Origin: Patescibacteria group bacterium
GTDB lineage: Bacteria; Patescibacteriota; WWE3; UBA101185; UBA10185
DNA: 64,000 nt
Assembly: GCA_018825365.1 (NCBI GenBank)
Contig: JAHJEV010000004.1
Coordinates: forward strand, 27,527 to 91,526
Direction: 5' to 3'
In this document: positions 1-64,000 of the stretch, one piece after another
How the letters are laid out: every line of letters starts with the position of its first letter
Position numbering within the stretch: the stretch's first letter is position 1
Position numbers and translations under genes: made by a program
The notes under the pieces: generated by a model
The model's database searches: none
Told to the model about the DNA's origin: nothing
What the model saw: only the letters and a program-made list of their open reading frames with translations

Positions 1-14
1 AATGATCGGGGTTA

Positions 15-1037
15 TCATTCTTTGTCCTTCACAAAACTTTTCCCAAACTGCCTCACACACACGTTGAATAATTTAACATCTGAGTAAATACCTTCTTTTG
101 ATACTCTGGTATCAAATACGAGTCCCACTTCCCCACCCACAGTGTGAATATCCAACGATCCAAGAGTAGAATTTTTTATATGAAGTTTAGCGGGTGAATC
201 TAATTTAAGAGGCACAACATCTACCCGATCTTTTGCTATTTCAAAAAACCGATCTTCTCCAACGGATGTTTTTAATAGACATTCGACAGGACCCTCACAA
301 CAAATAAATGTTCCCACACTTTCAATGTACTTTTCCATATCTATATCCAAACTTTTATCATACATTTTCATTGATTGTACTAGTGGAAATGCGTTATTTC
401 GGTCGATATAAACATCGTAAACAGCAGGTTTTTTAATCATGTCCAATATCATAATGTAGTCTAGCTCTCTATTAAAAGTTCTCTGAAAGAATCTTCCTCC
501 GGAAAATAGTATCTTATTTTTGTTGTCAGTTTTCAAACCTGCGGGTATCCCAAGAATTATTTTTTTATCAATCTCACTTTGAATTGAAATATCATCTACT
601 ATAATGTGCGGGTAAATACAAAGATTTTCTAAAGTATCGCTTTGTTCATCGTAATTTTTTACTGCCAAGTCACCCTGATGGGAAGACATGAAAAACGAGT
701 TAGGAGTAACATGAGACTCCCCACTTATTACAACAGGAAAGTAGTTATCACAATCCCTAACCAAATCTTGTATGCCAACCTCAAGCTTTGGTTTTACGGA
801 AAATTCCGGTGGGTTATTGAAAGAGGAAACAACTAAATCGCATGCGGATGCTTTTGCTTGGTTGTTCGCAAGAACTGTATCCAATACACCTTGACAAAAC
901 TCCTTTTCTGAACATTGGTTTCCAAATAAACTCTCTGAGTAAACATAAGGAAAAGGAAAAATATTGATATGTTTCTTATCTTTTATAAAAAGAAAGCTCG
1001 CATTTGAGGTATCAAAGTAAGCAGCTAACGTGGGCAT
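15..1037 (-). CDS. hypothetical protein (340 aa), no confident family assignment
   Basis: Long uninterrupted ORF; coding-like composition; no diagnostic motif recognised by eye. Confidence 0.5.
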   Translation of the reverse strand: MPTLAAYFDTSNASFLFIKDKKHINIFPFPYVYSESLFGNQCSEKEFCQGVLDTVLANNQAKASACDLVVSSFNNPPEFSVKPKLEVGIQDLVRDCDNYFPVVISGESHVTPNSFFMSSHQGDLAVKNYDEQSDTLENLCIYPHIIVDDISIQSEIDKKIILGIPAGLKTDNKNKILFSGGRFFQRTFNRELDYIMILDMIKKPAVYDVYIDRNNAFPLVQSMKMYDKSLDIDMEKYIESVGTFICCEGPVECLLKTSVGEDRFFEIAKDRVDVVPLKLDSPAKLHIKNSTLGSLDIHTVGGEVGLVFDTRVSKEGIYSDVKLFNVCVRQFGKSFVKDKE

Positions 1038-1056
1038 GAATATATAATAACAAGGG

Positions 1057-1308
1057 TTAGATAGCGTGTCTATCAGTATAAGGCAAAAGCCCCATGTATC
1101 TTGCCTTCTTTATTTCTTTTGCTAGAAGCCTCTGATTTTTGGCAGTAAGACCACTATATTTTTGAGGAAGAACCTTTCCTCTTTCGTTTATAAATCTTCG
1201 CAAAACCAACACTTCCTTATAATCAGGTTTAGTGCCTGTTTCTGTGAAGTAACAGACTTTTGGTCTAAATATTCTTTCTCTTTTTCTTACAGTTTTTTCT
1301 TTCTTCAT
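1057..1308 (-). CDS. rpsR: 30S ribosomal protein S18
   Basis: 83 aa; '...LRRFINERGKVLPQKYSGLTAKNQRLLAKEIKKARYMGLLPY' matches the conserved S18 core; sits in the S6-SSB-S18 arrangement. Confidence 0.9.
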   Translation of the reverse strand: MKKEKTVRKRERIFRPKVCYFTETGTKPDYKEVLVLRRFINERGKVLPQKYSGLTAKNQRLLAKEIKKARYMGLLPYTDRHAI

Positions 1309-1364
1309 ATTTTAAAAAGGTCTCCCCCCGCACCTTTTAGGCACGGGGGCTAAATTCACTTAAG

Positions 1365-1862
1365 TTATTTCTTGGACTTTTTCTTGTCGTCCTTTTCGTC
1401 GCTGTCTAAATCTCCAAGATCCAAATCTCCAAGATCATCGAGATTTACACTTTCCTCCAGATTTGCTTCTTCTGACTCTGGGATTTCAACATCTATCATG
1501 TCTTCTTCAGTTCCTTCTTCTCCGGTTCTTTTTGGAGTCAAAATAATCATGTCGTCAATTACAACTTCTGTCTTGTATCTTTTCTTTCCGTCTTCCCCAA
1601 CCCAATCTCTGGTTTGAAGTCTTCCTTCAACAAAAACCTTGATGCCTTTTCTCAAAAGCTGACCACAGATTTCTGCTAGTTTATTCCAGGCAACGACGTT
1701 GTGGAAATCAACAGATTGTTTCTTTTCTCCTTGCGTAACCCACTCTCTATTTGTGGCGATTACGAAACTTGCTACTCCGTTCCCCTGAGGGGTATATCTC
1801 ATCTCAGGATCCCTTGTAAGGTTACCTATCAGCATTACTTTGTTTAGATTCCTAGATGCCAT
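1365..1862 (-). CDS. ssb: single-stranded DNA-binding protein
   Basis: OB-fold N-terminus 'MASRNLNKVMLIGNLTRDPEMRYTPQGNGVASF' plus acidic D/E-rich C-terminal tail; between rpsF and rpsR. Confidence 0.9.
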   Translation of the reverse strand: MASRNLNKVMLIGNLTRDPEMRYTPQGNGVASFVIATNREWVTQGEKKQSVDFHNVVAWNKLAEICGQLLRKGIKVFVEGRLQTRDWVGEDGKKRYKTEVVIDDMIILTPKRTGEEGTEEDMIDVEIPESEEANLEESVNLDDLGDLDLGDLDSDEKDDKKKSKK

Positions 1863-1885
1863 GGTGCCTCCTTGCCTCCTTCAGC

Positions 1886-2167
1886 TCATTTCTGGACAGT
1901 AACTAGATATCTCACTAAACCTGAAAGGAGGTTTAGCTTACCTTTAAATTTGGTTACTGCAGAGGGTTCGAGCTCGAAAACAATTACGTCGAAGTAACCC
2001 TCTGTATCGTGTTTAATCTCATATGAAAGTTTTCTTTTTCCCCAAAAGTTTTGGTCAAGAACTTTTCCACCACAGGAGGTGATTATCTCCTGCAACTTTG
2101 AGGAGAGATCTTTAGATCCCTGATCTCCAAGTGTTACTTTATAAATTGTCATTATCTCGTATTTCAT
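1886..2167 (-). CDS. rpsF: 30S ribosomal protein S6
   Basis: 93 aa, 'YEIMTIY...' S6-like start; conserved operon position upstream of ssb-rpsR. Confidence 0.8.
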   Translation of the reverse strand: MKYEIMTIYKVTLGDQGSKDLSSKLQEIITSCGGKVLDQNFWGKRKLSYEIKHDTEGYFDVIVFELEPSAVTKFKGKLNLLSGLVRYLVTVQK

Positions 2168-2336
2168 AACTATCTTGCTACAACGAAGTAATTATATATT
2201 ACAAACATTACCTGTAAACCCTCAAATTCTATCCTAGTTAGACTTTAGTAAATGTTTAAGTAAAGGAGTAGAAAGATGAAGCTTCCTGGGATAGTACATA
2301 AAATAAAGAAAAAAGGCAAATGCTTTATCAAATTGC

Positions 2337-3461
2337 CTAAACCGAGAAGTTAAAAAAAATCACATCACCATCTCTTACCACATACTGCTTTCCCTCAAGT
2401 CTTACTAAGCCCTTTTCCTTAGCTTTTTTATATGATTCAACAGTTTTTAAGACCTCAAAACTTATAACTTCGGCTGAAATAAAGCCCCTTTCGAAGTCTG
2501 TGTGTACCTTTCCAGCCGCCTGGGGAGCTCTCAAACCTTTTTTTATAGTCCAAGAATGAACTTCCTTAGGTTTCATAGTAAAATAACACTCAAGATCAAG
2601 CAGTTGGTAACACTTTTTGATTAATTTATCCAATCCAGCTTCCTTAATACCAAGCACAGAAAGGTAATCAACTCTCTCTTTTTCGTCAAAACTTGCAAGA
2701 TCCGCCTCTATTTTTGCGCAAATTCTGATTGTGTTTTCATTGTTATTAGGTCCTAAAACAGCAGTCTGATTACTTTTTTCCTTCAATTTATCCTCAGACA
2801 CATTTAAAACATAAATTACCGGTTTTGTAGAGAGTAAATTAAGGCTTTTTGATATTTCTTTTTCGTTTTCTGAAAAATCTGAGTCTGTTGGAAGAAGTCC
2901 TTTGTCCAGAAAGGCCTTTATCTTTTGTGCAACTTCTAGTTTTCTCGATGATTCTGGGGTCTTTGAAACCTTTACATCTTTTTCAAGGTTAGAAATCACC
3001 TTCTCTATTATTTGAAGGTCTGAAAGTATAAGTTCGGTACTTACAACTTGAGAGTCATTTATAGGATCGATAGAACCTGCTCTTATTACATTTGGATCTT
3101 CAAAGTCTCGAACAACGTGAGCTATCGCATCCACCTCTCTAATATGGCCTAAGAATTCATTTCCCAAACCCTCTCCTTGCGAGGCCCCTTTTACAAGACC
3201 GGCGATGTCATAGAATTTTATAACTGAGGGAACTACCTTTTCCGGAATTTGCTTATCAGTTCTTGGATTATCGTTTCTTACATACTGACATAAAAGTTCT
3301 ATTCTCTCGTCCGGGACATCAACAATACCTACATTTGGTTCTATGGTTGCAAAAGGATAGTTAGCAACAAGTGCTGCCTGCCTTTTTAGTAAAGCATTAA
3401 AAAGCGTTGATTTTCCAACATTCGGGAGCCCAATTATTCCTATGGAAAGGTGAGAATTCAT
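2337..3461 (-). CDS. ychF: ribosome-binding ATPase YchF (OLA1 family GTPase)
   Basis: P-loop 'GIIGLPNVGKSTLFNAL'; N-terminus 'ANYPFATIEPNVGIV'; C-terminal TGS-like domain; 374 aa. Confidence 0.9.
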   Translation of the reverse strand: MNSHLSIGIIGLPNVGKSTLFNALLKRQAALVANYPFATIEPNVGIVDVPDERIELLCQYVRNDNPRTDKQIPEKVVPSVIKFYDIAGLVKGASQGEGLGNEFLGHIREVDAIAHVVRDFEDPNVIRAGSIDPINDSQVVSTELILSDLQIIEKVISNLEKDVKVSKTPESSRKLEVAQKIKAFLDKGLLPTDSDFSENEKEISKSLNLLSTKPVIYVLNVSEDKLKEKSNQTAVLGPNNNENTIRICAKIEADLASFDEKERVDYLSVLGIKEAGLDKLIKKCYQLLDLECYFTMKPKEVHSWTIKKGLRAPQAAGKVHTDFERGFISAEVISFEVLKTVESYKKAKEKGLVRLEGKQYVVRDGDVIFFNFSV

Positions 3462-3925
3462 TTTACTTTCTCCATATCCTGTTCACATATATAAAGCCTA
3501 TCTACACCGTGTTTTTCAAGTTCTTTCCTATATTTTTCATAATATTCATGCACCTTATCGGGCAACCAGAAACTTTTTGCCAAGGAATATTTTTCTGAGG
3601 AAGATAGCGACTTATAGTAGTCCCTTTGCCCCAGGCGTAACTCGAGGGTTTCCCAAAACTCAAAATCGCTAAATTCACGAACTATTTCCTCTTCCCTTAG
3701 ACACAGAGAATTTTCCGGTAATCTGGATCCATGAAGATCTTCAATTAAGTCGTCAAATTCCAGCTCTACAGCTATATTCAACATATAACCCATGCCTTCT
3801 TCTAATTGTTTGAGTTTCTTTTTATTTTCTTCGGAAACCAATTCTCGCACAAAATCCCCAACCATGAATGTCAATAGAATTTCTGAAAATTTATTTTTTG
3901 TAATTTTATGTTTGTTAGTCATCAT
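3458..3925 (-). CDS. hypothetical protein (155 aa), overlaps start of ychF by 4 nt
   Basis: ORF translationally coupled to the flanking genes; no motif recognised. Confidence 0.45.
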   Translation of the reverse strand: MMTNKHKITKNKFSEILLTFMVGDFVRELVSEENKKKLKQLEEGMGYMLNIAVELEFDDLIEDLHGSRLPENSLCLREEEIVREFSDFEFWETLELRLGQRDYYKSLSSSEKYSLAKSFWLPDKVHEYYEKYRKELEKHGVDRLYICEQDMEKVK

Positions 3926-3942
3926 TAAAACCGAATACTACT

Positions 3943-4986
3943 CTATTCTAGAATATAAAACACATTCCTTCCTCCACCTCTTTTAGCAAGTACGTTATAC
4001 TTACAAAGAGTTTCTAACACTTGATATGCTGTTTTGTTGCTTACATTCAACAATTCCCTAACTTTTTTATTAGTGACTGAAGCATTTTTTCTGACATATT
4101 CAACTATCTTCATATGCTTTTCACCTAAAGCTATTTGGTTGAACCCCATATCTCGTGATTTACCTCCTGTTAACAGCATTATTTTCTTTCTTACAGCCTC
4201 TAAGCTTACATCTACACCCTCACAAAAGTATTCTAGCCATTCGGTTAATTCTCTTTTTGTAGAATTAACTGTCTTGAGTGCGGCGTAATAACCTGGTCTG
4301 TCTGAGTTATAAAAATCGTCCAAAGCAAAGAAACGTTTAGTATCAAAGCCACTTTTCAAAAGTATGTAAGTGGCTAGAATACGAGCCGTTCTGCCGTTAC
4401 CATCAATGAAAGGGTGTATTCTAACAAACTCGTAATGAACTATACCCGCAACTAATACCGGATTTAGTTTCTTAAAATCAATTTCGTTAATAAAATCGAG
4501 GAAGTCCTCCATAAGCTCGGGGACTTCCCTAGTAGCAGGAGGTTTGTATGTAATTTCACCTGTAAATCTATTCCCAACTATGACATATTGATTGCCATGT
4601 CTGTATTTGCCACTGTACTCAGGGTTATCCAATGTTTTTGTTGTAATCATTTTGTGAAGTTTCAAAATATCTTTATTCGTTATTTTCTCTACCATAATTA
4701 ACTTATCCAAGTATTTAAGCGCATCAAAGTAGTTTAGAACTTCTTGTCTGTCTTTTCCAAAAGCAGTTACTTCTCTACCTATTTCAAGATTGCTTACTTC
4801 TTCGTAGGAAAGACTGTTTCCTTCAATACTAGTACTGGCGTGAGCACTTCTTATTAGGGCTTCACGTCTTAGGTCCAATTCCCATTTCGGAACCAATGGC
4901 GCGTTTATAATCACTTCCCTTGCAGCACTGATTTTTGTGAGATGGTCTAGTATTAAATGTGTTATTTGATAGCGAGGTTTGAGCAT
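3943..4986 (-). CDS. Fic/DOC family protein (putative AMPylating toxin) with C-terminal winged-helix domain
   Basis: Canonical Fic motif 'HPFIDGNGRTARIL' (HPFx[DE]GNGR). Confidence 0.85.
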   Translation of the reverse strand: MLKPRYQITHLILDHLTKISAAREVIINAPLVPKWELDLRREALIRSAHASTSIEGNSLSYEEVSNLEIGREVTAFGKDRQEVLNYFDALKYLDKLIMVEKITNKDILKLHKMITTKTLDNPEYSGKYRHGNQYVIVGNRFTGEITYKPPATREVPELMEDFLDFINEIDFKKLNPVLVAGIVHYEFVRIHPFIDGNGRTARILATYILLKSGFDTKRFFALDDFYNSDRPGYYAALKTVNSTKRELTEWLEYFCEGVDVSLEAVRKKIMLLTGGKSRDMGFNQIALGEKHMKIVEYVRKNASVTNKKVRELLNVSNKTAYQVLETLCKYNVLAKRGGGRNVFYILE

Positions 4987-5287
4987 TAAGTAGATTGTAT
5001 ATTATTCATTACCTACATACAATAGTTTCTTTATGTTTCCATTACAACACATACATTACTATCATTACTCTATATTCTTCTCAATCGTTACCTACATTGC
5101 AACTTCTGAAGGTAGTGCCTTCACAATTCTTCCGTTCTCACCTCGTTCAACTATTACCCTACTCTTCAAAGGCTCGGGAAGTTCTATTTTTATTTTAAAA
5201 GGAATCCTTTTCTTGGAATTTCCGGGGAATAAATATTTCACTATGCTCAGTGATTCCCTATAGATAAGGACATGAGGTGATTATATC

Positions 5288-5653
5288 TTATATCGAATCG
5301 GAAATATGTACCTTACCAAAATAACCTAGTTTAAGAAGTTTCAAATCCTTTGTAATGAAAATGTCACAATTTGCCTCAGACGCAGAGTGTAATTGGACGT
5401 TGTCCTCAAAATCCGATGTGGGTCCCAAAACTGATTTTTTGGCTATAGAGGATGTGTAGTCTACAAAATTAAATGTGTTAAACATTTCTAATAAGCTGCT
5501 ATTGGGAACAAAACGTTTATATATGTATATCCAAATTTCTATGGAAATAGTTGACACAAATAAATCTTCTCCGTCCAACGCTTTTGCCAAGAGTTTATCT
5601 CTGCTTTCCATGAAATCTATATAAATATTTGCGTCAAGAAACACTTTGGCCAT
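5288..5653 (-). CDS. PIN-domain protein (VapC-like toxin)
   Basis: N-terminal 'KVFLDANIYIDF' acidic PIN signature; 121 aa; overlaps the upstream antitoxin-like ORF by 20 nt. Confidence 0.7.
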   Translation of the reverse strand: MAKVFLDANIYIDFMESRDKLLAKALDGEDLFVSTISIEIWIYIYKRFVPNSSLLEMFNTFNFVDYTSSIAKKSVLGPTSDFEDNVQLHSASEANCDIFITKDLKLLKLGYFGKVHISDSI

Positions 5654-5903
5654 ATTTCTCTTTCAAATGTTTTGCATAAATCTTTTCCCTTTCCTCATAT
5701 GTATACTGAACCTTTGAAGGTGGGACAGCTTTATGTAGTTTATTTAGTTGTTTAAGCGAGAATATTTTATTACTTTCTTCATAAGGCCCTACTACCCCTA
5801 TAACCTTCGATCTATGTAGTAGGTATGTGTTTTCCCCTCTTTTCAAAGAATCCCTCAATGCCGAGGATTTCTTCCTTAATTCTGTAGTAGAAATGTAGTT
5901 CAT
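5634..5903 (-). CDS. antitoxin-like protein (Phd/YefM-type) partner of the PIN protein
   Basis: 89 aa; 'ISTTELRKKSSALRDSLKRGENTYLLHRSKVIGVVGPYEE' resembles Phd/YefM antitoxin N-terminus; operon position 5' of the PIN gene. Confidence 0.55.
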   Translation of the reverse strand: MNYISTTELRKKSSALRDSLKRGENTYLLHRSKVIGVVGPYEESNKIFSLKQLNKLHKAVPPSKVQYTYEEREKIYAKHLKEKYGQSVS

Positions 5904-5909
5904 AGTTGG

Positions 5910-5948
5910 ATTTTATGTACATTTAAGTGTACTGTCAAGAGTACACTT
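5910..5948 (-). promoter_or_regulatory. consensus sigma70 promoter (minus strand TTGACA-17-TAAAAT) overlapped by a perfect 10-bp inverted repeat, likely TA-operon operator
   Basis: Plus-strand 'TAAGTGTACT gtcaag AGTACACTTA'; on the minus strand -35 TTGACA (5933-5938), 17-nt spacer, -10 TAAAAT (5910-5915), immediately upstream of the antitoxin start at 5903. Confidence 0.55.
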
Positions 5949-6096
5949 AGATTAATTTCGTAGTATTCATTACCTAAATGACCGGCCCACCGGCTTAGTT
6001 TTTACTATTTCTCCCCTTTCGATCATCTCAACAATAATCCTTTCTTTCAAAGACTAGAGCAATTTAATCGAAAAATGGAACTGAACTTTTTTAATA

Positions 6097-6393
6097 TTAC
6101 TGTCTATACTTTGCCTTGTATTTTTCCGACGCATCTTCTCTCACTCTATCAGCCAGGTAAATCTTAATAAGAGATTGATATGGTATGTCTAGTGCGTTTG
6201 CTTTTTCTTTCACCCTGCGCAAAATATGCTCCGGGATCCTAATAGAAACAGGTTTGGAGGTGGACTTGAGATTTGGAAAACTCGCAGGTTCTAGATCCGA
6301 AGCATTAATGTATTCGGAAAGATTAATCTTTGACCAAAATTCTCTTTCTTGATCTTCATTTTCAAATTTAGGTACTTTTATCTGTTTTTTCAT
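6097..6393 (-). CDS. brnA: BrnA antitoxin (CopG/RHH-like, BrnA family)
   Basis: 98 aa; 'EDQEREFWSKINLSEYINASDLEP...' typical of BrnA; 4-nt overlap with upstream BrnT. Confidence 0.75.
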   Translation of the reverse strand: MKKQIKVPKFENEDQEREFWSKINLSEYINASDLEPASFPNLKSTSKPVSIRIPEHILRRVKEKANALDIPYQSLIKIYLADRVREDASEKYKAKYRQ

Positions 6394-6674
6394 AAGTACA
6401 AACCTTCTTCCTTTTTGTTTAGATCACTCGCGGAAATAACTCTTACTTTGTTATTTCTCAAGGTAAAAACAATAAATAACACCCTATCAAATAATGTTTT
6501 TCCAATTAACAAATAGCGCTCTTCTTTTCCAGAATGAAACATATCTTTTACTACCTTTATCCTGTGACCAAAAAACACCTCCTCAATCTCTTCATTTGCG
6601 ACGTCATGCCCTTTCAGGTTTTTATCTATATTTCCCTTATCCCATTGGAATTCTATTGGTGAAGATAGGATCAC
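6390..6674 (-). CDS. brnT: BrnT toxin (DUF497 ribonuclease toxin)
   Basis: 94 aa; 'FQWDKGNIDKNLKGHDVANEEIEEVF...RVISASDLNKKEEGLY' matches the BrnT/DUF497 pattern (FEWDxxKxxxNxxKHGVxFEEA ... RIISARxAxxxE). Confidence 0.8.
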   Translation of the reverse strand: MILSSPIEFQWDKGNIDKNLKGHDVANEEIEEVFFGHRIKVVKDMFHSGKEERYLLIGKTLFDRVLFIVFTLRNNKVRVISASDLNKKEEGLYL

Positions 6675-6951
6675 GGTTACAATTGTATATACTAGACACT
6701 ACGTTGTCAATAGCAGGGGGTTCAATTTTAATTTGGAGTTTAGAGAAAATAGGTTTCCTAGAAACACAGGAAAATAATGCTAAACACCTAGCCCAGCTAA
6801 TAAACTCCCTCTCGCAATTTATATTTACTTTAGATATAATCCCTGTGCAATGTGGATTTTTACTCTTTAACTCAATATTAAATAGAAACCGTTAGCTCGG
6901 TTTTCTTTCGTATCATTTTTCTTAAAAAGTTAATATATTTGAAAGGATTCT

Positions 6952-8013
6952 ATGAAGGTCATTAGTCGTATAAAAACAATTGAAAATATCTTGAATAAGA
7001 TGAACGCACCACCCTACCGCAAAAGGCAGGTCTATGAGGGTATTTACAGACAACATTTGGAAACATTCAGTGATCTTACATCTGTACCGAAAGATTTAAG
7101 GGCTGCTCTTGCACAAAAACTCGGCGAGAGAGTTTTGTGTCTCACAAGTATTTGTGAAACTCAAGATAATCAAGCAGACAAAGTACTATTTGAAACACAG
7201 GATAAAAACAAAATAGAGGCTGTACTGATGACGTTTAAACCAAACGAGGAACGTACAGAAGATCACCAGTCCCTTTGCGTATCATCCCAATCCGGGTGTG
7301 CTTTGGGCTGCAGGTTTTGTGCCACGGGGGCAGTAGGATTCAAAAAGAACCTTTCGGCAGATGAGATTACAGACCAAGTATTATATTTCTTACAACAAGG
7401 CAAAGTCGTTAACAACGTCTCTTTCATGGGTATGGGCGAGCCTTTTGCCAATCCAAATCTCTTTGACGCGCTAAAGATCTTAACAGATAAGGACAAGCTA
7501 GGGTACGGGCAGCGGCATATCAGTATTTCCACAGTCGGTATAGTCCCCGGAATTCAAAGGCTACAAAAAGAGTTTCCGGGAGTTAGTCTGGCTTTTTCTT
7601 TGCACTCACCTTTTCCAAAGCAAAGACTTCAACTCATGCCTGTAACAAAAATACACCCAATAGATGCTGTCATGAAAGCGTTAAAAGATTTTGTCAACGA
7701 GACAAACAAAAAGGTTTTTATCGCCTATGTTCTTCTTGAAAATGTGAACGATTCTATCGACCACGCAAAGGAGATTGCCCATTTAATTAAAAATCAAGGT
7801 GATAAGCATTATCTGTACCATGTCAACCTGATACGGTTTAATCCGGGTTCTACCTTCGGGTTGTTTAAAAAACCATCTACGGCAAGAGTGAGTACTTTTA
7901 GAAAGGCATTAGACCGCTACGGCATTAAAAACACCCTAAGGCAGGGTTTTGGTGTAAAGATTAATGCAGCCTGTGGACAACTTTACGCTAATTATGAAAG
8001 GGCAGTTAAATGA
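6952..8013 (+). CDS. rlmN: 23S rRNA (adenine2503-C2)-methyltransferase RlmN (radical SAM)
   Basis: 'SSQSGCALGCRFCATG' radical-SAM CxxxCxxC cluster plus RlmN/Cfr family overall pattern; 353 aa. Confidence 0.9.
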   Translation: MKVISRIKTIENILNKMNAPPYRKRQVYEGIYRQHLETFSDLTSVPKDLRAALAQKLGERVLCLTSICETQDNQADKVLFETQDKNKIEAVLMTFKPNEERTEDHQSLCVSSQSGCALGCRFCATGAVGFKKNLSADEITDQVLYFLQQGKVVNNVSFMGMGEPFANPNLFDALKILTDKDKLGYGQRHISISTVGIVPGIQRLQKEFPGVSLAFSLHSPFPKQRLQLMPVTKIHPIDAVMKALKDFVNETNKKVFIAYVLLENVNDSIDHAKEIAHLIKNQGDKHYLYHVNLIRFNPGSTFGLFKKPSTARVSTFRKALDRYGIKNTLRQGFGVKINAACGQLYANYERAVK

Positions 8014-8570
8014 GAATTAACCAAATCCTCAATTTCCTCTTTCAACCCCTTGTTATGTGGAGTTTCCAAAACATAATTATAGTCGTTTTGTAACTCACTT
8101 TTTGATCTTATACTTTTCTTACCCACGACTTTCATCCCAAGTGTTTCACAAAAATGAACAACGTTGTTTGTACATCTATCTATGTACTTTGGCTCATCGG
8201 CACCGACGCACATAACTATAGCTTTCTTCTTACTAAACTCGTTCTGCTTGTTTGCAGTAAAAAAAACACTGCATCTATCCATAAAGTTTTTGAATATCCC
8301 CGGAGGCATGCCAAAGTAGTTTGGGGATACAAAAACAAATCCGTCCGCCGCCTCCATTTTCTCCATTATTTCCACCATGTCATCTTTTTGTTGGCATTCA
8401 AGGTTTTTATTACAATATTCAACACATCCCTTGCAGTGACCGACATTTCTTTTTCTCAAAAGAATCACCTCATTTTCTATTCCCTTTTCTTTAAGAAAAG
8501 ATTGGATAAACAAGACTAGAGTTTCGGAATTACCTTTCCTTGGACTCCCACAGATGCTTAAAATTTTCAC
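7992..8570 (-). CDS. NADPH-dependent FMN reductase-like / iron-sulfur flavoprotein
   Basis: 'MKILSICGSPRKGNSETL' flavodoxin-like NADPH-FMN reductase N-terminus; Cys cluster 'CKGCVEYC'. Confidence 0.7.
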   Translation of the reverse strand: MKILSICGSPRKGNSETLVLFIQSFLKEKGIENEVILLRKRNVGHCKGCVEYCNKNLECQQKDDMVEIMEKMEAADGFVFVSPNYFGMPPGIFKNFMDRCSVFFTANKQNEFSKKKAIVMCVGADEPKYIDRCTNNVVHFCETLGMKVVGKKSIRSKSELQNDYNYVLETPHNKGLKEEIEDLVNSHLTALS

Positions 8571-8891
8571 AGGAATATTTTACCACTACAGAAGGGGAAA
8601 TGGGGAGAATTGTCTATACGCCGTGGTATTTTCTATTTTAAATAGATGCACTAAATAAGCTTTGGGATATTTGGTTTAGTTAGTACATGTACTCCATTTT
8701 ACTGGTTCATGTACCAACAGGGTATGATCACCCAAACAATCGCACCTTTACAAAGCTCTAAAAATATATTACTATCGTACAGTTATGCAAAAAGTGCTTA
8801 GCAGATGGTTTCATAGATATTTTAAACCTACCGAATCGGCGGGAGTGTCGTCTGTAGTCTAATTAAGCACATTTATATCTGAGATCCAGGC

Positions 8892-8918
8892 AACCCGCTG
8901 AAAAAGGCGGGTTTTTTA
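8892..8918 (+). terminator. rho-independent terminator (AACCCGC-tgaaaaag-GCGGGTT + T6) in an ORF-free 480-nt intergenic region
   Basis: Perfect 7-bp stem, 8-nt loop, TTTTTT tract; a weak possible promoter (TTACTG-18-TATGAT) lies about 170 nt upstream; no ORF of 60 aa or more. Confidence 0.6.
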
Positions 8919-9055
8919 GTTGTCTTAAGAAGGTTTACTGGGATTTGAGCGCTATGAAGCAAATACTTTTATAAAGCTCAAAACCGGGTAAATCTAAACA
9001 GAAACCGGACTGTACCCGAATTAATCCGGCAGCACTTTAAAAAAATGGAGAAAAA

Positions 9056-10366
9056 ATGAACATCTCAATGTTGGAGTCCGATATCCATGCTCATCGCTTC
9101 GTTCTAGAACTACTAGGAAAACCAAGCGAGAAAGATTTAGGTCTGTGGATATATCAAGAAGGAGGTCCGAAAACCATAGCAGTTTTTAGTCTAGCTTCCA
9201 GCCAAATGTTTCTCAAAGTTGGGAAAAGTAAATTAGCAGACCCCCACTCTTTAAAGGCAAATATCACCATTTGGGAACAAAAAGACATGCTCCCAAAACG
9301 CGGTGAAACTGCAAAGTGGGGACAACCAACAAAAGATTGGAATAAGGCTACAAGGAAAACTGTCACCCCATCTATAATGATTAATGCGGACATATTTGTC
9401 GCTTTAAATCAAAACACAGAACTCAACGACCTAGACCTTAATAGTCTAAAGGCTCAGCTCATAAGCTTGTCGAAAGTTTCCCTACCTGCAAATACTGAGG
9501 GACGAGCCGGGCACATTGCGTATACTTGTTTACCCCAGAATCGCGTGGTATATCCATCCAAGCTCAATGCTGTCTCAAAAAACGTTGATTTTATCTGGTA
9601 TGGAACTTCTGGATCGACGAACTTGGCCGAGTTATTACTCACCCTCGCACTTGGTTTTAAGTTAGAAAAGCCTGCAAAGTTTGATAACTACGGGGCCTCT
9701 AACGAAGAAAATCTTGCCGGGCAACTGGCCATGATTGGGTTTACCGATAGTCTATCCAGAAACACTGGAATAAACTTTGATCTCACAGTAACATCCACAG
9801 CCGAATGCATTCTTGAGAAGGTCAGCAAACCCATAAAAGATATTGCATGGGAGGTTGAAAAATCGCTGAGGCATTCGGTTGGATTGTGCCATCGCCTAGG
9901 AGAAAAATCAATAGCAACTGATTCATTCTCTTGGCTAAATCAAAATGGATGGAAAACCATAAAACAGCTGCACTCTGAGGGGTATAGTTTTGGCGGGGCA
10001 ATAATTTACTGGGCGTTTTATGCTCAGTCCAAAACAGGCAACCCGCCATTCTGCGCCATATTATATGATGGCTCCAAAGGTGCGGTTCACAAGCTGGCTG
10101 CCCAGTGGATGAAACCACCACACGGCTTGTGGATTTGCCCTACCGGTAACTTCCAAATTCTCCGAAAAGGTTATAAAAACCCCTACGAAGAATTCCACAT
10201 CCCAACCTTTCTCCAAACCCTTGAGCAAAAAGGTAATACAGCTCAAGTGCTTACCCAACTTTGGGAACTGGCTCTTGAAAGAGTACCTCTATCTCCCGAA
10301 AAAGTTGGAAGCGTTGTTATCGTTTTGGTCAATAACGACGGCAGTATTGAAGTGCAAAAAAGTTGA
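9056..10366 (+). CDS. hypothetical protein (436 aa), locally higher GC
   Basis: Long ORF with RBS-like 'GGAG' upstream; no recognisable motif. Confidence 0.5.
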   Translation: MNISMLESDIHAHRFVLELLGKPSEKDLGLWIYQEGGPKTIAVFSLASSQMFLKVGKSKLADPHSLKANITIWEQKDMLPKRGETAKWGQPTKDWNKATRKTVTPSIMINADIFVALNQNTELNDLDLNSLKAQLISLSKVSLPANTEGRAGHIAYTCLPQNRVVYPSKLNAVSKNVDFIWYGTSGSTNLAELLLTLALGFKLEKPAKFDNYGASNEENLAGQLAMIGFTDSLSRNTGINFDLTVTSTAECILEKVSKPIKDIAWEVEKSLRHSVGLCHRLGEKSIATDSFSWLNQNGWKTIKQLHSEGYSFGGAIIYWAFYAQSKTGNPPFCAILYDGSKGAVHKLAAQWMKPPHGLWICPTGNFQILRKGYKNPYEEFHIPTFLQTLEQKGNTAQVLTQLWELALERVPLSPEKVGSVVIVLVNNDGSIEVQKS

Positions 10367-10486
10367 CCACTCAAAGGGAAGTCTGTTAGAGCGCAAGATA
10401 AATGCAATAACAGGCTTCCCGATGAATATTACAAATCTCAAATTAACGATCTCTGCCATAGAGCAGGATAGATCACAGAAAAACGT

Positions 10487-11191
10487 ATGAAACAGAAAAA
10501 CTTAAAAAAATTATTAATATTCAGCGCCCACCCGGACGACAACTTATCATGTGCGGGTACTGCCCTATTTCTCAAAGACGCAGGCTTTGAAATATCGGAA
10601 GTCGTATTTACTGGCGGTGAAAAAAGTATCAATTTATCGCAAAATAAGAAAACATTACCAAAAATAAGGAAAAAGGAGCTGGCAGACGCATCTAAAATAC
10701 TTGGAACAAAAAACATATACATGCTGGGGCAACCAGATAGTAACGTGGCAAGGACAACAAAACTGCTCGACAAAGTCATAAGTATTATCCGAAAAGAAAA
10801 ACCAACGATTGTTATAAGCGAAAACCCAAATGACTATCACTACGATCATCAGCAAGTCGGGAAAATTGTAACAGAAGCCGTAGAGCGTGCGGGCTGGGGA
10901 ATAAACCCAAAATTGGGTAAGAAGCATAAAACCCCAGTTGGTTTGTACATGGGAACACTCATAGAAAACGAAAGATCAGACATTCTCGTGGATATTACTA
11001 AGTACTGGAATCAGAAGATAAAGATGATGGAGACGTATGGATCACAGTTAGGGTCCGGTTCCTATGACTTTAATGAAGGACTCGCTAAGTATTTCGGATA
11101 CTACATACGTGTTAAGTATGCAGAAAGTTTCGAAATAATGAAAAACTATGCCATAAGACTCAACCAGTTGATAGAAATACTGTCCCAATGA
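10487..11191 (+). CDS. PIG-L / LmbE family N-acetylglucosaminyl deacetylase
   Basis: 'LIFSAHPDDNLSCAG' (AHPDDE-type motif) and 'HYDHQ' downstream; 234 aa. Confidence 0.8.
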   Translation: MKQKNLKKLLIFSAHPDDNLSCAGTALFLKDAGFEISEVVFTGGEKSINLSQNKKTLPKIRKKELADASKILGTKNIYMLGQPDSNVARTTKLLDKVISIIRKEKPTIVISENPNDYHYDHQQVGKIVTEAVERAGWGINPKLGKKHKTPVGLYMGTLIENERSDILVDITKYWNQKIKMMETYGSQLGSGSYDFNEGLAKYFGYYIRVKYAESFEIMKNYAIRLNQLIEILSQ

Positions 11192-12327
11192 AGGAAACCA
11201 TGGATAACAAAAACAAAATTAAAATCTTAATAACGCAGGACTGTAATCCCCTCAAAGGGACAGGTATTTCTGTGGCAACCTATGGTGTAGCGAAGGAACT
11301 AGCAAAACTAGATTTTGAAGTTACATTTGCAACATATGATGTACCAAACAAGCTTGTAAAAGATCCGGGCAGTGGTGTAAATATAGTCAAACTCAACACT
11401 ATTCAAGATCTAACACAAAAAATTAAGGGTTCTGACGTAGTGATACCGGTAGTAAGTTTTTCTTCTGTCTTTAAGGCGTTCGGCACAACCGTATCCAAAA
11501 TATGTGAGAATGAGCATAAGCCATACATGCCCTGGGTGCACACATCTCTTCAAAACAGTAAGTTCAACAATATATATAACATCAAGGATTACGTCCAAGA
11601 AACTTCGATATTTTTGATGGCTGAGATGTTTAAAAGCCCATTCTGCAAAAAAATATTGGCTGTGAGTGAAGCAGTTAGAGATTCGGTTGTATCCTTAAGC
11701 GTACCCCCAAACAAAGTAGAGGTTATACTTAACGGGCTTGATTTGGTTAAAATAGGGAAAGAGCTGGAAACCCCAATTCAGAAAACAAACGATGTGATTT
11801 GCATACAACGTCTACACCCAGAAAAAGGAAGTCCATTGACCATTGCAGTATTTGCAAATCTGAAGAAACTAATCCCTGATTTTAAAGCGATAGTAGTTGG
11901 AGATGGTGAGGATATCGATATGGTTCAGTCACTAATCAAAATGTTCGGGCTGACAAAAAATATTACTACTATCCCTACCGTCATAAACGGCGAGCTTATA
12001 AAGTTAATTCAAAAGTCAAAGGTGTTTTTAAGCACATCGCTAACCGAATCATTTGGATTAGCAATTGCTGAGAGCATGTATATAGGAACACCGGTGGTAG
12101 CACCAAATATCGAAGGTCCAAAAGAACTATTAGAAAATGGGCTAAATGGGTTTGTTTTCGACTCTGGGGACACCCTAACACCAGCTAAAATAATTGCCGG
12201 TATTCTAAATAATGAAATAGTTACTGTAGAAAAAACAAAAAATGCAGTACAAAAAATCGAGCATGACTGCGATATAACAATACAAAGTGAGAAGCTTGCG
12301 CGGTTAATTAAAAAAACCTTAACTTAA
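11188..12327 (+). CDS. glycosyltransferase family 4 (GT-B, GT1/GT4-like)
   Basis: C-terminal 'SLTESFGLAIAESMYIGTPVVAPNIEGPKELLENGLNGFVF' (EX7E-type GT4 signature); 4-nt overlap with the deacetylase gene. Confidence 0.8.
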   Translation: MKETMDNKNKIKILITQDCNPLKGTGISVATYGVAKELAKLDFEVTFATYDVPNKLVKDPGSGVNIVKLNTIQDLTQKIKGSDVVIPVVSFSSVFKAFGTTVSKICENEHKPYMPWVHTSLQNSKFNNIYNIKDYVQETSIFLMAEMFKSPFCKKILAVSEAVRDSVVSLSVPPNKVEVILNGLDLVKIGKELETPIQKTNDVICIQRLHPEKGSPLTIAVFANLKKLIPDFKAIVVGDGEDIDMVQSLIKMFGLTKNITTIPTVINGELIKLIQKSKVFLSTSLTESFGLAIAESMYIGTPVVAPNIEGPKELLENGLNGFVFDSGDTLTPAKIIAGILNNEIVTVEKTKNAVQKIEHDCDITIQSEKLARLIKKTLT

Positions 12328-12347
12328 GTTAAATCTTCTTAGGTTTC

Positions 12348-13487
12348 TTAGCGCAACGTTGCATTAAGTTTTTCCATCAACAAAGAGTAAAACCTCAGAT
12401 TGTGAATAGTCGCAAGCCGATACGCTGTCATATCTTCTATTCTAAATAGATGCGCTAAGTAGGCTCTAGAATATTTTTTACACAGTAAACAATCGCACGC
12501 TTTACTTATGGGATCCGTGTCAGTGTAATACTTTTGTTTATCCGGAACGAAATAACTATAAAACCTTTCCTTTCTAACATCTATCTCGTCCATAGAGTCG
12601 GCATTAAAAACATACAACCTTCTGTGTCTTGCATCTCTTGTTGGAAGCACACAATCGAATATGTAAAATCCTAAATCAAAACATTTAACAATCTCATCCG
12701 GTTTTCCCACTCCCAAACCATAAAGCATGTAATTCGCCGGAGAGTTTTCCGCAATTACCCTTGGAACATCAAAATTAAACTTTCCCGTATCCATAATCGG
12801 CCAACCTCCATAACCCAAACCGTCAAACCCTATTTCAACAAGCTTTTTTGTGCAGTATTCTCTTAAATCCAGAAAATCTCCTCCCTGAACAACCCCAAGC
12901 AGGTAAGGTCTTTCACTTTTCTGTAATTCCATCTCCTTGCAGATTTTTAAAAACTCATCTTTGGATCTTTTTGCCCACAAAAGTGTTCTTTCAACCGATA
13001 CTTTGGCTTGCCCATAGTTTGCTTTTGGATCCGTAAAATCATCAAGAACCACACACATATCCGGCTTAAGAAGCATTTGAAATTTAATAGAAATCTCCGG
13101 GGTTAGTTTTAGCTTTTTGTCCCCCTGAGGTTTGAATGTGACACCCTCATTTGTAACCGAACCTTTATTTTTGGATGATTTTGCCAAAGTCATAACCTGA
13201 AACCCACCAGAATCTGATATAACTGCCCCGTTCCATGACATAAATTGTCTTATTCCATTATGCTTTTCCAGTATTTTTTGACCTAAATCTCTATACAAGT
13301 GGTATGTGTTAACCAAAATTCCCGGTGTTTTGGTGCTTTCTATATCAGTTGAATCAAGTGTCCTTAAAACTGCCTTTGTGGCATCCGGAAAAAACACAGG
13401 CAGCGGAACCATGTTTTGTCTGGAACGAAACTTCAGGGTGCTTCTTTTTTCTATCTTTTTTGACTCCACATGGGAAATATTACACAT
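12348..13487 (-). CDS. tgt: queuine tRNA-ribosyltransferase (tRNA-guanine transglycosylase)
   Basis: 'LGVGKPDEIVKCFDLGFYIFDCVLPTRDARHRRLYVF' and Zn site 'CDCLLCKKYSRAYLAHLF'. Confidence 0.9.
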   Translation of the reverse strand: MCNISHVESKKIEKRSTLKFRSRQNMVPLPVFFPDATKAVLRTLDSTDIESTKTPGILVNTYHLYRDLGQKILEKHNGIRQFMSWNGAVISDSGGFQVMTLAKSSKNKGSVTNEGVTFKPQGDKKLKLTPEISIKFQMLLKPDMCVVLDDFTDPKANYGQAKVSVERTLLWAKRSKDEFLKICKEMELQKSERPYLLGVVQGGDFLDLREYCTKKLVEIGFDGLGYGGWPIMDTGKFNFDVPRVIAENSPANYMLYGLGVGKPDEIVKCFDLGFYIFDCVLPTRDARHRRLYVFNADSMDEIDVRKERFYSYFVPDKQKYYTDTDPISKACDCLLCKKYSRAYLAHLFRIEDMTAYRLATIHNLRFYSLLMEKLNATLR

Positions 13488-13535
13488 AAAGGTGAAAATG
13501 AAAAGTGAAAACTAGATCTAATCTATCAAAAAATT

Positions 13536-14150
13536 CTATCTTTCCTGGGATTTTAAAATGAATATCTTTATCGCCTCACCTTGTCTTTCTTTTTCTATTC
13601 CGTTAAGTACCATTTTCCAGTCTTTGATTAGATCTTGGAGCCTCTCATACAAAATCGCGGCTGCCTCGTTTCTGTTTTCAATTGTATTTCTACTCACTTT
13701 TGCATTGGCAAAAAGACCTGTAATTGTATGCTTGTATAAAACGGCGTTCGCTACCTTATTTACGTTTTGTCCGCCTGGGCCTCCCGCTTTGTACTGACTG
13801 TAGTCCAAATCTTCCGTTTTTATGTACGGCTCATTAAATTCAAGTGATTTTAACAACCAATCGGTATATCTATCAATATTTCTTTGATTAACTTCTGGAT
13901 TGTCTGATTTTGGAAAGTGTTCCAGAGATTTTACTACTTTGTCTTCTGCCTCTTTTCTCCTTGAGATTTCCGCATCTTCAATGTTTGATTTTGCTATTGC
14001 GGCGTTTGTTTTGCTTCGGGATGGACCCCCACCACCTCTTTTTCCTCCCCCATCTCCTCTTAATTCTTCTTCTATCTTCTCTCCAAATTCCTCCAGATCG
14101 TCTGCGGGTAAGTTTATGCTTAAGTTTGAAATCGAAAGTACTTTTGCCAT
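13536..14150 (-). CDS. peptide chain release factor-like protein (GGQ-domain only) with Gly-rich N-terminal region
   Basis: 'YKAGGPGGQNVNKVANAVLYKHTITGLFANAKVSRNTIENRNEAAAIL' matches the RF-1 domain (GGQ motif); N-terminal ~130 aa unlike RF1/RF2 domains 1-2; start taken at the internal Met (MAKVL...). Confidence 0.6.
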   Translation of the reverse strand: MAKVLSISNLSINLPADDLEEFGEKIEEELRGDGGGKRGGGGPSRSKTNAAIAKSNIEDAEISRRKEAEDKVVKSLEHFPKSDNPEVNQRNIDRYTDWLLKSLEFNEPYIKTEDLDYSQYKAGGPGGQNVNKVANAVLYKHTITGLFANAKVSRNTIENRNEAAAILYERLQDLIKDWKMVLNGIEKERQGEAIKIFILKSQER

Positions 14151-14206
14151 ATAAAAATTATAGCAATAATAAGTACCAACAAGAAACAAAAAACCGGAAT
14201 TTTGAT

Positions 14207-14470
14207 TTATTCCGGTTCAATTGGTATCCCTAATGCACCCCAATCTGGGATCTGGGCTAAATCAGGATTAGATTCCACATGGACTTTAAATTCCTCCAAA
14301 GTAAGCGGCTTTTTAAACCCCACCCACAATATGCCAAAGCCTATTCTTTGAAGAATCGCACGCATTTTCTCTTCGGAGTGAAAAACCCCGGGATTGTGGT
14401 TTAAAACAAATACCCATTTGTACAAGCCTCCGCCCCAAACAACTTTTTCCAGGTAGTTAATGATGACCAT
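14207..14470 (-). CDS. hypothetical protein (87 aa)
   Basis: ORF only. Confidence 0.3.
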   Translation of the reverse strand: MVIINYLEKVVWGGGLYKWVFVLNHNPGVFHSEEKMRAILQRIGFGILWVGFKKPLTLEEFKVHVESNPDLAQIPDWGALGIPIEPE

Positions 14471-14520
14471 GCTTCTCTCCTTCTTATATCTGATCTTGGA
14501 AACCGATTATATGTCTATAG

Positions 14521-14940
14521 TTACTCCAAATCAATAACAGCAGCTAAACATTGGGCAATATGTTTCAGATCTCTCTCTGACCCAAGTTTAGCTAAATGTA
14601 GTATCCTTCCAGGCATGGGAAATAGTCTCAACCCTCTTTTTCTTTCATTTTCCCTCTTGTAATCAAGGGTTTCTTGATTGGTAGCTGTGGTTAAATCTAT
14701 ATGAACCCACTCTTTTGTTTTGGGGTTATAAATAACACAATCTCCCCCTCCATTTAAGTCTTCCTCTTCAGCAGTCCTTCTAAAAACAATGCGGTCAAAT
14801 TCCTTTTTCTGTAATTCGTCTTCCTTGGTTACCTCTTTTAACCCGAACTTATCTTTCAAAATAGTGTATAGGTCGTCTTCTGCCTCATGACCTTTATCTA
14901 CAGCCTCCGTACTATAAACAATGCCAGCGTTATTGATCAT
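14521..14940 (-). CDS. hypothetical protein (139 aa)
   Basis: ORF with coding-like composition. Confidence 0.45.
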   Translation of the reverse strand: MINNAGIVYSTEAVDKGHEAEDDLYTILKDKFGLKEVTKEDELQKKEFDRIVFRRTAEEEDLNGGGDCVIYNPKTKEWVHIDLTTATNQETLDYKRENERKRGLRLFPMPGRILHLAKLGSERDLKHIAQCLAAVIDLE

Positions 14941-15001
14941 ACAAATAAATTAAATCATAAGCATCTTCTAATCTCAACAAAAATCCACTATTATTAACTT
15001 A

Positions 15002-16957
15002 ATGCCCAGCAAAACAAACTTTGTTAAAAAACTACTAACCCTGTCTCTTTTTTCAATCATAGGTTTGTTCCTTAGTTTTAATACCTTTGCAGCCGATATC
15101 AGCGCTCCAATAACGTCAGCAACCAAAGATCCTTCTGAGCCAAACGGTAACAATAATTGGTATGTAACACCCGTAGAAATAACATTAGAATCAACGGATC
15201 TTGGTAGCGGAGTGAAGGAAATAAACTATAAAATAGACTCACTTGCTTGGCAGAAAGTTGATTTTTCAAACTCATTAAATCTCGCCCCAAACCCATCCTT
15301 TGAATTCTCCGACGAAAATCCACCGATAAACACCAAAGACTGGGTCGTCGGAACGATAGATGAATTCGTTAATTACACAAGAGACGCATCAGAATATAAA
15401 CCGGGTTTTGAAACAACTTCTGTAAAAATAACATCGACAGGCTCATCCTGGCACTCAATAAACCATGCTGATACCTTTGCCGTTGCAACCCCATACAGCA
15501 ACATGAACGCGTATGCGTGGATTAAGACCGGTGGTGTAGCCGGTAGCGCATACTTTAAAGTTTATGCAGTCTCCCAAGATCTTTTAGGAGTAAAAACTGT
15601 AACCCCACTTGCCACAAGTTCAACACTATCCGGAACCAACGACTGGACACAAGTATCGGTAAATTTTGTCGTCAGTGTCCCAAATGCAATAGGAGTTTAC
15701 ATAGAAATAGGGCTTGATGGCACAGGAACTATTTGGACAGATGCCGTAAATATAAGCAACTCTTTAAACCCTTCAACAACTTTTACTGTCTCTTCTGATT
15801 CCGAGCTTCACACAGTTTTGTACTATGCGGTTGATAGAGCAGGAAACATTGAGGCAACAAAAACTCTAACCTTCAAGTTAGATCAGACTCCCCCGGGTAA
15901 CTGGAGAAATTCCGGAGCTGTAAGGGGACTTTTTGGATCGGATCACGAACTTTATGTATGGACCAATATAGATGATCTTACATCCGGTATATCCACTCTC
16001 ACAGACAAGTTTCAATACACAACCGACGACACTTCGGGATTTGGCATTTATACTAATTTGTTGTACTGCAACACCCCGTGGTTATCGGGTCATTGGGCCG
16101 CATTAATAAGTCCTCCCTTTATACCCGGAGTTCATTCAGCGTATTTAATTACTCCGAAAGTTGACTTTTGCAATAGCAATTGGAAAATCTGCAAATATGT
16201 TAGGTTTTATGCGGAAGATATGGCTGGAAACACAGCTGAAAAGGACATGTGTATTAATGGCCCCTGGATCAAAGTACGTGGAAAAGGAATTGTCAGATCC
16301 GATAGCACCATAGATATGCTTTCAGAAGCTGAAGATTACAACACTGATGGATTAATAGAAACCTTCGGCATGTATTCCAGCTTTTTTGACTCCTCGACAC
16401 ATTACCACGCAGCGGAAGCTCCTACCCCGCCTGATTATGACTACGATAAATTCTCAGCAATAACAACATCCTCCAAAACAACTATATCCACATCCGGAAA
16501 TTTAGTTTCTTCTTCCGGAGTTTATAAGATTGATGGAAACTACGTAGTAACGTCAGGAAAAATACCTGGCAACTATGGCAGTGCAACCTTCAATCAAATA
16601 GTTTTTGTGGACGGCGATTTGCGTATATCCAACAATATTAAGGTTGCCAGCGGTTCGACCGCACTTTTTATAGTTAAAGGAAATGTAGAAATATCTAAGA
16701 ATGTTGATAAGATAAGTGTTGGAATTATATCCAACGGAACAATATCGACAGCCTACGATATAACAGAGGGAGGGTTTTGCTCCACATTAGTAATGAAAGG
16801 TATTTTCATCGCAAATAAGTTTTTATTTACAAGAACCCTGCAAGGAACAAAAAATGATAAATACCCATCTGAAGATATAACCTACGAACCAAAATACGCA
16901 ATAAAGCTAGTTGACTATATGGGATTAAATGCCATTAAGTGGCTGTCTTCTGACTAA
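15002..16957 (+). CDS. secreted hypothetical protein (651 aa) with N-terminal signal peptide
   Basis: 'MPSKTNFVKKLLTLSLFSIIGLFLSFNTFAADIS' signal peptide; S/T-rich; no catalytic motif seen. Confidence 0.6.
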   Translation: MPSKTNFVKKLLTLSLFSIIGLFLSFNTFAADISAPITSATKDPSEPNGNNNWYVTPVEITLESTDLGSGVKEINYKIDSLAWQKVDFSNSLNLAPNPSFEFSDENPPINTKDWVVGTIDEFVNYTRDASEYKPGFETTSVKITSTGSSWHSINHADTFAVATPYSNMNAYAWIKTGGVAGSAYFKVYAVSQDLLGVKTVTPLATSSTLSGTNDWTQVSVNFVVSVPNAIGVYIEIGLDGTGTIWTDAVNISNSLNPSTTFTVSSDSELHTVLYYAVDRAGNIEATKTLTFKLDQTPPGNWRNSGAVRGLFGSDHELYVWTNIDDLTSGISTLTDKFQYTTDDTSGFGIYTNLLYCNTPWLSGHWAALISPPFIPGVHSAYLITPKVDFCNSNWKICKYVRFYAEDMAGNTAEKDMCINGPWIKVRGKGIVRSDSTIDMLSEAEDYNTDGLIETFGMYSSFFDSSTHYHAAEAPTPPDYDYDKFSAITTSSKTTISTSGNLVSSSGVYKIDGNYVVTSGKIPGNYGSATFNQIVFVDGDLRISNNIKVASGSTALFIVKGNVEISKNVDKISVGIISNGTISTAYDITEGGFCSTLVMKGIFIANKFLFTRTLQGTKNDKYPSEDITYEPKYAIKLVDYMGLNAIKWLSSD

Positions 16958-18387
16958 AACTTCTTCTTTATCTTGTAAGTTCCATCCGGTAAATCTTCGA
17001 TAATATATCCCAAATCTACAGCCTCTCTTCTCAAAACATCGGCTTTATCCCAAATTCCATTTTTCCTATACTCTTTCCTCATCTTAGCTATATCAGAAAT
17101 GTTATCCGGTATCTCATACCCAATGTGTTCATCAAGTTTTAATCCCATAAACTCATCCAGTTTCAAAATAGTATTAAGCTTAGAAGATTCGGGGATATTG
17201 CTCTTTAAAAGCTCCCAAACTACCGCCAAAGCCTCAGGCATATTCAAATCATCGTCCAGTGCATCTTTGAATTTCTTAACGTATTTTTCGGATATTTCAG
17301 CATTCGGGTCCTGTTCGTAACTTCCTATTATTTCATATATTTTTCTTAAAGAATTTTGGGCATTCTGCATTGATTCCCAAGTGAAATTAAGAGGTGCTCT
17401 ATAACTTGCGGTCATAAATAAGTATCTTAAATCCATTGCGGTGTAACCTCTCAGTTTTATATCATTTAGAGTATAAACATTACCCAAACTCTTACTCATC
17501 TTCCCCCCATCAATACTTAGAAATGCTCCATGAACCCAGTAATTTACGAATTTTTTGCCTGTTGCACACTCACTTTGAGCAATTTCGTTCTGATGGTGAA
17601 TCATTTTTAAGTCTTCTCCGCCCACATGAATATCTATGCTATCCCCAAGCTCAGCCAAAACCATAGCAGAACATTCAAGATGCCAGCCCGGGAAACCCAC
17701 GCCCCAGGGAGACTGCCATTCTTGTTGTCTCTTTTTGTCTTTCGGGGAAAATTTCCATAATGCAAAGTCTGTAGAATTTTTCTTTTCCGGATTTACTTCT
17801 ACCCTAGCACCTTCCTTGACATCTTCAACCGACAAGCCTGACAATTCTCCGTATTTTTTAAACTTGGAAGTATCAAAATATACCCCATCAGATGTTTCAT
17901 ATGTGTAGCCTTTCTCTTCAAGCGTGGCTATTAGATCTATCTGGTTGTCTATATACTCCGAAGCTTTTGTAAACTTTCTTGGTTGAGTGAGATTAAATTC
18001 TTTGTAATCACTTAAAAAGCTGTCTATATAAAATTTGGTGATTTCTTTGGCTGTTTTTCCTTCTTCCAGAGCCTGTTTTTCAACTTTATCCTCCCCGCCT
18101 TCCGGGTCATCCCCTACCTCAAAAAGATGCCCCACATCAGTCAAATTCATTATAAAATCAGTCTTTAATCCATTGAGATTTAAAACTCTATTTACTAAAT
18201 CGGCAAGTAGGTAGGTTCTCCAATTACCGATATGAGAATGTACGTAAACTGTAGGTCCACAGCAATAAATTTTCACTTTTTCCAGGTCAATCGGTTTGAA
18301 ATCTTCGACTTGTTTAGTAAGTGAGTTATAGATTCTCATATTGAGTAAAATTTTATCACAAAGACTCGAAAGATTCCTAAGTATCAA
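16954..18387 (-). CDS. cysS: cysteine--tRNA ligase
   Basis: 'CGPTVYVHSHIGNWRTY' (HIGH-type) and 'KMSKSLGN' (KMSKS) motifs; 477 aa. Confidence 0.9.
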   Translation of the reverse strand: MILRNLSSLCDKILLNMRIYNSLTKQVEDFKPIDLEKVKIYCCGPTVYVHSHIGNWRTYLLADLVNRVLNLNGLKTDFIMNLTDVGHLFEVGDDPEGGEDKVEKQALEEGKTAKEITKFYIDSFLSDYKEFNLTQPRKFTKASEYIDNQIDLIATLEEKGYTYETSDGVYFDTSKFKKYGELSGLSVEDVKEGARVEVNPEKKNSTDFALWKFSPKDKKRQQEWQSPWGVGFPGWHLECSAMVLAELGDSIDIHVGGEDLKMIHHQNEIAQSECATGKKFVNYWVHGAFLSIDGGKMSKSLGNVYTLNDIKLRGYTAMDLRYLFMTASYRAPLNFTWESMQNAQNSLRKIYEIIGSYEQDPNAEISEKYVKKFKDALDDDLNMPEALAVVWELLKSNIPESSKLNTILKLDEFMGLKLDEHIGYEIPDNISDIAKMRKEYRKNGIWDKADVLRREAVDLGYIIEDLPDGTYKIKKKF

Positions 18388-18398
18388 TTACCACTAAA

Positions 18399-19043
18399 TT
18401 ATATTTCTAATCTGCCGTCCAAAGCGCGGCTCAAAGTAATATCATCTGCATATTCAATGTCCCCTCCAACCGGAAGGCCTCTTGCAATTCGTGTTATTTT
18501 TACCTTATCTGAACCTATACCTCTTTCTCTTATTAGCTTTGCGATGTACATCGCTGTCGACTCACCTTCCATGTTCGTATTCATTGCCAATATAACCTCA
18601 ATAGTCTTCATCGCATCTACTGAGTCAAAAGAGTTCTCACTAATCAAACTTCCTAATCTGTCAAGAAGTTCTTTAATAAAAATTTCTTCCGGACCAATGT
18701 TGTTAAGAGGATCAATAATTCCATGAAGGACGTGGTAAACACCTTTGTAATTTGTTTTTTCTAAAGCAAAGGCATCTAACGGATGCGAAACAACCGCAAT
18801 TAATCTTTTTTCTCTAGTAGGATCACCACAAACTGAACATATATCATATTCTGTTACATTTTTACATATGGAACAGAGCTTGGTTCCTTTTTTTAAACCC
18901 ACCAAGGATTCACTGAATTTTTCTAATTCTTCTTGGGGAAAATGTAGCAGGAAAAATGTAAGCCTTTGAGCAGTCTTAGGACCAATACCCGGGAGTCTTT
19001 CAAAGTATTCTATTAAGCTGGATATTGGTTTAGGTAATTTCAC
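18399..19043 (-). CDS. recR: recombination protein RecR
   Basis: 'LIEYFERLPGIGPKTAQRLTFFLL' HhH N-terminus and C4 Zn finger 'CSICKN...CSVCGD', Toprim region. Confidence 0.9.
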   Translation of the reverse strand: MKLPKPISSLIEYFERLPGIGPKTAQRLTFFLLHFPQEELEKFSESLVGLKKGTKLCSICKNVTEYDICSVCGDPTREKRLIAVVSHPLDAFALEKTNYKGVYHVLHGIIDPLNNIGPEEIFIKELLDRLGSLISENSFDSVDAMKTIEVILAMNTNMEGESTAMYIAKLIRERGIGSDKVKITRIARGLPVGGDIEYADDITLSRALDGRLEI

Positions 19044-19154
19044 GTTAGTATTTTATCATACAATAAATTCAAAGATTTATTATTCCCACGTTATAAACCC
19101 CTCTCCTCCACAAAAATCCTTGGCTAGCCATTAGGGAACAAGTTTGAACTACCG

Positions 19155-19772
19155 TTAAATAAGGTTGTTAAAGAAAGAATATTCCAACTTTGAGCCAAAT
19201 ACTTCCTTAAAAACTAATTTAAGTTTTCTCGTTTCTGTTATCCCACTTTGCTTTTTCAGAAATTCAAAAAGCTTATCTTTCCCATAATTATCGACAAGAA
19301 GCTTAATGGCATTCCCGGATTCCTGATATATTCTCTTTCCGTTCAAAAACCCACTGAACTTTTTAGGCATCGGAAATCTATCTAATTGGCCTGCCACATA
19401 TATTGACACACCCTCGTTAAACCAAGTAAATTTGCTTTGTCCAAAAGCCATTTGGAAGAAGGAGTGGCCCAATTCGTGCTTGATAAGCTTTGCAATATCG
19501 TATTCCGAACCATTGTGACAGCTTTCTTTGGATATGTTTTTCGGGCTTAGAACAAAAATTGCCATTTTCCCCCAACTCCATCCTACGACCCAATTCTCAG
19601 TCCTCTCTTCTCTAAGCAAATCTATACTTTTTCTGTCATCTACTACAAACACTTTAGGAGTGTTATGAACCCACCTTTTATTGAAAAACTTATTAAGTTC
19701 CCTTATCGCTTTGTTTTTGTACCTTTGAAGTTTGGGATCAGCCAGGAGAGTAACTTTGAAGATGGAATTCAT
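19155..19772 (-). CDS. hypothetical protein with HExxH motif (possible MA-clan metallopeptidase-like)
   Basis: 'LIKHELGHSFF' HExxH; otherwise no match recognised. Confidence 0.4.
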   Translation of the reverse strand: MNSIFKVTLLADPKLQRYKNKAIRELNKFFNKRWVHNTPKVFVVDDRKSIDLLREERTENWVVGWSWGKMAIFVLSPKNISKESCHNGSEYDIAKLIKHELGHSFFQMAFGQSKFTWFNEGVSIYVAGQLDRFPMPKKFSGFLNGKRIYQESGNAIKLLVDNYGKDKLFEFLKKQSGITETRKLKLVFKEVFGSKLEYSFFNNLI

Positions 19773-19866
19773 TTTTAGATATTACATTAACAATACTGTT
19801 ATTACAATTAAAAGCTGCGGTTGCCCACAAGGAACGAGTTCTAACTATAAGTGATAAAGATTGAAA

Positions 19867-20925
19867 TTATTGTGTGGCAGACTCTAACAATTCAATTTTT
19901 CTATTTGCTGGGTCAAACTGCACCTTTATTCCTAATGGCAGTATCCATTGTGGATCGGTATGCCCAAAGTCTAGATCTGTTACAACAAGCAAGTCGTTTC
20001 TTCCGAACTCTCCCTTAATTATCTTCAAAACTGATTCCCTAAGTTTCTGATTCAGTTCATCTGTATAATCTCTAGCTCTACCAAAAACAACACCATTTAT
20101 TTGATCAAAGATTCCTTGTATACCGTAATTTCTCAGCATATATTCAATGTTAGATATAGTTGGAACATCTTCAGATGTTTCAAAAAACAAAATTTTTCCT
20201 GTCCAAAAGTCTTTGGTCGGCCAGTATTTTGTGCCCTTAAGAAACTCAAGAACTTCAATACACCCTCCAAATAAAACACCTTCGATAGCTTCTTTACCTT
20301 GTAACCAACTATAAGGAGGAGATTTTATTGATTCTTTTATCAATCCAGTGTTATTTTTATTACCCCAATCCGGATATCCATTTGAAAAGGTGTCAAACTT
20401 TGGGTAGATATAATTACTTGAGTCTCCCATTAGAAGTGTTCTAATACCTTCGTGCCAGCTTTTTGGAAAACAACTTGCCTGAGAAAAACCTGCCATGATA
20501 GAGGAACCGTTAAATGTTACTAAACCCCATGAATTCAACAATGTTGTTAATGTCGCGGTATCACTATATCCTAACAATATTTTTGGGTTATTAACTATCA
20601 CTTCCTCTTTCAAATATTCAAGAATTCTTACGGAGTCGCTGCCACCAATAGAAGTAATAATTGCTTTTATATCTTTATTTGCAAACGCATCATTAATATC
20701 TTTGGCTCTTAATTCTGGGTGGTGATAAATTTTGTCTGCAGACATTCTTGCAGTTGGGTATTCAACTATCTCAAACTTTAGTTGTTCTGATAAATATTTT
20801 AGTCCATTTTCATATATATAGGGGTAAACTGATGGACCTCCCCAAGATGGGGACATGGTAGCAACTTTATCGCCTTTTTTTAACCTTTTTGGTTTTATAA
20901 ACGTCACAATGGAATGATACCGCAA
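19867..20925 (-). CDS. LD-carboxypeptidase (peptidase S66, LdcA/MccF family)
   Basis: 'ILLGYSDTATLTTLL' (GYSDxTAL nucleophile motif) and overall S66 architecture; 352 aa. Confidence 0.8.
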   Translation of the reverse strand: MRYHSIVTFIKPKRLKKGDKVATMSPSWGGPSVYPYIYENGLKYLSEQLKFEIVEYPTARMSADKIYHHPELRAKDINDAFANKDIKAIITSIGGSDSVRILEYLKEEVIVNNPKILLGYSDTATLTTLLNSWGLVTFNGSSIMAGFSQASCFPKSWHEGIRTLLMGDSSNYIYPKFDTFSNGYPDWGNKNNTGLIKESIKSPPYSWLQGKEAIEGVLFGGCIEVLEFLKGTKYWPTKDFWTGKILFFETSEDVPTISNIEYMLRNYGIQGIFDQINGVVFGRARDYTDELNQKLRESVLKIIKGEFGRNDLLVVTDLDFGHTDPQWILPLGIKVQFDPANRKIELLESATQ

Positions 20926-21006
20926 CTCGAATTTAGTGTAAATAAAGGTAAAAATACCCGAGGGATTGGACTCTATACTATCTTCCTTTAAATCCCATTA
21001 TTATCC

Positions 21007-22635
21007 CTAACTTTTTGCAACGATAGGAAGTCCCCCATCAAAAGCCTCAAGAATAGACTTCTTATCAACACTCACAGGAATAGAAATATTCATATCAGTC
21101 AAAATTCCCGACTCGCCTTTCTTCAATTTCTTTGGTTTGTCGGCACTTATTACACACTTCGCCCCAAGGCATATCCCAAAAACCGACTTACTCAAATCCT
21201 CAAGAATTTTTCGGGTTCTCATGCTTTCCAATCTTTCTTTGTGGAACGGGTAAAAAACCTCAAGAATCAATAAATTTCCCTCAACACCAACAGGCTTGCT
21301 TGAATTTAAAAGCGCGGTCAAGGAGTGATTCAAATCTCTACTCTTCTTAACAAACATGTCCCACTTTGTCATAACTTTTTTAAGAGAAATAACCGGTTTT
21401 GTGATTTTTTCCTTTTCGACATTCTTACTTTTTTCCACCCTTTTTTCTTTCAAAGCTTTTTCGATCTCAGGAGATTTTTTTGACTCTGAAATTTTTGTTT
21501 CCCCCATCTCTTTTGACTTTGGTCCATTTTTGTCTTCGGGCCCGTCACGACCCTCTCCGCCAGTCACATCTTCATCATCATTTTTTCCACAAATCTCAAC
21601 CACGGCTAATTCAACCGGAAGCTGGGGAATAAAGGAACTTCTGATATTTTTATGAGCCTCAAGTAAAATTCCAACCGTCTTAATAAGCCACCCCATCTCA
21701 ACTTTCTTTGCCTGCTGCCTTGTCGCTTCAACAATCTCATCCGTAACCTCTGCCGTACCCTCAGGAACACCTGATTTCACAAAAAGTAACGTTCTTAAAT
21801 ACTTTAAAAGCTCCCCTACCCAAACATAAAGATCTATCCCCTCTCCGTAAACATCACTAATGATATCCAAGGCTTTAGAAGCTTTACCGGCAATAAGTAA
21901 ATCAACACATTCAATATATTTTTCTTTTGAACTGGTACTTAACAGGGAATCCACACTTATTTCTCCCTCAGCAACCTGCTGAAGTAGTGTTTCTGCGTCT
22001 CTAAAGCCCCCCAGCGACGCCTCAGCTATCTTTTTAAGCTCCACGTCGGATATCTTTATCTCCTCACTTTTTACTATTTGCTTTAACTTCTCTAGTATCT
22101 GTGGAACACTCGCCCTTTTGAATCTAAAAACCTGACATCTTGATTTTATAGTCGCTGGAACTTTATGATCCTCCGTGGTACACAAAATAAAATTGGTGTT
22201 TCTTGGTGGTTCCTCCAGGGTTTTTAACAAAGCATTGAAAGCCTCGGTAGTAAGCATATGAACTTCATCTATGATATAAACTTTTTTCTTTCCCATTGTT
22301 GGGGCTAGCTTTATCCTATCTTTTAGCTGCCTTATATCGTCAATCCCCCTGTTGCTTGCAGCGTCTATTTCAATAAGATCCACAAAAGATCCGATTTTGA
22401 TGGATTCGCAATTGCTGCATTTATCACAGGGTTCTCCGCTTGCTTTTGGTTTTAGACAATTTAAGGATTTTGCAAGAATTCTGGCAAGTGTCGTTTTACC
22501 TGTTCCTCTTGGCCCGACAAAAAGATAAGCATGCACAGTTTTTCCTGACTGCAGCTGCTTAGAAAGCACATCTGCAGCTTCGTTAGGACGACAAACTTCA
22601 CTGAATTTTTGCGGGCGATATTTTGTATAGAACAT
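21007..22635 (-). CDS. dnaX: DNA polymerase III subunit gamma/tau
   Basis: 'FVGPRGTGKTTLARILAKSLNC' Walker A, Zn module 'CDKCSNC', 'DEVHMLT' Walker B. Confidence 0.9.
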   Translation of the reverse strand: MFYTKYRPQKFSEVCRPNEAADVLSKQLQSGKTVHAYLFVGPRGTGKTTLARILAKSLNCLKPKASGEPCDKCSNCESIKIGSFVDLIEIDAASNRGIDDIRQLKDRIKLAPTMGKKKVYIIDEVHMLTTEAFNALLKTLEEPPRNTNFILCTTEDHKVPATIKSRCQVFRFKRASVPQILEKLKQIVKSEEIKISDVELKKIAEASLGGFRDAETLLQQVAEGEISVDSLLSTSSKEKYIECVDLLIAGKASKALDIISDVYGEGIDLYVWVGELLKYLRTLLFVKSGVPEGTAEVTDEIVEATRQQAKKVEMGWLIKTVGILLEAHKNIRSSFIPQLPVELAVVEICGKNDDEDVTGGEGRDGPEDKNGPKSKEMGETKISESKKSPEIEKALKEKRVEKSKNVEKEKITKPVISLKKVMTKWDMFVKKSRDLNHSLTALLNSSKPVGVEGNLLILEVFYPFHKERLESMRTRKILEDLSKSVFGICLGAKCVISADKPKKLKKGESGILTDMNISIPVSVDKKSILEAFDGGLPIVAKS

Positions 22636-22725
22636 AACTGCCTAAAAAATAGTATAGAACCTACAGATTTCCAAACCACTAATGATGGTTGAAATAAATA
22701 TTAAATGATGACGAGAAAACGGGAC

Positions 22726-23223
22726 TTAAAAAACAATTTCTGAAACTTTGCTTTTAATTTTTTCCAACTGCTCGTCAGTAAAATTTTGCAATACCCAATC
22801 ATCCGTGGGAATATTTTTATCTTCTGATTTTCCCACCCCTACCCTAATTCTCCAAAAATCCTGCGAGGAAAGTTTCTCGATAATACTTTCCACCCCCTTA
22901 TGGCCTGCGGAGCTTACACCAAGTTGTTTTTTGATTTCCCCAAACTGTAAATCTACATCATCATGAATAACTACTAAATCACTAGTATCTACTTTGTAAA
23001 AATTTAAAATCTTAAAAACGGCTTCGCCTGATTTATTCATGTAAGTCTGAGGTTTAGCTAATATAAAATCTTTTGAAACGGCTATTTCTGCGTTAAATTT
23101 TGAGGAGTTTTCCCAGGACAGTGAGTTTTTTGATGCGATTTCGTCAACAATAATAAAACCCGTGTTATGTCTGTTTTTGAAGTATTTTTCTCCGGGATTA
23201 CCCAGTCCTACAATTAGTTTCAT
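22726..23223 (-). CDS. pth: peptidyl-tRNA hydrolase
   Basis: 'MKLIVGLGNPGEKYFKNRHNTGF' canonical Pth N-terminus. Confidence 0.9.
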   Translation of the reverse strand: MKLIVGLGNPGEKYFKNRHNTGFIIVDEIASKNSLSWENSSKFNAEIAVSKDFILAKPQTYMNKSGEAVFKILNFYKVDTSDLVVIHDDVDLQFGEIKKQLGVSSAGHKGVESIIEKLSSQDFWRIRVGVGKSEDKNIPTDDWVLQNFTDEQLEKIKSKVSEIVF

Positions 23224-23549
23224 TTTTCATCCTTTGAAACTTCAGGATCTTCATGGTCTATACCTAAAAGGTGTAAAACCCCATGTCCGACTAAATCTGA
23301 TATTTCCTGCTCAACAGAATTGCCATATTCTTTGCACTGCCTCTGCGCCTGCTCTTTGTTCACGACAACATCTCCCAAATAATATGTTCCGTCCTCCTGC
23401 TCTTGGTTGATATCAAAGGATAAAACATCTGTGGGGAAATCTTTTTTTCTGTACTTATTGCTTAGTTTTTTTATTTCCTCATCACTAACAATACTCACAG
23501 AAACATACAGTTTTTTCTTCCCCAGGAAATCTTTTGCTTTTGAGTTCAT
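23220..23549 (-). CDS. ybeY: rRNA maturation RNase YbeY (short form)
   Basis: 'HGVLHLLGIDHE' (H3xH5xH Zn motif); 109 aa. Confidence 0.85.
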   Translation of the reverse strand: MNSKAKDFLGKKKLYVSVSIVSDEEIKKLSNKYRKKDFPTDVLSFDINQEQEDGTYYLGDVVVNKEQAQRQCKEYGNSVEQEISDLVGHGVLHLLGIDHEDPEVSKDEK

Positions 23550-23558
23550 AGATCTAAA

Positions 23559-23891
23559 TTACTTTCCCCTATTTGCCATTGGGTTTGGGGTTTCAAGATC
23601 AAACGGGAACAATTTAGCAAACTCCAAATAAACCCCAAGCTCTGCTTTTTCTTTTTCCAAAAGGTCGGTTCTTCCAGCCTTTTCGCATGTTTCAATGCCT
23701 TCTTTTCTGTTTTTGACCTCTTTTCTAAGTACTTTAAACACATCTTCATCAGTCATTTCTTTTTTCTGACCGAAAAGCTCAATCTCTTTGTTTTTTACCT
23801 GGGAAAAGAAAAACCTCAACACACCCAACCTTAGGGTGTCACCAGCTTTTTGATATTCTACAAGTTTAGATCTTAAATCATCTATTACCAT
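23559..23891 (-). CDS. GatB/YqeY domain protein
   Basis: 110 aa; YqeY-like helical pattern; located between ybeY and rpsU as in many bacteria. Confidence 0.7.
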   Translation of the reverse strand: MVIDDLRSKLVEYQKAGDTLRLGVLRFFFSQVKNKEIELFGQKKEMTDEDVFKVLRKEVKNRKEGIETCEKAGRTDLLEKEKAELGVYLEFAKLFPFDLETPNPMANRGK

Positions 23892-24080
23892 CTATTTATT
23901 TCTTTCCAAATAAAATCTTCTTTTTAGTTCTTTAGATTTTCTTCGTTTTACCTCACTTGGCTTAACATAATGTTCTCGATCTTTTAACTCCTGAAGTATT
24001 CCGGCTCGAAGTACCTCTTTGTTAAATCTTCTTAACGCTTGATCTAAACTCTCGCCGTGTCTTACTTTAACTTTTGTCAT
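23892..24080 (-). CDS. rpsU: 30S ribosomal protein S21
   Basis: 62 aa, 'VKVRHGESLDQALRRFNKEV...' basic S21 pattern. Confidence 0.85.
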   Translation of the reverse strand: MTKVKVRHGESLDQALRRFNKEVLRAGILQELKDREHYVKPSEVKRRKSKELKRRFYLERNK

Positions 24081-24468
24081 ATTATTTCATCAAATATTAT
24101 GCTCGAGCTTATCACTCAAAGCATCTGTTTGATATGGTCTGTAAAAACAGACCGGCAGAAAACACCTCCAAACCTTTATTTTAAATTGCTATTACAATAA
24201 ACGTACAGCACATCTCGCCTAATATTCTGTCTTCCTCTATTAGCAGTCTTTAATATTAACTGCCGCTAGATGTGACGCTAGATATTAATTTCAGTCAAAT
24301 GCGATTAGAAAATACAGTATAGAGAAATTAAATTTTCAATATACATATAAAGTATAATCACACACGTAAGACAAATGCAAAACTTATACCACGAAGATTA
24401 AATTGAAACAACAACTAATAGGTCTCCTGCTCATTTTGTTGAGATGAAAACATTTTGTGCGCAAAATA

Positions 24469-25632
24469 TTATAAAGACAGGTCTTTAAGAGTTATTAAAA
24501 GCATGAGCCCGAGAAGTATATACATACCTACTTTATGGACATTCGCCTCAAAGGAAGGTTTTACTCTCTTTCTGGTAATCATTTCGTAAACTTTAAACGC
24601 GATTCTGCCGCCGTCTAGCGCCGGGATTGGCAAAATATTGCTAAAGGCAAAACCCAAAGATATGATGGCAAGCGTATCTATTACACTTAACGCTAGTTTC
24701 GATCCACCAGCTTTAAACACACTTACCATAATATTAAAAACCCCAACCGGCCCAACCATAGTTTCCGAAACAGGCCCTACACTTTTGTCTTGAACCGAAA
24801 TTCCAATAATTTTTCCAAAGGATATCAATGAGTAGCTTAAAAGATTATATGCATGCAGGGGTCCTGAAAATATCTTCTCCAAGGTACTGTCATAAGAAAT
24901 AGATTTAGCTTCCCCGGTATAAACGCCAATAATACTGTCGCCCTCACTTGCACTCTCCGGCTTTAAGTTAGGTTTTGGAGTTACAGTGTAACTTTCTATC
25001 TTGGTGTAACTCCTATCTCTCATATCCAAAGCTTCAATCTTAACCGATAAACCTGATTTCCCCATCAAAGCTTCTCTCTCATCCTGGATATTTTTAATTT
25101 CCTGGCCGTCAATTCTAATAATCGCCTCTCCTATCTGCATACCCGCTTCCTTAGCTGCAGAATCATCCGTCATGTCAAAAATTACTGTGTTGTATGAGTG
25201 TTCGGTTCCAAATCTGAACTCATGATCAAAAATCATAGGAATATAAAAGCTTTTAAAGCCATTGACAAAGAAGAATATGTAAAACAGGAAAACTGCCACT
25301 AGGGTATTCATTATTATTCCAGCTGTTAGTATCAAAGCTTGAATTCTTGGAGGTTTTGAGATAAAGCTTCCCGGATCTTTAACATACTCTTTTTCTTCTT
25401 TGTCACTTTCGACTTCCTCTCCTGCAATTCTTACAAACCCACCTAAAGGAAGTACATTTATAGAATACAAAGTCTCACCAATCTTTCTGCCCCATATTCT
25501 TGGAGGGTACCCGATCCCAAACTCCTCCACCCTCACACCATTTTTTCTTGCAGCAATAAAGTGACCAAACTCATGTATGAGAATTAATGAAGAAAGGACC
25601 AGAATGATTAAAATAAATGTGAGAAAGGTCAT
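24469..25632 (-). CDS. rseP: RIP metalloprotease RseP (site-2 protease, M50 with PDZ)
   Basis: 'ILIHEFGHFIAARKNGVRVEEFGIGYPP' HExxH in TM1, PDZ region, C-terminal 'LNILPIPALDGG' LDG motif. Confidence 0.9.
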   Translation of the reverse strand: MTFLTFILIILVLSSLILIHEFGHFIAARKNGVRVEEFGIGYPPRIWGRKIGETLYSINVLPLGGFVRIAGEEVESDKEEKEYVKDPGSFISKPPRIQALILTAGIIMNTLVAVFLFYIFFFVNGFKSFYIPMIFDHEFRFGTEHSYNTVIFDMTDDSAAKEAGMQIGEAIIRIDGQEIKNIQDEREALMGKSGLSVKIEALDMRDRSYTKIESYTVTPKPNLKPESASEGDSIIGVYTGEAKSISYDSTLEKIFSGPLHAYNLLSYSLISFGKIIGISVQDKSVGPVSETMVGPVGVFNIMVSVFKAGGSKLALSVIDTLAIISLGFAFSNILPIPALDGGRIAFKVYEMITRKRVKPSFEANVHKVGMYILLGLMLLITLKDLSL

Positions 25633-25642
25633 AACACCAAAG

Positions 25643-26212
25643 CTAGATTGTCATTAGCTCCTCTTTTTTGTCGTTTCCAAGTTTATCCGCCTGATCAATA
25701 AAATCTTTAACGGTCTTTTCGACCTCTTCTTTCTGCTTAAATTTTTCGTCTTCGCCGATTATCTTTTCCGTAAAATCTTTTTCTATATCTTTCATTGCAT
25801 CCTGCCTAATATTTCTAATTGAGTTTTTGCAGATCTCAACTTTTTCGGACACATCTTTGGTGAATTCTTTTCTTCTTTCTTCGGTTAAGGCTGGTACTGT
25901 AACTCTTATTCTGTCGGCTTCTTTTGCCGCCCCAAGACCTAGATTACTGTTTCTCACTCCACTTATTACTGCGTCCATAGTACTTTTGTCCCACGGAATG
26001 ACAGCAAGGTTGTGTGGATCCATAACGGTTATAGAACCAATCTCTTTTATGGTCATTATGCTTCCGCTGTAAACCTCAACTGAGATATCTGCAATAAGTG
26101 CCGGAGAGACTCTTCCTGTTCTTATTTGGGAAAGTTCTGATTTTAAAAATTCAACTGACTTACTAAGTTTCGATTTTAAATCGGAGGTGTTCATATATCT
26201 GAATAATAGCAA
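25643..26212 (-). CDS. frr: ribosome recycling factor
   Basis: RRF family pattern ('...IRTGRVSPALIADISVEVYG...'); position next to tsf/rpsB. Confidence 0.85.
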   Translation of the reverse strand: MLLFRYMNTSDLKSKLSKSVEFLKSELSQIRTGRVSPALIADISVEVYSGSIMTIKEIGSITVMDPHNLAVIPWDKSTMDAVISGVRNSNLGLGAAKEADRIRVTVPALTEERRKEFTKDVSEKVEICKNSIRNIRQDAMKDIEKDFTEKIIGEDEKFKQKEEVEKTVKDFIDQADKLGNDKKEELMTI

Positions 26213-26221
26213 AAAAGGAGT

Positions 26222-26680
26222 TTATTCTCCAACAGAAAACTTCGTGAATTTCACTATTTCTATTTTCTCACCAGTTTTGGCTGAAGTTTCGTTCACAAGG
26301 TCCTGGATTTTTTTGGAGGGGTCTCTAATGTATTCAGACTCCAAAAGTTTCTCAACGCTGTCAAGGTCTTCTGTGCAAACCTGCATTGAAACCTCCTGGC
26401 AAAGCTTTTTAAAATCATCTGTTTTGGCAACAAAATCGGTCTCACAGCCAATTAAAACAAGACTTCCGACCTTCCCACCGTTGTGAATATATGAAAAAAC
26501 CAAACCATCTTTTGCCACTCTGTCTGACTTTTTAGCTGCTTTTGAAGCTGCCCTTTTCATAAGTTCCTCCTTAGCTTTATCAAAATCTCCACTGGTTTCT
26601 TCCAGCATGCTTTTGATTTCCAAAATACCAGCGCCTGTTTCTTCTCTTAAGCGTTTAAGTTTTTCAACGTCAATTGCCAT
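26222..26680 (-). CDS. tsf: elongation factor Ts (short, CPR-like form)
   Basis: 'AIDVEKLKRLREETGAGILEIKSMLEE' UBA-like EF-Ts N-terminus; immediately downstream of rpsB. Confidence 0.8.
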   Translation of the reverse strand: MAIDVEKLKRLREETGAGILEIKSMLEETSGDFDKAKEELMKRAASKAAKKSDRVAKDGLVFSYIHNGGKVGSLVLIGCETDFVAKTDDFKKLCQEVSMQVCTEDLDSVEKLLESEYIRDPSKKIQDLVNETSAKTGEKIEIVKFTKFSVGE

Positions 26681-26692
26681 AAAATCTCCTTT

Positions 26693-27610
26693 TTAAATTT
26701 TACTCACTTTTTTCTTCTTCACCACTTTCTTTTCTTCTTCCGGTTTATCTTCAGCTACCTTTGCCTTTTCTGCTTTTTCCTCTTCCAGTTTTTCAGCTAC
26801 TTCTTTTGCAATCTTTTCGGCTTCTTTAGCTATTCTTTCAACCTCTTTAGCTGCCTCTTCTGCCGCCTCTTTGGCTTCTTTTTCTCTTTGTTTTTCAAGT
26901 TTTTCAGCAGCTTTTCCAAACTCCTTATAACCTTCCTCTATCGCTTCCGATATGGCTTTAACGATAAGTGCCACTGATTTTATAGCATCATCATTTGCAG
27001 GTATCGGGTAACTTACTTCCGTTGGATTTGCGTTTGTATCGACAATGGAAACCACCGGAACATTTGATATCTTTGCCTCTCTGATTGCCGTTTTTTCCCT
27101 TTTAGGATCTATGACAAACAGGACTTGCGGGGCATCTTTAAGATCAACTATACCTCCGTATGCGATAGTTAATTTTTCAATATCTCTGTCGATCCAAAGC
27201 CTCTCCTTTTTTGTGTAAATATCAAACTTCCCCTCTTGCTTTCCTTTGATCATGTCCAAAAGTTTGCTTAAATTCTTTTTAATAGTTTCAAAATTTGTAA
27301 TGGTTCCGCCCACCCATCTTTCATTTACATATTTCGCACCGCACCTTTTTGCCTCATTTTCTATAATATCTTTAGTCTGTCTTTTTGTTCCGACAAAAAC
27401 TATTGATTTGCCTAATTTTGCCTGCTCAAATAGAAACTCACAGGCTTTTTTTAAGCATTCTTCTGTTTTTTCAAGATCAATTATGTGGGTGTTTTTGTTT
27501 ACAGAATATATATAAGGCTCCATTTTTGGATGCCATCTTCTTACTTGATGACCAAAATGAGCTCCCGCGTCGAGCAGGTCTTGGATACTAGGTATTTTAT
27601 ATTTTGGCAT
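26693..27610 (-). CDS. rpsB: 30S ribosomal protein S2 with charged (E/K-rich) C-terminal extension
   Basis: 'MPKYKIPSIQDLLDAGAHFGHQVRRWHPKM' canonical S2 start. Confidence 0.9.
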   Translation of the reverse strand: MPKYKIPSIQDLLDAGAHFGHQVRRWHPKMEPYIYSVNKNTHIIDLEKTEECLKKACEFLFEQAKLGKSIVFVGTKRQTKDIIENEAKRCGAKYVNERWVGGTITNFETIKKNLSKLLDMIKGKQEGKFDIYTKKERLWIDRDIEKLTIAYGGIVDLKDAPQVLFVIDPKREKTAIREAKISNVPVVSIVDTNANPTEVSYPIPANDDAIKSVALIVKAISEAIEEGYKEFGKAAEKLEKQREKEAKEAAEEAAKEVERIAKEAEKIAKEVAEKLEEEKAEKAKVAEDKPEEEKKVVKKKKVSKI

Positions 27611-27814
27611 TTTTTAATTTTATGAGGGAAAATGCGAAGGTGAGTGATTAGCCTTCTAATCAAATCGATCGGATTCCCCTCTTTTCCTTTTGAAACCAAC
27701 TAAATGTTTGTTTCTCACCTAAGCCCGTAAAACGGGAGAGAGATTCAGGTCAGGTGTAAGTTATCATACGAGGGTTAGTTTGGCAATGACGTTAATAAAC
27801 CCCTGCCCTCTTTC

Positions 27815-29983
27815 TTATATTAATGAGGTAACAGACTCCCTCTTCTTTCCTCTTTTTACCTTTTCACCATCCCCTTCTAGCTTTGGGTTTTTCCAGCTAC
27901 TGTAATCACAATCCGGGTATCTGCTACACCCGAAAAAGTTCCTTCTTTTGGCTTTTTTGATAACTACATCGCCCTTTCCACACTTAGGACATTTCATGCC
28001 AATCTTATCCATAAAATTCTGGGTGGTTTTACACTTGGGATAGTTACTACACGCTATAAACTTTCCAAATCTTCCCTGTTTTAAAATCATTAGACCGTCC
28101 TCGCAGTTCGGACACTTGCCATAATCCTTCTTTTCATCTTCGCCACCTCCCGTTTCCCCGGCCAAAGGTTTTGCATATTTGCAATCCGGATACCCCGAGC
28201 AACTTAGGAATTTCCCATACTTCCCAAGTTTAAAGACTAATGTTTTACCACAATCCGGACATTTTTCATCACTATCTCCAAGATTTGTGACTTCTCTTTT
28301 GGAAAGAGACTTATCTTTTTCTTCTAATATTTTGATGAAAGGTTCATAAAATTCTCTGATAAGAGGAACCCACTTTTTCTTTCCTTCCGCTACTTGATCT
28401 AGATTTGCCTCCATATCGGCGGTAAAGCTAAAATCAACAATGTTGGGAAAATGTTCGACTAAAAGGTCTACCACAACATAAGCAACATCTTTTGGTAAAA
28501 ATGCCTTGCCTTCTTTTTCAACATATCCTCTTGTCTGAATAGTCGTTAGTGTTGGAGCGTATGTAGAAGGTCTACCAACCCCAATCTCCTCCATCTTTTT
28601 TATAAGAGTTGCATCTGTGTACCTAGCCAGTGGTTGTGTGAAATGCTGTTCGGATGTTAGTGATTTTAATACCAACATGTCATTTCCTGACAAATTGGGT
28701 AATTGAATTTGAGCGTCGTCCCCATTAGACTCAATTCCCAAAAACTTCCCTACTACGTGCCACCCATCAAACTTAACTTGGGAGCCGATGGCCTTAAAAA
28801 GATACCCTTTACCTGAAATCACGCTCACTGAAGTCTGATCATAAACTACAGGCTCCATCTGACACTCAAGAGATCTTTTCCAAATAAGTGAGTAAACTTT
28901 TAACTCATCCGGCTTTAGTTTTTTGCCGCTTTTTCCCGGTATGAAAAGCACATTCGTTGGTCTTATCGCTTCATGGGCCTCTTGTGCGTTTTTGGACTTT
29001 GTTTTGTAAAAAACTCCTTTTTCAGGCAAATAACTCTTCCCAAATTGACTTCCTATAAAATCTCTCGCGCTATTTACGAAAGCTGGAGACAAACTAAGCG
29101 AGTCGGTTCTATGGTAAGTAATGTATCCCTCTTCAAACAAAGATTGTGCGGCTAACATGGTTCTTTTAGCGGTAAATCCAAAGACATTTGAGCCGGCCTG
29201 CTGCAGCGCTGATGTGCTCAAAGGAGCGTAAGGTCTTATCTCTCTTTTTGATTTTTGAATAGAAGAAACCAAAAACGTATCATCTCTTAGGTCATCCTCA
29301 AGTTTTTTTGCACTCTCTTTATTTGCTATTTCAAGTTTTTTATCCTGCTTTTCAGCTAACTGAGCTTCAAAATTCTCTTTCCCGTTGGTTTCAAAAAGAC
29401 CTTTCATTGTCCAGTATTCTTCAGGCTTAAACACCTGTCTTTCTCTTTCTCTTTCAACAACCAAGCGTACAGCAACGCTTTGAACCCTTCCGGCAGATAA
29501 TCCATACATTACTTTTTTCCATAAGAGGGGAGACAATTTGTAACCAACAAGACGATCCAGCACTCTTCTTGCCTGTTGGGCATCTACCAAATCCATATTT
29601 ATTTCACCGAGTTTTGAAAAAGCTTCTTTTACTGCGGATTCTGTTAACTCATGAAAAACTACCCTTCCGAATTTTAAATTTCCCTTTTTGGGTTTCAAAA
29701 GCTCCTCTAAATGCCACGCAATAGCCTCGCCCTCCCGATCGGGGTCTGTTGCAAGAATTATTTCCTCAGCATCCTTGGCTTGCTTTTTAAGAAGGGTGAT
29801 GGTTTTTTTGGCTTTAGCAGGGACGGCATATTCAGGTTCATAATTATGCTCAATATCAACACCTAATCCACTTTTAGGAAGATCCCTAATATGTCCCATT
29901 GACGCTTCTATTTTGTAATCCTTTGGCAGGATTGTTGATAGAGTCTTGGCCTTTGTGGGTGACTCGACAATTACCAATTTCAT
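27815..29983 (-). CDS. topA: DNA topoisomerase I with C-terminal Zn-ribbon repeats
   Basis: Toprim 'MKLVIVESPTKAKT', active-site region, multiple C4 Zn ribbons ('CPDCGK','CPNCEDG','CPKCGKG'). Confidence 0.9.
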   Translation of the reverse strand: MKLVIVESPTKAKTLSTILPKDYKIEASMGHIRDLPKSGLGVDIEHNYEPEYAVPAKAKKTITLLKKQAKDAEEIILATDPDREGEAIAWHLEELLKPKKGNLKFGRVVFHELTESAVKEAFSKLGEINMDLVDAQQARRVLDRLVGYKLSPLLWKKVMYGLSAGRVQSVAVRLVVERERERQVFKPEEYWTMKGLFETNGKENFEAQLAEKQDKKLEIANKESAKKLEDDLRDDTFLVSSIQKSKREIRPYAPLSTSALQQAGSNVFGFTAKRTMLAAQSLFEEGYITYHRTDSLSLSPAFVNSARDFIGSQFGKSYLPEKGVFYKTKSKNAQEAHEAIRPTNVLFIPGKSGKKLKPDELKVYSLIWKRSLECQMEPVVYDQTSVSVISGKGYLFKAIGSQVKFDGWHVVGKFLGIESNGDDAQIQLPNLSGNDMLVLKSLTSEQHFTQPLARYTDATLIKKMEEIGVGRPSTYAPTLTTIQTRGYVEKEGKAFLPKDVAYVVVDLLVEHFPNIVDFSFTADMEANLDQVAEGKKKWVPLIREFYEPFIKILEEKDKSLSKREVTNLGDSDEKCPDCGKTLVFKLGKYGKFLSCSGYPDCKYAKPLAGETGGGEDEKKDYGKCPNCEDGLMILKQGRFGKFIACSNYPKCKTTQNFMDKIGMKCPKCGKGDVVIKKAKRRNFFGCSRYPDCDYSSWKNPKLEGDGEKVKRGKKRESVTSLI

Positions 29984-30081
29984 AATTTTAACTTTTAAAT
30001 AATACCATGAAGTAAAAATATCAAAGCGAAGTGCTTTTTTCAGAACAATAAATATTATCAGAAAAATGCTAAAATAACGGC

Positions 30082-30618
30082 ATGGCGGTGAGAAAAGTTA
30101 TTACTACACCAAATCCAATCTTAAACAAAAAAGCTCAAAAAGTGAGTGACATTGATAATGATGTGAGAAGTATCGCCCAAGATCTTCTGGACACCATAAA
30201 GGTAGAAAAAGATCCTGAGGGCGCAGGACTTGCTGCAACACAACTTGGAGAGTCAAAAAGAATATGCGTTGTGAGGCATTTCTATGAAGATCCGATAAAC
30301 CCGGAAAAAATTCAATCAGATGATTTGGTTCTTATTAACCCAAAAATTATCTCCCACTCCAAAGAAACGCAAACCGATTGGGAAGCGTGTTTAAGTGTTC
30401 CAGATAAGTATGGTTTGGTTGAAAGATTTGAAAAGATAAAGCTAACTGCTAAAGATTTAAATGGAGATACTCTTAAGATTAAGGCCGGGAGCTTCTTTGC
30501 AAGGACTATACAGCACGAGGTTAATCATTTAGACGGCATACTTTTCACATCAAAAGTGATTGGAAAAACCATATCTGAAAAAGAGTTTGACAAAATTATA
30601 GAAATGGAGAACAAATGA
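30082..30618 (+). CDS. def: peptide deformylase
   Basis: 'GAGLAATQLG', 'EACLSVP', 'QHEVNHLDG' three PDF motifs. Confidence 0.9.
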   Translation: MAVRKVITTPNPILNKKAQKVSDIDNDVRSIAQDLLDTIKVEKDPEGAGLAATQLGESKRICVVRHFYEDPINPEKIQSDDLVLINPKIISHSKETQTDWEACLSVPDKYGLVERFEKIKLTAKDLNGDTLKIKAGSFFARTIQHEVNHLDGILFTSKVIGKTISEKEFDKIIEMENK

Positions 30619-31565
30619 AAAAAAATTTAAATGTAGTATTTTTTGGAACATCGGACAGATCAATCTCAATCTTAAAATCGCTTAAGAAAAGCTTTAACTT
30701 ACAGTTATGTGTGACAAAAACTGACACTAAAGTTGGTAGAAATCAAGAAAAAAGAGAAACTGCTGTTAAGAAATGGGCAATAAAAAATAGTATTAAGTTT
30801 GCAGAAGTCTCGTCACTAAAAGACAAGGATTTAGAGCAAGTTGCCAAACAAATTGAAAAACTAAAACCCGACTTTGGGGTAGTTACGGATTTCAGTTATA
30901 TAATCCCGCCTGAAATAATAAAGATTTTTGACACTAAACTTATAAACATACATTTTTCACTTTTACCCAAATACAGGGGGGCCAGTCCGGTCCAATTTTC
31001 GATACTAAACGGCGACGAAATGACAGGAATTACATTTTATATTGTGGATGAGAGAATGGATACTGGCAACATAATCAGCCAGATTGGGTATAAAATGTGT
31101 AGTAAAGAAACATCGGGGGAGCTTTACGACATACTTTTTAAAATCGCAGCCGACAAATTACCAGAAATTTTAGAAAAATATTCTCTTTCTCAGATCACTC
31201 CCCTTCCCCAAGATAAAGAATCGGCAACTTACACTTTCTCAAAAACACATCCTAAAAGCACATTCATTTATAAAGAAGATGCACAAATAAATTGGGTCCA
31301 AAAACCGGAAGAAATTGAAAGAATGATACGAGCGTTCAACCCATGGCCCATCGCCTGGAGCTATTTGAAAGATTTGGAAAAAACAAAATGCCTATCAAAC
31401 AGCAAAATAAATATGAAAGAAACTGTCAACAAAAACTTAAAAGTGAAAATATATAGCTCTGATGTTGTAGAGGAAAAACTAAGTATTAAAGAATTACAAA
31501 TAGAAGGGAAAAACAAAATGACCTGGGAAGATTTCAAAAACGGTTACTTAGCTCCTGTTAAATGA
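30615..31565 (+). CDS. fmt: methionyl-tRNA formyltransferase
   Basis: Formyl-transferase N-domain ('NIHFSLLPKYRGASPVQ'), C-terminal domain; 4-nt overlap with def. Confidence 0.9.
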   Translation: MKKNLNVVFFGTSDRSISILKSLKKSFNLQLCVTKTDTKVGRNQEKRETAVKKWAIKNSIKFAEVSSLKDKDLEQVAKQIEKLKPDFGVVTDFSYIIPPEIIKIFDTKLINIHFSLLPKYRGASPVQFSILNGDEMTGITFYIVDERMDTGNIISQIGYKMCSKETSGELYDILFKIAADKLPEILEKYSLSQITPLPQDKESATYTFSKTHPKSTFIYKEDAQINWVQKPEEIERMIRAFNPWPIAWSYLKDLEKTKCLSNSKINMKETVNKNLKVKIYSSDVVEEKLSIKELQIEGKNKMTWEDFKNGYLAPVK

Positions 31566-31813
31566 GCCTTGATATCTTCTTGCTGTTTGTTTGCTGAAGC
31601 GGCCAATAACTCTCTTTCTTCCTTTACTATCCTCTTTAAGCACGAGGAACAAAGTCTAAATTTAACTTTCACACCATTTATTAAAAATCTTTTAATCCTA
31701 AGATTTGCAGATTTTCTGTTGATGGTTCTTCTGGAAACACGATTGCCAATCCCTCTATGAACTAAATTTCCTTTTTGATAAGTTTTTCCGCAGATTTCAC
31801 ACACTCTTGACAT
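31544..31813 (-). CDS. rpmB: 50S ribosomal protein L28
   Basis: 'MSRVCEICGKTYQKGNLVHRGIGNRVSRRTINRKSANL' L28 pattern. Confidence 0.75.
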   Translation of the reverse strand: MSRVCEICGKTYQKGNLVHRGIGNRVSRRTINRKSANLRIKRFLINGVKVKFRLCSSCLKRIVKEERELLAASANKQQEDIKAHLTGAK

Positions 31814-31930
31814 AACATTGTGAATTAAAGCACATAGGGAGTTTAAAAGTCAACCAATTTTGACGCTTATGGGCAAAAATAAAGGTCGGATTTAAAGAAA
31901 TATCCGACCTTTTAGATCGCTAACCACTAT

Positions 31931-32221
31931 TTATGGTAACGATCCCTCCTCGAATCTTATAAAAATTCCGCAGTAGTCAGGACCGGCACACGATCTGCTG
32001 GCAGAGCACGTATCTCGAAATTGACATGTTTGCATGGGATCCGTTTCTGCCTCGGGCTTCTCGCATTCAAAATGCACACCAGCAGCGGGGGTCCCAAATA
32101 TTTGTTTCAGTTCCCTCCACAACCCCTCTGACTTGTAAGACTTTTTGCGATTTTCCTTCTTCCCCATTCTGAAAGAATCTCCACTGACACTTCCCTTTTT
32201 CCTACTACCTTTCTTTTTCAT
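31931..32221 (-). CDS. hypothetical small protein, Lys-rich N-terminus and Cys-rich C-terminus (or mis-called GC-rich non-coding segment)
   Basis: 96-aa ORF; locally GC-rich with many inverted repeats; no homology recognised. Confidence 0.3.
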   Translation of the reverse strand: MKKKGSRKKGSVSGDSFRMGKKENRKKSYKSEGLWRELKQIFGTPAAGVHFECEKPEAETDPMQTCQFRDTCSASRSCAGPDYCGIFIRFEEGSLP

Positions 32222-32383
32222 TTTTTCTCTCCTTTTCTAATCAGAATAGTTGGTCCAAACATAGTAACACCAAAACGTTGTCAAATCAACTTATTAAAAC
32301 TTTTCCCTATCAAAAAATACAAAAATAAGTTAATATGCTAAAATCTTAAAGCAGGGGCTACCTTGATAATTAAGCGTAGATTG

Positions 32384-32458
32384 GCCGTCTTAGCTCAACG
32401 GTAGAGCAGACGCTTTGTAAGCGCCAGGTTGTGAGTTCGATTCTCACAGACGGCTCCA
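32384..32458 (+). tRNA. tRNA-Thr (anticodon UGU), CCA encoded
   Basis: Cloverleaf: acceptor GCCGTCT/AGACGGC, D-arm GCTC..GAGC, anticodon loop TTTGTAA, T-arm GTGAG-TTCGATT-CTCAC, 3' CCA. Confidence 0.8.
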
Positions 32459-32487
32459 GTTTAAATTTCGAAAGAAGGTAGAAAAAT

Positions 32488-32787
32488 GTGAAAGGTTTTA
32501 TTGATTTTATTAGAAAACAAGGAGTAGTAGGCCTCGCAGTAGGTTTTATATTGGGCGGTGCTGTATCGGGTCTTGTCTCATCCATCGTTATGGATCTAAT
32601 CAATCCATTAATAGGTTTAGTGCTTGGGAAAGCCGGTAATCTTCAAACTGCTTTCATCAGTGTTGGATCCGCAAAACTAATGGTAGGAAATTTCATAGCT
32701 ACATTAATTGACTTTATAGTCATAGCTTTAGTCGTTTACTTTGGTGTTAAGTCTCTGGGTCTGGATAAACTAGACAAGAAAGACTAA
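32488..32787 (+). CDS. mscL: large-conductance mechanosensitive channel
   Basis: 'FIDFIRKQGVVGLAVGFILGGAVSGLVSSIVMDLINPLIG' canonical MscL TM1; GTG start. Confidence 0.85.
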   Translation: MKGFIDFIRKQGVVGLAVGFILGGAVSGLVSSIVMDLINPLIGLVLGKAGNLQTAFISVGSAKLMVGNFIATLIDFIVIALVVYFGVKSLGLDKLDKKD

Positions 32788-32803
32788 ATTGACAAAACAC
32801 AGT

Positions 32804-32878
32804 GCCTGGGTAGTTCAGTGGTAGAACGCTTCCATGGTAAGGAAGAAGTCGAGAGTTCGACTCTCTCCCCAGGCTCCA
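32804..32878 (+). tRNA. tRNA-Thr (anticodon GGU), CCA encoded
   Basis: Acceptor GCCTGGG/CCCAGGC, anticodon stem CTTCC/GGAAG with loop ATGGTAA, T-arm GAGAG-TTCGACT-CTCTC, CCA. Confidence 0.75.
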
Positions 32879-32978
32879 TTATTTGTATCTTTGTTTGCTT
32901 TTTTTAAATATCAAAAAATCCGAGTAGTTAATTGAGGTATTTAAATTACTTTAACCCAGCATCCAAATATCCCATAGC

Positions 32979-33007
32979 TTGACAATGAAAATTAGAAAAG
33001 ATATAAT
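32979..33007 (+). promoter_or_regulatory. perfect-consensus sigma70 promoter TTGACA-17-TATAAT
   Basis: -35 TTGACA at 32979-32984, 17-nt spacer, -10 TATAAT at 33002-33007; no ORF downstream on this strand. Confidence 0.6.
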
Positions 33008-33013
33008 CCTGGT

Positions 33014-33219
33014 ACCTTGAATAGGTAGCTCGCTTCTGCATTACCAAGTTTGTAAGGGTTAAATGGGGTGATTGAACCAGGCTTTAGTAGCTTTAGTGGT
33101 GTATTTACTAGTAGTGATTTAGTGTCAACCTACCCCATCCCCACGGCAATGGCAATGTATGAGCTACCTTAAAAGAATTCGACCGTGTACATATCTGCTC
33201 TTTGTATACGGTCTTTTTT
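33014..33219 (+). ncRNA. candidate ~205-nt small non-coding RNA (consensus promoter to intrinsic terminator), family unknown
   Basis: Bounded by the promoter above and the terminator GACCGTGTACA...TGTATACGGTC + T6 (33181-33219); no ORF of 60 aa or more; internal pairing CCTGGT/ACCAGG. Confidence 0.4.
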
Positions 33220-33323
33220 GTTTCTCCCCCGATAACAATCGCTTTTAAACCTTCCCCTACTCTAATTTTGTACAAAAAAATCCGGCCTTTGAAAAATTAA
33301 TTCCAAAAAGCCGGATGGTGAGG

Positions 33324-33686
33324 TTAAGAAGATTCTCCGTTCTCCTCTTCCTCTTCATTCCCGTCTTTTTTCTTTTTTGTAAGCTTGATTTTCGAGCCCC
33401 CAAACATTTGACCGATTGATAGCCCAATGGGAATCATACGAACTATCAACTCGAATCTCAGATGCTGGAAGTCCTTCGTGTACAAACCAGCCAACCAAGA
33501 AGGGCTTACAGAAAAGCTACAAAAAAAGACAAACACCAAGATGAGGATGGCCCATCTTAGTCTGATATCGGGGTTTAATAATTTCCCGATAATAATGTAC
33601 CCCAAAAGAAAGGATGCTACCAAAACCAGCAAACCCCCTAAGGATACCGCAAGAGCCCCTTTCCCAATAAGTAAGAATGCGTCCAT
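33324..33686 (-). CDS. small integral membrane protein (120 aa, ~3-4 TM helices, acidic C-terminal tail)
   Basis: Hydrophobic segments; ORF. Confidence 0.5.
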   Translation of the reverse strand: MDAFLLIGKGALAVSLGGLLVLVASFLLGYIIIGKLLNPDIRLRWAILILVFVFFCSFSVSPSWLAGLYTKDFQHLRFELIVRMIPIGLSIGQMFGGSKIKLTKKKKDGNEEEEENGESS

Positions 33687-33767
33687 CTTTTCTCTCCTTT
33701 ATTTTATAGGATATAGCAATTGTAAGCCAAAACAGCCTTTTTGTCGAAACTATGGGACTATGCTAGT

Positions 33768-33803
33768 AATTGAAAAAAAGAAAAACCTCGCAATTGCGAG
33801 GTT
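33768..33803 (-). terminator. intrinsic terminator/attenuator hairpin (AACCTCGC-aatt-GCGAGGTT + T-rich tract on minus strand) inside a ~370-nt structured leader
   Basis: Perfect 8-bp palindrome at 33784-33803, followed on the minus strand by TTTTTCTTTTTTT; upstream minus-strand GNRA hairpin CGAAAC-GAAA-GTTTCG and other helices. Confidence 0.5.
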
Positions 33804-34054
33804 ATAATATCTCCCCGATGTGTCGATCCACCAAGATCGGATCTCCGTTTGAGTTTAGATGGGTTCCAAGAATCGAAACTTTCGTTTCGAGAACTTTAGA
33901 TCCCGCTCGAAGATCTAACGATGGAAGATACTACACGACCTTCGGTTTACCCGAGCACACCAGGTTTGCTCGTTTGAGCATTAATAAAATCTTAGCAACA
34001 TCAAGGACATTTGTCAATCTTGCCGTCTTTAGTATTTGCCTTTATAAAGGGAGA

Positions 34055-34657
34055 TTATAACCCTAGTAATTTCATTGATAAATCAACCAAAGGTGACAGT
34101 ATAAGAGAGGTCGTATTCGTGAAAACTAGAAACAACAAAATGAACATTCCATACCTTTGGATCTCTTGCCACTGTATAGCTAAATTCATGGGAAGAAATC
34201 CATACACAATTTTATTTCCATCTAAAGGACCAACTGGAATTAAGTTAAAAATTCCTAAAATAAGATTATAAAAAACTACTAAGTACAAAAAACCTCCGAG
34301 TAAACTACCTGCGCTGACAAGTCTTATTATTAGCGAAGCAGTAATTGCCAATATAAAATTAGAGGCTGGTCCGGCAAGAGAAATGAGTGCGGCATCCCTT
34401 CTTGGATTTTTTAAATTTAAAGGGTTAAAAGGAACAGGCTTTCCCCAACCAAACCTTGCAACAAGAAGAAATAGTGTACCCAAAGGATCTAAATGCGCGA
34501 GTGGGTTTAACGTTAATCTCCCCATGTTTTTCGCGGTCGGGTCACCAAGCTTATCAGCAACAAAAGCATGTGAAAACTCATGGAAAGTCAAAGACACTAT
34601 TAAGGCTACCATTAATAGTATTCCCAACTGCGGATTTTGAGTAAAAATATCTAGCAT
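34055..34657 (-). CDS. site-2 protease family membrane metallopeptidase (M50B-like)
   Basis: 'FHEFSHAFVADKLGDPTAKNMGRLTLNPLAHLDPLGT' HExxH within TM and downstream 'NPLAHLD' motif typical of the SpoIVFB/S2P family. Confidence 0.75.
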   Translation of the reverse strand: MLDIFTQNPQLGILLMVALIVSLTFHEFSHAFVADKLGDPTAKNMGRLTLNPLAHLDPLGTLFLLVARFGWGKPVPFNPLNLKNPRRDAALISLAGPASNFILAITASLIIRLVSAGSLLGGFLYLVVFYNLILGIFNLIPVGPLDGNKIVYGFLPMNLAIQWQEIQRYGMFILLFLVFTNTTSLILSPLVDLSMKLLGL

Positions 34658-34671
34658 ATCCTTCCAGCATT

Positions 34672-34706
34672 ATATCATTGAGCTTAAAAAAGAATCATGC
34701 TAAAAT
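34672..34706 (+). promoter_or_regulatory. sigma70-like promoter (TTGAGC-17-TAAAAT) for the secE-nusG-rplK-rplA cluster
   Basis: Good -35/-10 with 17-nt spacing; overlaps the ORF-caller's upstream ATG, so the true secE start is probably at or after 34705. Confidence 0.45.
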
Positions 34707-34899
34707 GTGCGGCGTGAGCAAGGTCATTAAATTCTTCAACCAGTCATTAGAAGAACTGAAAAAAATTCAGTGGCCCAGTAAGAAAGAAACCGTCCGACTT
34801 ACAGGCCTCGTCATTGGAATCAGCGCATTCGCTGGTTTGGTGATAATGTTATTTGACTATATATTTAAAAGGTTGTTGACCTTGCTACTTACAAAATAA
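34705..34899 (+). CDS. secE: preprotein translocase subunit SecE
   Basis: Single C-terminal TM 'LTGLVIGISAFAGLVIMLFDYIF' preceded by 'KIQWPSKKETV'; immediately upstream of nusG. Confidence 0.75.
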   Translation: MCGVSKVIKFFNQSLEELKKIQWPSKKETVRLTGLVIGISAFAGLVIMLFDYIFKRLLTLLLTK

Positions 34900-34901
34900 A
34901 T

Positions 34902-35633
34902 ATGGATCAAAACATGGACCAAACAAATCCAAATACAAATGATCAAAGTACCGATCAAAACGATCAGGTTAGCCCCGCTGTACCTGAAGAAACTACTGTT
35001 GAACAGCCTGAAAATAAAACGGAGGAAAAAGAGGCAGGTGAAGTAGAGGAAGAAAAGGAAGAAGAAGCTGATGAAGAAACTGTCATTGTTGTAAACAAAG
35101 ATGTAGCAGAAAGTGCTCATTGGTACGTTGTCCACACATATTCTGGACACGAAAGCAAGGTTGCTGTGACACTAAAAGAAAGGGTTGTAGCGTCGGGTCA
35201 TTCAGATAAAGTGTTTAAAATTTTTGTTCCCCACCAGCAAAAAATAGTTGTGTCAGAAGGCAAAAAAAGATCGGTTGATGAAAAACTTTTCCCCGGGTAC
35301 TTAATGATACTGATGACCATGGATGACGAAAGCTGGTACATAGTAAGATCGACACCAGGGGTAACGGGATTTGTAGGCATGGGCTCAGAACCCACTCCCC
35401 TTCCTGAATCAGAAGTGCGAACCTTAATGAAATTTGCTAAGATGGAGGCTCCGAAATTTGAAGCCAAATTTAGAGTCGGAGATTCTGTAAAAGTAAACGA
35501 CGGACCTTTTAAAGATTTCTTGGGTAAGGTGGATGAGGTTAACGAAGAACAAGGAAAAGTAAGAGTGTTGATTTCAGTTTTTGGAAGGGAAACTCCGCTG
35601 GAATTGGACTTCGCCCAAGTCTCCCAACTTTAA
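34902..35633 (+). CDS. nusG: transcription termination/antitermination factor NusG with acidic N-terminal extension
   Basis: NGN domain 'WYVVHTYSGHESKV' and KOW motif 'FRVGDSVKVNDGPFKDFLGKV'. Confidence 0.9.
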   Translation: MDQNMDQTNPNTNDQSTDQNDQVSPAVPEETTVEQPENKTEEKEAGEVEEEKEEEADEETVIVVNKDVAESAHWYVVHTYSGHESKVAVTLKERVVASGHSDKVFKIFVPHQQKIVVSEGKKRSVDEKLFPGYLMILMTMDDESWYIVRSTPGVTGFVGMGSEPTPLPESEVRTLMKFAKMEAPKFEAKFRVGDSVKVNDGPFKDFLGKVDEVNEEQGKVRVLISVFGRETPLELDFAQVSQL

Positions 35634-35653
35634 TTTGATAGAGGAAATAAAAT

Positions 35654-36094
35654 ATGCCGACAGTTAAAAAAGGTAAAAAAATAAAAGCAATAGTAAAACT
35701 TGCAATTGAAGCCGCAAAAGCAACCCCGGCACCTCCGGTTGGCCCCGCACTTGGCCAACATGGAGTTCCTATTATGGAATTTTGCAAGGAATTTAACGCC
35801 AGAACAACAAAAATGGAAGGCAACGTTATACCAGTTTTGTTAACTGTTTTTGAAGACAGGACTTTCAAATTTATAACAAAAACTCCGGTTTCTACGCACT
35901 TAATCAAAAAGGCGTTACAAATTCAAAAAGGTTCCGCAACCCCCAACAAGGAAAAAGTTGGAAAACTTACAAAGTCACAGCTTGAAGAAATCGCAAAAGT
36001 AAAAATGCCGGATTTAAATACTAAAACATTGGAAGAAGCCGTAAAAATAATTGAAGGGACCGCAAAGTCCATGGGAATTGAGGTTGAAAAATGA
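35654..36094 (+). CDS. rplK: 50S ribosomal protein L11
   Basis: '[36 protein letters not shown]' canonical L11. Confidence 0.9.
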
Positions 36095-36735
36095 AAAAAG
36101 AAAGAGAATCACAAGCATACCCAGTTGGCGAAGCTATCAAAAAAGTAAAAGCCGGATCAAAGGCTAAGTTTGATGCAACAGTTGAACTTCACATAAATCT
36201 TGATATTGATCCTGTTAAACAAAATGTCAGATTTCAAGCCAACCTTCCACATGGAACAGGAAAGACAAAGAAAGTTGCAGTTTTATCTTCTAAAAAAGTT
36301 CCCACCGCGGACATTTCTCTTAGCGAAACAGACCTTCCGAAAATTGAAAGCGGGGAAATCAAACCAAAAATCGATTTTGAAGTTCTTATAACAGAACCAA
36401 AGTACATGCCAATACTTGCAAAATATGCAAAAGTTCTTGGTCCCGCAGGTGTAATGCCAAATCCCAAAAACGGAACTGTCTCAGATGACGTTGAAAAAGC
36501 TATAGAGCAAATCAAAAAAGGGAAAGTGGACATTAAAACCGAAAAGGATGCCCCGATAATCCACACTATAGTAGGTAAAGTTAATTTCGAAGATAAAGCT
36601 TTAGAAGAAAACCTGATGGAAGTTATAAATATCCTGAAACAGAATAAGCCTCCAAAGACAAACCCGATCTGGATTAAAAGTATCTACATCGCCTCTTCGA
36701 TGGGACCGTCAGTTAAAGTTGCTTTGGAACTATAA
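36091..36735 (+). CDS. rplA: 50S ribosomal protein L1
   Basis: L1 pattern; 4-nt overlap with rplK. Confidence 0.9.
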
Positions 36736-36747
36736 ATTCAACCTCAT

Positions 36748-37014
36748 CTAAATTCCGATATAGATATCAACTTTGTTAGCTATTACGTATAAAACGCCTT
36801 TTTCAAAATCAAATCTTTTTTCTGTAGGAAGCCCCTTATCGATAATGACGTAGTCCCTCACTAACGTAATAAAATTAGTATGCAGTAAGAGAATGTCAAA
36901 AACACCACTTTCATTCTTTGAGGTCAGTGTTAATACATTGCCGTCATAGAGTATCTTATTTTTTGATTTTATAGAAACATATAATTGCTTTGATTTGCCC
37001 AAAACATCTGTCAT
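36748..37014 (-). CDS. atpC: F1Fo ATP synthase subunit epsilon
   Basis: 88 aa directly downstream of atpD; 'SGVFDILLLHTNFITLV' beta-sandwich region. Confidence 0.7.
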   Translation of the reverse strand: MTDVLGKSKQLYVSIKSKNKILYDGNVLTLTSKNESGVFDILLLHTNFITLVRDYVIIDKGLPTEKRFDFEKGVLYVIANKVDIYIGI

Positions 37015-37018
37015 GGTG

Positions 37019-39275
<2,257 letters not shown>

Positions 39276-39279
<4 letters not shown>

Positions 39280-40781
39280 GGTCTAACTTTCTCCAAATAA
39301 TCTATAATTTCCTTGTGTTGAGCACTAATCTTACCCAATAGCTGGTTAAAATCCTCGCAGGAATCTATTAGTTTTTTAACCTTCCCTTTGAAAACGGGAT
39401 CTTTGTCATACAGTTTCTGCGCTTGTGACTTGTAAAACCCAATCTTACCCTGAGTTTCCTCTCTCAAAACGCCAGACCATATGAGAACAAAGAGAACTAT
39501 CTGGACATCAGTCGAGTATATTTCCTCGGTTGTCTGGTCAAAAAATTGATTGAGCCTCTTTCCCATTTCTAAAGTCGACTTAATACCCTCATTAAGCTCC
39601 GCTCCGAAGTGAATAAACCTTTCAGTTTTACTATGCAAATAGAAAAAGCTTGAAAGCTCTCTATTAATACCCCATCTGACTTTGTTTTGAGTTTGCCTGC
39701 CAACTCTAGTGACGGAAAGGAAATAATTAATAGCGGGCCTTTTCCCCTCCCTGTAAACAGCCTGGTCGAAAAAAATATGCCCGTCTGTTATAGACATCAA
39801 ATTGGTTTGAATGTAGCCGGTTATGTCACCTTCTATCGCCTCGGCAAGAGGGAGACATGTTATGGATGCAGCTTTGTTGTTCCCAATTTTGAAATTCCCC
39901 GCGCGTTCCAAAAGTCTTGAGTGTGCGTAAAATACATCTCCAGGATATGAGTCTCGTCCAGGAAACTTTTTTGAAATAAGTGACAATTCCCTATAATACT
40001 TAGCATGAGTAGACAAATCATCCAAAATTACTAGGACATCTTTACCTTTATCTCGAAAATATTCAGCTATTGTCATAGCAGTATAAGGTGTTAGGTATAT
40101 GTATCCAATTGGATCCGATGAAGCAGAGCCTACAATTATTACCCTATCTCGTAAACCAAGATTCTTCAGCTGTTCTTCAATTTTTTTAATTGAGTGTTTC
40201 TTCTTCCCGATTGCAGCATAAATACAAATTGTTCCAAGTTTTGCCTGAGACATGAGAGTTTGCAAAACAAAGGTAGTTTTACCGGTATTTCGGTCTCCTA
40301 TAATAAGCTCTCTCTGACCCTTACCCAGCGGTATTAGAAAATCAACCATCGAAACTCCGGTTTCCATGGAAACACTAATCCTTTGTCTCATATCAATTGT
40401 TGGCGGTACAGAATCAATGTTTCTGTGCTCTTCTATGCCAACAATAACTTTGTTTTCATAAAGAGACTCGCCCAAAGAGTTTAATACTCCCCCCAAAAGT
40501 CCCTCCCCCACCGGAATTTGAAGTATCTCGGCAGACCGTGATACCTGTGTCCCAACAGAAACCGCCTCGCTACTAAAAACCATAATCTCAACATAGTCAT
40601 CCAAAAGAGAGGTTACAACACCCATACACCCAGATTCAAAATAAACTAGTTCCGAAAGTCTCGCATTAGGCAAACCATTAACATAGACAACGGGATGCTT
40701 GACTTCCTCAACAAACCCAGTTTCCTTTGTTTTATCTAAACACGCAGCATATTTTTCCTTATAAGTATTGGTTAATGACAT
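39276..40781 (-). CDS. atpA: F1Fo ATP synthase subunit alpha
   Basis: 'IGDRNTGKTTFVLQTL' alpha-type P-loop; 501 aa. Confidence 0.9.
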
Positions 40782-41259
40782 CTTTTGTCCTAAGATAATT
40801 AGCGATAACTGAATTAAATGTTAAATTGACATACTTACCACCAATAAAAAACTTCGCCCCACCTTTAAGTTTGGGGTTTAATTCAATATCCAACACAAAG
40901 TTTCCAAAACCAGACTCCTTTATTGTTTCGTGGGCTTCGTTTATAAAATCCTGTGACGGTTCGAATGCAATTTCTATTTTTACAAGTTCAGCCCCAGACA
41001 CCAGCTTTGTTAACTCCTCAAGCACTGCTCTAACGGACTTGGGACTCACATTTCCTGAGATCTGCCTGCAGATTTTTTCAAACCACAAAGGTTTAACTTT
41101 GTACTCTGCCTTTAACACAGCCTCACTAATGCATTTATCTACAATGTTTTTATCAAACTTCTCAGTCCCATACGTTTTTTCTATTACCATGCCAGCAAAT
41201 TCATAAAATTCATTCGCCTCATCTTTTGTTTTTATCAGAGATATAAAATCTTCCTTCAT
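40759..41259 (-). CDS. atpH: F1Fo ATP synthase subunit delta (OSCP)
   Basis: 166 aa upstream of atpA in operon order. Confidence 0.65.
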   Translation of the reverse strand: MKEDFISLIKTKDEANEFYEFAGMVIEKTYGTEKFDKNIVDKCISEAVLKAEYKVKPLWFEKICRQISGNVSPKSVRAVLEELTKLVSGAELVKIEIAFEPSQDFINEAHETIKESGFGNFVLDIELNPKLKGGAKFFIGGKYVNLTFNSVIANYLRTKDVINQYL

Positions 41260-41310
41260 AATCTTTAAACCTGTCTTCTGGTCCGCAATTTGTGAAATAT
41301 TGTTACAAAA

Positions 41311-42099
41311 TTACTTACCAGCACCAGGACGAACTGCTTCTCTCATCCCGGATTTCCTAAGTTCTTCCTTCAACATGCTTATTACTAACTTTTCTTGCTT
41401 AACTTGGTCCAAATCTTGCTTTATCACTTCGGCATATACGTTCGCCAGAATATCGAATATCCTGTTGTTAAGGTTTTTTAACTTCTCTGCCTTATATGCC
41501 TCTATTTCCTGCTCAATGGTTGCATATTCAGCCTGGACCTTGTCTTCAAGTTGACCCGTAGCCTCCAGGGTCTCTTTTTTGATAGCCTCTTTAAAATCTG
41601 TTACACCTTTCAAAGCCTCCTTTTTCATTGATTCCGTAGCCTCGTACAGTGTTCTGATATTATCTTCCTTGCCCTCTTCCACCGCATTTTTGTATGAATT
41701 AAGCAAATCTTTTGATAAATCCGCTAGAGATTTTTCCTGTTTTTCATATATGTTGTAAAGGTTATTATCGAGTTTTTCTTTACTTTCTTTGGATATCGTA
41801 TATGTGCTATTCAAAATACTCTGCGCCTTTGATTGGGCCCTTCCTAAGATCTTTAGAGAGTCTGCTTTAGCCCTATCTAATATCTTCAAGGCATCTTGAT
41901 AAGCACCTGCGCTTAAATTCTCACCCTCACATGATCCCCTGTTAAGTTTTCTCCTGCCCATTTTCTTACCTTTAGCAACAAGCAAGGAATAAGCTAAAAG
42001 AAGAAATCCTGTAAACAATAAGGCTAGCGCCAAAGTATCAAAATCAGCTCGACCGGAAACTATTATTTTGTCAGAAAATATAAAGGGCAGTGATTTCAT
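41311..42099 (-). CDS. atpF: F1Fo ATP synthase subunit b (long form)
   Basis: Single N-terminal TM followed by a long charged coiled coil; operon position. Confidence 0.6.
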   Translation of the reverse strand: MKSLPFIFSDKIIVSGRADFDTLALALLFTGFLLLAYSLLVAKGKKMGRRKLNRGSCEGENLSAGAYQDALKILDRAKADSLKILGRAQSKAQSILNSTYTISKESKEKLDNNLYNIYEKQEKSLADLSKDLLNSYKNAVEEGKEDNIRTLYEATESMKKEALKGVTDFKEAIKKETLEATGQLEDKVQAEYATIEQEIEAYKAEKLKNLNNRIFDILANVYAEVIKQDLDQVKQEKLVISMLKEELRKSGMREAVRPGAGK

Positions 42100-42153
42100 A
42101 AGAATATTATATCTATGACTTTAGTTAATGCAAAGGTTAAATAAAAATCAATA

Positions 42154-43005
<852 letters not shown>

Positions 43006-44099
43006 TCAATATCATTAGTGAACTGCAATTAAAATGTTCGAATAAACAACAGACACACAACTACGATGCACAAACAGGAAATAAACAGAAATATAAAAAT
43101 TAATACAACAATGCCCTCAGTAAAAACTTTACCAAATATTGTCACTACGATATTTGGTAGGGTTGAAAATAACCCACAAAATACTGAAACAACTATAAAA
43201 TTATAAAATCCGAACAAAAAATACACCGAAAACTAAAAATACTCCAGCAACAAGAAAAAATCGAGTCAAAAGTATCTTATAGCCACTAAAATCTCTCTAC
43301 TTATGCTATAAGCCTACAAATTTTGACCGCATAAATTTACTATGAACCCCTACATTATTGATGGGCTTGAAAAATAAATACTCATTACTCACTAACTCAA
43401 CATTGATATAAAAAACATCTCGTAAATTATTGCAACCACAACCAACACACAAGTTAACGTTCCGGTTTCAAAATTAAGGCCGCAGAATGCCCTATTTTGA
43501 ATTTATTTGCAATTCTGGACCCAATATACCTTCAAACATAAAACACGGGATTTTAGAGGGCAAAAATCACCGCGATTTTTCAGAAAACTAAAAAAGTACC
43601 GGTGTTTCTACCGAGGCTAACAATGGGTCAATTATCTAAACAAAATAAGGAACTACTAAGATCTGAGCAATGTAAATATATATAAACAAAATTGCATATA
43701 AACTAATTTTTAATATTTTTGCCAAGTGCATTAAAAACAACCCCAACAAACGAATATTTGAATTTGAGTATTTAAATTATCCGATAAAATGCATCAGAAA
43801 ATAAAAAATTAAACCTTGTTATTTATTAACATAATAGCAACATACCCCACTCTACCAAGGTTGTTTTATGCTCCCAAGCAACGTATTTAGAATAACCATT
43901 CGAACCTTGCTTTTTATTGTAACAAAAGCAAAATGCCCCACTCTAACAAAGTAGTGTGTATACTTCTAAACCAAGGTTTTTGATACAAAACACATTTTAG
44001 AAATTATCTATAACGAACTAATAGAAAACATAGCAAAAGTGGTATGAGTAAAATCGTATCCCAAAACCTTATCAAATGTTATCACATAAAGAAAAGTAC

Positions 44100-44128
44100 T
44101 TGACATTGACACTGAATATTACTAAAAT
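44100..44128 (+). promoter_or_regulatory. perfect-consensus sigma70 promoter TTGACA-17-TAAAAT driving the giant gene
   Basis: -35 TTGACA (44100-44105), 17-nt spacer, -10 TAAAAT (44123-44128), ~55 nt upstream of the 44182 start; end of a 1.2-kb AT-rich non-coding region. Confidence 0.6.
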
Positions 44129-44181
44129 ATTTATAACATTACTAAACATCATTGTAGCAATATTTAGTAAGGTTTTTTTCA

Positions 44182-47100
44182 ATGAGCCTGCCTGCCCAAG
44201 AAAACGCACAAAGAAATAATGACACAAAGTATGACTTCCAAAGATTTGGAAGTTTAAAAGTTTCTCAAGCCGCAAAAATTTTAGGTATATCCCCTTCCTC
44301 ACTTAGACGCTTCGAAAAAGAAGAAAGAATTACCTCGGAAAGAGCCCCCGGAAATAACTATAGAACCTACAGATTGGATCTAGTAAACAGGCTAAAAGCC
44401 GAGCTACAAAACGATGGTACCAACAAACAGCTTCTGGTCAAGAGGAAAAAACTTAGAAAAACTCAGAAATACTCCCCAGAAAAAATAAATACAGGTCTAA
44501 TAAAAACCAAACCAGGGATAATACCTTCCCCAGCCCCAGTATTTAACATGGATATACCTTCGGCGCCATACCATGTCAAACCTTATGTACCAGTATCCCC
44601 CTCGCTAGAAAAACTAGACGAATCGATTAAGACAAAGGGTGACAAAGAGGAAAACTTGAACTTACCGGAGGTAGTTCCTTCATATGAAAAAATAGTCACA
44701 TACAAACCAGCAGTAGCCAAATTAAGTTTAGGCAGAGTTTTCGCCTTGATATCTACTCTCGTACTAGTATCCACAATCCTTATTTTCCCCGTGAACTTTT
44801 CAAAAGTTCTTTCAGATTTTAGATCTAAAGTTCAAAACGGACTTGTCAACGCTAAGAATCTGTCAAATGTTCTTAGTACTTTAAACTTTGGATCAAAAAA
44901 GCTAGCTGAAAAGAAATCAACTGCCCCAAGTGAACTTTTGGCAAATGTACTTGCCGCAAGTGCCCGAGTTTCAAATTACGTTTACAACATCAATATTCCA
45001 GTATTTTTCAAAAAACCAGCAACATTTGAAGACACCCTAACGGCAGAGCAGCTGGCAACTTTCAACGCCGCTATTACCACAACCAATGTAACTTTCAAAG
45101 GCACCGGTTTAATAAATAACCTTTTAGGTATTGATGTAGTAACAAAAACCACACTCGAAAGAGACTTGGATATTGACGGACAGATAACAAGCACAGGAAT
45201 GGGAGACACGGTAATAAGCAAGGGAATTATAACAGGACCGATGCTCAATTCAAACATAACATATTCCGGTAAATTTAATTTTTCAGGAACAATTGCACTA
45301 AAAGGAACAACAATTACATCAACAGCAGCCGAGCTTAATCAACTGGCAGGACTTTCATATGAAAGCGGCGGCATATTTTACGGAGACGGGACCGGATTTT
45401 ATCAGGATACTTCTTATCTGTTTTGGGACAGCACAAACAAAAATCTAGGTATAGGAACTAGTTCTCCCACTGCAACTCTAGAAATAATAAGCTCGGGAAC
45501 AGGTACCTCTACGTCAACTTTATGGACTAAGAATTCTACTGGAACAACAGGTTTATTTGTACAAAATAGTGGGAATGTGGGTGTCGGAACTACAGCCCCG
45601 GCCACAGCTTTGGAAATCGGTGGAAGCGGAAATCTAAGAATAGGAGGATTAACTGCTTTATCCGGTGTATATACAGATGCTGACAAAACCCTGGTCTCTA
45701 CCCCACCTACTTCAGGAACTTTAGGCTATTGGCAAAGAAACGGAACTTATGTTTCTCCAGCGACAATCACTGACAATGTAGGTATTGGTACCACCGCTCC
45801 TTCAGCACTTCTTGAAGTAAACGGTACCTCATGGCTTCGAGGTGGAACAGCACCTACTTCAGGTTTGTTCGTAAATTCAAGTGGCAACGTCGGCATCGGA
45901 ACAACAAACCCGGGAGCTAAACTGGACGTACGGGGAGGATTGAATACTGGAACCAATGGAACAGAATTTACAGTTTCTGACACTGGTATAGTTACTGCAG
46001 CCACCTCATTTCTAGCTCCAACTTTTGATACTGCTACCGGAGTGGCTATGAATATCGGAACTGCCACTCAAACTGCCCTCACCCTTGGTAGGGCGGGAGC
46101 AACCACAACCATTAACGGTTCCGGCTTAACGGTTGGGCCAACCGCTTGGACCGCAACTCCAACTATCTCCGGACTGATTACCGCTACCTCCGGCTTAACT
46201 GCCAATGGAGCTTTAACCGCTAACAGCACTTTCACGCTTGGAGATGATGGAGACCTCGGATCGATTGATACTTCTGACTGGAATATCACAACAACTGGAG
46301 CAATGACCGGAATTTCAGGAATTGCTAATGATGGTGCCTACACTCAATCAGGAACATCGGCTAACACTTTTACTGGAACCTCAACTTTTTCCAATGCCAC
46401 CTACTCCGCCTTTTTTACCGGTGGTAACGTAGGTATCGGCACGACAGAGCCAGGCAGCAAGTTGGAAGTTGCGGGAACCTTTACCGTTTCCGGCAGCAAC
46501 CTAACCACTCTCGGAGGCAATCTGACAGTTACCGGTACTACTTGGACAGCCACCCCGACAATTTCCGGTTTAGTAACCATGACCTCAGGTTTTGACAGCA
46601 ACGCCGCCTCAACCGTCTCTTCCTTAACCATAGATGCCAACACTGGAAATGCTCTAACTATTTCCGGAACCGGTTTTACCACTGACATTACCCTCCAAAA
46701 CGGGGAAACAATTGACAATGACACTGACGGCACAATCTTACTCACCGCTCCCACCACTAAAACTTCAGGCAATCTGTATGCGGGAACATCAGGGACAGGA
46801 ACAATCACCTCAGGTTTAATTAACGGTCAAACTATATCCTCCGCCGCTAATTTCACCGGCACCGGAATTTTTGCTTCAACTCTAACTGCTTCCAATGGCT
46901 TAACTTTAACTACCGGAGCTTTGAATTTGACATCAACTTCCGGCACAGTTAACCTAGCAACGACTTTTAACCAAGTGGGCGCTACAACCATCAACACTTC
47001 AGGCACTGCCAACACTACTATCGGCAATACCGCAGGCGGGACAATCACAATCGGTGCCGCCTCCGGAAGCGATCTTGCCTTAAATGACGCCCAATGGTCA

Positions 47101-50100
47101 ATTACCGGGGCCGGAGCGGCCAACTTTACTGGTTTAACTTCATCAGGAACAATTACCTTTTCCGGCTTGACCGCTTCAAGAGGAGTATTTACCGCTACCG
47201 GAGGGCAATTAGCTACTTCGGCTACTTCCCAATACCTAATTGACTCTCTTTCCGACGAAACAGGGTCGGGAGCTTTGGTCTTTAGTAACAGCCCGGCAAT
47301 TACCACCCCGACCATCACCACTTCAGCTACCGTGCCTTTATTAATTGGTGGTACAGCTGCCAACAGCACTTTGACTTTGAGATCCACTTCGGGTACGGGC
47401 ATAACCGGAGCTGACATTCTTTTCCAGACCGGTAACAACGGGGCTACTGAAGCCATGAGAATTTTGAACTCGGGCAATGTGGGTATTGGGACGACCAATC
47501 CACAGTATGCTCTTGAAGTAGGAGGAAGCGGGAATGTGAGAATCGGAGGACTTAGTGCCTCAATGGGAGTATATACCGATGCAAATAAGCAGCTAACTTC
47601 CACTCCTCCTACCTCCGGGGGTTTAGGATACTGGACAAGAAGTGGTACTACTCTTTGGCCTACCGCAAATACGGATAATCTAACCACTCTTGGCAACATT
47701 GGCATAGGCACCACCTCCCCCACCTCTTCTCTTCATCTTAATGCGTCTGCCCCCAGTGGCATTATATTTAATCTTGCCTATGGTGCATCCACAGTAATTG
47801 ACAACGATCTTACCGGCGCCAAGTTTAACCTTGATGACGGCACAGTCGTTGCAACCAACCAGAATATCACAGGCTTGGAGGTAAAGTTGCCAACCGTCAC
47901 CAACACCCATACAACAGGCACCAAAACGCTCAAAGGATTTTATGTAAACTTCGGAACCGGATCAGGCTTAAACCAAACCGGCGTCGGCGGCACCACCACC
48001 TACAATGCCCTTCACGTGGATCTTCCCGCCCTTACCCAAACGGCCGGAACGTTAAACATTAATGGTTTGTATGTGAACTCTCCGTCCAGTATCACAACCG
48101 GCGGTACGGCAAGCGGTCTTTATATAAACTCCACAGGAGTTAATGCAGGCGCGCTGTACGGGGTGAATGTAAGTAATATAACGGCAGGCGCGGGAACCGA
48201 ACGGGCGATTAACATAGGGAGTGGCTGGGACAGCGTTTTAGCAGTAAACGGTACCGTGATAATAAGCGGCTCGGGAGTAACCCAAACAGCCGGCGGCGGC
48301 ACCGGTTTTTCCACGTATACCAAAGGAGATGTCCTATACTCGGACGCGGCCAACTCGCTTGCTAAACTTGGCATTGGCACTGTCAATCAAGTTCTCTCCG
48401 TTACCGCAGGAGGAGTGCCGGGTTGGGGAACTATGGACGGTACAAGCTGTGTCAACTGTCTTATTAGCAACCCCACCGGAGATCAAATCATTGCTCCTAC
48501 CGGACAGGGTACGACAGGACTAGTTGTTCGCCAGACCTCAACCTCCTCTCCTACCGATGATATTTTTGCTGTTACCAATAGCGCCGGTGATAATAAATAT
48601 TTTTATGTTGACTACGCGGGCGTTGTCAATATCCCAAGTATCGGCTCCTCCAGCGGAGACCAGCTAACTATTGAACCAGGAACAGACAAATACGCCCTTA
48701 AACTTCTGGGCACCAATGTGGCGGCAAACAGCCTTCAGCTTATTGACAGCTACAACACTTCGGGCACCATTTTTGATCTTGACTACCCAGCGGCAAGAAC
48801 GCTTTCAGGCGCACTTGTTGGTATGGATATTGACCTTTCCACCAATCTAACAGTAACAAACCAAAGCGTAACCGCTCAAAAAATTACTTTACCCACTTTT
48901 ACCAATACAAATACCACAGGTACCAAGTCGTATTTGGGTATGCAAATTGCTCCCCCGGGAGCTGGCGGTGTTAACCAAAATGGTATTGGTGGAACAAGCG
49001 AGTACATTTTGGCGGATCTTACCATGCCTGCTCTTACCCAAACAGCAGGAACGCTTAATGCCTACGGGGTCAAAATCATAACACCTTCGTCCATCACCAC
49101 CGGCGGTACTGCTTATGGGGTTAATATAAACGCAAGCGGAGTCGGAGCAGGCACGCTTTACGGGATGAATGTAAGTAATATAGCGGCAGGCGCGGGAACC
49201 GAACGGGCGATAAACATCGGCACAGGCTGGGATTATGGTATCTACTCGGAAACCACAGGCAACTCCTACTTTGCAGGCAGTGTTGGCATCGGAACAACAA
49301 ATCCCACCGCAGCTCTTGATGTTGCTGGAGGAATAAAAGCAACTACATTTAATGGCAATATTATCTCCACAGGTACTGGAACTTTAACACTGGGGGCTTC
49401 AAAAACTTTAACTGTTAATGATTCCACTGTTTTGAATACTAATACCGTTACCTTCGGAGGAACAGAAATATTAACTTTAACCGCAGGAAAGAATGTAACC
49501 TTTGCTGATTCCTTTACCACCTCGGGATCAAATTCTCTCACACTAACAACTACCGGGTCAACCAATACAACCCTGCCAACCACAGGAACTCTTGCTACCT
49601 TAGCCGGAATAGAAACATTCAGCAGCAAAACATTTAGCGGAAATACATACTTTCCTGGATCTGGTATCTGGGATGCAGGAGGCAACATCGGCATCGGGAC
49701 GACAGCTCCGAAGAACAAGCTAGATGTATTTGGTGCTATGGCTATAGGGTCATACGCAGGTGTGAATACGGCACCGAGCAACGGGATGATAATATCTGGC
49801 AACGTCGGCATCGGGACGACGGGACCGGGGGCGACCCTGCACGTTCAAAAAGGTGCTGGTGTAACGGCGGTATCAGACAGCAACGCAGTGTTTCAACTCA
49901 CATCTGATGGTAATGCATCAAATATGTGGTTTAACATTAAGACAGGAGCCAATGGTGGAACCAATGGGACATTTGGATTTGCTGAAGCTGGGACTATTAA
50001 GGGCGGAATATTATGGGACGTGGCAAACGCCTCATTTAATTTATCTAGTGACGTAAACACTACAGCGACTTCAAGGCAAGTGATTATTAAAGCAGGCAAC

Positions 50101-53100
50101 GTCGGCATCGGGACGACGGGTCCCGTGGCCAATTTACACATTGTTGGCTCAACCTTGTTTGGCTCCTTAGCCGTGGCCGACAAGGTCACTGGCGGAAACA
50201 TCGGTACCGCCGCTGCCACCGTTGATATATATACCAGCTTCAATCTGTCCCAGGCCACCGCGGGCCAAACCATTACCCTGCCCGATCCAACTAATACCAC
50301 GGCCGGCAGATTAGTCTATCTTTCCAATACCGGTTCGGCCACCTTTACTTTTTACAACTCCACGGTTAAAGTCGGCGATACCACCGCGGCCATTTGGGAC
50401 AGTGACTCCTGGAACCTGGCCGGCGGCGGCGGTTTGGCTCAAGGCACGGTTGATAATGCTACTTTAAGATGGAACAACTCAACCACTCAGTGGGTGGAAA
50501 ATACCAGTATTCTTACCGCGTTAAATCCAACAGCCGTAGGTTCTTATGGGTTGTCAGTTGGCAATTCTGGCGCTGTTGCCGGAACCGGATATGGCATTTA
50601 CACCACAAAGACCGGGGGCTCAACTACTAATGTAGCTTTGTATGCATCGGCATCCGGTGGCGCTGCAAATTATGCTGCCATTTTTGATTCAGGAAATGTC
50701 GGCATCGGGACAACTGCTCCCACATATAAACTGGATACCCAACTGGCAAGTAATGGAATAATTGCAAGATTTTCAGCAACAGATGCAAGTTTACTTATAG
50801 GAGCAGATGCTAGTGGTGGATATATACAACCAGGAACAGTAGATAAAACTACAATATATCAATCAAACGGCACATCAGCAGTAGTAACTGTAGACGCTAA
50901 CAAAGTAGGTATAGGAACGACTGCTCCATCAACAAAATTAGATGTGAATGGCACGATTACCAGCCAGACCGGAGCTGTAAACTCCAATGTGGCTGACTCT
51001 TCAACCGCCATCGCCTTTTTACTGGCATCCAATAATACTTTATCCACCCAGGGCGCCAAACTCCTTTCTTTGAAAAACGCCTCAACGGAAAAGTTTTACA
51101 TTGACAAAGACGGCAATCTCTATACGGCCGGCACCATTCTGGCCGGCAATGGCACCGGCATACTGATGATTAACAAATCCGGCGGCACGGTCGCTAAGCG
51201 CAGTTTAGTCGTCATTGACATCACCACCAACTCCGCCTTTGCCACTACCACCACCGCCTACGCCAAATCCAGTTTTGGCGTGATTACCGGCGTCGGGCTT
51301 GGAGTAGCCTATGACGCCGATGGCGACGGCGCGTGCGACGCCGAAGATGTCTGCATGGTGGCGGTTGGCGGCGAAGTGGAAGTTCTTCTGACCAACGCGT
51401 CTACCGCCGTTAAAGGCGACTATATTTATACCTCGGCCACGGCCGGTTCGGGCGTGTCCAGCGCCAAGCAGTTTGACGGCCTTATCGGCATCGTCAGCAA
51501 CACGGCCGGCTCTGCTTCCGGCTATGGCAAAATGATTTTTAAAGTCCAGCCCCAGGTCTCCGGCTCGCAGTTTTTAACTAAAGAAGACACAGCTTTGGCT
51601 AATGGCGGTTATGTGGAGATAGTCCACAATCAGAGCACTAATGATGTGGTGACCAATGGGTGGGTGTACAACACAACCACCAGTAAATGGGAAATAGTTG
51701 GTGATAGTGGGGATGCAATTGGTGGAACAGTAACATATAAAGATGGATATACCATCCATACATTTACCAGTAGCGGAACCTTCACGCCAGTTAGTGCTGG
51801 AAATGTTGAAGTTTATGCTTGGGGTGGTGGCGCAGGTGGTGGGTATAACGCCGGTGCCGGAGGTGGTGGAGGAGCAGCTAATGGTACAGTAACAGTTGCG
51901 GCATCTTCTTATGTTGTTACTGTTGGTGGCGGTGGATTATCTAGGGCACCGGATGCTGGTCCTGGACCAGCAGTTGTTGGTGGAGGTGGTTTAGCAGGTA
52001 ATCTTGGTTATGGTGGTCAAGGCGGAGGTTTATCTGGAATTTTTATAGGATCTTCTTCTCAAGTCAATGCTCGCTTAATGGCTGGTGGGGGCGGTGGTGG
52101 TGCTTACGAAGGTGCTAATGGCGGTGCTGGAGGCGGCACTAATGGCGTTGCTGGTGGCAACGGTTTAGATGCTGGTGGTGGTGGAGGAACACAATCTGCT
52201 GGTGGCACATCTGTTTCCTCTACCGGTTCTGCGCTACAGGGAGGTTCTTCTGGTGCTCAAGGTGATGGTGGCGGTAGCGGTGGTGGAGGTGGTGGTTATT
52301 GGGGTGGAGGAGCTGGTAGTAATACCAATCCTGGTTCTGCTGGTGGTGGCGGTGCAGGATTTTATAACCCAACTTATGCTTCCTCTGTAACATTAACTGC
52401 AGGTTCTGGAACAACACCTGGTGATTCAGGTAATTCTTTAAGAGGTTCTGCTGGTAATGGAGGTGCGGCTGGTAATAATGCAGGTACAGCCGGCATTGTC
52501 ATTGTTAGATATCTGACGAATTCGTTGAGCGCTTTCAAAATCACCCAGCAGGATACCAATACGGTTCGGCTTTATAATTATTCCGGCGCGACGCAATATG
52601 TCAGGTTAAATGTTATTCCTTCCGGCGGCGGCGGTTCGCCGGGCGGCGGCGCCGGGCTCTACACCAATAACAACGCCTCCGTTGCCAACGGCTCCTACAT
52701 CGACGTGGCGCACAACCAGAACACCGCCGACCTGGTAAGCAACGGGTGGATTTACAATACAGCTACTAGCAAATGGGAACAGATTGACAAAGATAGTAGT
52801 GATGCCACTGGCGGAACAATAACATATAGCGGTGGATATACCATTCATACTTTTACAAGTAGCGGAACATTCACACCACCAAATAATGGAAATGTTGAAT
52901 ATCTTGTGGTTGGAGGAGGAGGAGGAGGTCATACGGGAGGTGGTGGGGCGGGTGGATATTTGACTGGAACAGATTCATTATCCGCAACCTCTTACAATGT
53001 TATAGTTGGAGCAACAGTGGGCGCATATACAACTGGAAACAATAGTTCATTCAATGGCAAAATAGCTTCTGGCGGAGGTCTTGGAGGAAATGTAGGTGAA

Positions 53101-56076
53101 GCAGGGGGAGATGGAGGTTCGGGTGGTGGTGCGGGTGCGGGTGGTGGTGTGTATGCACATGGTCACGCAACTGGTACTCCGAGTAGCCAAGGTCATGATG
53201 GGGGCATAAACTATAATAGCTCTCCTTATCCTGCTGGTGGTGGCGGTGGCGCAGATACAGTAGGTTCAGATGGAACGTCTAATGGAGGTGGAAATGGGGG
53301 CGCAGGACTAACATCAAGTATTAGTGGAAGTTCAGTAGGTTATGCAGGTGGGGGTGGGGGTTATAGTCAAGATACAAAACCTCCAGGAACTGCGTCCCAT
53401 GGAGGAGGAGCAGGAGTAGGGCAAACGGGCACTCCCAATGCTGGCACACCTAATACTGGCGGAGGCGGCGGCGGCGGACAGAATGGTGGTGCAGGTGGTT
53501 CCGGCATTGTCATTGTCAGATATTTAACCAATTCTTTAAGTGCTTTCAAAATCACCCAGCTCGATACCAACACGGTACGGCTCTACAACTACTCCGGTAC
53601 TACTCAAAACTTACGGCTTGATGTCATTACCGGAGGATTGGGCCGAAACGCCGGCACCGTGTCTTTGGCGCCGGCTGCCGCCGACGTTGACAGCCAGGAT
53701 AACTCCAACAGCATCTGGATCAACAAAACCGGAGCCGGGGGCTTGCTGCTCAAGCTCCAATCTGCGGCTGCGGATGTTCTCACTTTGGCCAAGAGCGGCC
53801 TGATGACCTTGGCCGGCAGTTTCGTTCCCGCTACCAACGATACCTATGATTTGGGTTCGGACGCCTTGAGATGGCAGTCTGCCTACATCGGGCCCGGGAC
53901 AGTGCACATTGGCACCTCCACCGCTGATGAGTACACTATGTCATATGACACAACTAACAACCGCTTGGGTTTCAATGTCAACGGTTCGGGCGATGCGGAA
54001 ATCGTCTTTGATTCCTCCGGCAACGTCGGCATCGGGACGACGGGACCAGAATCTAAACTACATGTTATGTTTAATAGCGCAGGTACAATCACAGGTTTTT
54101 CCGACGCATTAATTGTTGAAAACAACGCGAATGCTTATTTGAACCTCATTGGTTCAACTTCTGGAATAAAGGCGATTACTTTTGGAGACCCAACTGCCGG
54201 TGTGGTAGATGGTCAAATCACCTACAATGCCCTCGCTACTGACATGCTTGACTTTCGTGTTGCTGGTAATTCTGTAAAGATGGTGATTGACTCTTCCGGC
54301 AACGTCGGCATCGGGACGACGACGCCTGCAGCTAGAACACACATAGTCAATACTACAGCTACCGCACTAAGGTTGGATGTAAATGATGCATTTTCTTATG
54401 CGGAGTTTTATACTGGTGCAACATATCGTGGAAATATAACATATCAGGCGGCAAGTACTGCTTTGCGATTGACTGCTGGAACAGCACAGAACTTACTCTT
54501 AACTGCTGCGGATAGTAATGATAAAGGGATATTTATAAAAACAGACGGCAATGTCGGCATCGGTACAACAGCTCCGAAGAACAAGCTAGATGTATTTGGT
54601 GCTATGGCTATAGGGTCATACGCAGGTGTGAATACGGCACCGAGCAACGGGATGATAATATCTGGCAACGTCGGCATCGGGACGACGGGGCCGGGGGGCA
54701 AGTTAAGCATTTATGATACGTCAGCCGGTGCTAACGATAGGGTACAGATAGTCAGCGATCTAAGTTCGAGCGTGGACCAGTTGGTACTCCATCATTATGG
54801 GACGGCAGGAACTCAGCTTGCGTCATTTTGGAGAGGCAGGGGCACTTTCTCTTCACCAACAGCTTTATCGAATGGTGATGCAATCGGTCAATTTAATTTC
54901 GTAGGATATGACACAAGTAACACGGCTCAGACAGGGGCAGGATTCGGGGCAGTAGTAGATGCGGCTCCAGGAGCTGGAAGCGTTCCTATTGCAATAAGAT
55001 TTTTAACAGGTACCACAGGAGGTGGGACGGAACGGGTCAGAATTGATAGTACCGGCAACGTCGGCATCGGGACGACGGGGCCAGTGAGCTCGCTAGAAAT
55101 AAAAGGTCCGAACACTGTAAATACTCCGCGCTTAACGCTCAACCAACTTTATAACGCAGGAGCGTCGGCGTGGGGTATTGATTTCACTCGCACCTACGAC
55201 ACCGGTGGTGACGGACAAAACGCGGGGTACATTCGTATTGGCCGTGCCGGGGGAACCTCAAATTCGGGTATGTTTTTTGGGCTTGGTGACCAAGGTACAG
55301 TCGCAGATAGAATGACTATTCTTCCAAGCGGCAACGTCGGCATCGGGACGACAGGTCCAGGGTATACATTAACAGTTGCAGGTACTGCCTGGGTTACAAG
55401 CGGCGCCTGGTCTGGTTCGGATGTTAGATGGAAAGAAAATATTCAGCCTATAGCAGGAGCCTTGGACAAAGTACTGCAACTCTCCGGAGTTTTCTATAAC
55501 TGGAGAAAAGACGAGTTTCCAGAAAATAAATTTGATGACAAAACTCACTTGGGGTTAATTGCTCAGGATGTAGAAAAAATTGTTCCCGAACTGGTAACCA
55601 CAGGACCAGACGGCTATAAAGGTCTTGATTATAATGGATTAGCGCCTCTTTTAATTGGGGCCGTACAGGAACAGCAGGGGCAAATCTCGCTGCTGTCAGG
55701 ACAGCTGGTAAGCTTATCAAATATCGTCCGTGTTGAAGGCTCGTGCGTTACCGGTGACACATTGCTTCCCATCCGCCGCCGACGCAAAAGTCTAAGTGGT
55801 CTGGAATCCGAGGACGACAATGGGTTATTTGATTACCTGTTGATCCGTATCGATGAAATACTACCTGGCGATGAAGTCTCGTCCTTAAATGAGTTTACAG
55901 GCTCTCTAGAATGGCATAAAATAAATGCCTCGATGGATATGGATATTAAGGAAGTTTTTGAGCTTACAACCAAATCAGGAAAAGTAATCAGGACAACAGC
56001 CAAGCATCCTTACTTAACTTTGTTGGAAGATAAATTGGAAGGTAACCCTGTAGTTAGTAAAGAAGGAATAAAATAA
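44182..56076 (+). CDS. giant (3964 aa) cell-surface protein: N-terminal HTH, single TM, tail-fibre-like 'GNVGIGTTxP' repeat array, tandem Gly-rich modules, peptidase-S74 intramolecular chaperone domain, C-terminal split-intein N-fragment
   Basis: Single uninterrupted ORF. HTH 'LKVSQAAKILGISPSSLRRFEKEERI' (aa 22-50). TM 'RVFALISTLVLVSTILIFPV' (aa ~184-204). Many 'SGNVGIGTT(A/N/G)P..KL(D/E)V' repeats. S74 motif 'SDVRWKENIQPIAGALDKVLQLSGVFYNWRKDE...LIAQDVEKIVPELV'. Final 110 aa 'CVTGDTLL...VIRTTAKHPYLT...' are intein blocks A and B. Confidence 0.85.
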   Translation: MSLPAQENAQRNNDTKYDFQRFGSLKVSQAAKILGISPSSLRRFEKEERITSERAPGNNYRTYRLDLVNRLKAELQNDGTNKQLLVKRKKLRKTQKYSPEKINTGLIKTKPGIIPSPAPVFNMDIPSAPYHVKPYVPVSPSLEKLDESIKTKGDKEENLNLPEVVPSYEKIVTYKPAVAKLSLGRVFALISTLVLVSTILIFPVNFSKVLSDFRSKVQNGLVNAKNLSNVLSTLNFGSKKLAEKKSTAPSELLANVLAASARVSNYVYNINIPVFFKKPATFEDTLTAEQLATFNAAITTTNVTFKGTGLINNLLGIDVVTKTTLERDLDIDGQITSTGMGDTVISKGIITGPMLNSNITYSGKFNFSGTIALKGTTITSTAAELNQLAGLSYESGGIFYGDGTGFYQDTSYLFWDSTNKNLGIGTSSPTATLEIISSGTGTSTSTLWTKNSTGTTGLFVQNSGNVGVGTTAPATALEIGGSGNLRIGGLTALSGVYTDADKTLVSTPPTSGTLGYWQRNGTYVSPATITDNVGIGTTAPSALLEVNGTSWLRGGTAPTSGLFVNSSGNVGIGTTNPGAKLDVRGGLNTGTNGTEFTVSDTGIVTAATSFLAPTFDTATGVAMNIGTATQTALTLGRAGATTTINGSGLTVGPTAWTATPTISGLITATSGLTANGALTANSTFTLGDDGDLGSIDTSDWNITTTGAMTGISGIANDGAYTQSGTSANTFTGTSTFSNATYSAFFTGGNVGIGTTEPGSKLEVAGTFTVSGSNLTTLGGNLTVTGTTWTATPTISGLVTMTSGFDSNAASTVSSLTIDANTGNALTISGTGFTTDITLQNGETIDNDTDGTILLTAPTTKTSGNLYAGTSGTGTITSGLINGQTISSAANFTGTGIFASTLTASNGLTLTTGALNLTSTSGTVNLATTFNQVGATTINTSGTANTTIGNTAGGTITIGAASGSDLALNDAQWSITGAGAANFTGLTSSGTITFSGLTASRGVFTATGGQLATSATSQYLIDSLSDETGSGALVFSNSPAITTPTITTSATVPLLIGGTAANSTLTLRSTSGTGITGADILFQTGNNGATEAMRILNSGNVGIGTTNPQYALEVGGSGNVRIGGLSASMGVYTDANKQLTSTPPTSGGLGYWTRSGTTLWPTANTDNLTTLGNIGIGTTSPTSSLHLNASAPSGIIFNLAYGASTVIDNDLTGAKFNLDDGTVVATNQNITGLEVKLPTVTNTHTTGTKTLKGFYVNFGTGSGLNQTGVGGTTTYNALHVDLPALTQTAGTLNINGLYVNSPSSITTGGTASGLYINSTGVNAGALYGVNVSNITAGAGTERAINIGSGWDSVLAVNGTVIISGSGVTQTAGGGTGFSTYTKGDVLYSDAANSLAKLGIGTVNQVLSVTAGGVPGWGTMDGTSCVNCLISNPTGDQIIAPTGQGTTGLVVRQTSTSSPTDDIFAVTNSAGDNKYFYVDYAGVVNIPSIGSSSGDQLTIEPGTDKYALKLLGTNVAANSLQLIDSYNTSGTIFDLDYPAARTLSGALVGMDIDLSTNLTVTNQSVTAQKITLPTFTNTNTTGTKSYLGMQIAPPGAGGVNQNGIGGTSEYILADLTMPALTQTAGTLNAYGVKIITPSSITTGGTAYGVNINASGVGAGTLYGMNVSNIAAGAGTERAINIGTGWDYGIYSETTGNSYFAGSVGIGTTNPTAALDVAGGIKATTFNGNIISTGTGTLTLGASKTLTVNDSTVLNTNTVTFGGTEILTLTAGKNVTFADSFTTSGSNSLTLTTTGSTNTTLPTTGTLATLAGIETFSSKTFSGNTYFPGSGIWDAGGNIGIGTTAPKNKLDVFGAMAIGSYAGVNTAPSNGMIISGNVGIGTTGPGATLHVQKGAGVTAVSDSNAVFQLTSDGNASNMWFNIKTGANGGTNGTFGFAEAGTIKGGILWDVANASFNLSSDVNTTATSRQVIIKAGNVGIGTTGPVANLHIVGSTLFGSLAVADKVTGGNIGTAAATVDIYTSFNLSQATAGQTITLPDPTNTTAGRLVYLSNTGSATFTFYNSTVKVGDTTAAIWDSDSWNLAGGGGLAQGTVDNATLRWNNSTTQWVENTSILTALNPTAVGSYGLSVGNSGAVAGTGYGIYTTKTGGSTTNVALYASASGGAANYAAIFDSGNVGIGTTAPTYKLDTQLASNGIIARFSATDASLLIGADASGGYIQPGTVDKTTIYQSNGTSAVVTVDANKVGIGTTAPSTKLDVNGTITSQTGAVNSNVADSSTAIAFLLASNNTLSTQGAKLLSLKNASTEKFYIDKDGNLYTAGTILAGNGTGILMINKSGGTVAKRSLVVIDITTNSAFATTTTAYAKSSFGVITGVGLGVAYDADGDGACDAEDVCMVAVGGEVEVLLTNASTAVKGDYIYTSATAGSGVSSAKQFDGLIGIVSNTAGSASGYGKMIFKVQPQVSGSQFLTKEDTALANGGYVEIVHNQSTNDVVTNGWVYNTTTSKWEIVGDSGDAIGGTVTYKDGYTIHTFTSSGTFTPVSAGNVEVYAWGGGAGGGYNAGAGGGGGAANGTVTVAASSYVVTVGGGGLSRAPDAGPGPAVVGGGGLAGNLGYGGQGGGLSGIFIGSSSQVNARLMAGGGGGGAYEGANGGAGGGTNGVAGGNGLDAGGGGGTQSAGGTSVSSTGSALQGGSSGAQGDGGGSGGGGGGYWGGGAGSNTNPGSAGGGGAGFYNPTYASSVTLTAGSGTTPGDSGNSLRGSAGNGGAAGNNAGTAGIVIVRYLTNSLSAFKITQQDTNTVRLYNYSGATQYVRLNVIPSGGGGSPGGGAGLYTNNNASVANGSYIDVAHNQNTADLVSNGWIYNTATSKWEQIDKDSSDATGGTITYSGGYTIHTFTSSGTFTPPNNGNVEYLVVGGGGGGHTGGGGAGGYLTGTDSLSATSYNVIVGATVGAYTTGNNSSFNGKIASGGGLGGNVGEAGGDGGSGGGAGAGGGVYAHGHATGTPSSQGHDGGINYNSSPYPAGGGGGADTVGSDGTSNGGGNGGAGLTSSISGSSVGYAGGGGGYSQDTKPPGTASHGGGAGVGQTGTPNAGTPNTGGGGGGGQNGGAGGSGIVIVRYLTNSLSAFKITQLDTNTVRLYNYSGTTQNLRLDVITGGLGRNAGTVSLAPAAADVDSQDNSNSIWINKTGAGGLLLKLQSAAADVLTLAKSGLMTLAGSFVPATNDTYDLGSDALRWQSAYIGPGTVHIGTSTADEYTMSYDTTNNRLGFNVNGSGDAEIVFDSSGNVGIGTTGPESKLHVMFNSAGTITGFSDALIVENNANAYLNLIGSTSGIKAITFGDPTAGVVDGQITYNALATDMLDFRVAGNSVKMVIDSSGNVGIGTTTPAARTHIVNTTATALRLDVNDAFSYAEFYTGATYRGNITYQAASTALRLTAGTAQNLLLTAADSNDKGIFIKTDGNVGIGTTAPKNKLDVFGAMAIGSYAGVNTAPSNGMIISGNVGIGTTGPGGKLSIYDTSAGANDRVQIVSDLSSSVDQLVLHHYGTAGTQLASFWRGRGTFSSPTALSNGDAIGQFNFVGYDTSNTAQTGAGFGAVVDAAPGAGSVPIAIRFLTGTTGGGTERVRIDSTGNVGIGTTGPVSSLEIKGPNTVNTPRLTLNQLYNAGASAWGIDFTRTYDTGGDGQNAGYIRIGRAGGTSNSGMFFGLGDQGTVADRMTILPSGNVGIGTTGPGYTLTVAGTAWVTSGAWSGSDVRWKENIQPIAGALDKVLQLSGVFYNWRKDEFPENKFDDKTHLGLIAQDVEKIVPELVTTGPDGYKGLDYNGLAPLLIGAVQEQQGQISLLSGQLVSLSNIVRVEGSCVTGDTLLPIRRRRKSLSGLESEDDNGLFDYLLIRIDEILPGDEVSSLNEFTGSLEWHKINASMDMDIKEVFELTTKSGKVIRTTAKHPYLTLLEDKLEGNPVVSKEGIK
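49705..49824 (+). repeat. ~120-nt perfect intragenic direct repeat, copy 1 (copy 2 at 54571-54690)
   Basis: Identical stretch 'gctccgaagaacaagctagatgtatttggtgctatggctatagggtcatacgcaggtgtgaatacggcaccgagcaacgggatgataatatctggcaacgtcggcatcgggacgacggg' at both sites. Confidence 0.8.
54571..54690 (+). repeat. ~120-nt perfect intragenic direct repeat, copy 2
   Basis: See copy 1; 4.87 kb apart in the same reading frame, encoding 'APKNKLDVFGAMAIGSYAGVNTAPSNGMIISGNVGIGTTGPG'. Confidence 0.8.
55417..55743 (+). other. peptidase S74 / intramolecular chaperone auto-processing domain (sub-feature of the giant CDS)
   Basis: 'SDVRWKENI...FYNWRKDEFPENKFDDKTHLGLIAQDVEKIVPELV' matches the tail-spike/endosialidase C-terminal chaperone domain (SDxRxK Ser-Lys dyad region). 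Confidence 0.7.
55744..56073 (+). other. split-intein N-terminal fragment (Int-N; Hint blocks A and B), DnaE-split-intein-like
   Basis: Block A 'CVTGDTLL' at the extein/intein junction (…VEGS|C); block B 'GKVIRTTAKHPYLT', close to the cyanobacterial DnaE Int-N block B 'GSVIRATSDHRFLT' as recalled; ORF stops 20 aa later, as in natural Int-N. Confidence 0.75.
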
Positions 56077-56201
56077 ATGAGTAAATTTTTAAACAGTTTT
56101 TTAACTAAATATCTCACGATTACAAGAGGAAGTGCCAAAATTTCCCAAACTAGTGAGATTGGGACCTCGCCAATCCGTGAGATGGGGGAGACTAAAAATC
56201 T

Positions 56202-56780
56202 ATGAAAATTAACCAAAATATGAAAAAATTCCAAAAAACTCTGGAATTAAAAGGCAAAACGGCTGTCCTCATTGATTGGGCTAACGTTCACGGATGGGCA
56301 GAATTGGGTCACTCTGAAGTTAATCTAAAAAAGTTGTTTAAATACTTAAGAGGGTACAAAAAGATTAAAGCAATAAATCTATATTTCGGTAAGGATACTC
56401 ATCCAAAATCAAAAAAGTTTTTAGGTGAAGCGAAGAAAATAGGTTTTAAGGTAATCACAAAACCAGTTAAATATATCAAGGTGGCTGTATTCCAAAATAA
56501 ACCAATTTTCCGACGAAAGTGCGACTTTGATATGGAAATTTGTATTGATATTCACAAACATTTAAGCCAAAATTATGATAGTTTCATTTTCTTTTCTGGC
56601 GATGGGGACTTTGAGCCTCTTTATAGACTATTAATCGAAAGACATAAACAGGTTATTGTAATATATGGACAAGGCCATCTGGGAAGGGAGATTTACTCAA
56701 TAAAACAGGGGTTATATAAACTCGATATTAATAAGTTGGGGTCAGTAAAAAATGACCCCCCGGTTTCCCGGAGGGCGTGA
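56202..56780 (+). CDS. NYN-domain (LabA/YacP-like) protein
   Basis: 'KTAVLIDWANVHG' N-terminal acidic motif and 'FFSGDGDFEPL' NYN signature; 192 aa. Confidence 0.7.
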   Translation: MKINQNMKKFQKTLELKGKTAVLIDWANVHGWAELGHSEVNLKKLFKYLRGYKKIKAINLYFGKDTHPKSKKFLGEAKKIGFKVITKPVKYIKVAVFQNKPIFRRKCDFDMEICIDIHKHLSQNYDSFIFFSGDGDFEPLYRLLIERHKQVIVIYGQGHLGREIYSIKQGLYKLDINKLGSVKNDPPVSRRA

Positions 56781-56906
56781 TTAAAAGTATGTTAACAAAA
56801 CTAGCCAGAAAAGTCAAATTAGGAAAGATCGGCAAAGACCGCTTAACTCAGGAATTTATACCTGGCGATCAGCGATTCGAGCCGATTAGTAGGTAAAGGA
56901 TAACGT

Positions 56907-58232
56907 ATGTCTAAATTTTTATCAAATATTTTTAATTTAATGAAGGCCCATAAACCTGGGGTCCCCGACCTCGCTAAATCGCCTATAGGTGGTGATGTAC
57001 CAACTACACCGAACAAGCAAGACGGACATCTCACCTCCGCTCAGGGCAAGCCCATAATGGACTCTTTTGCCTGCCCTTACTGCGCAAGCAAACACTTTGT
57101 CAGAAGAGGTTTTAGACAGAAAAAAATGGAAAAAGTCCAGCTTTATCTTTGCCTGGAGTGCAACAAAACCTTTACCCAGCATATAACCCGCGGCAAACAC
57201 TATCCTTTACCGGTTGTTTTCGATGCTATCAGCACTTATAATCTTGGGTATTCTCTGGAAGAAACCTGCAGGATAATTAATAGCCGCACCGCCGGCGTTA
57301 CGTCAGCAGTTTCCGAGGCAGGTCCCGCACTTTCGGCATCGACTTTATCAAATTGGCTTAATGAAACATCAGAGCTCTGCCGATTTGAGCGCATGCGCGA
57401 ATATGCCCTGAAAAAATACTCGCCAGAAAATATGGTTGTTACCGCAACTCTCGCCCACCGACAGCTTTACCGCTACCGCTTCCATAGAGCCAAATGCGAA
57501 CTTATCATCACTGAAGATTTTAAACACCACCGCTTCGGGCCTTTGCAGGAATTTCTAGAAATGGTGCCCAGTGAGTGTCCGCACCAATATTTCCAAGAAG
57601 GCTTAAGGGCCAGTGAAGTGCCTTTGACCTTTTCCAAAACCCAAATGATCGTCAGAAGCAAGCAAAACTACGCCACTGCGCTTGCCACCTTTATCCTGCA
57701 GTCGGTCAAGGATAGAAAACTGCGCCATGACGCTATACAAAAATTTATGCTGGCCAACGACACGGTAACTGTCGCCACTGAAGTACCGGTTTACTTAACC
57801 CACGATGATTTGGAGCATTTGCAGACACAGCTAGGGTTTGAAATATATGACTCCCCCATTAAAGGAGCCCGTTCGGCCGCCTTGGAAGTGTGTACCGACC
57901 TGCCAAAATTAATCACTGGCCACATTGACATACTGCAAATAAGAAACGGCCAGATTCATATTTTGGATTTTAAACCTGACGCCGCAAAAGAACAGCCGAT
58001 TGAACAGCTGACTTTGTATGCTATGGCGCTGTCCAGACTTACCGGTTTAAGATTATTCGAGTTTAAATGCGCTTGGTTTGATGAAAAAGACTATTTTGAA
58101 TTTTATCCATTACATGTTTTACTTAAAACAAAGAAAAGTCAGAGACGCCGAAAAGTCTATACCATGGAAGGAGTTTATAAAATTAATCAGGATGAAAGAA
58201 AGGTAACAGAAATTAAACCTATACACCTATGA
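56907..58232 (+). CDS. Zn-ribbon + PD-(D/E)xK nuclease-fold protein (candidate free-standing homing endonuclease)
   Basis: N-terminal 'CPYCASKH...CLECNKTF' C4 ribbon; C-terminal 'ITGHIDILQIRNGQIHILDFKPD' (D...D/ExK-like core); locally higher GC than the genome. Confidence 0.55.
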   Translation: MSKFLSNIFNLMKAHKPGVPDLAKSPIGGDVPTTPNKQDGHLTSAQGKPIMDSFACPYCASKHFVRRGFRQKKMEKVQLYLCLECNKTFTQHITRGKHYPLPVVFDAISTYNLGYSLEETCRIINSRTAGVTSAVSEAGPALSASTLSNWLNETSELCRFERMREYALKKYSPENMVVTATLAHRQLYRYRFHRAKCELIITEDFKHHRFGPLQEFLEMVPSECPHQYFQEGLRASEVPLTFSKTQMIVRSKQNYATALATFILQSVKDRKLRHDAIQKFMLANDTVTVATEVPVYLTHDDLEHLQTQLGFEIYDSPIKGARSAALEVCTDLPKLITGHIDILQIRNGQIHILDFKPDAAKEQPIEQLTLYAMALSRLTGLRLFEFKCAWFDEKDYFEFYPLHVLLKTKKSQRRRKVYTMEGVYKINQDERKVTEIKPIHL

Positions 58233-58645
58233 CCTATCAAAAATCATACAGCCCTAAAAGACCGGTGAAAAGCTTCCAGGATTTGGAAGTGTACCAAAAG
58301 TTATTGGCTCTCTCAGTTGCTGTAGCCAAAAGAGTCAAATCCGAAAAAGTGACTGCCATTGCCTTAGATTTGCCGGTTAAGATAGCCACAGCTCACTCAT
58401 CGAGATTTGGTGATCAGACAAAGGCAATTTACGCTCTGGATGAAGTAATGCTTAATTGCAATCTGCTTGTTGTTTATTTGGAACAATACCGGGATATTGA
58501 AAATCCGTCTGCTAAAGAGGCAGAGAAGATTGAATCTGAATTTTTTGAGGAGCAGATTAAAAGTCTTTTGTCAGTCAGAATGAAAATTTTACATTTACAA
58601 AATTCGTGGAAGAAATTCGCCAAAGAATATGCCAAACAAAAATAA
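58229..58645 (+). CDS. four-helix-bundle protein (23S rRNA intervening-sequence protein family, TIGR02436-like)
   Basis: 'FQDLEVYQKLLALSVAVAKRV...' matches the four-helix-bundle/IVS protein N-terminus (FxDLxVWQKA); 138 aa; 4-nt overlap with upstream gene. Confidence 0.7.
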   Translation: MTYQKSYSPKRPVKSFQDLEVYQKLLALSVAVAKRVKSEKVTAIALDLPVKIATAHSSRFGDQTKAIYALDEVMLNCNLLVVYLEQYRDIENPSAKEAEKIESEFFEEQIKSLLSVRMKILHLQNSWKKFAKEYAKQK

Positions 58646-58883
58646 CAAGAAAAATTTAATAGACACCCACCCTGTAGGCAGGATCTTTAATATTGGCAAG
58701 GAAAAGGCCGTCTGGAAAAGAGTAACCGAGCTAAAACCCGGGGTAAAAATTGCTGTCGAAAAAGATGGAAACCTCGCTTGGGATGAAATTGTTGAAATAA
58801 AATCCGTCGGCCTCGAAAGAGTCTGGGACATTGAAGTTGAAGGCACGCATAACTTTGTCGGCAACGGTATCATCGCCCACAAT
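58629..58883 (+). other. Int-C portion (blocks F/G) of the split intein
   Basis: 'VWDIEVEGTHNFVGNGIIAHN' similar to the DnaE Int-C '[22 protein letters not shown]' as recalled; splice junction at 58883/58884. Confidence 0.75.
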
Positions 58884-60638
58884 ACTTTTCTCAACGATCT
58901 TGTTGGGATAGGAACTACAAATCCAGCAGATACAACCTTAAACTTATCAAGTACAAGCCCGTCTAGTATAAATATGCTGGATGTTGACGGAGTAATAAGA
59001 ATCAACCAATCAGTAGTCACCGACACAGTTTCAAACACCTTATACAACAACTCGGATGTATTAATGTGGAATGATAAACAAATATCAGCCGGACCTAACC
59101 TGTACTCGATAAACGGATCCGTTTCCAACGATGAGTATTTATCGCTACAACACAAACAGGGTACAACTGACATACTGGTCACAGCATGGGTAAACGACGG
59201 AACAAAATGGGTAAAGATTGCAAATCTAGGAGACCCGTCAGATACAACCGGGGATTACTACTTCACTACACCGGACAGCGATACGGTCCGTTTACACAAT
59301 AAATCCGGAAACTCACAGTCATTAAAACTAGACATATTCGTATCCGGAGCTAATGTTGCAGAGTGGTACACACTCGATAACACATTTGCTGACACTAGCA
59401 CAGCTTCAGATGTTTCAGATATCTCAGACACTTCGGATACTTCAGATGTTATAACTACCGGTACATCCCCAAGCACTGAAATTACCCTACCAGGTTCATC
59501 ACCTGATACCTCAATCACCGAGTCTACGTCCGTACCTAATACTGAAATTACTAAAATTGAATCCGGTGATGTTGTTGCACTATCTACAAATATTGACGAT
59601 TACGGAATGCCGATGATTAGAAAAACAAGCACCTATTACGACTCGAGTTTATTTGGAGTAGTTACTACAAGTGCCAGCCACGAAATGGGAATACAAAGAG
59701 ATGGAAGAAAACTTGTTGCCCTGTCAGGTAGAGTCCCTGTAAAGATAGATCCCGCTTCTTCAGATATTAAACCCGGAGACTTCATTACAGCATCATCTCT
59801 TGAGGGACATGCAACCAAAGCTGAAATGCCGGGAAGAGTCATTGGTACAGCGCTGCAGTCGTGGAATAAAAATTCCGGTGACAAAAAGGTACTGGTTTTA
59901 GTCAATCCAACATACAACTCACCTACCGCCCAAGCACTCACATCAGCTTTATCATCTGACAGCTCTACATCTGGAGATATTTCAAATGAAATGCTAACTC
60001 TAAGAGATCAGATAGTTGCCCTATCTAACAATCTTAAGGACACACTATCTTCCCTTGGGATGACATTAACTAAGGATGAGGTTTCAGAAAAAGACACGCT
60101 GGCTATTAACTCAGACATGCACATACTTGGGGATGTGACACTTACTAACCTGACCGTAACTGGCGATATTCAGGCAGGAATGGTCACAATTGACACACTT
60201 TCTAACTCAGTAGACGTGCTTGGATCTTCCTGCTATAACTCAGAAACTAATACAATCAATGACACATTATGTAATGATCAGGCTTTACATCTTCAAAAAT
60301 CTGGCTCCGGTATGATTGACATGTTCGACGGAAAGATAGTTGCCAAACCAAACGGAACATTGGTTATAGAAAACTCCATAGAAACCAAGAAACTTGTCAT
60401 CAACACATCTGATGTAGAATCCGCAGCTGCAGGAAAAACAACCATCAAAGCCGGTGACACCAGTATCACAATAGATACGAGCGCTGTAAATGACAAATCC
60501 ATAATCATGATAACTCCGGAAAGACCGGCTACTGTCGGAAGCAAATACAAGCAGGAAGGAAAGTTTGAAATAGTCTTGAAGGAGGCTCAGGCGGAGGATC
60601 TTGATATAAGCTGGATAATTGTGGATAGAAAAGATTAA
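58629..60638 (+). CDS. split-intein C-terminal fragment (Int-C, 85 aa) fused to the C-terminal extein of the tail-fibre-like surface protein (669 aa total)
   Basis: 'RVWDIEVEGTHNFVGNGIIAHN|TFLNDLVGIGTTNP...' carries intein blocks F and G ending in HN with +1 Thr; extein resumes the GIGTT repeat type of the upstream giant protein; S/T/D-rich linker; C-terminal globular region. Confidence 0.8.
   Translation: MPNKNNKKNLIDTHPVGRIFNIGKEKAVWKRVTELKPGVKIAVEKDGNLAWDEIVEIKSVGLERVWDIEVEGTHNFVGNGIIAHNTFLNDLVGIGTTNPADTTLNLSSTSPSSINMLDVDGVIRINQSVVTDTVSNTLYNNSDVLMWNDKQISAGPNLYSINGSVSNDEYLSLQHKQGTTDILVTAWVNDGTKWVKIANLGDPSDTTGDYYFTTPDSDTVRLHNKSGNSQSLKLDIFVSGANVAEWYTLDNTFADTSTASDVSDISDTSDTSDVITTGTSPSTEITLPGSSPDTSITESTSVPNTEITKIESGDVVALSTNIDDYGMPMIRKTSTYYDSSLFGVVTTSASHEMGIQRDGRKLVALSGRVPVKIDPASSDIKPGDFITASSLEGHATKAEMPGRVIGTALQSWNKNSGDKKVLVLVNPTYNSPTAQALTSALSSDSSTSGDISNEMLTLRDQIVALSNNLKDTLSSLGMTLTKDEVSEKDTLAINSDMHILGDVTLTNLTVTGDIQAGMVTIDTLSNSVDVLGSSCYNSETNTINDTLCNDQALHLQKSGSGMIDMFDGKIVAKPNGTLVIENSIETKKLVINTSDVESAAAGKTTIKAGDTSITIDTSAVNDKSIIMITPERPATVGSKYKQEGKFEIVLKEAQAEDLDISWIIVDRKD
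60486..60638 (+). repeat. 3'-terminal ~150 nt of the Int-C/extein gene (master copy of a thrice-repeated segment)
   Basis: Sequence 'taaatgacaaatccataatcatgataactccggaaagaccggctactgtcggaagcaaatacaagcaggaaggaaagtttgaaata...ctggataattgtggatagaaaagattaa' recurs at 62003-62152 and partly at 63579-63600. Confidence 0.8.
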
Positions 60639-60736
60639 ACTACTCAAAAAGCCACTGAATAGAAAACTTGGTTTTTGGTCTACTTTACTACTCATCACTT
60701 ATATTTAAGGTTGAGATAGTAAAATCTCCCGCAGAC

Positions 60737-61930
60737 TTACGTTGGATTATTTTCCGAGAGTATGCCAAATCTTCCCAAAATTAGCGGTAATTTTTCCATG
60801 TTGATAACTTCAACCGGAAGATGATATAGGGAAGTGAAAGCCTTAGATTTAGACGAACTCTTTGACCATTTTATCTCAAAAGCTTGTATTTCCCCTTTTG
60901 AATTTTTTACCACCAAGTCAACCTCGCTATTGTTTCTCGAACGCCAATAATAAAGCACACTTTGTTTGCCTAACAAAAGATTCCTCTTAGCAAATTCCGC
61001 AATAACCCAGTTTTCCCAAAGTTTACCGATATCTCCTCTATTGTTATTTTCCTGCATCTCACCAATCAGGGCATTCCTTACTCCTGTATCCCAAAAATAG
61101 ATTTTATTGCTTTTGGAAATTTCCTTTCGGGGATTGGTACTATACGCAGGTAGTTGAAAAATAACAAAAGTTTCTTCCAACAGATCTAGATATTTTACGA
61201 CTGTTTGTCTGGAAATACCCAAACTTCCAGCAATTTCATTAATCGAAACAACTGACCCAACTTGATAAGCTAAAAGAAGCAGAAGCTTTCTTAAGGTCCC
61301 CGGGCTTTTTACTAAACCAACTTGCAGGATATCTTTTAGAAGATAGTCAGAAATTAAATTATTAAGATACTCCCGTTTATCTAAAGTTTTAACTGCCTCA
61401 GGATAACTACCATAAATAAGACTGGTAAATAAAATTGAATCTGTTTGATCCCGAAAATTCCCTTTATCCAATCTCAATTCCGGCTGGTACCAGCTTTGGG
61501 AGGAAATTATCTCCGAAAAAGTTAATGGCGGCAAAAATAATTTAATATTTCTGCCGGTCAAAGTTTCTGCAGATTGATCAAGTAAATTCAAGCTAGACGA
61601 TCCTGACAGAATTATTTTGGTTGTAACCCCGAAATCGTACCATCCTTTCACTACTCTACTAATTTCGGGTACCCTCTGCGCCTCATCTACAATTAGAATT
61701 TCGGGGGAACCCAAAAGAGATAGGGAGGATTTCGGATCCAAGGGCACGGACGACAACAGCCTTTGTCTGTCAACCTCAATATCTAAATTAAGATAAGTAG
61801 TTCTTTCCAGCTTGAAGGCATTTTTCAAAAGCGTGGTTTTTCCAACCTGCCTAGCACCCAACAGCAACAGAACTTTTCCCGAGTCAAACCACTTCTTTAA
61901 ATTATCTTCTGCTAAGCGACTTATGTACAT
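60737..61930 (-). CDS. AAA+ ATPase (AAA_14 + DUF4143-type 'ATP-binding protein')
   Basis: Walker A 'LLLGARQVGKTTLL', Walker B 'ILIVDEAQ'; 397 aa. Confidence 0.8.
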   Translation of the reverse strand: MYISRLAEDNLKKWFDSGKVLLLLGARQVGKTTLLKNAFKLERTTYLNLDIEVDRQRLLSSVPLDPKSSLSLLGSPEILIVDEAQRVPEISRVVKGWYDFGVTTKIILSGSSSLNLLDQSAETLTGRNIKLFLPPLTFSEIISSQSWYQPELRLDKGNFRDQTDSILFTSLIYGSYPEAVKTLDKREYLNNLISDYLLKDILQVGLVKSPGTLRKLLLLLAYQVGSVVSINEIAGSLGISRQTVVKYLDLLEETFVIFQLPAYSTNPRKEISKSNKIYFWDTGVRNALIGEMQENNNRGDIGKLWENWVIAEFAKRNLLLGKQSVLYYWRSRNNSEVDLVVKNSKGEIQAFEIKWSKSSSKSKAFTSLYHLPVEVINMEKLPLILGRFGILSENNPT

Positions 61931-62002
61931 ATTTTGATAACTGCAGTTTACAATATATGTATCTATTTTGTCAAGTGTATGTAATCATAATCAGGATCTA
62001 TA

Positions 62003-62152
62003 AATGACACGTCCATAATCATGATAACTCCGGAAAGACCGGCTACTGTCGGAAGCAAATACAAGCAGGAAGGAAAGTTTGAAATAATCTTAAAAGAGGC
62101 TCAAACGGAGGATCTTGATATAAGCTGGATAATTGTGGATAGAAAAGATTAG
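62003..62152 (+). repeat. orphan near-identical copy of the last ~50 codons of the 58629..60638 gene
   Basis: Few substitutions relative to 60486-60638; in-frame translation preserved ('...MITPERPATVGSKYKQEGKFEIILKEAQTEDLDISWIIVDRKD*'). Confidence 0.8.
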
Positions 62153-62209
62153 AAAACTTAAGAGAAAATATATTAAAAGCCAAACCAGCGTTCCCCCGAT
62201 TAGTCTAAC

Positions 62210-63472
62210 TTAGAACTGCAGGTTATTCCCACTCACCAAACTATAAAATGGAAGAAAGTAAACACGAGTGCCACCTATTGTGGTTTCTTTGCTTTCACCA
62301 AGGTGAATAATATAACCCGCTTTTGGCTTATATTTCGCCAGAAAATTTCTAAACGAACGCGGAATTTCTATTTTTGAAATCTTCGCGTACTTAGCCTCCA
62401 TTGGTAACACATCCAGCCCTTTTTCTAAAACAAAATCCACTTCAGCCTGATCCCGTGTTCGCCAGAAGTGTATCTGAGTTGGTGAAAGCCCTAAACGCTC
62501 TCTCAGTAAATTAAAAACAACGTTTTCAAACAAGTGTCCGCCCAAATGGGCGGGAATCTCAGATAAGCCAAAAAGGCCCAGGAGCCAGTTTCGAAGCCCT
62601 GTATCATAAAAATAATAGGTGGGAGTCTTAGTAATTTCTTTTCGGGTGTTACGATAATATGGGGTAACTTTCTTGATGATGAAAGTCTGCTCTAAGTAGT
62701 ATAGGTAATGCTTAATGGTTCTTTCGTTAAGATCAACGGTTGAGGAAAGTTCAGCTATATTGACAAGACTTCCGATTTGGGAAGCAACTATTTTAAGAAG
62801 CTTGGTAAATGCATCTGTTTTCTCCAAGTTCAAAAGATCACGAATGTCTCGTTCGACATAGCTTCTGTAAATCTCCTGCATTTCTTCTTGTTTTGAAGTA
62901 ACTGAATCAGCAAGAACTACCCGCGGGTATCCTCCAAAAACCATGTATTCGGAAAAAAGACGCTCCGTCTTACCCTTTTCCAGCTCAAAAAAGTCTTGTA
63001 ATTTACCCTCATATAAATAATCGGTTCTAAAATTGACAAACTCCTCAAAGCTTATGGGCTCAATGCTAAACAGCCGCTTTCTGCCGGCCATCGACTCCAG
63101 AATCTTTGCTTTAAGCTCTAAACTGCCAGAGCCAGAAATAATGAACTTAAGAGGTAAGTTCATATCAAAAATACCTTTTAAAAAAAGCCCGACATTTTCC
63201 TTGCGTTGTATTTCATCAATGAAAACAAACGCCTTTTCTTTCCCTACTGCAAGCTCAATATGAGATAGCAATGTCGCCTGAGAGGTGAACTTAACCTTGT
63301 CCTCATCGTTATCCAAGCTCAACCAAACTGTTTTTTTGCCTTCTTCTTCTAGCTTCTTCTTCAAAATACGCATGAGGTATGTCTTACCAACCTGCCTCGG
63401 ACCAATAAGAATAGTCATTTGATCTGACCCCAGATGTTCTTCCAACCTAGTAAGTATTTTCCTCTTTATCAT
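62210..63472 (-). CDS. AAA+ ATPase (AAA_14 + DUF4143-type), paralogue of 60737..61930
   Basis: Walker A 'ILIGPRQVGKTYLM', Walker B 'FVFIDEIQ'; 420 aa. Confidence 0.8.
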   Translation of the reverse strand: MIKRKILTRLEEHLGSDQMTILIGPRQVGKTYLMRILKKKLEEEGKKTVWLSLDNDEDKVKFTSQATLLSHIELAVGKEKAFVFIDEIQRKENVGLFLKGIFDMNLPLKFIISGSGSLELKAKILESMAGRKRLFSIEPISFEEFVNFRTDYLYEGKLQDFFELEKGKTERLFSEYMVFGGYPRVVLADSVTSKQEEMQEIYRSYVERDIRDLLNLEKTDAFTKLLKIVASQIGSLVNIAELSSTVDLNERTIKHYLYYLEQTFIIKKVTPYYRNTRKEITKTPTYYFYDTGLRNWLLGLFGLSEIPAHLGGHLFENVVFNLLRERLGLSPTQIHFWRTRDQAEVDFVLEKGLDVLPMEAKYAKISKIEIPRSFRNFLAKYKPKAGYIIHLGESKETTIGGTRVYFLPFYSLVSGNNLQF

Positions 63473-63578
63473 ATATTACTATTTTAGTACCTTATTTATG
63501 GTAGTCAAGTACTAGAAAGGTCGCCCACTTTGGGATCTGGCAAAGTCTTTCCTGAGAATCTTGGCATAAACTGAGTAA

Positions 63579-63600
63579 TTGCGGATAGAAAAGATTAAGA
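63579..63600 (+). repeat. third, short degenerate copy of the gene 3' end ('AATTGCGGATAGAAAAGATTAAG')
   Basis: Matches 'AATTGTGGATAGAAAAGATTAA' at 60617-60638 and 62131-62152. Confidence 0.6.
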
Positions 63601-63875
63601 AACTCAAAGTGCTGTTTATTCCCCTGCCTCATAGACACACTCCCCCAAATTGTCAGGTTATAGGGATTAACAGTCCCTGTAATTGGAACATTACGGGGAC
63701 TTTAAATAACATTGGAAGTCGTAAATATTCCGACCTGCGATTATGTTTTTGCATTATGAAAGACAGTCTATTACCTAGAAACGGTTATATAAAAAAACTA
63801 GAATCATATCCTCAACCAAATAATCGTTTCATCTATCGACTCATTATGATGCGGTAATGCATATTGGTTAAAATC

Positions 63876-64000
63876 CTAAAGCGAGGAAACGATCTTCTTA
63901 AATAACTTCATCTTTTGTGTATCCTCCGGAGAAAATAAAAAGGGCTCCAATTTATGATAAAAACTTTCCGGAACTCCCTCAACTTTTAATTTCTCGGAAG
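63876..64000 (-). CDS. possible 3' end of a third minus-strand gene continuing beyond the window
   Basis: Open frame from the window edge to a TAG at 63876-63878; same relative position after the third repeat copy as the two AAA+ genes; cannot be verified. Confidence 0.2.
   Translation of the reverse strand, partial: SEKLKVEGVPESFYHKLEPFLFSPEDTQKMKLFKKIVSSL

Follow-up and report, generated by a model that had tools for sequence, protein, structure and literature searches.

A candidate clade-specific small RNA gene with conserved ends and a variable core beside tRNA-Thr in WWE3-like Patescibacteria

The segment downstream of mscL and its two flanking tRNA-Thr genes can be read, with moderate confidence, as a stand-alone, clade-specific gene for an RNA of ~206 nt, which would act in trans via a clamp and hairpin module, i.e. 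the helix P1 near its ends and the 3' terminator hairpin. Within the window, by which we mean the whole analysed stretch of 64 kb, the initial annotation had described this segment as an unannotated, possibly lineage-specific small RNA (sRNA), and this description has gained support: promoter, start, clamp and terminator are kept in five homologues, the compensatory and G-U changes fit the + strand only, and neither an Rfam family nor a conserved ORF was found. At the sequence level the candidate has what generally characterizes a stand-alone sRNA gene, namely its own promoter, an intrinsic terminator, no conserved ORF and preservation in relatives. Judged from these features, it is a new family of an ordinary, known kind, the stand-alone bacterial sRNA, and very probably not a housekeeping RNA. 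The parts of the locus that are discussed in the following are:

32970..32977 (+): TCCCATAG element directly 5' of the sRNA -35 box; CCCATAGCTTGACA is invariant across the sRNA homologues
32979..33007 (+): sigma-70-type promoter TTGACA-17-TATAAT (-35 box 32979-32984, -10 box 33002-33007), the sole 12/12 match in the window, with hexamers invariant in the homologues
33014..33023 (+): putative +1 purine and single-stranded 5' leader ACCUUGAAUA (RCCUUGUA in relatives), with the start predicted from sequence
33024..33031 (+): 5' strand of P1, GGUAGCUC, partner 33161-33168
33032..33160 (+): variable core inside P1, mean pairwise identity 0.48
33161..33168 (+): 3' strand of P1, GAGCUACC, partner 33024-33031
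33169..33180 (+): A-rich single-stranded linker UUAAAAGAAUUC (GUAAAACAAUUC in relatives), within the 57-nt 3' block of identity 0.95
33181..33219 (+): intrinsic terminator with 11-bp stem, 11-nt loop UAUCUGCUCUU and T6; arms GACCGTGTACA (33181-33191) and TGTATACGGTC (33203-33213), T6 at 33214-33219
33324..33686 (-): convergent gene, coding for a membrane protein of 120 aa that is predicted to have three helices
33719..33757 (-): membrane-gene promoter including its TCCCATAG element (33757-33750)
33766-33981 (-): folD-leader RNA, with promoter TTGACA-17-TAAGAT at 34017-33989 and terminator at 33803-33784

The promoter had been called a textbook TTGACA-17-TATAAT sequence that is rare in the window, and this is exact: it represents the only 12/12 match on both strands of the 64 kb, where 0.03 such matches are expected, and 3 of 100 dinucleotide shuffles of the window yield any 12/12 promoter. 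Housekeeping-sigma RNA polymerase would start at the purine ~7 nt past the -10 box of this perfect promoter and would stop at the strong hairpin followed by the U-tract, giving an RNA of ~195-220 nt among the variants and a predicted transcript of 206 nt (33014 to ~33219) in the window. The hairpin plus T6 at the end of the segment, likewise noticed before, possesses an 11-bp stem of 10 Watson-Crick pairs and one G-U pair with a dG of -16.5 kcal/mol and a z of -7.1 against shuffles; it was missed by a consensus terminator scan because the scan accepts loops of at most 8 nt and the loop here has 11 nt. The segment had also been regarded as free of ORFs and as part of a tRNA-Thr/mscL neighbourhood, both of which hold true in the sense that just short unconserved ORFs overlap it and that tRNA-Thr(TGT), mscL and tRNA-Thr(GGT) are its upstream neighbours. 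The local gene order is fmt, rpmB (L28), tRNA-Thr(TGT), mscL, tRNA-Thr(GGT), the sRNA candidate, the convergent 120-aa membrane-protein gene, an M50 peptidase gene, secE and nusG. The relatives of mscL and NusG belong to Patescibacteria without exception, the nearest named ones to WWE3.

Homologues of the sRNA comprise five distinct sequences and one truncated copy, which come from at least five different samples and all belong to close relatives of this WWE3-like Patescibacteria genome. They are always situated between tRNA-Thr(GGT) and the convergent membrane-protein gene, and the sRNA adjoins that gene in every contig that extends past the gene's end. The copies in L082 and L083 are a strain variant with 99% identity to the window sRNA, and four clearly different copies were found in L084, L081, L085 and L087. 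The truncated copy in L141 came from a profile search with the 120-aa protein, which added L141 and L142 only; here the 120-aa neighbour shares just 45% identity and the hairpin is cut by the end of the contig, but the last bases of the contig, CTTTGTACACGGTCTTTTT, correspond exactly to the 3' arm of the terminator, which is thus kept at this distance. Using mscL as anchor in 185,579 species genomes, 80 CPR loci were obtained, none of which contained the sRNA according to nhmmer, blastn and covariance-model searches, and none of the 49 loci obtained with NusG as anchor in metagenomes contained it either. The covariance model R1 of the sRNA detected no additional copy in 860 kb of window and loci, the exact hairpin pattern had 0 matches in JGI metagenomes, the relaxed pattern 0 matches in viral contigs, and blastn of the sRNA against phages gave no match. 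Moreover, the sRNA is missing at the syntenic site in L139, L142, L088, L091 and L094, the NusG proteins of which are 67-78% identical. In L139 (NusG 78% identical) a lipoprotein-like gene follows tRNA-Thr(GGT) instead of the sRNA, in L142 the tRNA runs directly into the membrane-gene terminator, and in L088, L091 and L094 the tRNA adjoins folD or the folD leader. Hence, the sRNA represents a presence/absence feature of ~400 bp in a variable spot beside the tRNA within a narrow clade. On the loci compared, the candidate is restricted to one narrow clade of WWE3-like CPR bacteria.

Conservation is very unevenly distributed along the RNA. Mean pairwise identity amounts to 0.86 in the leader and 5' strand of P1 (first 18 columns), 0.48 in the core and 0.95 in the last 57 columns, with the flanking genes of L081 being 86% identical in DNA to the window as a scale. 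The untranscribed spacer between the two convergent terminators shows an identity of 0.49, close to that of the core; hence, the core changes at about the local neutral rate and the ends are strongly constrained. At the 5' side, CCCATAGCTTGACA and ATATAAT are invariant across the five variants, a purine stands 7 nt past the -10 box in all five, CCUUG is invariant, and the conserved stretch after the putative +1 reads RCCUUG..UAGGUAGCUC. The near-invariant 3' stretch is GUAUGAGCUACC-GUAAAACAAUUC-GACCGUGUACA-UAUCUGCUCUU-UGUACACGGUC-UUUU, in which the terminator stem and loop are unchanged except for one G-C to G-U replacement and one loop base. Since selection is seen on the promoter, the leader with P1, the linker and the whole 3' hairpin including its loop, these can be regarded as the working parts. 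Terminator hairpins are well conserved at the neighbouring folD-leader RNA too, so conservation of the terminator alone is weaker evidence for a special role of the sRNA. Another feature of the ends is that the 5' end of the relatives' sRNA, ACCUUGUA..UAGCUC, forms an imperfect direct repeat of the terminator 5' arm plus loop, ACCGUGUA..CUGCUC (33014-33031 versus 33182-33200 in the window), which is weaker in the window copy and may reflect an internal duplication or an alternative pairing.

The two conserved ends are connected by P1, in which nt 11-18 of the RNA pair with the sequence just 5' of the 3' hairpin and thereby enclose the core of 120-150 nt. In all copies GGUAGCUC pairs with GAGCUACC over 8 bp; six of the eight pairs are invariant and 95.8% of the alignment cells are paired, and together with the 11-bp terminator helix the values lie at 96-100%. 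P1 and the terminator yield no covariation signal, because their pairs do not vary. The core of the four different relatives can be folded into the hairpins P2 and P3 followed by an arm of P5-P6-P7. Covariation among relatives, named in the initial annotation as a check of the RNA, was found here in modest form: eight P2-P7 pairs changed on both sides, the covariation score was matched by 1 of 500 shuffles, and slid controls scored far lower. For example, CUUGG/CCAAG in P2 is changed to CCUAG/CUAGG, and CCUGU/ACAGG in P3 to UCUGU/ACAGA in L087. The signal stays modest because only five distinct full-length sequences underlie the whole comparison. As for the strand, P3 and the terminator of the window copy contain G-U pairs that would become A-C mismatches on the opposite strand; together with the promoter and the T-run, these pairs assign the RNA to the + strand. 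Folding alone cannot make this assignment, because the 212-nt stretch forms a stable structure in either orientation (z of -3.9 on + and -4.3 on -). The best fold of the window copy is a rod of -67.1 kcal/mol versus -35.2 kcal/mol when it is forced into the architecture of the relatives, and in two of the five variants the core alone shows no unusual stability (z from -0.2 to -2.8).

Based on these features, the product would most likely be a trans-acting regulatory RNA that is recognized via its clamp and hairpin module, the partner being a protein or another RNA that touches the loop or the leader, while the core would mainly serve as a structured spacer. In this regard a comparison with RsaE/RoxS-type sRNAs of Firmicutes is useful, which are stand-alone, trans-acting and do not depend on Hfq. 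The candidate resembles them in its housekeeping-sigma promoter, its intrinsic terminator, a length in the range of 100-250 nt, few short conserved elements, an approximately genus-level range and an intergenic position beside tRNA genes. However, it lacks a conserved C-rich or other obvious seed and the target scan found none; instead, its conserved elements are the double-stranded P1 and the terminator stem plus loop, with an unconstrained core. In the scan of 51 translation-start regions, the conserved sRNA segments scored no better than shuffles. Separately from the conserved segments, the C-rich stretch CCCCAUCCCCACGG (33126-33148) can pair at -22 kcal/mol with 56176-56192, the Shine-Dalgarno region of a gene for a NYN-domain protein (56202-56780), a score that is reached by 3 of 100 shuffles with four segments tested. 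The C-rich stretch is not conserved in the relatives, hence, this pairing is a lead only. Another class with a comparable layout are the Y RNAs and YrlA, which possess a conserved helix of 5'- and 3'-proximal sequences, a variable interior and a U-run at the end. The sRNA shares the end helix, the variable interior and the U-run; however, it has no Rfam match to them and no Ro/Rsr gene nearby, P1 has no sequence relationship to the Ro-binding helix, and an extra invariant hairpin follows P1.

Among the competing explanations, the one that survives best, although we consider it unlikely, is that the transcription unit matters and its RNA product does not: the strong promoter and efficient terminator would serve a purpose at the level of DNA or transcription, for example insulating the membrane gene, or the unit would be the orphaned leader of a lost gene, with the RNA body as a neutral by-product. 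The core evolving at the rate of untranscribed spacer would be in line with such a role, as would the gain and loss of genes in the tRNA-Thr region between relatives and the neighbouring folD leader, which lost its gene in the window yet persists. It does not explain, however, why the two P1 strands, 130-150 nt apart, are conserved and complementary, or why the hairpin loop and linker are conserved although they are unneeded for termination alone. Moreover, none of the five lineages has a + strand gene downstream.

The convergent gene deserves special attention with regard to a possible function of the sRNA. Its product belongs to a family with only nine members among 5.8 billion proteins (seven relatives before the profile search) and without a Pfam or PHROG family. 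The protein is small and hydrophobic with a charged tail, and the structure model behind its three predicted helices is of low confidence (pLDDT 53) and was too poor for a fold search. One family member has a weak match to FolT (E 0.002), which lies far below the family cut-off. The membrane gene is preceded by TCGACA-17-TACAAT in the window and by TTGACA-17-TATAAT in L081, and TCCCATAG also occurs there, two bases before the -35 box compared with one base at the sRNA. This second TCCCATAG is kept in L081, L085, L086, L087 and L141 and occurs as CCCTATAG in L084 and L142. In 814 kb of fetched loci, CCATAG-N1-2-TTGACA was found only at the promoters of the sRNA and the membrane gene. The element at the membrane gene is the older one, because it is present in L142, which has no sRNA. 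The element shared by both promoters is possibly a binding site for a common regulator or the sign of a duplicated promoter. The sharing of TCCCATAG suggests a plausible co-regulation, in which sRNA and membrane gene would probably be turned on together through this element.

A different observation concerns the sequence of the membrane gene itself. Comparing 33324-33686 of the window with 4001-4363 of L082 revealed 129 differences within ~370 nt exactly across this gene, with flanks that are ~99-100% identical. This hypervariability points to allelic replacement or diversifying selection. The two alleles encode proteins with 63% amino-acid identity, and the sRNAs of the same two strains are 99% identical.

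Given this neighbourhood, we also considered whether sRNA and hypervariable membrane gene form one accessory two-gene module at the variable spot by tRNA-Thr, which would be driven by the shared TCCCATAG and in which a protein partner, perhaps the membrane protein itself, would bind the RNA by its invariant clamp and hairpin. This idea is speculative and of low probability, but, if true, it would add a new kind of RNA-protein system to episymbiotic CPR, with a role in surface variation, in defence or in the interaction with the host.

Lower in probability again is the more explicit proposal that the sRNA acts as partner of the membrane protein in a toxin-antitoxin-like or abortive-infection-like manner and restrains its expression or activity. 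The type I locus par/Fst offers a precedent, in which the antitoxin RNA II is convergent with a small membrane-protein gene. Our candidate is arranged likewise, its conserved terminator stem-loop might be a possible contact point, the two genes are always adjacent and convergent with a common TCCCATAG promoter element, and the protein is small and hydrophobic with a charged tail and encoded by a gene that is hypervariable between strains. However, unlike RNA II, the sRNA has a terminator that is separate from that of the membrane gene, the two transcripts do not overlap and the spacer measures 38-60 nt. Furthermore, the longest complementary run between sRNA and membrane mRNA is 7-9 nt as in shuffles, so antisense control of the membrane gene by the sRNA is not plausible. 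The neighbour protein with its 120 aa and three predicted helices differs from the par/Fst situation in that it also occurs without the sRNA, as in L142, and the sRNA stays 99% identical between strains in which the protein alleles differ by 37%.

Similarly improbable is a conditional terminator, according to which the RNA would sense a signal and read-through would produce an antisense RNA to the convergent membrane gene. Antisense RNAs under riboswitch control have precedents in Listeria and Clostridium, the strong promoter is aimed at the 3' end of the convergent gene, and the loop plus 3' arm can in principle pair with the upstream sequence GUAUGAGC. However, this alternative pairing reaches -4.9 to -6.4 kcal/mol compared with -18.9 kcal/mol of the terminator fold and is therefore ~13 kcal/mol weaker. 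In addition, the core as would-be sensor is the least conserved part, which is the opposite of riboswitch behaviour, and no riboswitch family matches. The stand-alone, trans-acting sRNA remains our preferred reading.

An assignment to known RNA families was not obtained. Searching Rfam over the whole window returned the two tRNA-Thr genes and nothing at the sRNA, and even at a permissive E<=10 no family was assigned to the sRNA in the window or in relatives, in agreement with the former impression that it resembles no recognizable family. The best score in all sRNA copies came from the trpB motif RF04312 with 23.2, 27.8, 25.0 and 22.8 bits versus a gathering score of 59, and this sub-threshold match rests on the A/U-rich linker plus terminator (GACCG.GUA...UAC.CGGU, then the U-run). 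In Firmicutes and Fusobacteria, the trpB ncRNA motif is located in 5' UTRs (PMC11109978). In contrast to this motif, the sRNA is not followed by a downstream gene, the next gene being convergent in all loci, and the first hairpin of the motif is unmatched.

From its neighbourhood, the initial annotation had considered a housekeeping RNA, and a divergent 6S RNA, SRP RNA or part of RNase P RNA or tmRNA would be compatible with the length of ~200 nt, with the strength of the promoter and with the rod that the window copy forms at minimum energy, features that recall 6S. Nevertheless, this suggestion has to be given up as very improbable. No covariance model matched even at E<=10, the rod is not conserved, the relatives are multibranched and the core is unconstrained. 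Furthermore, the RNA is absent at the syntenic site of relatives with 67-78% NusG identity (L139, L142, L088, L091, L094), which makes 6S, SRP or any other housekeeping RNA very unlikely. Specifically for 6S RNA (RF00013 and related), neither the window copy nor three relatives gave a match at the gathering score or at E<=10; despite the likeness in size, promoter strength and rod fold there is no conserved central bubble, the relatives show P1, two hairpins and a branched arm instead, and for the window sequence the energies of the two architectures lie 32 kcal/mol apart. The SRP RNA models (RF00169, RF01854) did not match either, and the sRNA has no conserved hairpin with a GNRA tetraloop.

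A coding function of the transcript is equally hard to reconcile with the comparison. No ORF is conserved among the five variants and their core lengths differ by non-multiples of three. A frame of 24-29 codons through the hairpin was rejected, because its AUG is lost in L085 and the frame shifts after the T-run. The mini-ORF MYELP (AUG-UAU-GAG-CUA-CCN-UAA) just before the terminator could be imagined as a stalling leader peptide, since the stop and the YELP codons occur in all five variants and three of four substitutions in 18 nt are synonymous third-position changes. However, a Shine-Dalgarno sequence is missing upstream in every variant, the AUG is AAG in L081 (where the frame is extended upstream), which leaves the full frame in four copies, the ORF lies inside the P1 helix, and three sites in one phase are expected by chance in about 1 of 9 cases, such that there is hardly any likelihood for such a peptide.

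The least credible proposal regards the sRNA as what is left of a mobile-element or retroelement RNA, i.e. a retron-like msr-msd or a MITE with the inverted repeats GGTAGCTC and GAGCTACC around a variable interior: the retron ncRNA topology of a closing duplex, two small hairpins and a long arm does resemble the relatives' sRNA, and in relatives GTA stands on either side of the 8-bp inverted repeats, but none of the loci has a gene for a reverse transcriptase or transposase within 8 kb, the flanks carry no annotated RT domain, the sRNA is single-copy in the window and all loci, the terminator follows at once and then the convergent gene, and the ends are under selection at a fixed orthologous position. 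Several other identities were tried and rejected. A pseudogene remnant was dismissed after blastx displayed no similarity to local proteins, a paralogue of the folD-leader RNA after no significant similarity to the sRNA was found, and a repeat or uptake-sequence element because the hairpin arms occur in one copy only; for att repeats of the tRNA 3' end, the window showed a weak match that is not kept in relatives.

The comparative data gathered for the sRNA also exposed a second, widespread structured RNA, the folD-leader RNA. Its covariance model R2 detected the RNA in 12 further loci with 180-250 bits in the closer ones and 28-54 bits in L095, L096 and L104. It folds into a long rod with two conserved internal loops, and 29 of 60 pairs show compensatory changes, which was reached by 0 of 500 shuffles; an Rfam family for it was not found. 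In seven lineages folD starts 10-35 nt past the terminator of this RNA. In the window folD is lost and the RNA precedes the membrane gene instead. It resembles a riboswitch-type leader for a gene of one-carbon metabolism and would be a candidate for a new class. The folD-leader RNA is far more widely conserved among WWE3-like CPR than the sRNA, and it is the more interesting object and the better candidate for a new class of regulatory RNAs.

Furthermore, a full-text literature search found no description of regulatory RNAs in CPR/Patescibacteria. As CPR genomes are very small, any noncoding gene that they have kept is likely to be important. In this respect the sRNA represents a concrete CPR candidate with defined, though predicted, ends, a conserved module and a probably co-regulated neighbour. 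Its wider significance is modest, because the family is narrow and found at the level of one clade.

Finally, some observations were made on the remaining window. The gap of 560 nt between rpmB (L28) and tRNA-Thr (31820-32380) includes a GC-rich stretch (0.48 versus ~0.37) and a 96-aa ORF on the - strand without Pfam family; gene callers place an ORF there in relatives too, but protein and DNA are unconserved versus L139. A strong hairpin at 31881-31912 resembles a terminator. Between tRNA-Thr(TGT) and mscL, L082 harbours an insertion of ~1.95 kb (5224-7173, corresponding to the position between 32459/32460 of the window), which encodes a 500-aa RNase_H_2 (PF13482) protein and a 68-aa protein. 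CRISPR or other arrays were not found in the window. The positions 44182-56076 (+) are occupied by one ORF of 3964 aa with internal near-repeats, including identical 50-nt stretches near 49741 and 54607. Giant surface proteins are common in CPR genomes, and the product of this ORF is probably one of them.

Follow-up and report, generated by a model that had tools for sequence, protein, structure and literature searches.

The locus lies within a window of 64,000 nucleotides, the whole stretch of DNA that was analysed, and is dominated by a single plus-strand open reading frame (ORF) of 3964 aa, as was noted in a preliminary description made from the sequence alone (Table 1). The CPR-like cell supposed in that description is borne out by the source of the DNA, a Patescibacteria metagenome-assembled genome. 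The 1.2-kb AT-rich stretch upstream of the ORF is real (42973-44181, 1209 nt, ~31% GC) but, because the promoter lies only 53 nt before the ATG, it is an upstream spacer and not the leader for which it had been taken. The promoter candidate, described earlier as perfect, is present, matches at 11 of 12 positions and is the best in the spacer; promoter-like sites there number 6 in all, against 6.7 +/- 2.7 in shuffles, a total not above chance. The giant ORF is not the entire gene, as had been assumed: its last 110 aa belong to an intein, of which they form the N-terminal half, and not to the fibre, and the end of the gene was missed, its probable continuation being a second ORF (58629-60638) that lies 2.5 kb downstream, past a three-gene nuclease cassette.

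Table 1. Features of the locus, with positions in the window
Feature	Position	Strand	Remarks
Sigma-70-like promoter candidate, TTGACA-17-TAAAAT	44100..44128	+	53 nt upstream of ATG
N-piece ORF, 3964 aa	44182..56076	+	N-extein aa 1-3854 and N-intein aa 3855-3964
MerR/BldC-like winged HTH and long helix, aa ~21-95	44242..44466	+	Pfam, AF2, Foldseek
Pro/Lys-rich linker, aa ~97-175	44470..44706	+	Predicted disordered; differs among relatives
TM helix, type-II signal anchor, aa ~183-206	44728..44799	+	KD19, AF2 model
Juxtamembrane ectodomain module, aa ~245-371	44914..45294	+	Conserved in P0052-P0055
Fibre shaft, 19 x GNVGIGTTxPxxKLxV, several internal duplications	45439..55376	+	Motif count, PHROG
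Two Gly-rich modules (Gly_rich_2 / phrog_2295)	51700..53880	+	Pfam E 6.7e-15, PHROG E 7e-48
Complete S74 chaperone/autoprotease, aa 3746-3854	55417..55743	+	SDVRWK start, helical tail end
N-intein half, 110 aa, Cys1 (CVTGDTLL), block B T-A-K-H	55744..56073	+	TIGR01445, 4o1r
42-aa ORF, displaced normal N terminus of PD-(D/E)XK nuclease	56077..56205	+	MSKFLNSFLTKYLTITRGSAKISQTSEIGTSPIREM
Free-standing NYN-domain gene, 192 aa	56202..56780	+	Pfam NYN E 5.8e-21
IS1-type zinc ribbon and RecB/Cas4-type PD-(D/E)XK, 441 aa	56907..58232	+	PDDEXK_1, NCBIfam Zn-ribbon models
Helical nuclease partner protein, 138 aa	58229..58645	+	No described family matched
C-intein half, 85 aa, blocks F and G, end ...THNFVGNGIIAHN	58629..58883	+	Pfam, TIGR01443
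C-extein, 584 aa, Thr+1 and fibre motif (TFLNDLVGIGTTNP)	58884..60638	+	Family's canonical C-terminal domain, ...LDISWIIVDRKD

The N terminus carries the MerR-type helix-turn-helix (HTH) that had been recognized earlier (Pfam MerR_1 at aa 26-72, E 1.4e-7; MerR, E 4.6e-7), and the head searched alone scores 31.9 with MerR_1 (cut-off 21.6) and 30 with MerR (cut-off 28.2), with the N-terminal MerR signature in place. It is modelled by AF2 with a pLDDT of 86-95, and its Foldseek neighbours are BldC-DNA, Xis, SoxR, RacA and CueR (TM to target 0.72-0.79), with weak E-values of ~1e-2. Across 15 relatives that are 28-49% identical, residues S28, A30, S39, R42, R43, E45, S52, R54, Y60, R61 and L71 are invariant. 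Classical MerR regulators, which act on promoters having a 19-20-bp spacer, end in a coiled-coil dimerisation and effector-binding domain; this is absent here, and a single long helix (aa 65-95) is followed by the linker, Pro-rich as described, and the transmembrane (TM) segment. The latter is the sole hydrophobic segment of the chain (maximum KD19 2.54, the rest at or below 1.6), is a confident helix at residues 183-201 in the AF2 model (pLDDT 85-92) and has a counterpart at the equivalent position in relatives. The juxtamembrane module that follows is located at aa ~140-430 in many giant relatives.

The fusion of HTH, TM and fibre is genuine. No stop or frameshift separates the head from the fibre in the window (in the relative L001 the ORF breaks ~490 aa in, C-terminal of the TM), and at least 64 cluster representatives combine the HTH with the juxtamembrane module, a chain of at least 1000 aa, or both: the module is present in 44 and the long chain in 20, 6 without a detectable module, and the longest HTH-headed chain reaches 7185 aa. 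A further 86 representatives, with a median length of 151 aa, have the HTH only and may be either fragments from contig ends or genes that stand alone. The presence of a DNA-binding head here had been called odd, and odd it still is, but the head is conserved throughout the family and not a one-off. Most likely this head binds DNA, whether as a regulator tethered to the membrane or as an anchor for DNA.

The ectodomain is like phage tail fibres, as proposed, matching PHROG tail-fibre families with E-values of 2e-44 and 1e-33, and its sequence matches in the PDB include a phage long-tail-fibre S74 tip, MYRF and the Bdellovibrio MAT fibres. The shaft repeat is present but does not occur in the dozens of copies first reported: G[IV]GT[TSV]xP is found 19 times, with one more copy in the downstream ORF. 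It matches Bdellovibrio Bd2133 (PDB 8ond), and there is a further match to 8ojn. The two tandem Gly-rich modules are as described, each of ~1.0-1.1 kb, and at the DNA level contain paired repeats (families D7 and D8), 51703-51840 with 52792-52929 and 52479-52617 with 53490-53628. The intramolecular chaperone S74 is likewise there (Peptidase_S74, aa 3746-3806, E 8e-17 to 9e-18), with SDVRWK, from aa 3746, as its SDxxxK motif (defined in PMC10769870); it aligns to within at most 4 residues of the end of the phage S16 tip 6f45 and also to MYRF 7dc3. S74 does not, however, form the end of the protein, because the last 110 aa of the ORF are N-intein and the gene probably continues downstream, so that the domain would be followed by 584 aa after splicing; contiguous relatives have ~190-310 aa in this position.

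Judged by its motifs, the element that interrupts the gene is a canonical class-1 intein, naturally split and closest to DnaB inteins. The block A nucleophile is Cys3855 (TIGR01445, 26.2 against a cut-off of 24.5), block B has its T-x-x-H as TAKH at N-intein residues 85-88, and a stop codon follows residue 110. The C-half has its own ATG at 58629, scores with Pfam Intein_splicing (PF14890; 39.5 against 35.8) and TIGR01443 (35 against 15.6), and ends in His-Asn directly before Thr+1 (VWDIEVEGTHNFVGNGIIAHN then T). Thr is a less common +1 nucleophile. The Pfam intein profile is divided in complementary fashion, positions 10-74 matching the last part of the giant ORF and 112-155 the start of the ORF at 58629, and the gap at 75-111 coincides with the split point, at the endonuclease-insertion site. 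When fused, the halves match the Npu DnaB mini-intein 4o1r in two stretches (E 1.1e-16) and Ssp DnaB 1mi8 (1e-12) and pass both TIGR01445 and TIGR01443; every catalytic position is kept across the two. Related loci have in common the insertion-site consensus ...KLHVEGx^T(Y/F)IxGNxGIGTT... (the caret marking the insertion), the intein always adjoining the fibre's own repeat motif. It is because the family targets this repeat that some fibre genes have several inteins. An empty target site was looked for and none was found. At a subset of related loci (L005, L012, L013, L015, L059 and others) the C-half lacks the terminal His-Asn, and some members of the intein family therefore cannot splice in the canonical way.

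The endonuclease slot of the intein (56077-58645) is occupied by the genes for an NYN protein, a Zn-ribbon PD-(D/E)XK nuclease and a 138-aa protein, all on the plus strand, and by the 42-aa ORF, whose MSKFLNSFLTKYLTITRGSAKISQTSEIGTSPIREM matches the N termini of the nucleases in L002, L005, L003 and L007. NYN fills the same slot in the contiguous inteins of relatives P0033, P0050, L046 and L070. The 441-aa nuclease, a candidate homing endonuclease, has the motifs D..D-x-K..Q-x-x-x-Y, with D341, D354, K356, Q367 and Y371 invariant, and belongs to a family that spans more than a dozen candidate phyla and more than 2072 protein clusters. Its 138-aa partner, which has no match in Pfam, PHROG or the PDB, is encoded after the nuclease at 69 of the 70 loci. 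NYN, nuclease and partner constitute a mobile cassette found very widely among Patescibacteria, and two thirds of its copies lie outside inteins.

Past the cassette, the C-piece is an ORF of 669 aa made up of the 85-aa C-intein and the 584-aa extein. A C-intein start is found in about 38 of 50 C-piece homologues. The last 200-460 aa of contiguous giants that bear the HTH head (P0189, 6e-84; P0215, 7e-74; and P0250, P0225, P0209, P0188, P0177 and P0211) align with the extein, and in four of these (P0250, P0225, P0188, P0211) S74 and a C-extein-type domain follow one another within a single, intein-free chain. Neither an export signal nor a hydrophobic segment is present in the C-piece (maximum KD19 0.95).

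The arrangement recurs. Among 59 genome loci of the nuclease with both flanks, both intein halves are present in 19, one half in none and neither in 40; the order N-half, cassette, C-half is seen in L002, L003/L004, L005/L006 and L007 and altogether in at least 19 other genomes from many CPR lineages, while uninterrupted relatives of 1.2-7.2 thousand aa show the full architecture. The intein halves and the cassette evolve under purifying selection (dN/dS 0.06-0.28): between lineages sharing the split state the values are 0.11-0.24 for the N-intein and 0.22-0.28 for the C-intein, and those for the nuclease and the 138-aa protein are 0.07 and 0.06-0.16, respectively. The ORFs of the array abut or overlap (56076/56077, 56202/56205, 58229/58232, 58629/58645), with no plus-strand terminator-like site between them.

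In light of these features, 44182-60638 is probably one giant surface-fibre gene broken by a split class-1 intein, that is, a "fractured gene", and its predicted product is best read as a trans-spliced, membrane-anchored trimeric fibre of 4438 aa. The N-piece would supply the cytoplasmic HTH, linker, TM anchor, a phage/MAT-like shaft of ~3,500 aa and a complete S74, and the C-piece the C-terminal domain found behind S74 in relatives without an interruption. In the proposed pathway the whole array would be co-transcribed and the intein halves would associate in the cytoplasm and trans-splice, through a chemistry suggested by the residues Cys1, T-x-x-H, block-F Asp, His-Asn and Thr+1, to yield the 4438-aa chain with the predicted junction peptide ...VEGS-TFLNDLVGIGTTNPADTTLNLSSTSPSSINMLDVDGVIR. 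Because the C-piece alone lacks an export signal, splicing would have to precede translocation of the C terminus, and the scenario thus places it before Sec export of the 4,000-aa chain. N-in/C-out anchoring, trimerisation from the C-terminal S74 region and self-cleavage at Ser3746 would follow. If phage fibres and Bdellovibrio MAT are a guide, the function of the fibre is most likely to make contact with a host cell or a partner cell.

The split could instead be a dead remnant, the cassette having destroyed a contiguous intein, with the N-piece working alone as an HTH-TM-fibre-S74 protein, the N-intein stub being lost with S74 after autocleavage, and the 669-aa ORF being an unused fragment or an independent protein. 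S74 of the N-piece is complete, so that a mature fibre is possible without the C-piece and the argument for splicing at this locus is weakened, everything beyond Ser3746 would be cut off anyway, and the C-halves that lack His-Asn and the many cassettes outside inteins fit the same account. It is nonetheless unlikely, since all catalytic residues are kept, with dN/dS of 0.11-0.28 for the halves, since the two halves co-occur perfectly, and since the C-extein is an intact 584 aa, homologous along its length to the C terminus of contiguous relatives, in a piece that lacks an export signal and so could not by itself reach the location of its homologues. Moreover, at eight other loci (L003, L011, L024, L031, L051, L059, L061, L071) S74 lies in the C-piece, and splicing is therefore needed there. 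That the stop behind the N-intein and the junction with the cassette are chimeric products of assembly or sequencing is scarcely credible: an identical arrangement is found in the independent assemblies GCA_043824185.1 and JGI 3300015370, and the order recurs in the many genomes noted above, as against a metagenome-assembled source, a repeat-rich gene with a 156-nt internal repeat of 96% identity, and an NCBI contig that starts inside the giant ORF, the full 11.9 kb being intact only on the window's own contig.

An origin of the locus as a prophage or phage tail-fibre gene with homing endonucleases is suggested by the PHROG matches, by a GC content (47-53%) above that of the surrounding DNA (35-40%) and by the description of fractured genes mainly in phage (PMC2677866), yet it is very improbable. 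The N-terminal HTH and TM anchor are not features of virion fibres; the neighbours are cellular (an ATP synthase alpha/beta-family ATPase gene at 39276-40781 upstream and DUF4143 ATPases downstream), with no virion genes seen among them, and the upstream synteny is common to L001. The GC excess sits at codon position 2 (0.56 against 0.31-0.41), reflecting Gly/Ala/Thr content, with GC3 at 0.41 against 0.34-0.40, and the nuclease patterns have no match in 2.9 million viral contigs but 106 in genome contigs, the head having one weak viral match. Just as improbable is a polymorphic-toxin-like system (reviewed in PMC3482391), in which a Hint domain would serve to release or swap an effector at the C terminus, with alternative tips encoded by the downstream ORFs and repeats. 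A Hint domain does lie near the C terminus of a giant surface protein, and the 3' end of the downstream ORF does occur twice more further downstream; this Hint has, however, the Cys1, His-Asn and Thr+1 of a canonical intein and is nearest to DnaB inteins, the C-extein has no toxin-family match and is the ordinary C terminus of contiguous family members, and no immunity-like gene follows its ORF. As to the head, it is possible, if doubtful, that the MerR-like fold does not bind DNA and is a cytoplasmic handle for protein interaction or assembly, used for instance to export, position or anchor the base of the fibre. The missing effector/dimerisation domain, the weak Foldseek E-values and the replacement of the head by Phage_int_SAM in other fibre genes of the family speak for such a handle, whereas the invariance of the MerR signature, including R42, R43, R54, Y60 and R61, the DNA-bound BldC, Xis, SoxR, RacA and CueR as top structural neighbours, and the fact that the integrase SAM-like head is also a DNA-binding fold speak for DNA binding. 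Heads are, moreover, often tandemly repeated (at least 2 copies in 50 representatives), which resembles the multimeric DNA binding of BldC.

Among known systems, the fractured genes of Dassa (2009, NAR; PMC2677866), in which the interrupted host is a conserved enzyme of DNA synthesis or repair and the endonuclease is GIY-YIG or Vsr-like, share with the present locus the break at the endonuclease slot and the order of N-piece, nuclease gene(s) and C-piece, co-directional and with short gaps or overlaps between them. They differ in that the host here is a giant structural surface fibre and not an enzyme of DNA metabolism, the target is a repeated structural motif and not a catalytic site, the insert comprises two to three genes (PD-(D/E)XK, the 138-aa partner and sometimes NYN) and not one, and the setting is CPR chromosomes, with absence from viral contigs, whereas the 2009 loci were apparently mainly from phage. 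An intein-split giant surface fibre gene was not found in the literature searched.

For the fibre, the mosaic adhesive trimer (MAT) fibres of Bdellovibrio bacteriovorus (Caulton et al. 2024, Nat Microbiol; PMC10769870; PDB 8ond, 8ojn) are comparable as phage-tail-fibre-like proteins borne by a cell, Bdellovibrio living on other bacteria. Their capping loop V-G-G/N-x-x-x-P-x-x-x-L (PMC10769870) recurs here as GNVGIGTTxPxxKL, by sequence a repeat of the trimeric beta-helix kind, S74 with SDxxxK is common to both, and the matches to Bd2133 are direct. MAT proteins are, however, only ~1,000 aa long and start with a signal peptide, followed by a conserved beta-rich N-domain of ~130 aa; the protein described here instead has ~4,400 aa, a cytoplasmic HTH head with a TM anchor, a conserved C-terminal region of ~200-600 aa after S74, and a gene split by an intein. 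Phage fibres and tailspikes (K1F endosialidase, T5 pb1, S16 6f45) likewise have S74, SDxxxK and shaft repeats, but the present protein is not a virion component, is TM-anchored at its N terminus, has a non-terminal S74 and is 3-10 times longer.

In MYRF, the myelin regulatory factor, a DNA-binding domain, a TM segment and a phage-derived trimerising S74 autoprotease are found together in one chain, and its structure 7dc3 is matched directly by the S74 region of the fibre. Its S74 is cytosolic, between DNA-binding domain and TM, so that cleavage frees a transcription factor; here cleavage cannot free the head because the TM sits between HTH and S74. The DNA-binding fold of MYRF is Ndt80-like, as opposed to MerR-like. 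The fold of residues ~21-75 matches BldC (TM 0.72-0.79, rmsd 1.8 A) as well as Pukovnik Xis and RacA, and the MerR signature residues are conserved, but those proteins are soluble or pole-tethered by a coiled coil, and none is TM-fused to a giant extracellular fibre.

A wider reading may be offered tentatively, although taken whole it is rather unlikely to hold: Patescibacteria would encode their giant contact fibres in separate pieces and join these by trans-splicing, and the intein family would home into the fibre repeat motif with two nuclease modules, the Zn-ribbon RecB/Cas4-type PD-(D/E)XK with its obligate 138-aa partner, and NYN, neither of which is known to have been described for inteins. 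In the same tentative reading the fibre genes would be modular and exchangeable between lineages, and the MerR/BldC-like head would make the fibre a transmembrane link from cell-cell contact to DNA, either as a regulator that senses contact or as a DNA anchor, with its oligomeric state set by S74 trimerisation outside the cell.

If the trans-spliced fibre is real, it would be a natural case of a cell-surface structure, not a replication or repair enzyme, that depends on protein trans-splicing, and it raises the question of the order of splicing relative to export. The locus also reveals a very large unannotated family of CPR mobile elements, of more than 2,000 clusters in over a dozen candidate phyla, which offers two candidate new types of homing endonuclease and dozens of mutually diverged natural split inteins, both useful as starting points for protein ligation and genome engineering. 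In practical terms, gene callers and annotators will truncate such fibres and mislabel the pieces. For the organisms themselves, it defines a CPR-wide family of surface proteins of 200 to 7,185 aa with a cytoplasmic DNA-binding-type head, and by naming a protein makes the long-standing question of how an ultra-small episymbiont recognizes and responds to its host testable.

In the preliminary description the giant ORF was taken as an entire gene. The reading frame is real, and it ends '...VEGS|CVTGDTLLP...TTAKHPYL...' followed by a stop; the C-half of an intein is carried by a 669-aa downstream ORF that opens '...VWDIEVEGTHNFVGNGIIAHN|TFLNDLVGIGTTNP...'. The Pfam intein profile matches at positions 10-74 in the giant ORF (the N-piece) and at 112-155 in the downstream ORF (the C-piece), where the score exceeds the gathering cut-off. 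An in silico fusion of the two halves (110 aa and 85 aa) matches the Npu DnaB mini-intein (4o1r, E 1e-16) across both parts and passes the NCBIfam N- and C-terminal intein models. The catalytic set is complete (Cys1, T-x-x-H, block-F Asp/His, terminal His-Asn and Thr+1), and the split point is the canonical endonuclease-insertion site. Splicing would yield a 4438-aa product with the junction VEGS|TFLNDLVGIGTTNPADTTLNLSSTSPSSINMLDVDGVIR. We read the locus as a fibre gene broken by a split class-1 intein, the kind of layout called a 'fractured gene' by Dassa et al. 2009 (PMC2677866).

The fibre family indicates that the C-piece is part of the same protein as the N-piece. Searched exhaustively, the first 373 aa of the N-piece returned 143 cluster representatives (P numbers). 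Modules mapped onto these give a family architecture in which one to six MerR-like HTH copies are followed by a TM helix, a conserved juxtamembrane (JM) module, a shaft, often an S74 intramolecular-chaperone domain, and ~190-310 more residues with a conserved end, '...(F/I)(D/N)W(W/L)(I/V)(I/V)'. The lengths of contiguous members run from 196 aa to 7185 aa; among them are the giants P0177 (6147 aa), P0190 (4767), P0246 (4651), P0189 (3756), P0209 (3434), P0215, P0250, P0211 and P0225. The window C-extein, whose final residues are '...LDISWIIVDRKD', aligns over 200-460 aa with the giants' C-termini (P0189, 6e-84; P0215, 7e-74), and in P0188, P0211, P0225 and P0250 a single intein-free chain carries S74 and then the C-terminal domain. 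Hydrophobic segments are absent from the C-piece (maximum KD19 0.95), which thus lacks any means of reaching the outside by itself. Five 'mini' members (P0220, P0243, P0247, P0307 and P0308; 196-460 aa) consist of two tandem HTH heads, a TM helix and a short ectodomain with no shaft, and keep the conserved '...F(D/N)W(L/W)I(I/V)N' end; head and C-terminal domain are the constant family parts and the shaft is optional. The 3'-terminal 164 nt of the C-extein ORF recur 1.5 kb downstream, and a third, partial copy lies a further 1.4 kb on, with a minus-strand DUF4143/AAA_14 ATPase gene after each copy. Together the repeats make up a ~1.5-kb tandem duplication of the unit 'fibre 3' end plus ATPase', which suggests that the 3' end of the fibre gene is a recombination hotspot.

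Much of the anatomy earlier ascribed to the giant ORF was borne out. The N-terminal MerR-type HTH matches Pfam MerR_1/MerR (aa 26-72); the Pro-rich linker from HTH to TM helix is Pro/Lys-rich, differs among relatives and is predicted to be disordered; the single TM helix (aa ~183-206) is the sole hydrophobic stretch; the two tandem Gly-rich modules, ~1 kb each, match Pfam Gly_rich_2 and phrog_2295; and S74 is Pfam Peptidase_S74 (aa 3746-3806). The 'dozens' of fibre repeats come down to 19 copies of the motif G[IV]GT[TSV]xP. The promoter stood, as the top match in the spacer, but its '1.2-kb leader' did not: because the promoter lies only 53 nt before the ATG, that 1209-nt, 31%-GC stretch is an upstream spacer. 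Promoter-like sites in the spacer show no excess over shuffles, an ORF search there gave none that was convincing, and Rfam at gathering thresholds detected two tRNAs only in the entire window, none within the spacer. A minus-strand, extremely hydrophobic 65-aa ORF in the spacer may encode a small membrane protein or be due to chance.

Coordinates of features in the window and in related genome loci (L numbers)
Sequence	Feature	Position	Strand	Remark
Window	65-aa ORF in spacer	43029-43226	-	
Window	TTGACA-17-TAAAAT promoter	44100-44128		11/12
Window	Giant ORF (N-piece)	44182-56076	+	3964 aa
Window	Tandem duplication in giant ORF	48091-48230; 49093-49232		~1 kb, 81%
Window	156-nt segment in giant ORF	49676-49831; 54542-54697		4.9 kb apart, 96% identity
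Window	42-aa ORF	56077-56205	+	usual N-terminus of nuclease in other genomes
Window	NYN-domain gene	56202-56780	+	Pfam E 6e-21
Window	441-aa nuclease gene	56907-58232	+	IS1-type zinc ribbon and PD-(D/E)XK domain
Window	138-aa protein gene	58229-58645	+	no family match; stop overlaps C-intein ORF start
Window	C-piece ORF	58629-60638		669 aa
Window	Last 164 nt of C-extein ORF	60484-60647		
Window	Copy of the 164 nt	61998-62161		93% identity, forms 43-aa ORF
Window	Third, partial copy	63554-63608		82%
Window	DUF4143/AAA_14 ATPase genes	60737-61930; 62210-63472	-	
L001	HTH-TM-JM ORF	2136-3617		493 aa
L001	Overlapping ORF continuing fibre	3562-7233		1224 aa
L002	Fibre with SAM-like head	2217-7802		
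L005	Fibre with SAM-like head	3842-7549		
L005	THNFVAGH-type C-half	10064-10240		
L012	THNFVAGH-type C-half	~9891		
L013	THNFVAGH-type C-half	~3211		
L015	THNFVAGH-type C-half	~3185		
L041	THNFVAGH-type C-half			
L046	THNFVAGH-type C-half	~4046		
L059	THNFVAGH-type C-half	~6300		
L071	THNFVAGH-type C-half	~9279		
L007	Two inteins	405-584; 6881-7249		
L046	Two inteins	151-483; 5378-6649		
L071	Two inteins	2534-3151; 5705-6031		
L048	N-intein and nuclease in one frame	3-1493		
L050	N-intein and nuclease in one frame	1-2124		
L061	N-intein and nuclease in one frame	2-2854		
L071	N-intein and nuclease in one frame	728-8692		
L007	~140-aa protein	7296-7763		between intein halves
L019	~140-aa protein	1121-1555		
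L021	~140-aa protein	1129-1548		
L021	Further small gene	3468-4028		
L022	Further small genes	1179-1562; 3366-3749		
L025	Further small gene	5410-5763		

Readings of the locus as phage or prophage and as a polymorphic toxin were rejected. Foreign origin is likewise out as the source of the giant gene's high GC, since the excess is located at codon position 2 (0.56 vs 0.31-0.41 in neighbours), reflecting Gly/Ala/Thr content. The internal repeats of the giant ORF indicate recent intragenic duplication or gene conversion; they are also a hazard for short-read assembly, and the NCBI contig of the organism begins within the ORF.

AF2 models the head confidently as a beta-alpha-alpha-hairpin-long-helix domain (aa 21-95, pLDDT 86-95), followed by the disordered linker and the TM helix. 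Its top Foldseek neighbours, with E-values that are weak (~1e-2) because the domain is small, are DNA-bound BldC (TM 0.72-0.79, rmsd 1.8 A), Pukovnik Xis, SoxR, RacA, which is a chromosome anchor, and CueR. The residues of the MerR signature do not vary among 15 relatives at 28-49% identity, and at least two tandem heads occur in fifty representatives. On these grounds DNA binding by the head is fairly likely. At two loci (L002 and L005) an integrase SAM-like head (Pfam Phage_int_SAM_1) replaces the MerR-like HTH; this too is a DNA-binding fold, and different DNA-binding folds have been recruited as fibre heads. The only case seen with the head apart from the shaft is L001, where the break, ~490 aa in, could be real or could reflect a frameshift or a sequencing error.

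A rival explanation holds that the intein is a dead remnant and that the N-piece works alone. Its main argument is that the N-piece holds a complete S74 domain, which would make the mature fibre independent of splicing. The last 620 aa of the N-extein match PHROG tail-fibre families (2e-44 and 1e-33) and many S74-terminated fibres. In the S74 region there are alignments with MYRF (7dc3), with the Bdellovibrio MAT fibres (8ond, 8ojn) and with the phage S16 fibre tip (6f45), the last reaching within four residues of the tip's end. Its 'SDVRWK' is the SDxxxK catalytic motif that defines S74 MAT fibres, whose self-cleavage has been shown experimentally (PMC10769870); self-cleavage at Ser3746 would yield an identical mature fibre with or without splicing. 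Against this, S74 is located in the C-piece at several other loci, and there shaft and chaperone need splicing to be united. Comparisons across lineages in the split state gave dN/dS values of 0.11-0.24 (N-intein), 0.22-0.28 (C-intein), 0.07 (nuclease, with the L008 pair left out of the set) and 0.06-0.16 (138-aa partner); selection maintains both halves, nuclease and partner.

A subclass of C-halves at eight loci ends 'THNFVAGH(F/L/M)(I/L)(D/N)...' and lacks the terminal His-Asn and the +1 nucleophile, despite a normal-looking N-half upstream. These halves are incapable of canonical splicing, whereas the window copy is canonical; they could be decaying inteins, or be kept just for non-covalent docking or N-terminal cleavage.

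The window junction, under the split-intein reading, is '...NIVRVEGS | TFLNDLVGIGTTNP'. In most loci with both junctions readable the N-extein has '...GNVGIGTTxPxxKLHVEG(S/N/H)' at its end and the C-extein opens with 'T(Y/F)(I/L)xGN(L/V)GIGTTxP...', so that the intein adjoins the fibre's own repeated motif. This position accounts for the two-intein fibre genes (L007, L046 and L071), each with one contiguous mini- or NYN-intein and one split intein. The putative intein-less target is ...GGNGTNGGNATHGGNACNAC..., with flanks coding for KLHVEGS/TYISGNLGIGTT. A strict regular expression found no uninterrupted ('empty') homing site in all fetched proteins and loci, and a looser one gave a single pair of motifs lying close together, in P0209; since uninterrupted targets were not found, homing with co-conversion of the flanks is inferred.

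The insert between the intein halves comprises four co-directional ORFs, abutting or overlapping, with no plus-strand terminator-like sites seen between them. Because the 42-aa ORF matches the nuclease N-terminus elsewhere, the window nuclease gene seems to have taken up the NYN gene at its 5' end, and it now begins with a partly duplicated 'MSKFL...' N-terminus. In the remaining loci that have it, NYN is found 3' of the 138-aa gene or within a contiguous intein, and with its position so variable it behaves as a separately mobile module. The nuclease matches Pfam PDDEXK_1 and NCBIfam Zn-ribbon models, and 33 aligned homologues all share the RecB/Cas4-type residues D341, D354-x-K356 and Q367-x-x-x-Y371. 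Its AF2 model is poor (pLDDT 57), and the Foldseek neighbours, all PD-(D/E)XK nucleases, have E >= 1e-2 and give weak support. Searched against PDB sequences, the nuclease and 138-aa profiles returned a zinc-ribbon match and noise only, with no solved relative detectable by sequence; no PHROG family matches either protein, and no Pfam or NCBIfam model matches the 138-aa protein. A resemblance of the latter to the 23S-rRNA-IVP/Avd four-helix-bundle family, suspected from its 'FxDLxVYQ' start, was supported by no tool. At four loci (L048, L050, L061 and L071) N-intein and nuclease share one stop-to-stop frame, with the 138-aa gene and the C-half still separate; these fusions look like intermediates between free-standing and intein-embedded endonucleases.

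The window's layout is repeated in independent Patescibacteria genomes (L002, L005/L006, L003/L004 and L007) and was found again in GCA_043824185.1 and a JGI metagenome (3300015370). The recurrent order is a big ORF with an N-intein at its end, then genes for a PD-(D/E)XK protein of 414-504 aa and a partner of 131-168 aa, in some cases NYN, and a C-intein-headed ORF. A C-intein stands at the start of ~38 of 50 C-piece homologues, and contiguous Nint-NYN-Cint inteins among them are few (P0033, P0050). One 389-aa middle piece, P0020, is organised Cint-extein-Nint; an intein half at each end implies fibres assembled from three pieces. Among 83 non-redundant loci, the 138-aa gene lies 3' of the nuclease in 69 of the 70 with enough downstream sequence. 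Where both flanks are present (n=59), both intein halves occur in 19 loci, a single half in 0 and neither in 40. In this last class a fibre-like ORF lies upstream of the cassette in 13 of 21 inspected loci, and five of the 13 end in the canonical C-terminal motif; the cassette is thus beside a fibre gene often, not always. Cassettes outside inteins often have other small genes alongside: a ~140-aa protein ending '...HFWSVIPAWRKDRFG', four-helix-bundle-like proteins (motif 'SATSVGANY.EA') and PemK/MazF-like ORFs. These surroundings of the fibre genes look like a mobile-element neighbourhood.

The nuclease family comprises more than 2072 clusters, 50-79% identical. A reference-genome scan placed it in Vogel-, Gottesman-, Shapiro-, Roizman-, Morani-, Yanofsky-, Sung-, Taylor-, Uhr- and Kuenenbacteria, Paceibacterota and WWE3, and on contigs labelled Saccharibacteria; a single cluster bears the name Pacebacteria. 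None was present among 2.9 million viral contigs. Cassette and fibre genes also occur on contigs labelled uncultured Gammaproteobacteria (L008, L013, L019, L020, L025, L038, L085) and Bdellovibrionales (L027, L033). These are probably mis-binned or mislabelled CPR; alternatively, the cassette may have been transferred outside CPR.

Relative to the fractured genes of Dassa et al. 2009 (PMC2677866), the window differs in host protein class, structural-repeat target and nuclease families, and its insert is multi-gene and sits on cellular CPR chromosomes. The fibre is like Bdellovibrio MAT proteins and phage fibres, but unlike them has an HTH head, a TM anchor, a different size and a non-terminal S74. 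A full-text literature search found nothing on NYN domains in inteins, or on inteins in CPR surface or fibre-like proteins; coverage was incomplete, and this is absence of evidence only.

The anatomy is observed, and from it we infer the chemistry and cell biology. The array would be co-transcribed, the intein halves would pair in the cytoplasm, and trans-splicing to the 4438-aa chain would precede translocation of the C-terminus, the chain being anchored N-in/C-out. Trimerisation of the fibre would start from the C-terminal S74 region, after which the fibre would cleave itself. The nuclease and its partner, and NYN, would be selfish passengers that spread or maintain the element by cutting intein-less or cassette-less alleles.

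Follow-up and report, generated by a model that had tools for sequence, protein, structure and literature searches.

BldC of Streptomyces (PDB 6ama, 6amk), the founder of the minimal family of proteins with a MerR-like winged helix-turn-helix (wHTH), is a free 68-residue cytoplasmic protein which forms head-to-tail oligomers on direct repeats of 9 bp (PMC5859096). In regulators of the ToxR/CadC/TcpP type, an N-terminal, cytoplasmic DNA-binding domain is joined through a linker to one membrane helix, beyond which lies an extracytoplasmic domain, and three published accounts describe these regulators as binding DNA while embedded in the membrane (PMC5430869, PMC6320335, PMC10629549). The MerR-like wHTH proteins RacA of Bacillus subtilis and the Xis-type excisionases tether or shape DNA without sensing a ligand, and neither contains a membrane helix. 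RacA makes contact with the membrane indirectly, by way of a coiled coil and DivIVA, and has numerous GC-rich binding sites, and the Xis proteins are free recombination directionality factors, unlike the membrane-borne head described below. RodZ is likewise built from a cytoplasmic HTH, one membrane helix and an extracytoplasmic part, in that order, but it shows no sequence relationship to this head, its HTH is of the Xre type and binds MreB rather than DNA, and its periplasmic domain is small. To our knowledge, regulators of the ToxR/CadC/TcpP type are not known from the CPR bacteria (Patescibacteria), which are ultra-small, mostly host-attached organisms whose regulatory repertoires are reduced and which have many giant surface proteins without an assigned role.

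Here we document the domain, its fold class, the architecture and its conservation, and the conserved cis elements of a gene from a CPR bacterium of the WWE3 group, located within a 64-kb stretch of DNA (the window, i.e., the whole stretch that was analysed). The 3,964-aa ORF (44182–56076, + strand) begins with a MerR-type winged HTH at aa 24–78. This ~55-residue domain is shared with BldC, down to the lack of a coiled-coil helix and an effector domain; here, however, it heads a 3,964-residue membrane protein, and the candidate binding sites comprise inverted repeats and a single half-site in direct orientation. With ToxR, CadC and TcpP the protein shares the order of parts, but those regulators combine an OmpR/PhoB-type winged helix with small sensor domains, whereas here a MerR-type domain is combined with a fibre of ~3,760 residues. 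Because the head is of the MerR/BldC type and not of the OmpR type, the likeness to ToxR and CadC is one of logic and not of family. We found no publication on MerR domains in CPR/Patescibacteria or in membrane-anchored or giant proteins that describes this architecture.

The N-terminal domain is a minimal MerR-type winged HTH

The preliminary description of this locus had proposed an HTH at the N-terminus of the giant protein, and this proposal is borne out by Pfam matches above the cut-offs, profile matches to PDB structures, an AF2 model and Foldseek comparisons. The domain (44251–44415, + strand) is recognized by the MerR HMMs as an N-terminal winged HTH, with matches to Pfam MerR_1 (PF13411; aa 26–73, E 1.9e-7, 31.5 bits versus a cut-off of 21.6) and MerR (PF00376; aa 27–63, 29.7 bits versus a cut-off of 28.2). 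The PDB structures matched by the family profile are the MerR DNA-binding domains of BrlR, CueR, BldC and GlnR, the BldC profile matching the family at E 1.8e-5. The AF2 model has a pLDDT of 80–89 across aa 21–80, and its element order (strand, two helices, two strands, helix) is that of a MerR-type winged HTH. When this model was used in Foldseek, complexes of BldC with DNA came out best (rmsd 1.7 Å over 50 residues, 30% identity), followed by RacA, SoxR, GlnR, MtaN and Xis (Pukovnik Xis). The peptide originally quoted as the HTH, LKVSQAAKILGISPSSLRRFEKEERI, is present in the protein, although it spans residues 25–50 and not 22–50.

In the family alignment, R42, R54 and R61 are invariant, R43 and Y60 are nearly so, and the GYR.Y wing motif is invariant or nearly invariant. 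The profile alignment places R43, R61 and R54 of the head opposite Arg30, Arg47 and Arg41 of BldC, of which Arg30 is base-contacting and Arg47 is a wing residue (PMC5859096). The coiled-coil dimerization helix of the MerR type is absent, the AF2 model showing only a 14-residue helix (aa 65–78), past which the pLDDT falls to 50–57. Scans against Pfam and NCBIfam detected no effector- or metal-binding C-terminal domain of the MerR type, the linker and the membrane helix being found instead, and the 3,964-aa protein has no Pfam match to Trans_reg_C (PF00486, OmpR/PhoB-type). The N-terminal ~80 residues, which are translated and under selection, form a minimal BldC/Xis-like winged HTH of the MerR type, without a coiled-coil or effector domain. 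The head thus has the domain composition of the BldC family and departs from it in not being a free-standing protein of ~60–80 residues, given that it forms the N-terminus of a 3,964-aa ORF, likewise in the orthologues.

The head and the giant protein are a genuine fusion

The start codon opens a conserved N-terminal motif, M-S-L-P-A-Q (44182–44199, + strand; family and leader alignments), which is kept in relatives as M-x-L-P-A-Q and in which codons 3–6 (CTG CCT GCC CAA, 44188–44199) are invariant at the nucleotide level. The ATG at 44182 is the first start past an in-frame stop at 44155, and the nearest in-frame alternative starts are not conserved because the linker is not. Beyond codon 6, codon-level variation occurs at 20 of the 22 columns with an invariant residue, mostly in the third position, and on these alignments the HTH residues are judged to be under purifying selection at the protein level.

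It had been considered earlier that the HTH might be a fossil of a fused upstream regulator gene or that the true start might lie downstream of it. The fossil is ruled out by the single-ORF fusion in all clean loci together with the purifying selection, and the downstream start by the conservation of both the M-x-L-P-A-Q start and the promoter. A search of the orthologues for a separate small regulator gene returned none. On two short metagenome contigs (L001, L002) the HTH does occupy a separate ORF, as would be expected if it were an annotation or assembly artefact, or a decaying remnant, with the real protein starting downstream; however, one break traces to a homopolymer whose length differs by 2 nt and the other to a gap filled with Ns, and every other locus is intact. 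The frameshift in L001 yields a free 157-aa HTH protein, and the intact versions of this locus, L021 and L024, do not contain it. Given the selection on the HTH and the conserved start and promoter, we consider this reading effectively refuted.

A predicted disordered tether leads to a single predicted membrane helix

Past the HTH, the protein continues with a basic stretch (aa ~84–100, LLVKRKKLRKTQKYSPEK) and a Pro-rich low-complexity linker (aa ~110–141), which together occupy 44431–44604 (+ strand). The linker is predicted to be disordered (pLDDT 50–57 past aa 80) and is conserved neither in sequence nor in length, the spacing between the HTH and the membrane helix ranging from 44 to 229 aa among relatives. 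A single transmembrane helix of the signal-anchor kind is predicted at aa ~184–205 (44731–44796, + strand), within the only Kyte-Doolittle segment above 1.6 in all 3,964 aa (aa ~177–211, with the peak of 2.54 at 186–204), and the 183 residues that precede the helix carry a net charge of +13. A conserved motif, NVLAASARVSNYVYNINIPVFF (NVLAARTRVSDF... in relatives), is located just outside the membrane (44944–45009, + strand). The order of HTH, basic stretch, Pro-rich linker, membrane helix and giant exodomain, which the preliminary description had put forward, is real and is conserved in relatives. It is the ToxR/CadC order of parts, and the N-in topology with a cytoplasmic head is predicted from hydrophobicity, the N-terminal charge and the fibre-like character of the remainder.

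Among 1.84 billion cluster representatives, HMMER detected 138 proteins that match at E<=1e-3. Of the 66 relatives of at least 250 aa, 59 have a predicted membrane helix after the HTH, and in 57 there is exactly one such helix; the helix is located at a median of 91 aa downstream of the HTH (64 matches with a sequence-motif HTH before the helix). Matches of at least 900 aa number 27, the longest reaching 6,147 aa. Two copies of the HTH are present in 38 matches, three in one and eight in another, and such tandem copies fit a DNA-binding unit that would require more than one wHTH. In all eight species-representative GTDB genomes found, and in at least six further loci (L012–L016, L024, L028, L029), the HTH, the helix and the exodomain are encoded in a single ORF. 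The GTDB genome scan succeeded when seeded with a 6-sequence alignment; it gave no match with the single protein as query, and a 20-sequence alignment was too diverse as a seed. The exodomains of the relatives vary and include an S74 chaperone, an intein, FGE-sulfatase, Laminin_G_3 and beta-helix regions; therefore, the HTH-helix module has been reused. No further HTH-helix paralogue is encoded within the window, and its exact protein is absent from the contig index. Databases name the relatives "MerR family transcriptional regulator", and proteins of 2,800–3,900 residues have been deposited as "MerR family DNA-binding transcriptional regulator".

The exodomain is fibre-like and its gene is fractured by a split intein

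The giant exodomain (44797–55743, + strand), which constitutes the N-extein, consists of fibre repeats of the GNVGIGTT type and Gly-rich blocks. C-terminal to this fibre region lies the intramolecular chaperone domain Peptidase_S74 (PF13884; aa 3746–3806, 55417–55599; 61.7 bits versus a cut-off of 22), which is also present in the relatives P0042 and P0032. Phage tail-fibre and endosialidase proteins share a C-terminal Peptidase_S74 domain after long fibre-like repeats, and in these proteins the domain drives trimerization and then cleaves itself off. However, they are soluble virion proteins without an anchor or an HTH, whereas here an intein and a further conserved domain follow the S74 domain. 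The remaining ~3,760 residues are predicted to be extracellular and tail-fibre-like, probably making up a trimeric fibre.

The ORF ends with the N-terminal half of an intein (55744–56076, + strand; Pfam Intein_splicing, TIGR01445), 110 aa that begin with Cys (CVTGDTLLP, aa 3855) and run to the stop codon. The C-terminal half (85 aa, ending in GIIAHN), followed by a 584-aa C-extein (TFLNDLVGIGTTNP...), is encoded at 58629–60638 on the + strand, so that the giant gene is fractured and the conserved C-terminal domain of the family comes to lie 2.5 kb downstream. The junction reads GIIAHN followed by T, and the two halves cover positions 10–74 and 112–155 of the 155 positions of Pfam Intein_splicing. 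Matches to the C-extein lie at the very C-terminal ends of P0058, P0102, P0022, P0134, P0033, P0061 and P0032; in P0032, a single protein, the N-extein part matches residues 2296–2547 and the C-extein part residues 2595–2828. Between the halves lie genes for NYN, PD-(D/E)XK and four-helix-bundle proteins. The arrangement is that of a split intein in a fractured gene, with splicing predicted. Dassa et al. (2009, in Nucleic Acids Res) reportedly described such "fractured genes" with split inteins. As in those fractured genes, one ancestral gene is here divided into two ORFs, the first closing with one intein half and the second opening with the other, with free-standing nuclease-type genes between them, but the host there is a cytoplasmic enzyme of DNA metabolism, whereas here it is an exported giant envelope fibre.

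Conserved candidate operator sites at the promoter of the giant gene

A sigma-70-type promoter-like site, TTGACA-17 nt-TAAAAT (44100–44128, + strand; 11 of 12 matches), precedes the gene. Across 10 related loci TTGACA does not vary and most have a TAnnAT-like hexamer, and TTGACA recurs in the distant L012–L014. The ~150 nt before the ATG are 77% identical across loci; further upstream, the leader cannot be aligned. A search of the leader for palindromic operator-like sites, as proposed in the preliminary description, did reveal candidates, here denoted P1 and P2. The palindrome P1 (TTACTAAACATC-ATTGTAGC-AATATTTAGTAA, 12-8-12; 44139–44170, without strand) follows the -10 hexamer and precedes the start codon, is kept in all loci of the clade and scores highest in the window on the composite measure (29.6). 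The half-site-like box H0 (AACCTTATCAAATGTT; 44065–44080, + strand) is located upstream of the predicted -35 and therefore outside the predicted transcript. In each of the nine loci examined the strongest half-site match falls at this offset, -115 to -118 from the ATG, and the core of H0, CAAAACCTT, is nearly invariant in the 10-locus alignment. The leader holds five of the six best half-site matches of the 64 kb.

P2 (TTACCAAATATT-GTCACTAC-GATATTTGGTAG, likewise 12-8-12; inverted repeat I1 at 43129–43160, or 43125–43164 including flanks, without strand) is located ~157 nt upstream of the start of the divergent orf272 (ATG at 42972; 42154–42972, - strand), the first gene of an operon that, by synteny and sequence features, is ATP-synthase-like and that is a possible second target of the head. 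Scored with a PWM made without the window's own site, P2 reaches 24.7, compared with a maximum of 23.6 and a 95th percentile of 15 in 200 shuffles of the 64 kb. Its half-sites rank second and fourth in the window, and P2 was seen in this genome only.

We weighed whether P1 is a DNA site or an mRNA hairpin. The arms of P1 pair in 83% of cells in 12 variants, compared with 30–47% with slid partners, but pair counts in the 12 variants showed no covariation above shuffles, RNAalifold gave a weak hairpin (-3.4 kcal/mol) with two compensatory pairs, and an Rfam scan of the 1.4-kb leader gave nothing at E<=1; the hairpin reading is not supported. Given that the symmetry of P1 is kept by conservation without compensatory change and that H0 lies outside the predicted transcript, protein-bound DNA is favoured, and P1 can be considered a candidate operator, an mRNA hairpin being less likely.

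Beyond the clade, a perfect 30-bp palindrome is located just before the ATG in L015 and one with 11-nt arms in L013, and palindromes near the ATG are individually significant in only 3 of the 10 subfamilies tested (combined p 0.002); the distant L012 and L014 have no P1 despite similar recognition helices. In the distant member with eight HTH copies, five tandem 9-bp repeats are found upstream of the gene, which we mention only as a lead. A metagenome scan for P1 gave 10 matches, 8 of them 8–10 nt upstream of an M[ST]LPAQ-HTH gene; the other two were discarded as unrelated palindromes with GCGATCGC, the cyanobacterial HIP1 motif. There is no sign of a regulon of P1-type sites in either search space, the full pattern occurring once in the window and the metagenome scan adding none; at a low threshold, single half-sites in the window number 8, without excess over the 7.2 in shuffles. 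The over-long 19–20 bp spacer with an internal dyad of classical MerR promoters is not seen here: the spacer is 17 bp, and P1 lies downstream of the -10 hexamer.

Functional implications

We propose that the head is a membrane-tethered, probably autoregulatory DNA-binding unit that combines a ToxR/CadC-like logic with a BldC-like domain, and we assign this reading a probability of about 0.5. In the mechanism that we infer, from DNA binding and the identity of the sites to the direction of regulation, topology and signalling, the head would be kept in the cytoplasm and held at the membrane by a disordered basic and Pro-rich tether of ~100 residues and an N-in signal-anchor helix. It would most likely bind an array of half-sites, AAC.TTACYAAAYAT, around its own promoter, made up of H0 before the -35 hexamer, P1 after the -10 hexamer and before the ATG and, in this genome, P2 facing the ATP-synthase-like operon. 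The protein would then act as a one-component regulator tethered to the membrane and would, at the least, control its own, very costly gene; the state of the fibre (for instance its oligomerization or contact with a host) might also be reported to transcription. The cognate site of the head is guessed from position and conservation. Against the pairing of the head with P1, a palindrome points to a symmetric dimer, whereas BldC binds direct repeats head to tail and the fibre is likely trimeric; moreover, the half-site cores are separated by ~24 bp, an unusual distance for an HTH dimer.

It is conceivable, though somewhat unlikely, that the conserved leader (P1, H0 and codons 3–6) serves another factor or RNA-level control of translation and is unrelated to the encoded HTH. 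The invariance reaches synonymous positions of codons 3–6, which a signal at the RNA level or in translation initiation could also explain, the right arm of P1 abuts a Shine-Dalgarno-like AAGG, and the RNAalifold hairpin has its two compensatory pairs; the absence of covariation above shuffles, the weak folding energy, the lack of an Rfam match and the location of both H0 and P2 outside the predicted transcript argue to the contrary. The head might also be an architectural DNA tether like RacA rather than a transcription factor, perhaps binding its own locus as a nascent chain and so coupling transcription, translation and membrane insertion. Complexes of RacA with DNA are among the best fold matches, the authors of the BldC work refer to RacA and Xis as MerR-like architectural proteins (PMC5859096), and one report has ToxR tethering DNA to the membrane (PMC10629549). 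Furthermore, the head is translated first from a 12-kb gene, with candidate sites at most 120 nt from its own start codon. We nevertheless regard this role as unlikely: scans of the window did not reveal the numerous dispersed sites expected of a chromosome anchor, and given that the candidate sites overlap the promoter, a transcriptional effect is predicted whatever else happens.

Regulated proteolysis, in which tethering keeps the head inactive until a regulated cut in the linker or membrane helix sets it free upon fibre load or damage, would suit a tether that is long, disordered and variable, the gene for a Peptidase_M50 (site-2 protease) near the orthologous locus in L003 and the free HTH protein of L001. 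It is very improbable, because no cleavage motif is conserved in the linker, M50 proteases belong to the housekeeping genes, the intact versions do not carry the L001 frameshift, and the ~100-residue tether should reach DNA uncleaved in ultra-small cells. Similarly poor odds attach to the idea that the HTH binds no DNA and instead serves in the cytoplasm for protein interaction or anchoring, as a folded plug that sets the N-in topology or attaches the fibre to a cytoplasmic partner. Such a plug has its precedent in the part order of RodZ, and DNA binding by the head is itself inferential; but a plug would not be expected to keep the arginines aligned with the DNA contacts of BldC and the GYR.Y wing motif invariant or nearly so, nor to come in arrays of two, three and eight HTH copies with a conserved half-site array beside the gene. 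Extending the membrane-tethered regulator to the giant fibres across the CPR, one can further imagine that the head binds its own operator in cis during synthesis, pins the locus to the membrane, blocks re-initiation and links the state of the fibre, for instance its attachment to a host, to the ATP-synthase-like operon via P2, a speculation that we rate as quite unlikely.

The present analysis corrects a systematic annotation error, in which giant fibres have been deposited as MerR regulators, and reveals a set of CPR giants of up to 6,147 residues that share a BldC-like head, a tether and a single membrane helix, with candidate operator sites conserved at the own promoter of giant-fibre genes. 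If the head does bind these sites, the proteins would be adhesin-like fibres and transcription factors at once, and would connect the surface with the genome by a minimal route and put the MerR fold to a new use. The cis-binding scheme with P2, if true, would amount to a direct mechanical-to-transcriptional wire in organisms with very few conventional signalling systems.

Architecture of the Giant Protein

The giant gene is a single open frame (44182..56076, + strand; 3,964 aa), and its ATG at 44182, preceded by an in-frame stop at 44155, is the first start codon available to it. The N-terminal head matches the Pfam families MerR_1 (PF13411; aa 26-73, E 1.9e-7, 31.5 bits against a cut-off of 21.6) and MerR (PF00376; aa 27-63, 29.7 bits against 28.2), and NCBIfam models of MerR-type heads (HspR, CueR, excisionase, IS607) match the giant protein below threshold only. 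The HTH peptide quoted in the preliminary description is present and corresponds to residues 25-50, its start having been placed three residues off, at 22; the basic stretch (aa ~84-100), the Pro-rich linker (aa ~110-141) and the hydrophobic helix (aa ~184-205) described after it were all located. This helix is the sole hydrophobic segment of the protein (Kyte-Doolittle peak 2.54), and the 183 residues preceding it carry a net charge of +13. We infer an N-in/C-out topology. In the exodomain, the part following the helix, the block GIGTTAPKNKLDVFGAMAIGSYAGVNTAPSNGMIISGNVGIGTTGPG is present twice, widely separated (long internal duplications), and two Gly-rich modules both end in ...GIVIVRYLTNSLSAFKITQ.DTNTVRLYNYSG.

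The HTH fold proposed for the N-terminal segment is borne out by the Pfam hits, profile matches to the PDB, AlphaFold2 and Foldseek. The family profile matched the MerR DNA-binding domains of BrlR, CueR, BldC and GlnR (E 8e-7 to 1e-4). An AlphaFold2 model of the head (aa 1-110, from a 51-sequence alignment) contains a strand (24-26), helices 27-34 and 38-46, strands 52-54 and 61-64, and a helix (65-78), with pLDDT of 80-89 for aa 21-80 and about 50-57 beyond. In Foldseek, BldC-DNA complexes came out on top (rmsd 1.7 A over 50 residues, 30% identity), followed by RacA, SoxR, GlnR, MtaN, Pukovnik Xis and CueR, with weak E-values (~6e-3) that are in line with a 55-residue domain flanked by disordered tails. 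The head contains neither a long coiled-coil helix nor an effector domain, which sets it apart from classical MerR regulators and makes it a minimal MerR domain of BldC/Xis-like type. BldC contacts DNA through Arg30, which reaches a base, and through the wing residue Arg47 (PMC5859096). In the HMMER alignment, BldC Arg30, Arg41 and Arg47 align with R43, R54 and R61 of the head, the last two of which are invariant across the family and the first nearly so.

Distribution and Selection Across Relatives

The nearest relative of the giant protein, at 85% identity, is a partial WWE3 protein. Searching 1.84 billion cluster representatives by HMMER with aa 1-300 of the giant protein gave 138 matches at E<=1e-3. 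Of these, 66 are at least 250 aa long; a membrane helix is predicted in 59 of the 66, and in 57 it is the only one. The HTH lies a median of 91 residues before the helix (range 44-229; 64 matches with a motif-detected HTH before the helix). The HTH occurs in two copies in 38 matches, three in one and eight in one (P0007), always before the helix, and 27 matches are 900 aa or longer, reaching 6,147 aa. Several such proteins (P0139, P0034, P0032 and P0065; 2,849-3,894 aa) are publicly named 'MerR family DNA-binding transcriptional regulator', an automatic label drawn from the first ~60 residues. Because the exodomains differ among relatives (S74 chaperone, complete inteins, FGE-sulfatase, Laminin_G_3, beta-helix), the head-plus-helix module is one that is reused with a variety of outer domains.

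A scan with one genome per species recovered eight loci, all in Patescibacteria MAGs labelled WWE3 or "Saccharibacteria", and in all eight the HTH, linker, helix and exodomain lie in one unbroken ORF, as far as the sequence extends. An HTH in a separate ORF was seen on two short metagenome contigs: one is broken at a stretch of Ns, and in the other (locus L001) an A-run is 2 nt longer than in the intact loci L021 and L024. These explanations leave no case for a separate small regulator gene in orthologues. The linker-coding nt 746-764 of L001 hold a 9-A homopolymer in place of AACCAAA, and the resulting frameshift leaves the HTH on a 157-aa protein of its own; the candidate explanations are a misassembly, a pseudogene and a slippage-prone switch.

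When nine loci are aligned by codon, 22 columns beyond codon 6 have an invariant residue; in 20 of them the codon itself differs between loci, chiefly at its third position. Since codons vary while residues stay fixed, the HTH is under protein-level purifying selection. This and the one-ORF architecture rule out the earlier suggestion that the head is a fossil of a fused upstream regulator gene. Likewise, a true start codon downstream of the HTH is ruled out by the N-terminal motif M-x-L-P-A-Q (looser form [PTS]-A-Q), which is kept even in distant members. One genome (L028) carries two HTH-giant genes in tandem (3001-14271 and from 14571 on; 3,756 and 4,645 aa), and thus the family can be paralogous within one cell.

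Conserved Sites in the Leader

A near-consensus promoter-like site, TTGACA-17-TAAAAT (44100-44128), precedes the ATG. The 1.2-kb leader is alignable to that of the syntenic WWE3 genome GCA_012798115.1 only over the last ~150 nt, which are ~77% identical across ten loci; the N-terminal 80 residues are ~52-65% identical to those of the window. The conserved blocks comprise a GAGTAA..CAAAACCTT box, the invariant -35 TTGACA, a TAnnAT-like -10 in most loci and the 32-nt palindrome P1 (TTACTAAACATY-N8-AATRTTTAGYAA; 44139-44170), which ends ~11 nt before the ATG. Hence the search for palindromic operator-like sites that had been recommended did produce candidates, namely P1, a second palindrome, P2, and the half-site-like element H0.

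Across 12 variants of P1, 83% of cells are complementary in the 18-pair symmetry versus 30-47% with the partners slid, covariation in these variants does not exceed that of shuffles, and the RNA folding energy of the region is weak. The latter two results suggest that the symmetry is held by sequence conservation and not by compensation, as would be expected of a protein-bound DNA site, unlike a compensating RNA helix. When a 12-8-12 weight matrix built from the other loci only, with the window excluded, was scanned over the 64 kb, P1 (29.6) and P2 (24.7) gave the best composite scores, the third being 10.9 and the highest among 200 shuffles 23.6. P2 (43129-43160), ~157 nt upstream of the divergent operon start, was seen only in this genome. 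H0 (44065-44080), which is the CAAAACCTT box, is the best half-site match at a constant offset (-115 to -118) in nine of nine loci, and the leader holds five of the six top half-site matches of the window. A half-site array is conserved around the promoter of the giant gene. A P1-pattern scan of metagenome contigs gave ten matches, eight of which precede an M[ST]LPAQ-HTH gene by 8-10 nt; the remaining two are unrelated palindromes with GCGATCGC, known as the cyanobacterial HIP1 motif. The scans found no regulon-type copies of the P1 pattern or the half-sites.

Every nucleotide of codons 3-6 (CTG CCT GCC CAA, Leu-Pro-Ala-Gln; 44188-44199) is identical in 10 loci, whereas elsewhere in the HTH synonymous sites vary freely; the protein motif may be overlaid by a signal read at the RNA or DNA level. 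L013 and L014, both distant loci, also have a GC-rich CTGCC-type motif at the ATG or just before it. Two 65-nt direct repeats (43800-43864 and 43891-43955; 74% identical), not seen at the syntenic WWE3 locus, lie where the leader is not conserved, with AACCTTG..CAAGGTT-type inverted repeats within and beside them.

Elements of a similar kind occur in other subfamilies, but palindromes before the ATG are individually significant in only three of ten. The gene for P0007 (locus L015, start 2467) is preceded by a perfect 30-bp palindrome (2433-2462), 4 nt before the ATG, and, ~115-160 nt upstream, by five tandem 9-bp repeats (GAGATWSGG; 2307-2351), equal in length to the 9-bp repeats bound by BldC protomers (PMC5859096). 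The L013 leader contains an inverted repeat with 11-nt arms.

Gene Neighborhood and a Split Intein

Next to the giant gene, and divergent from it, lies an ATP-synthase-like operon (beta, gamma, alpha, delta, b-like orf262, then orf272; 37019-42972, - strand). This adjacency spans 11 loci (window, L003, L006-L008, L010, L012-L014, L029 and the P0032 locus) with N-terminal regions only ~31-52% identical to that of the window over the matched stretches; the P0042, P0058 and P0007 loci have other gene contexts. The pairing could reflect inherited gene order or shared control via the intergenic region. The protein encoded by orf272 (42154-42972, -) begins with a signal peptide, continues as an outer domain of ~150 aa and closes with a two-helix hairpin that is like the ATP-synthase c subunit, yet without the carboxylate in helix 2. 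By tblastn, the outer domain (aa ~103-174) is similar to a portion of the C-terminal domain in the giants of L011, L012 and L013 (E 2e-8 to 6e-7).

The last 110 aa of the giant ORF, starting at Cys 3855 (Cys1), are an N-terminal intein half (55744-56076). Three ORFs intervene, encoding NYN (56202-56780), PD-(D/E)XK (56907-58232) and a 138-aa protein (58229-58645) that has no Pfam match and looks like a four-helix bundle, before an ORF (58629-60638) that consists of the 85-aa C-half, ending GIIAHN|T, and a 584-aa C-extein. In seven other family members the counterpart of this C-extein is the domain at the very C-terminus, and in P0032 the N- and C-extein parts are contiguous within a single protein. 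Together, the two intein halves and this contiguous counterpart indicate that the giant gene is a fractured one, divided at a split intein. The downstream half lacks a signal peptide, and splicing would therefore need to take place before or during export.

Proposed Function of the Head and Alternative Readings

In the giant protein a conserved, selected BldC-like wHTH is followed by a disordered tether, whose length varies among relatives, by one hydrophobic helix and by a fibre-like exodomain with an S74 chaperone. S74 domains in phage fibres are associated with trimerisation and, by analogy, the giant fibre would trimerise. We propose, with a probability of roughly one half, that the head is a membrane-tethered DNA-binding domain with at least an autoregulatory role. 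It would bind the candidate sites H0, P1 and P2, and the giant gene would be regulated by its own head. Held at the membrane, the head would act on its own promoter, by the logic of ToxR and CadC with a different DNA-binding fold.

Several other readings compete with this proposal. The head could be a non-transcriptional DNA tether of the RacA type, a RodZ-type domain for protein interaction, or a domain released by proteolysis. Alternatively, the conserved leader element could serve another factor or act as RNA, a reading kept alive by the nucleotide-level invariance of codons 3-6; the pattern of conservation in P1, as discussed, points to a protein-bound DNA site.

By HMM and fold the head belongs to the MerR superfamily, while it lacks three hallmarks of the classical MerR regulators: a coiled coil, an effector domain and an operator placed inside a long spacer. 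The likeness to BldC is at the domain level, BldC being a free small protein and the head the N-terminus of a giant; the OmpR-type domain of the ToxR family is absent from the head. We found no description of the head-helix-giant-fibre architecture in the literature. On the proposed reading, the giant protein is best described as a variant of membrane-bound one-component regulators, in which a BldC-like head is joined to a giant fibre, a design so far seen only in Patescibacteria.
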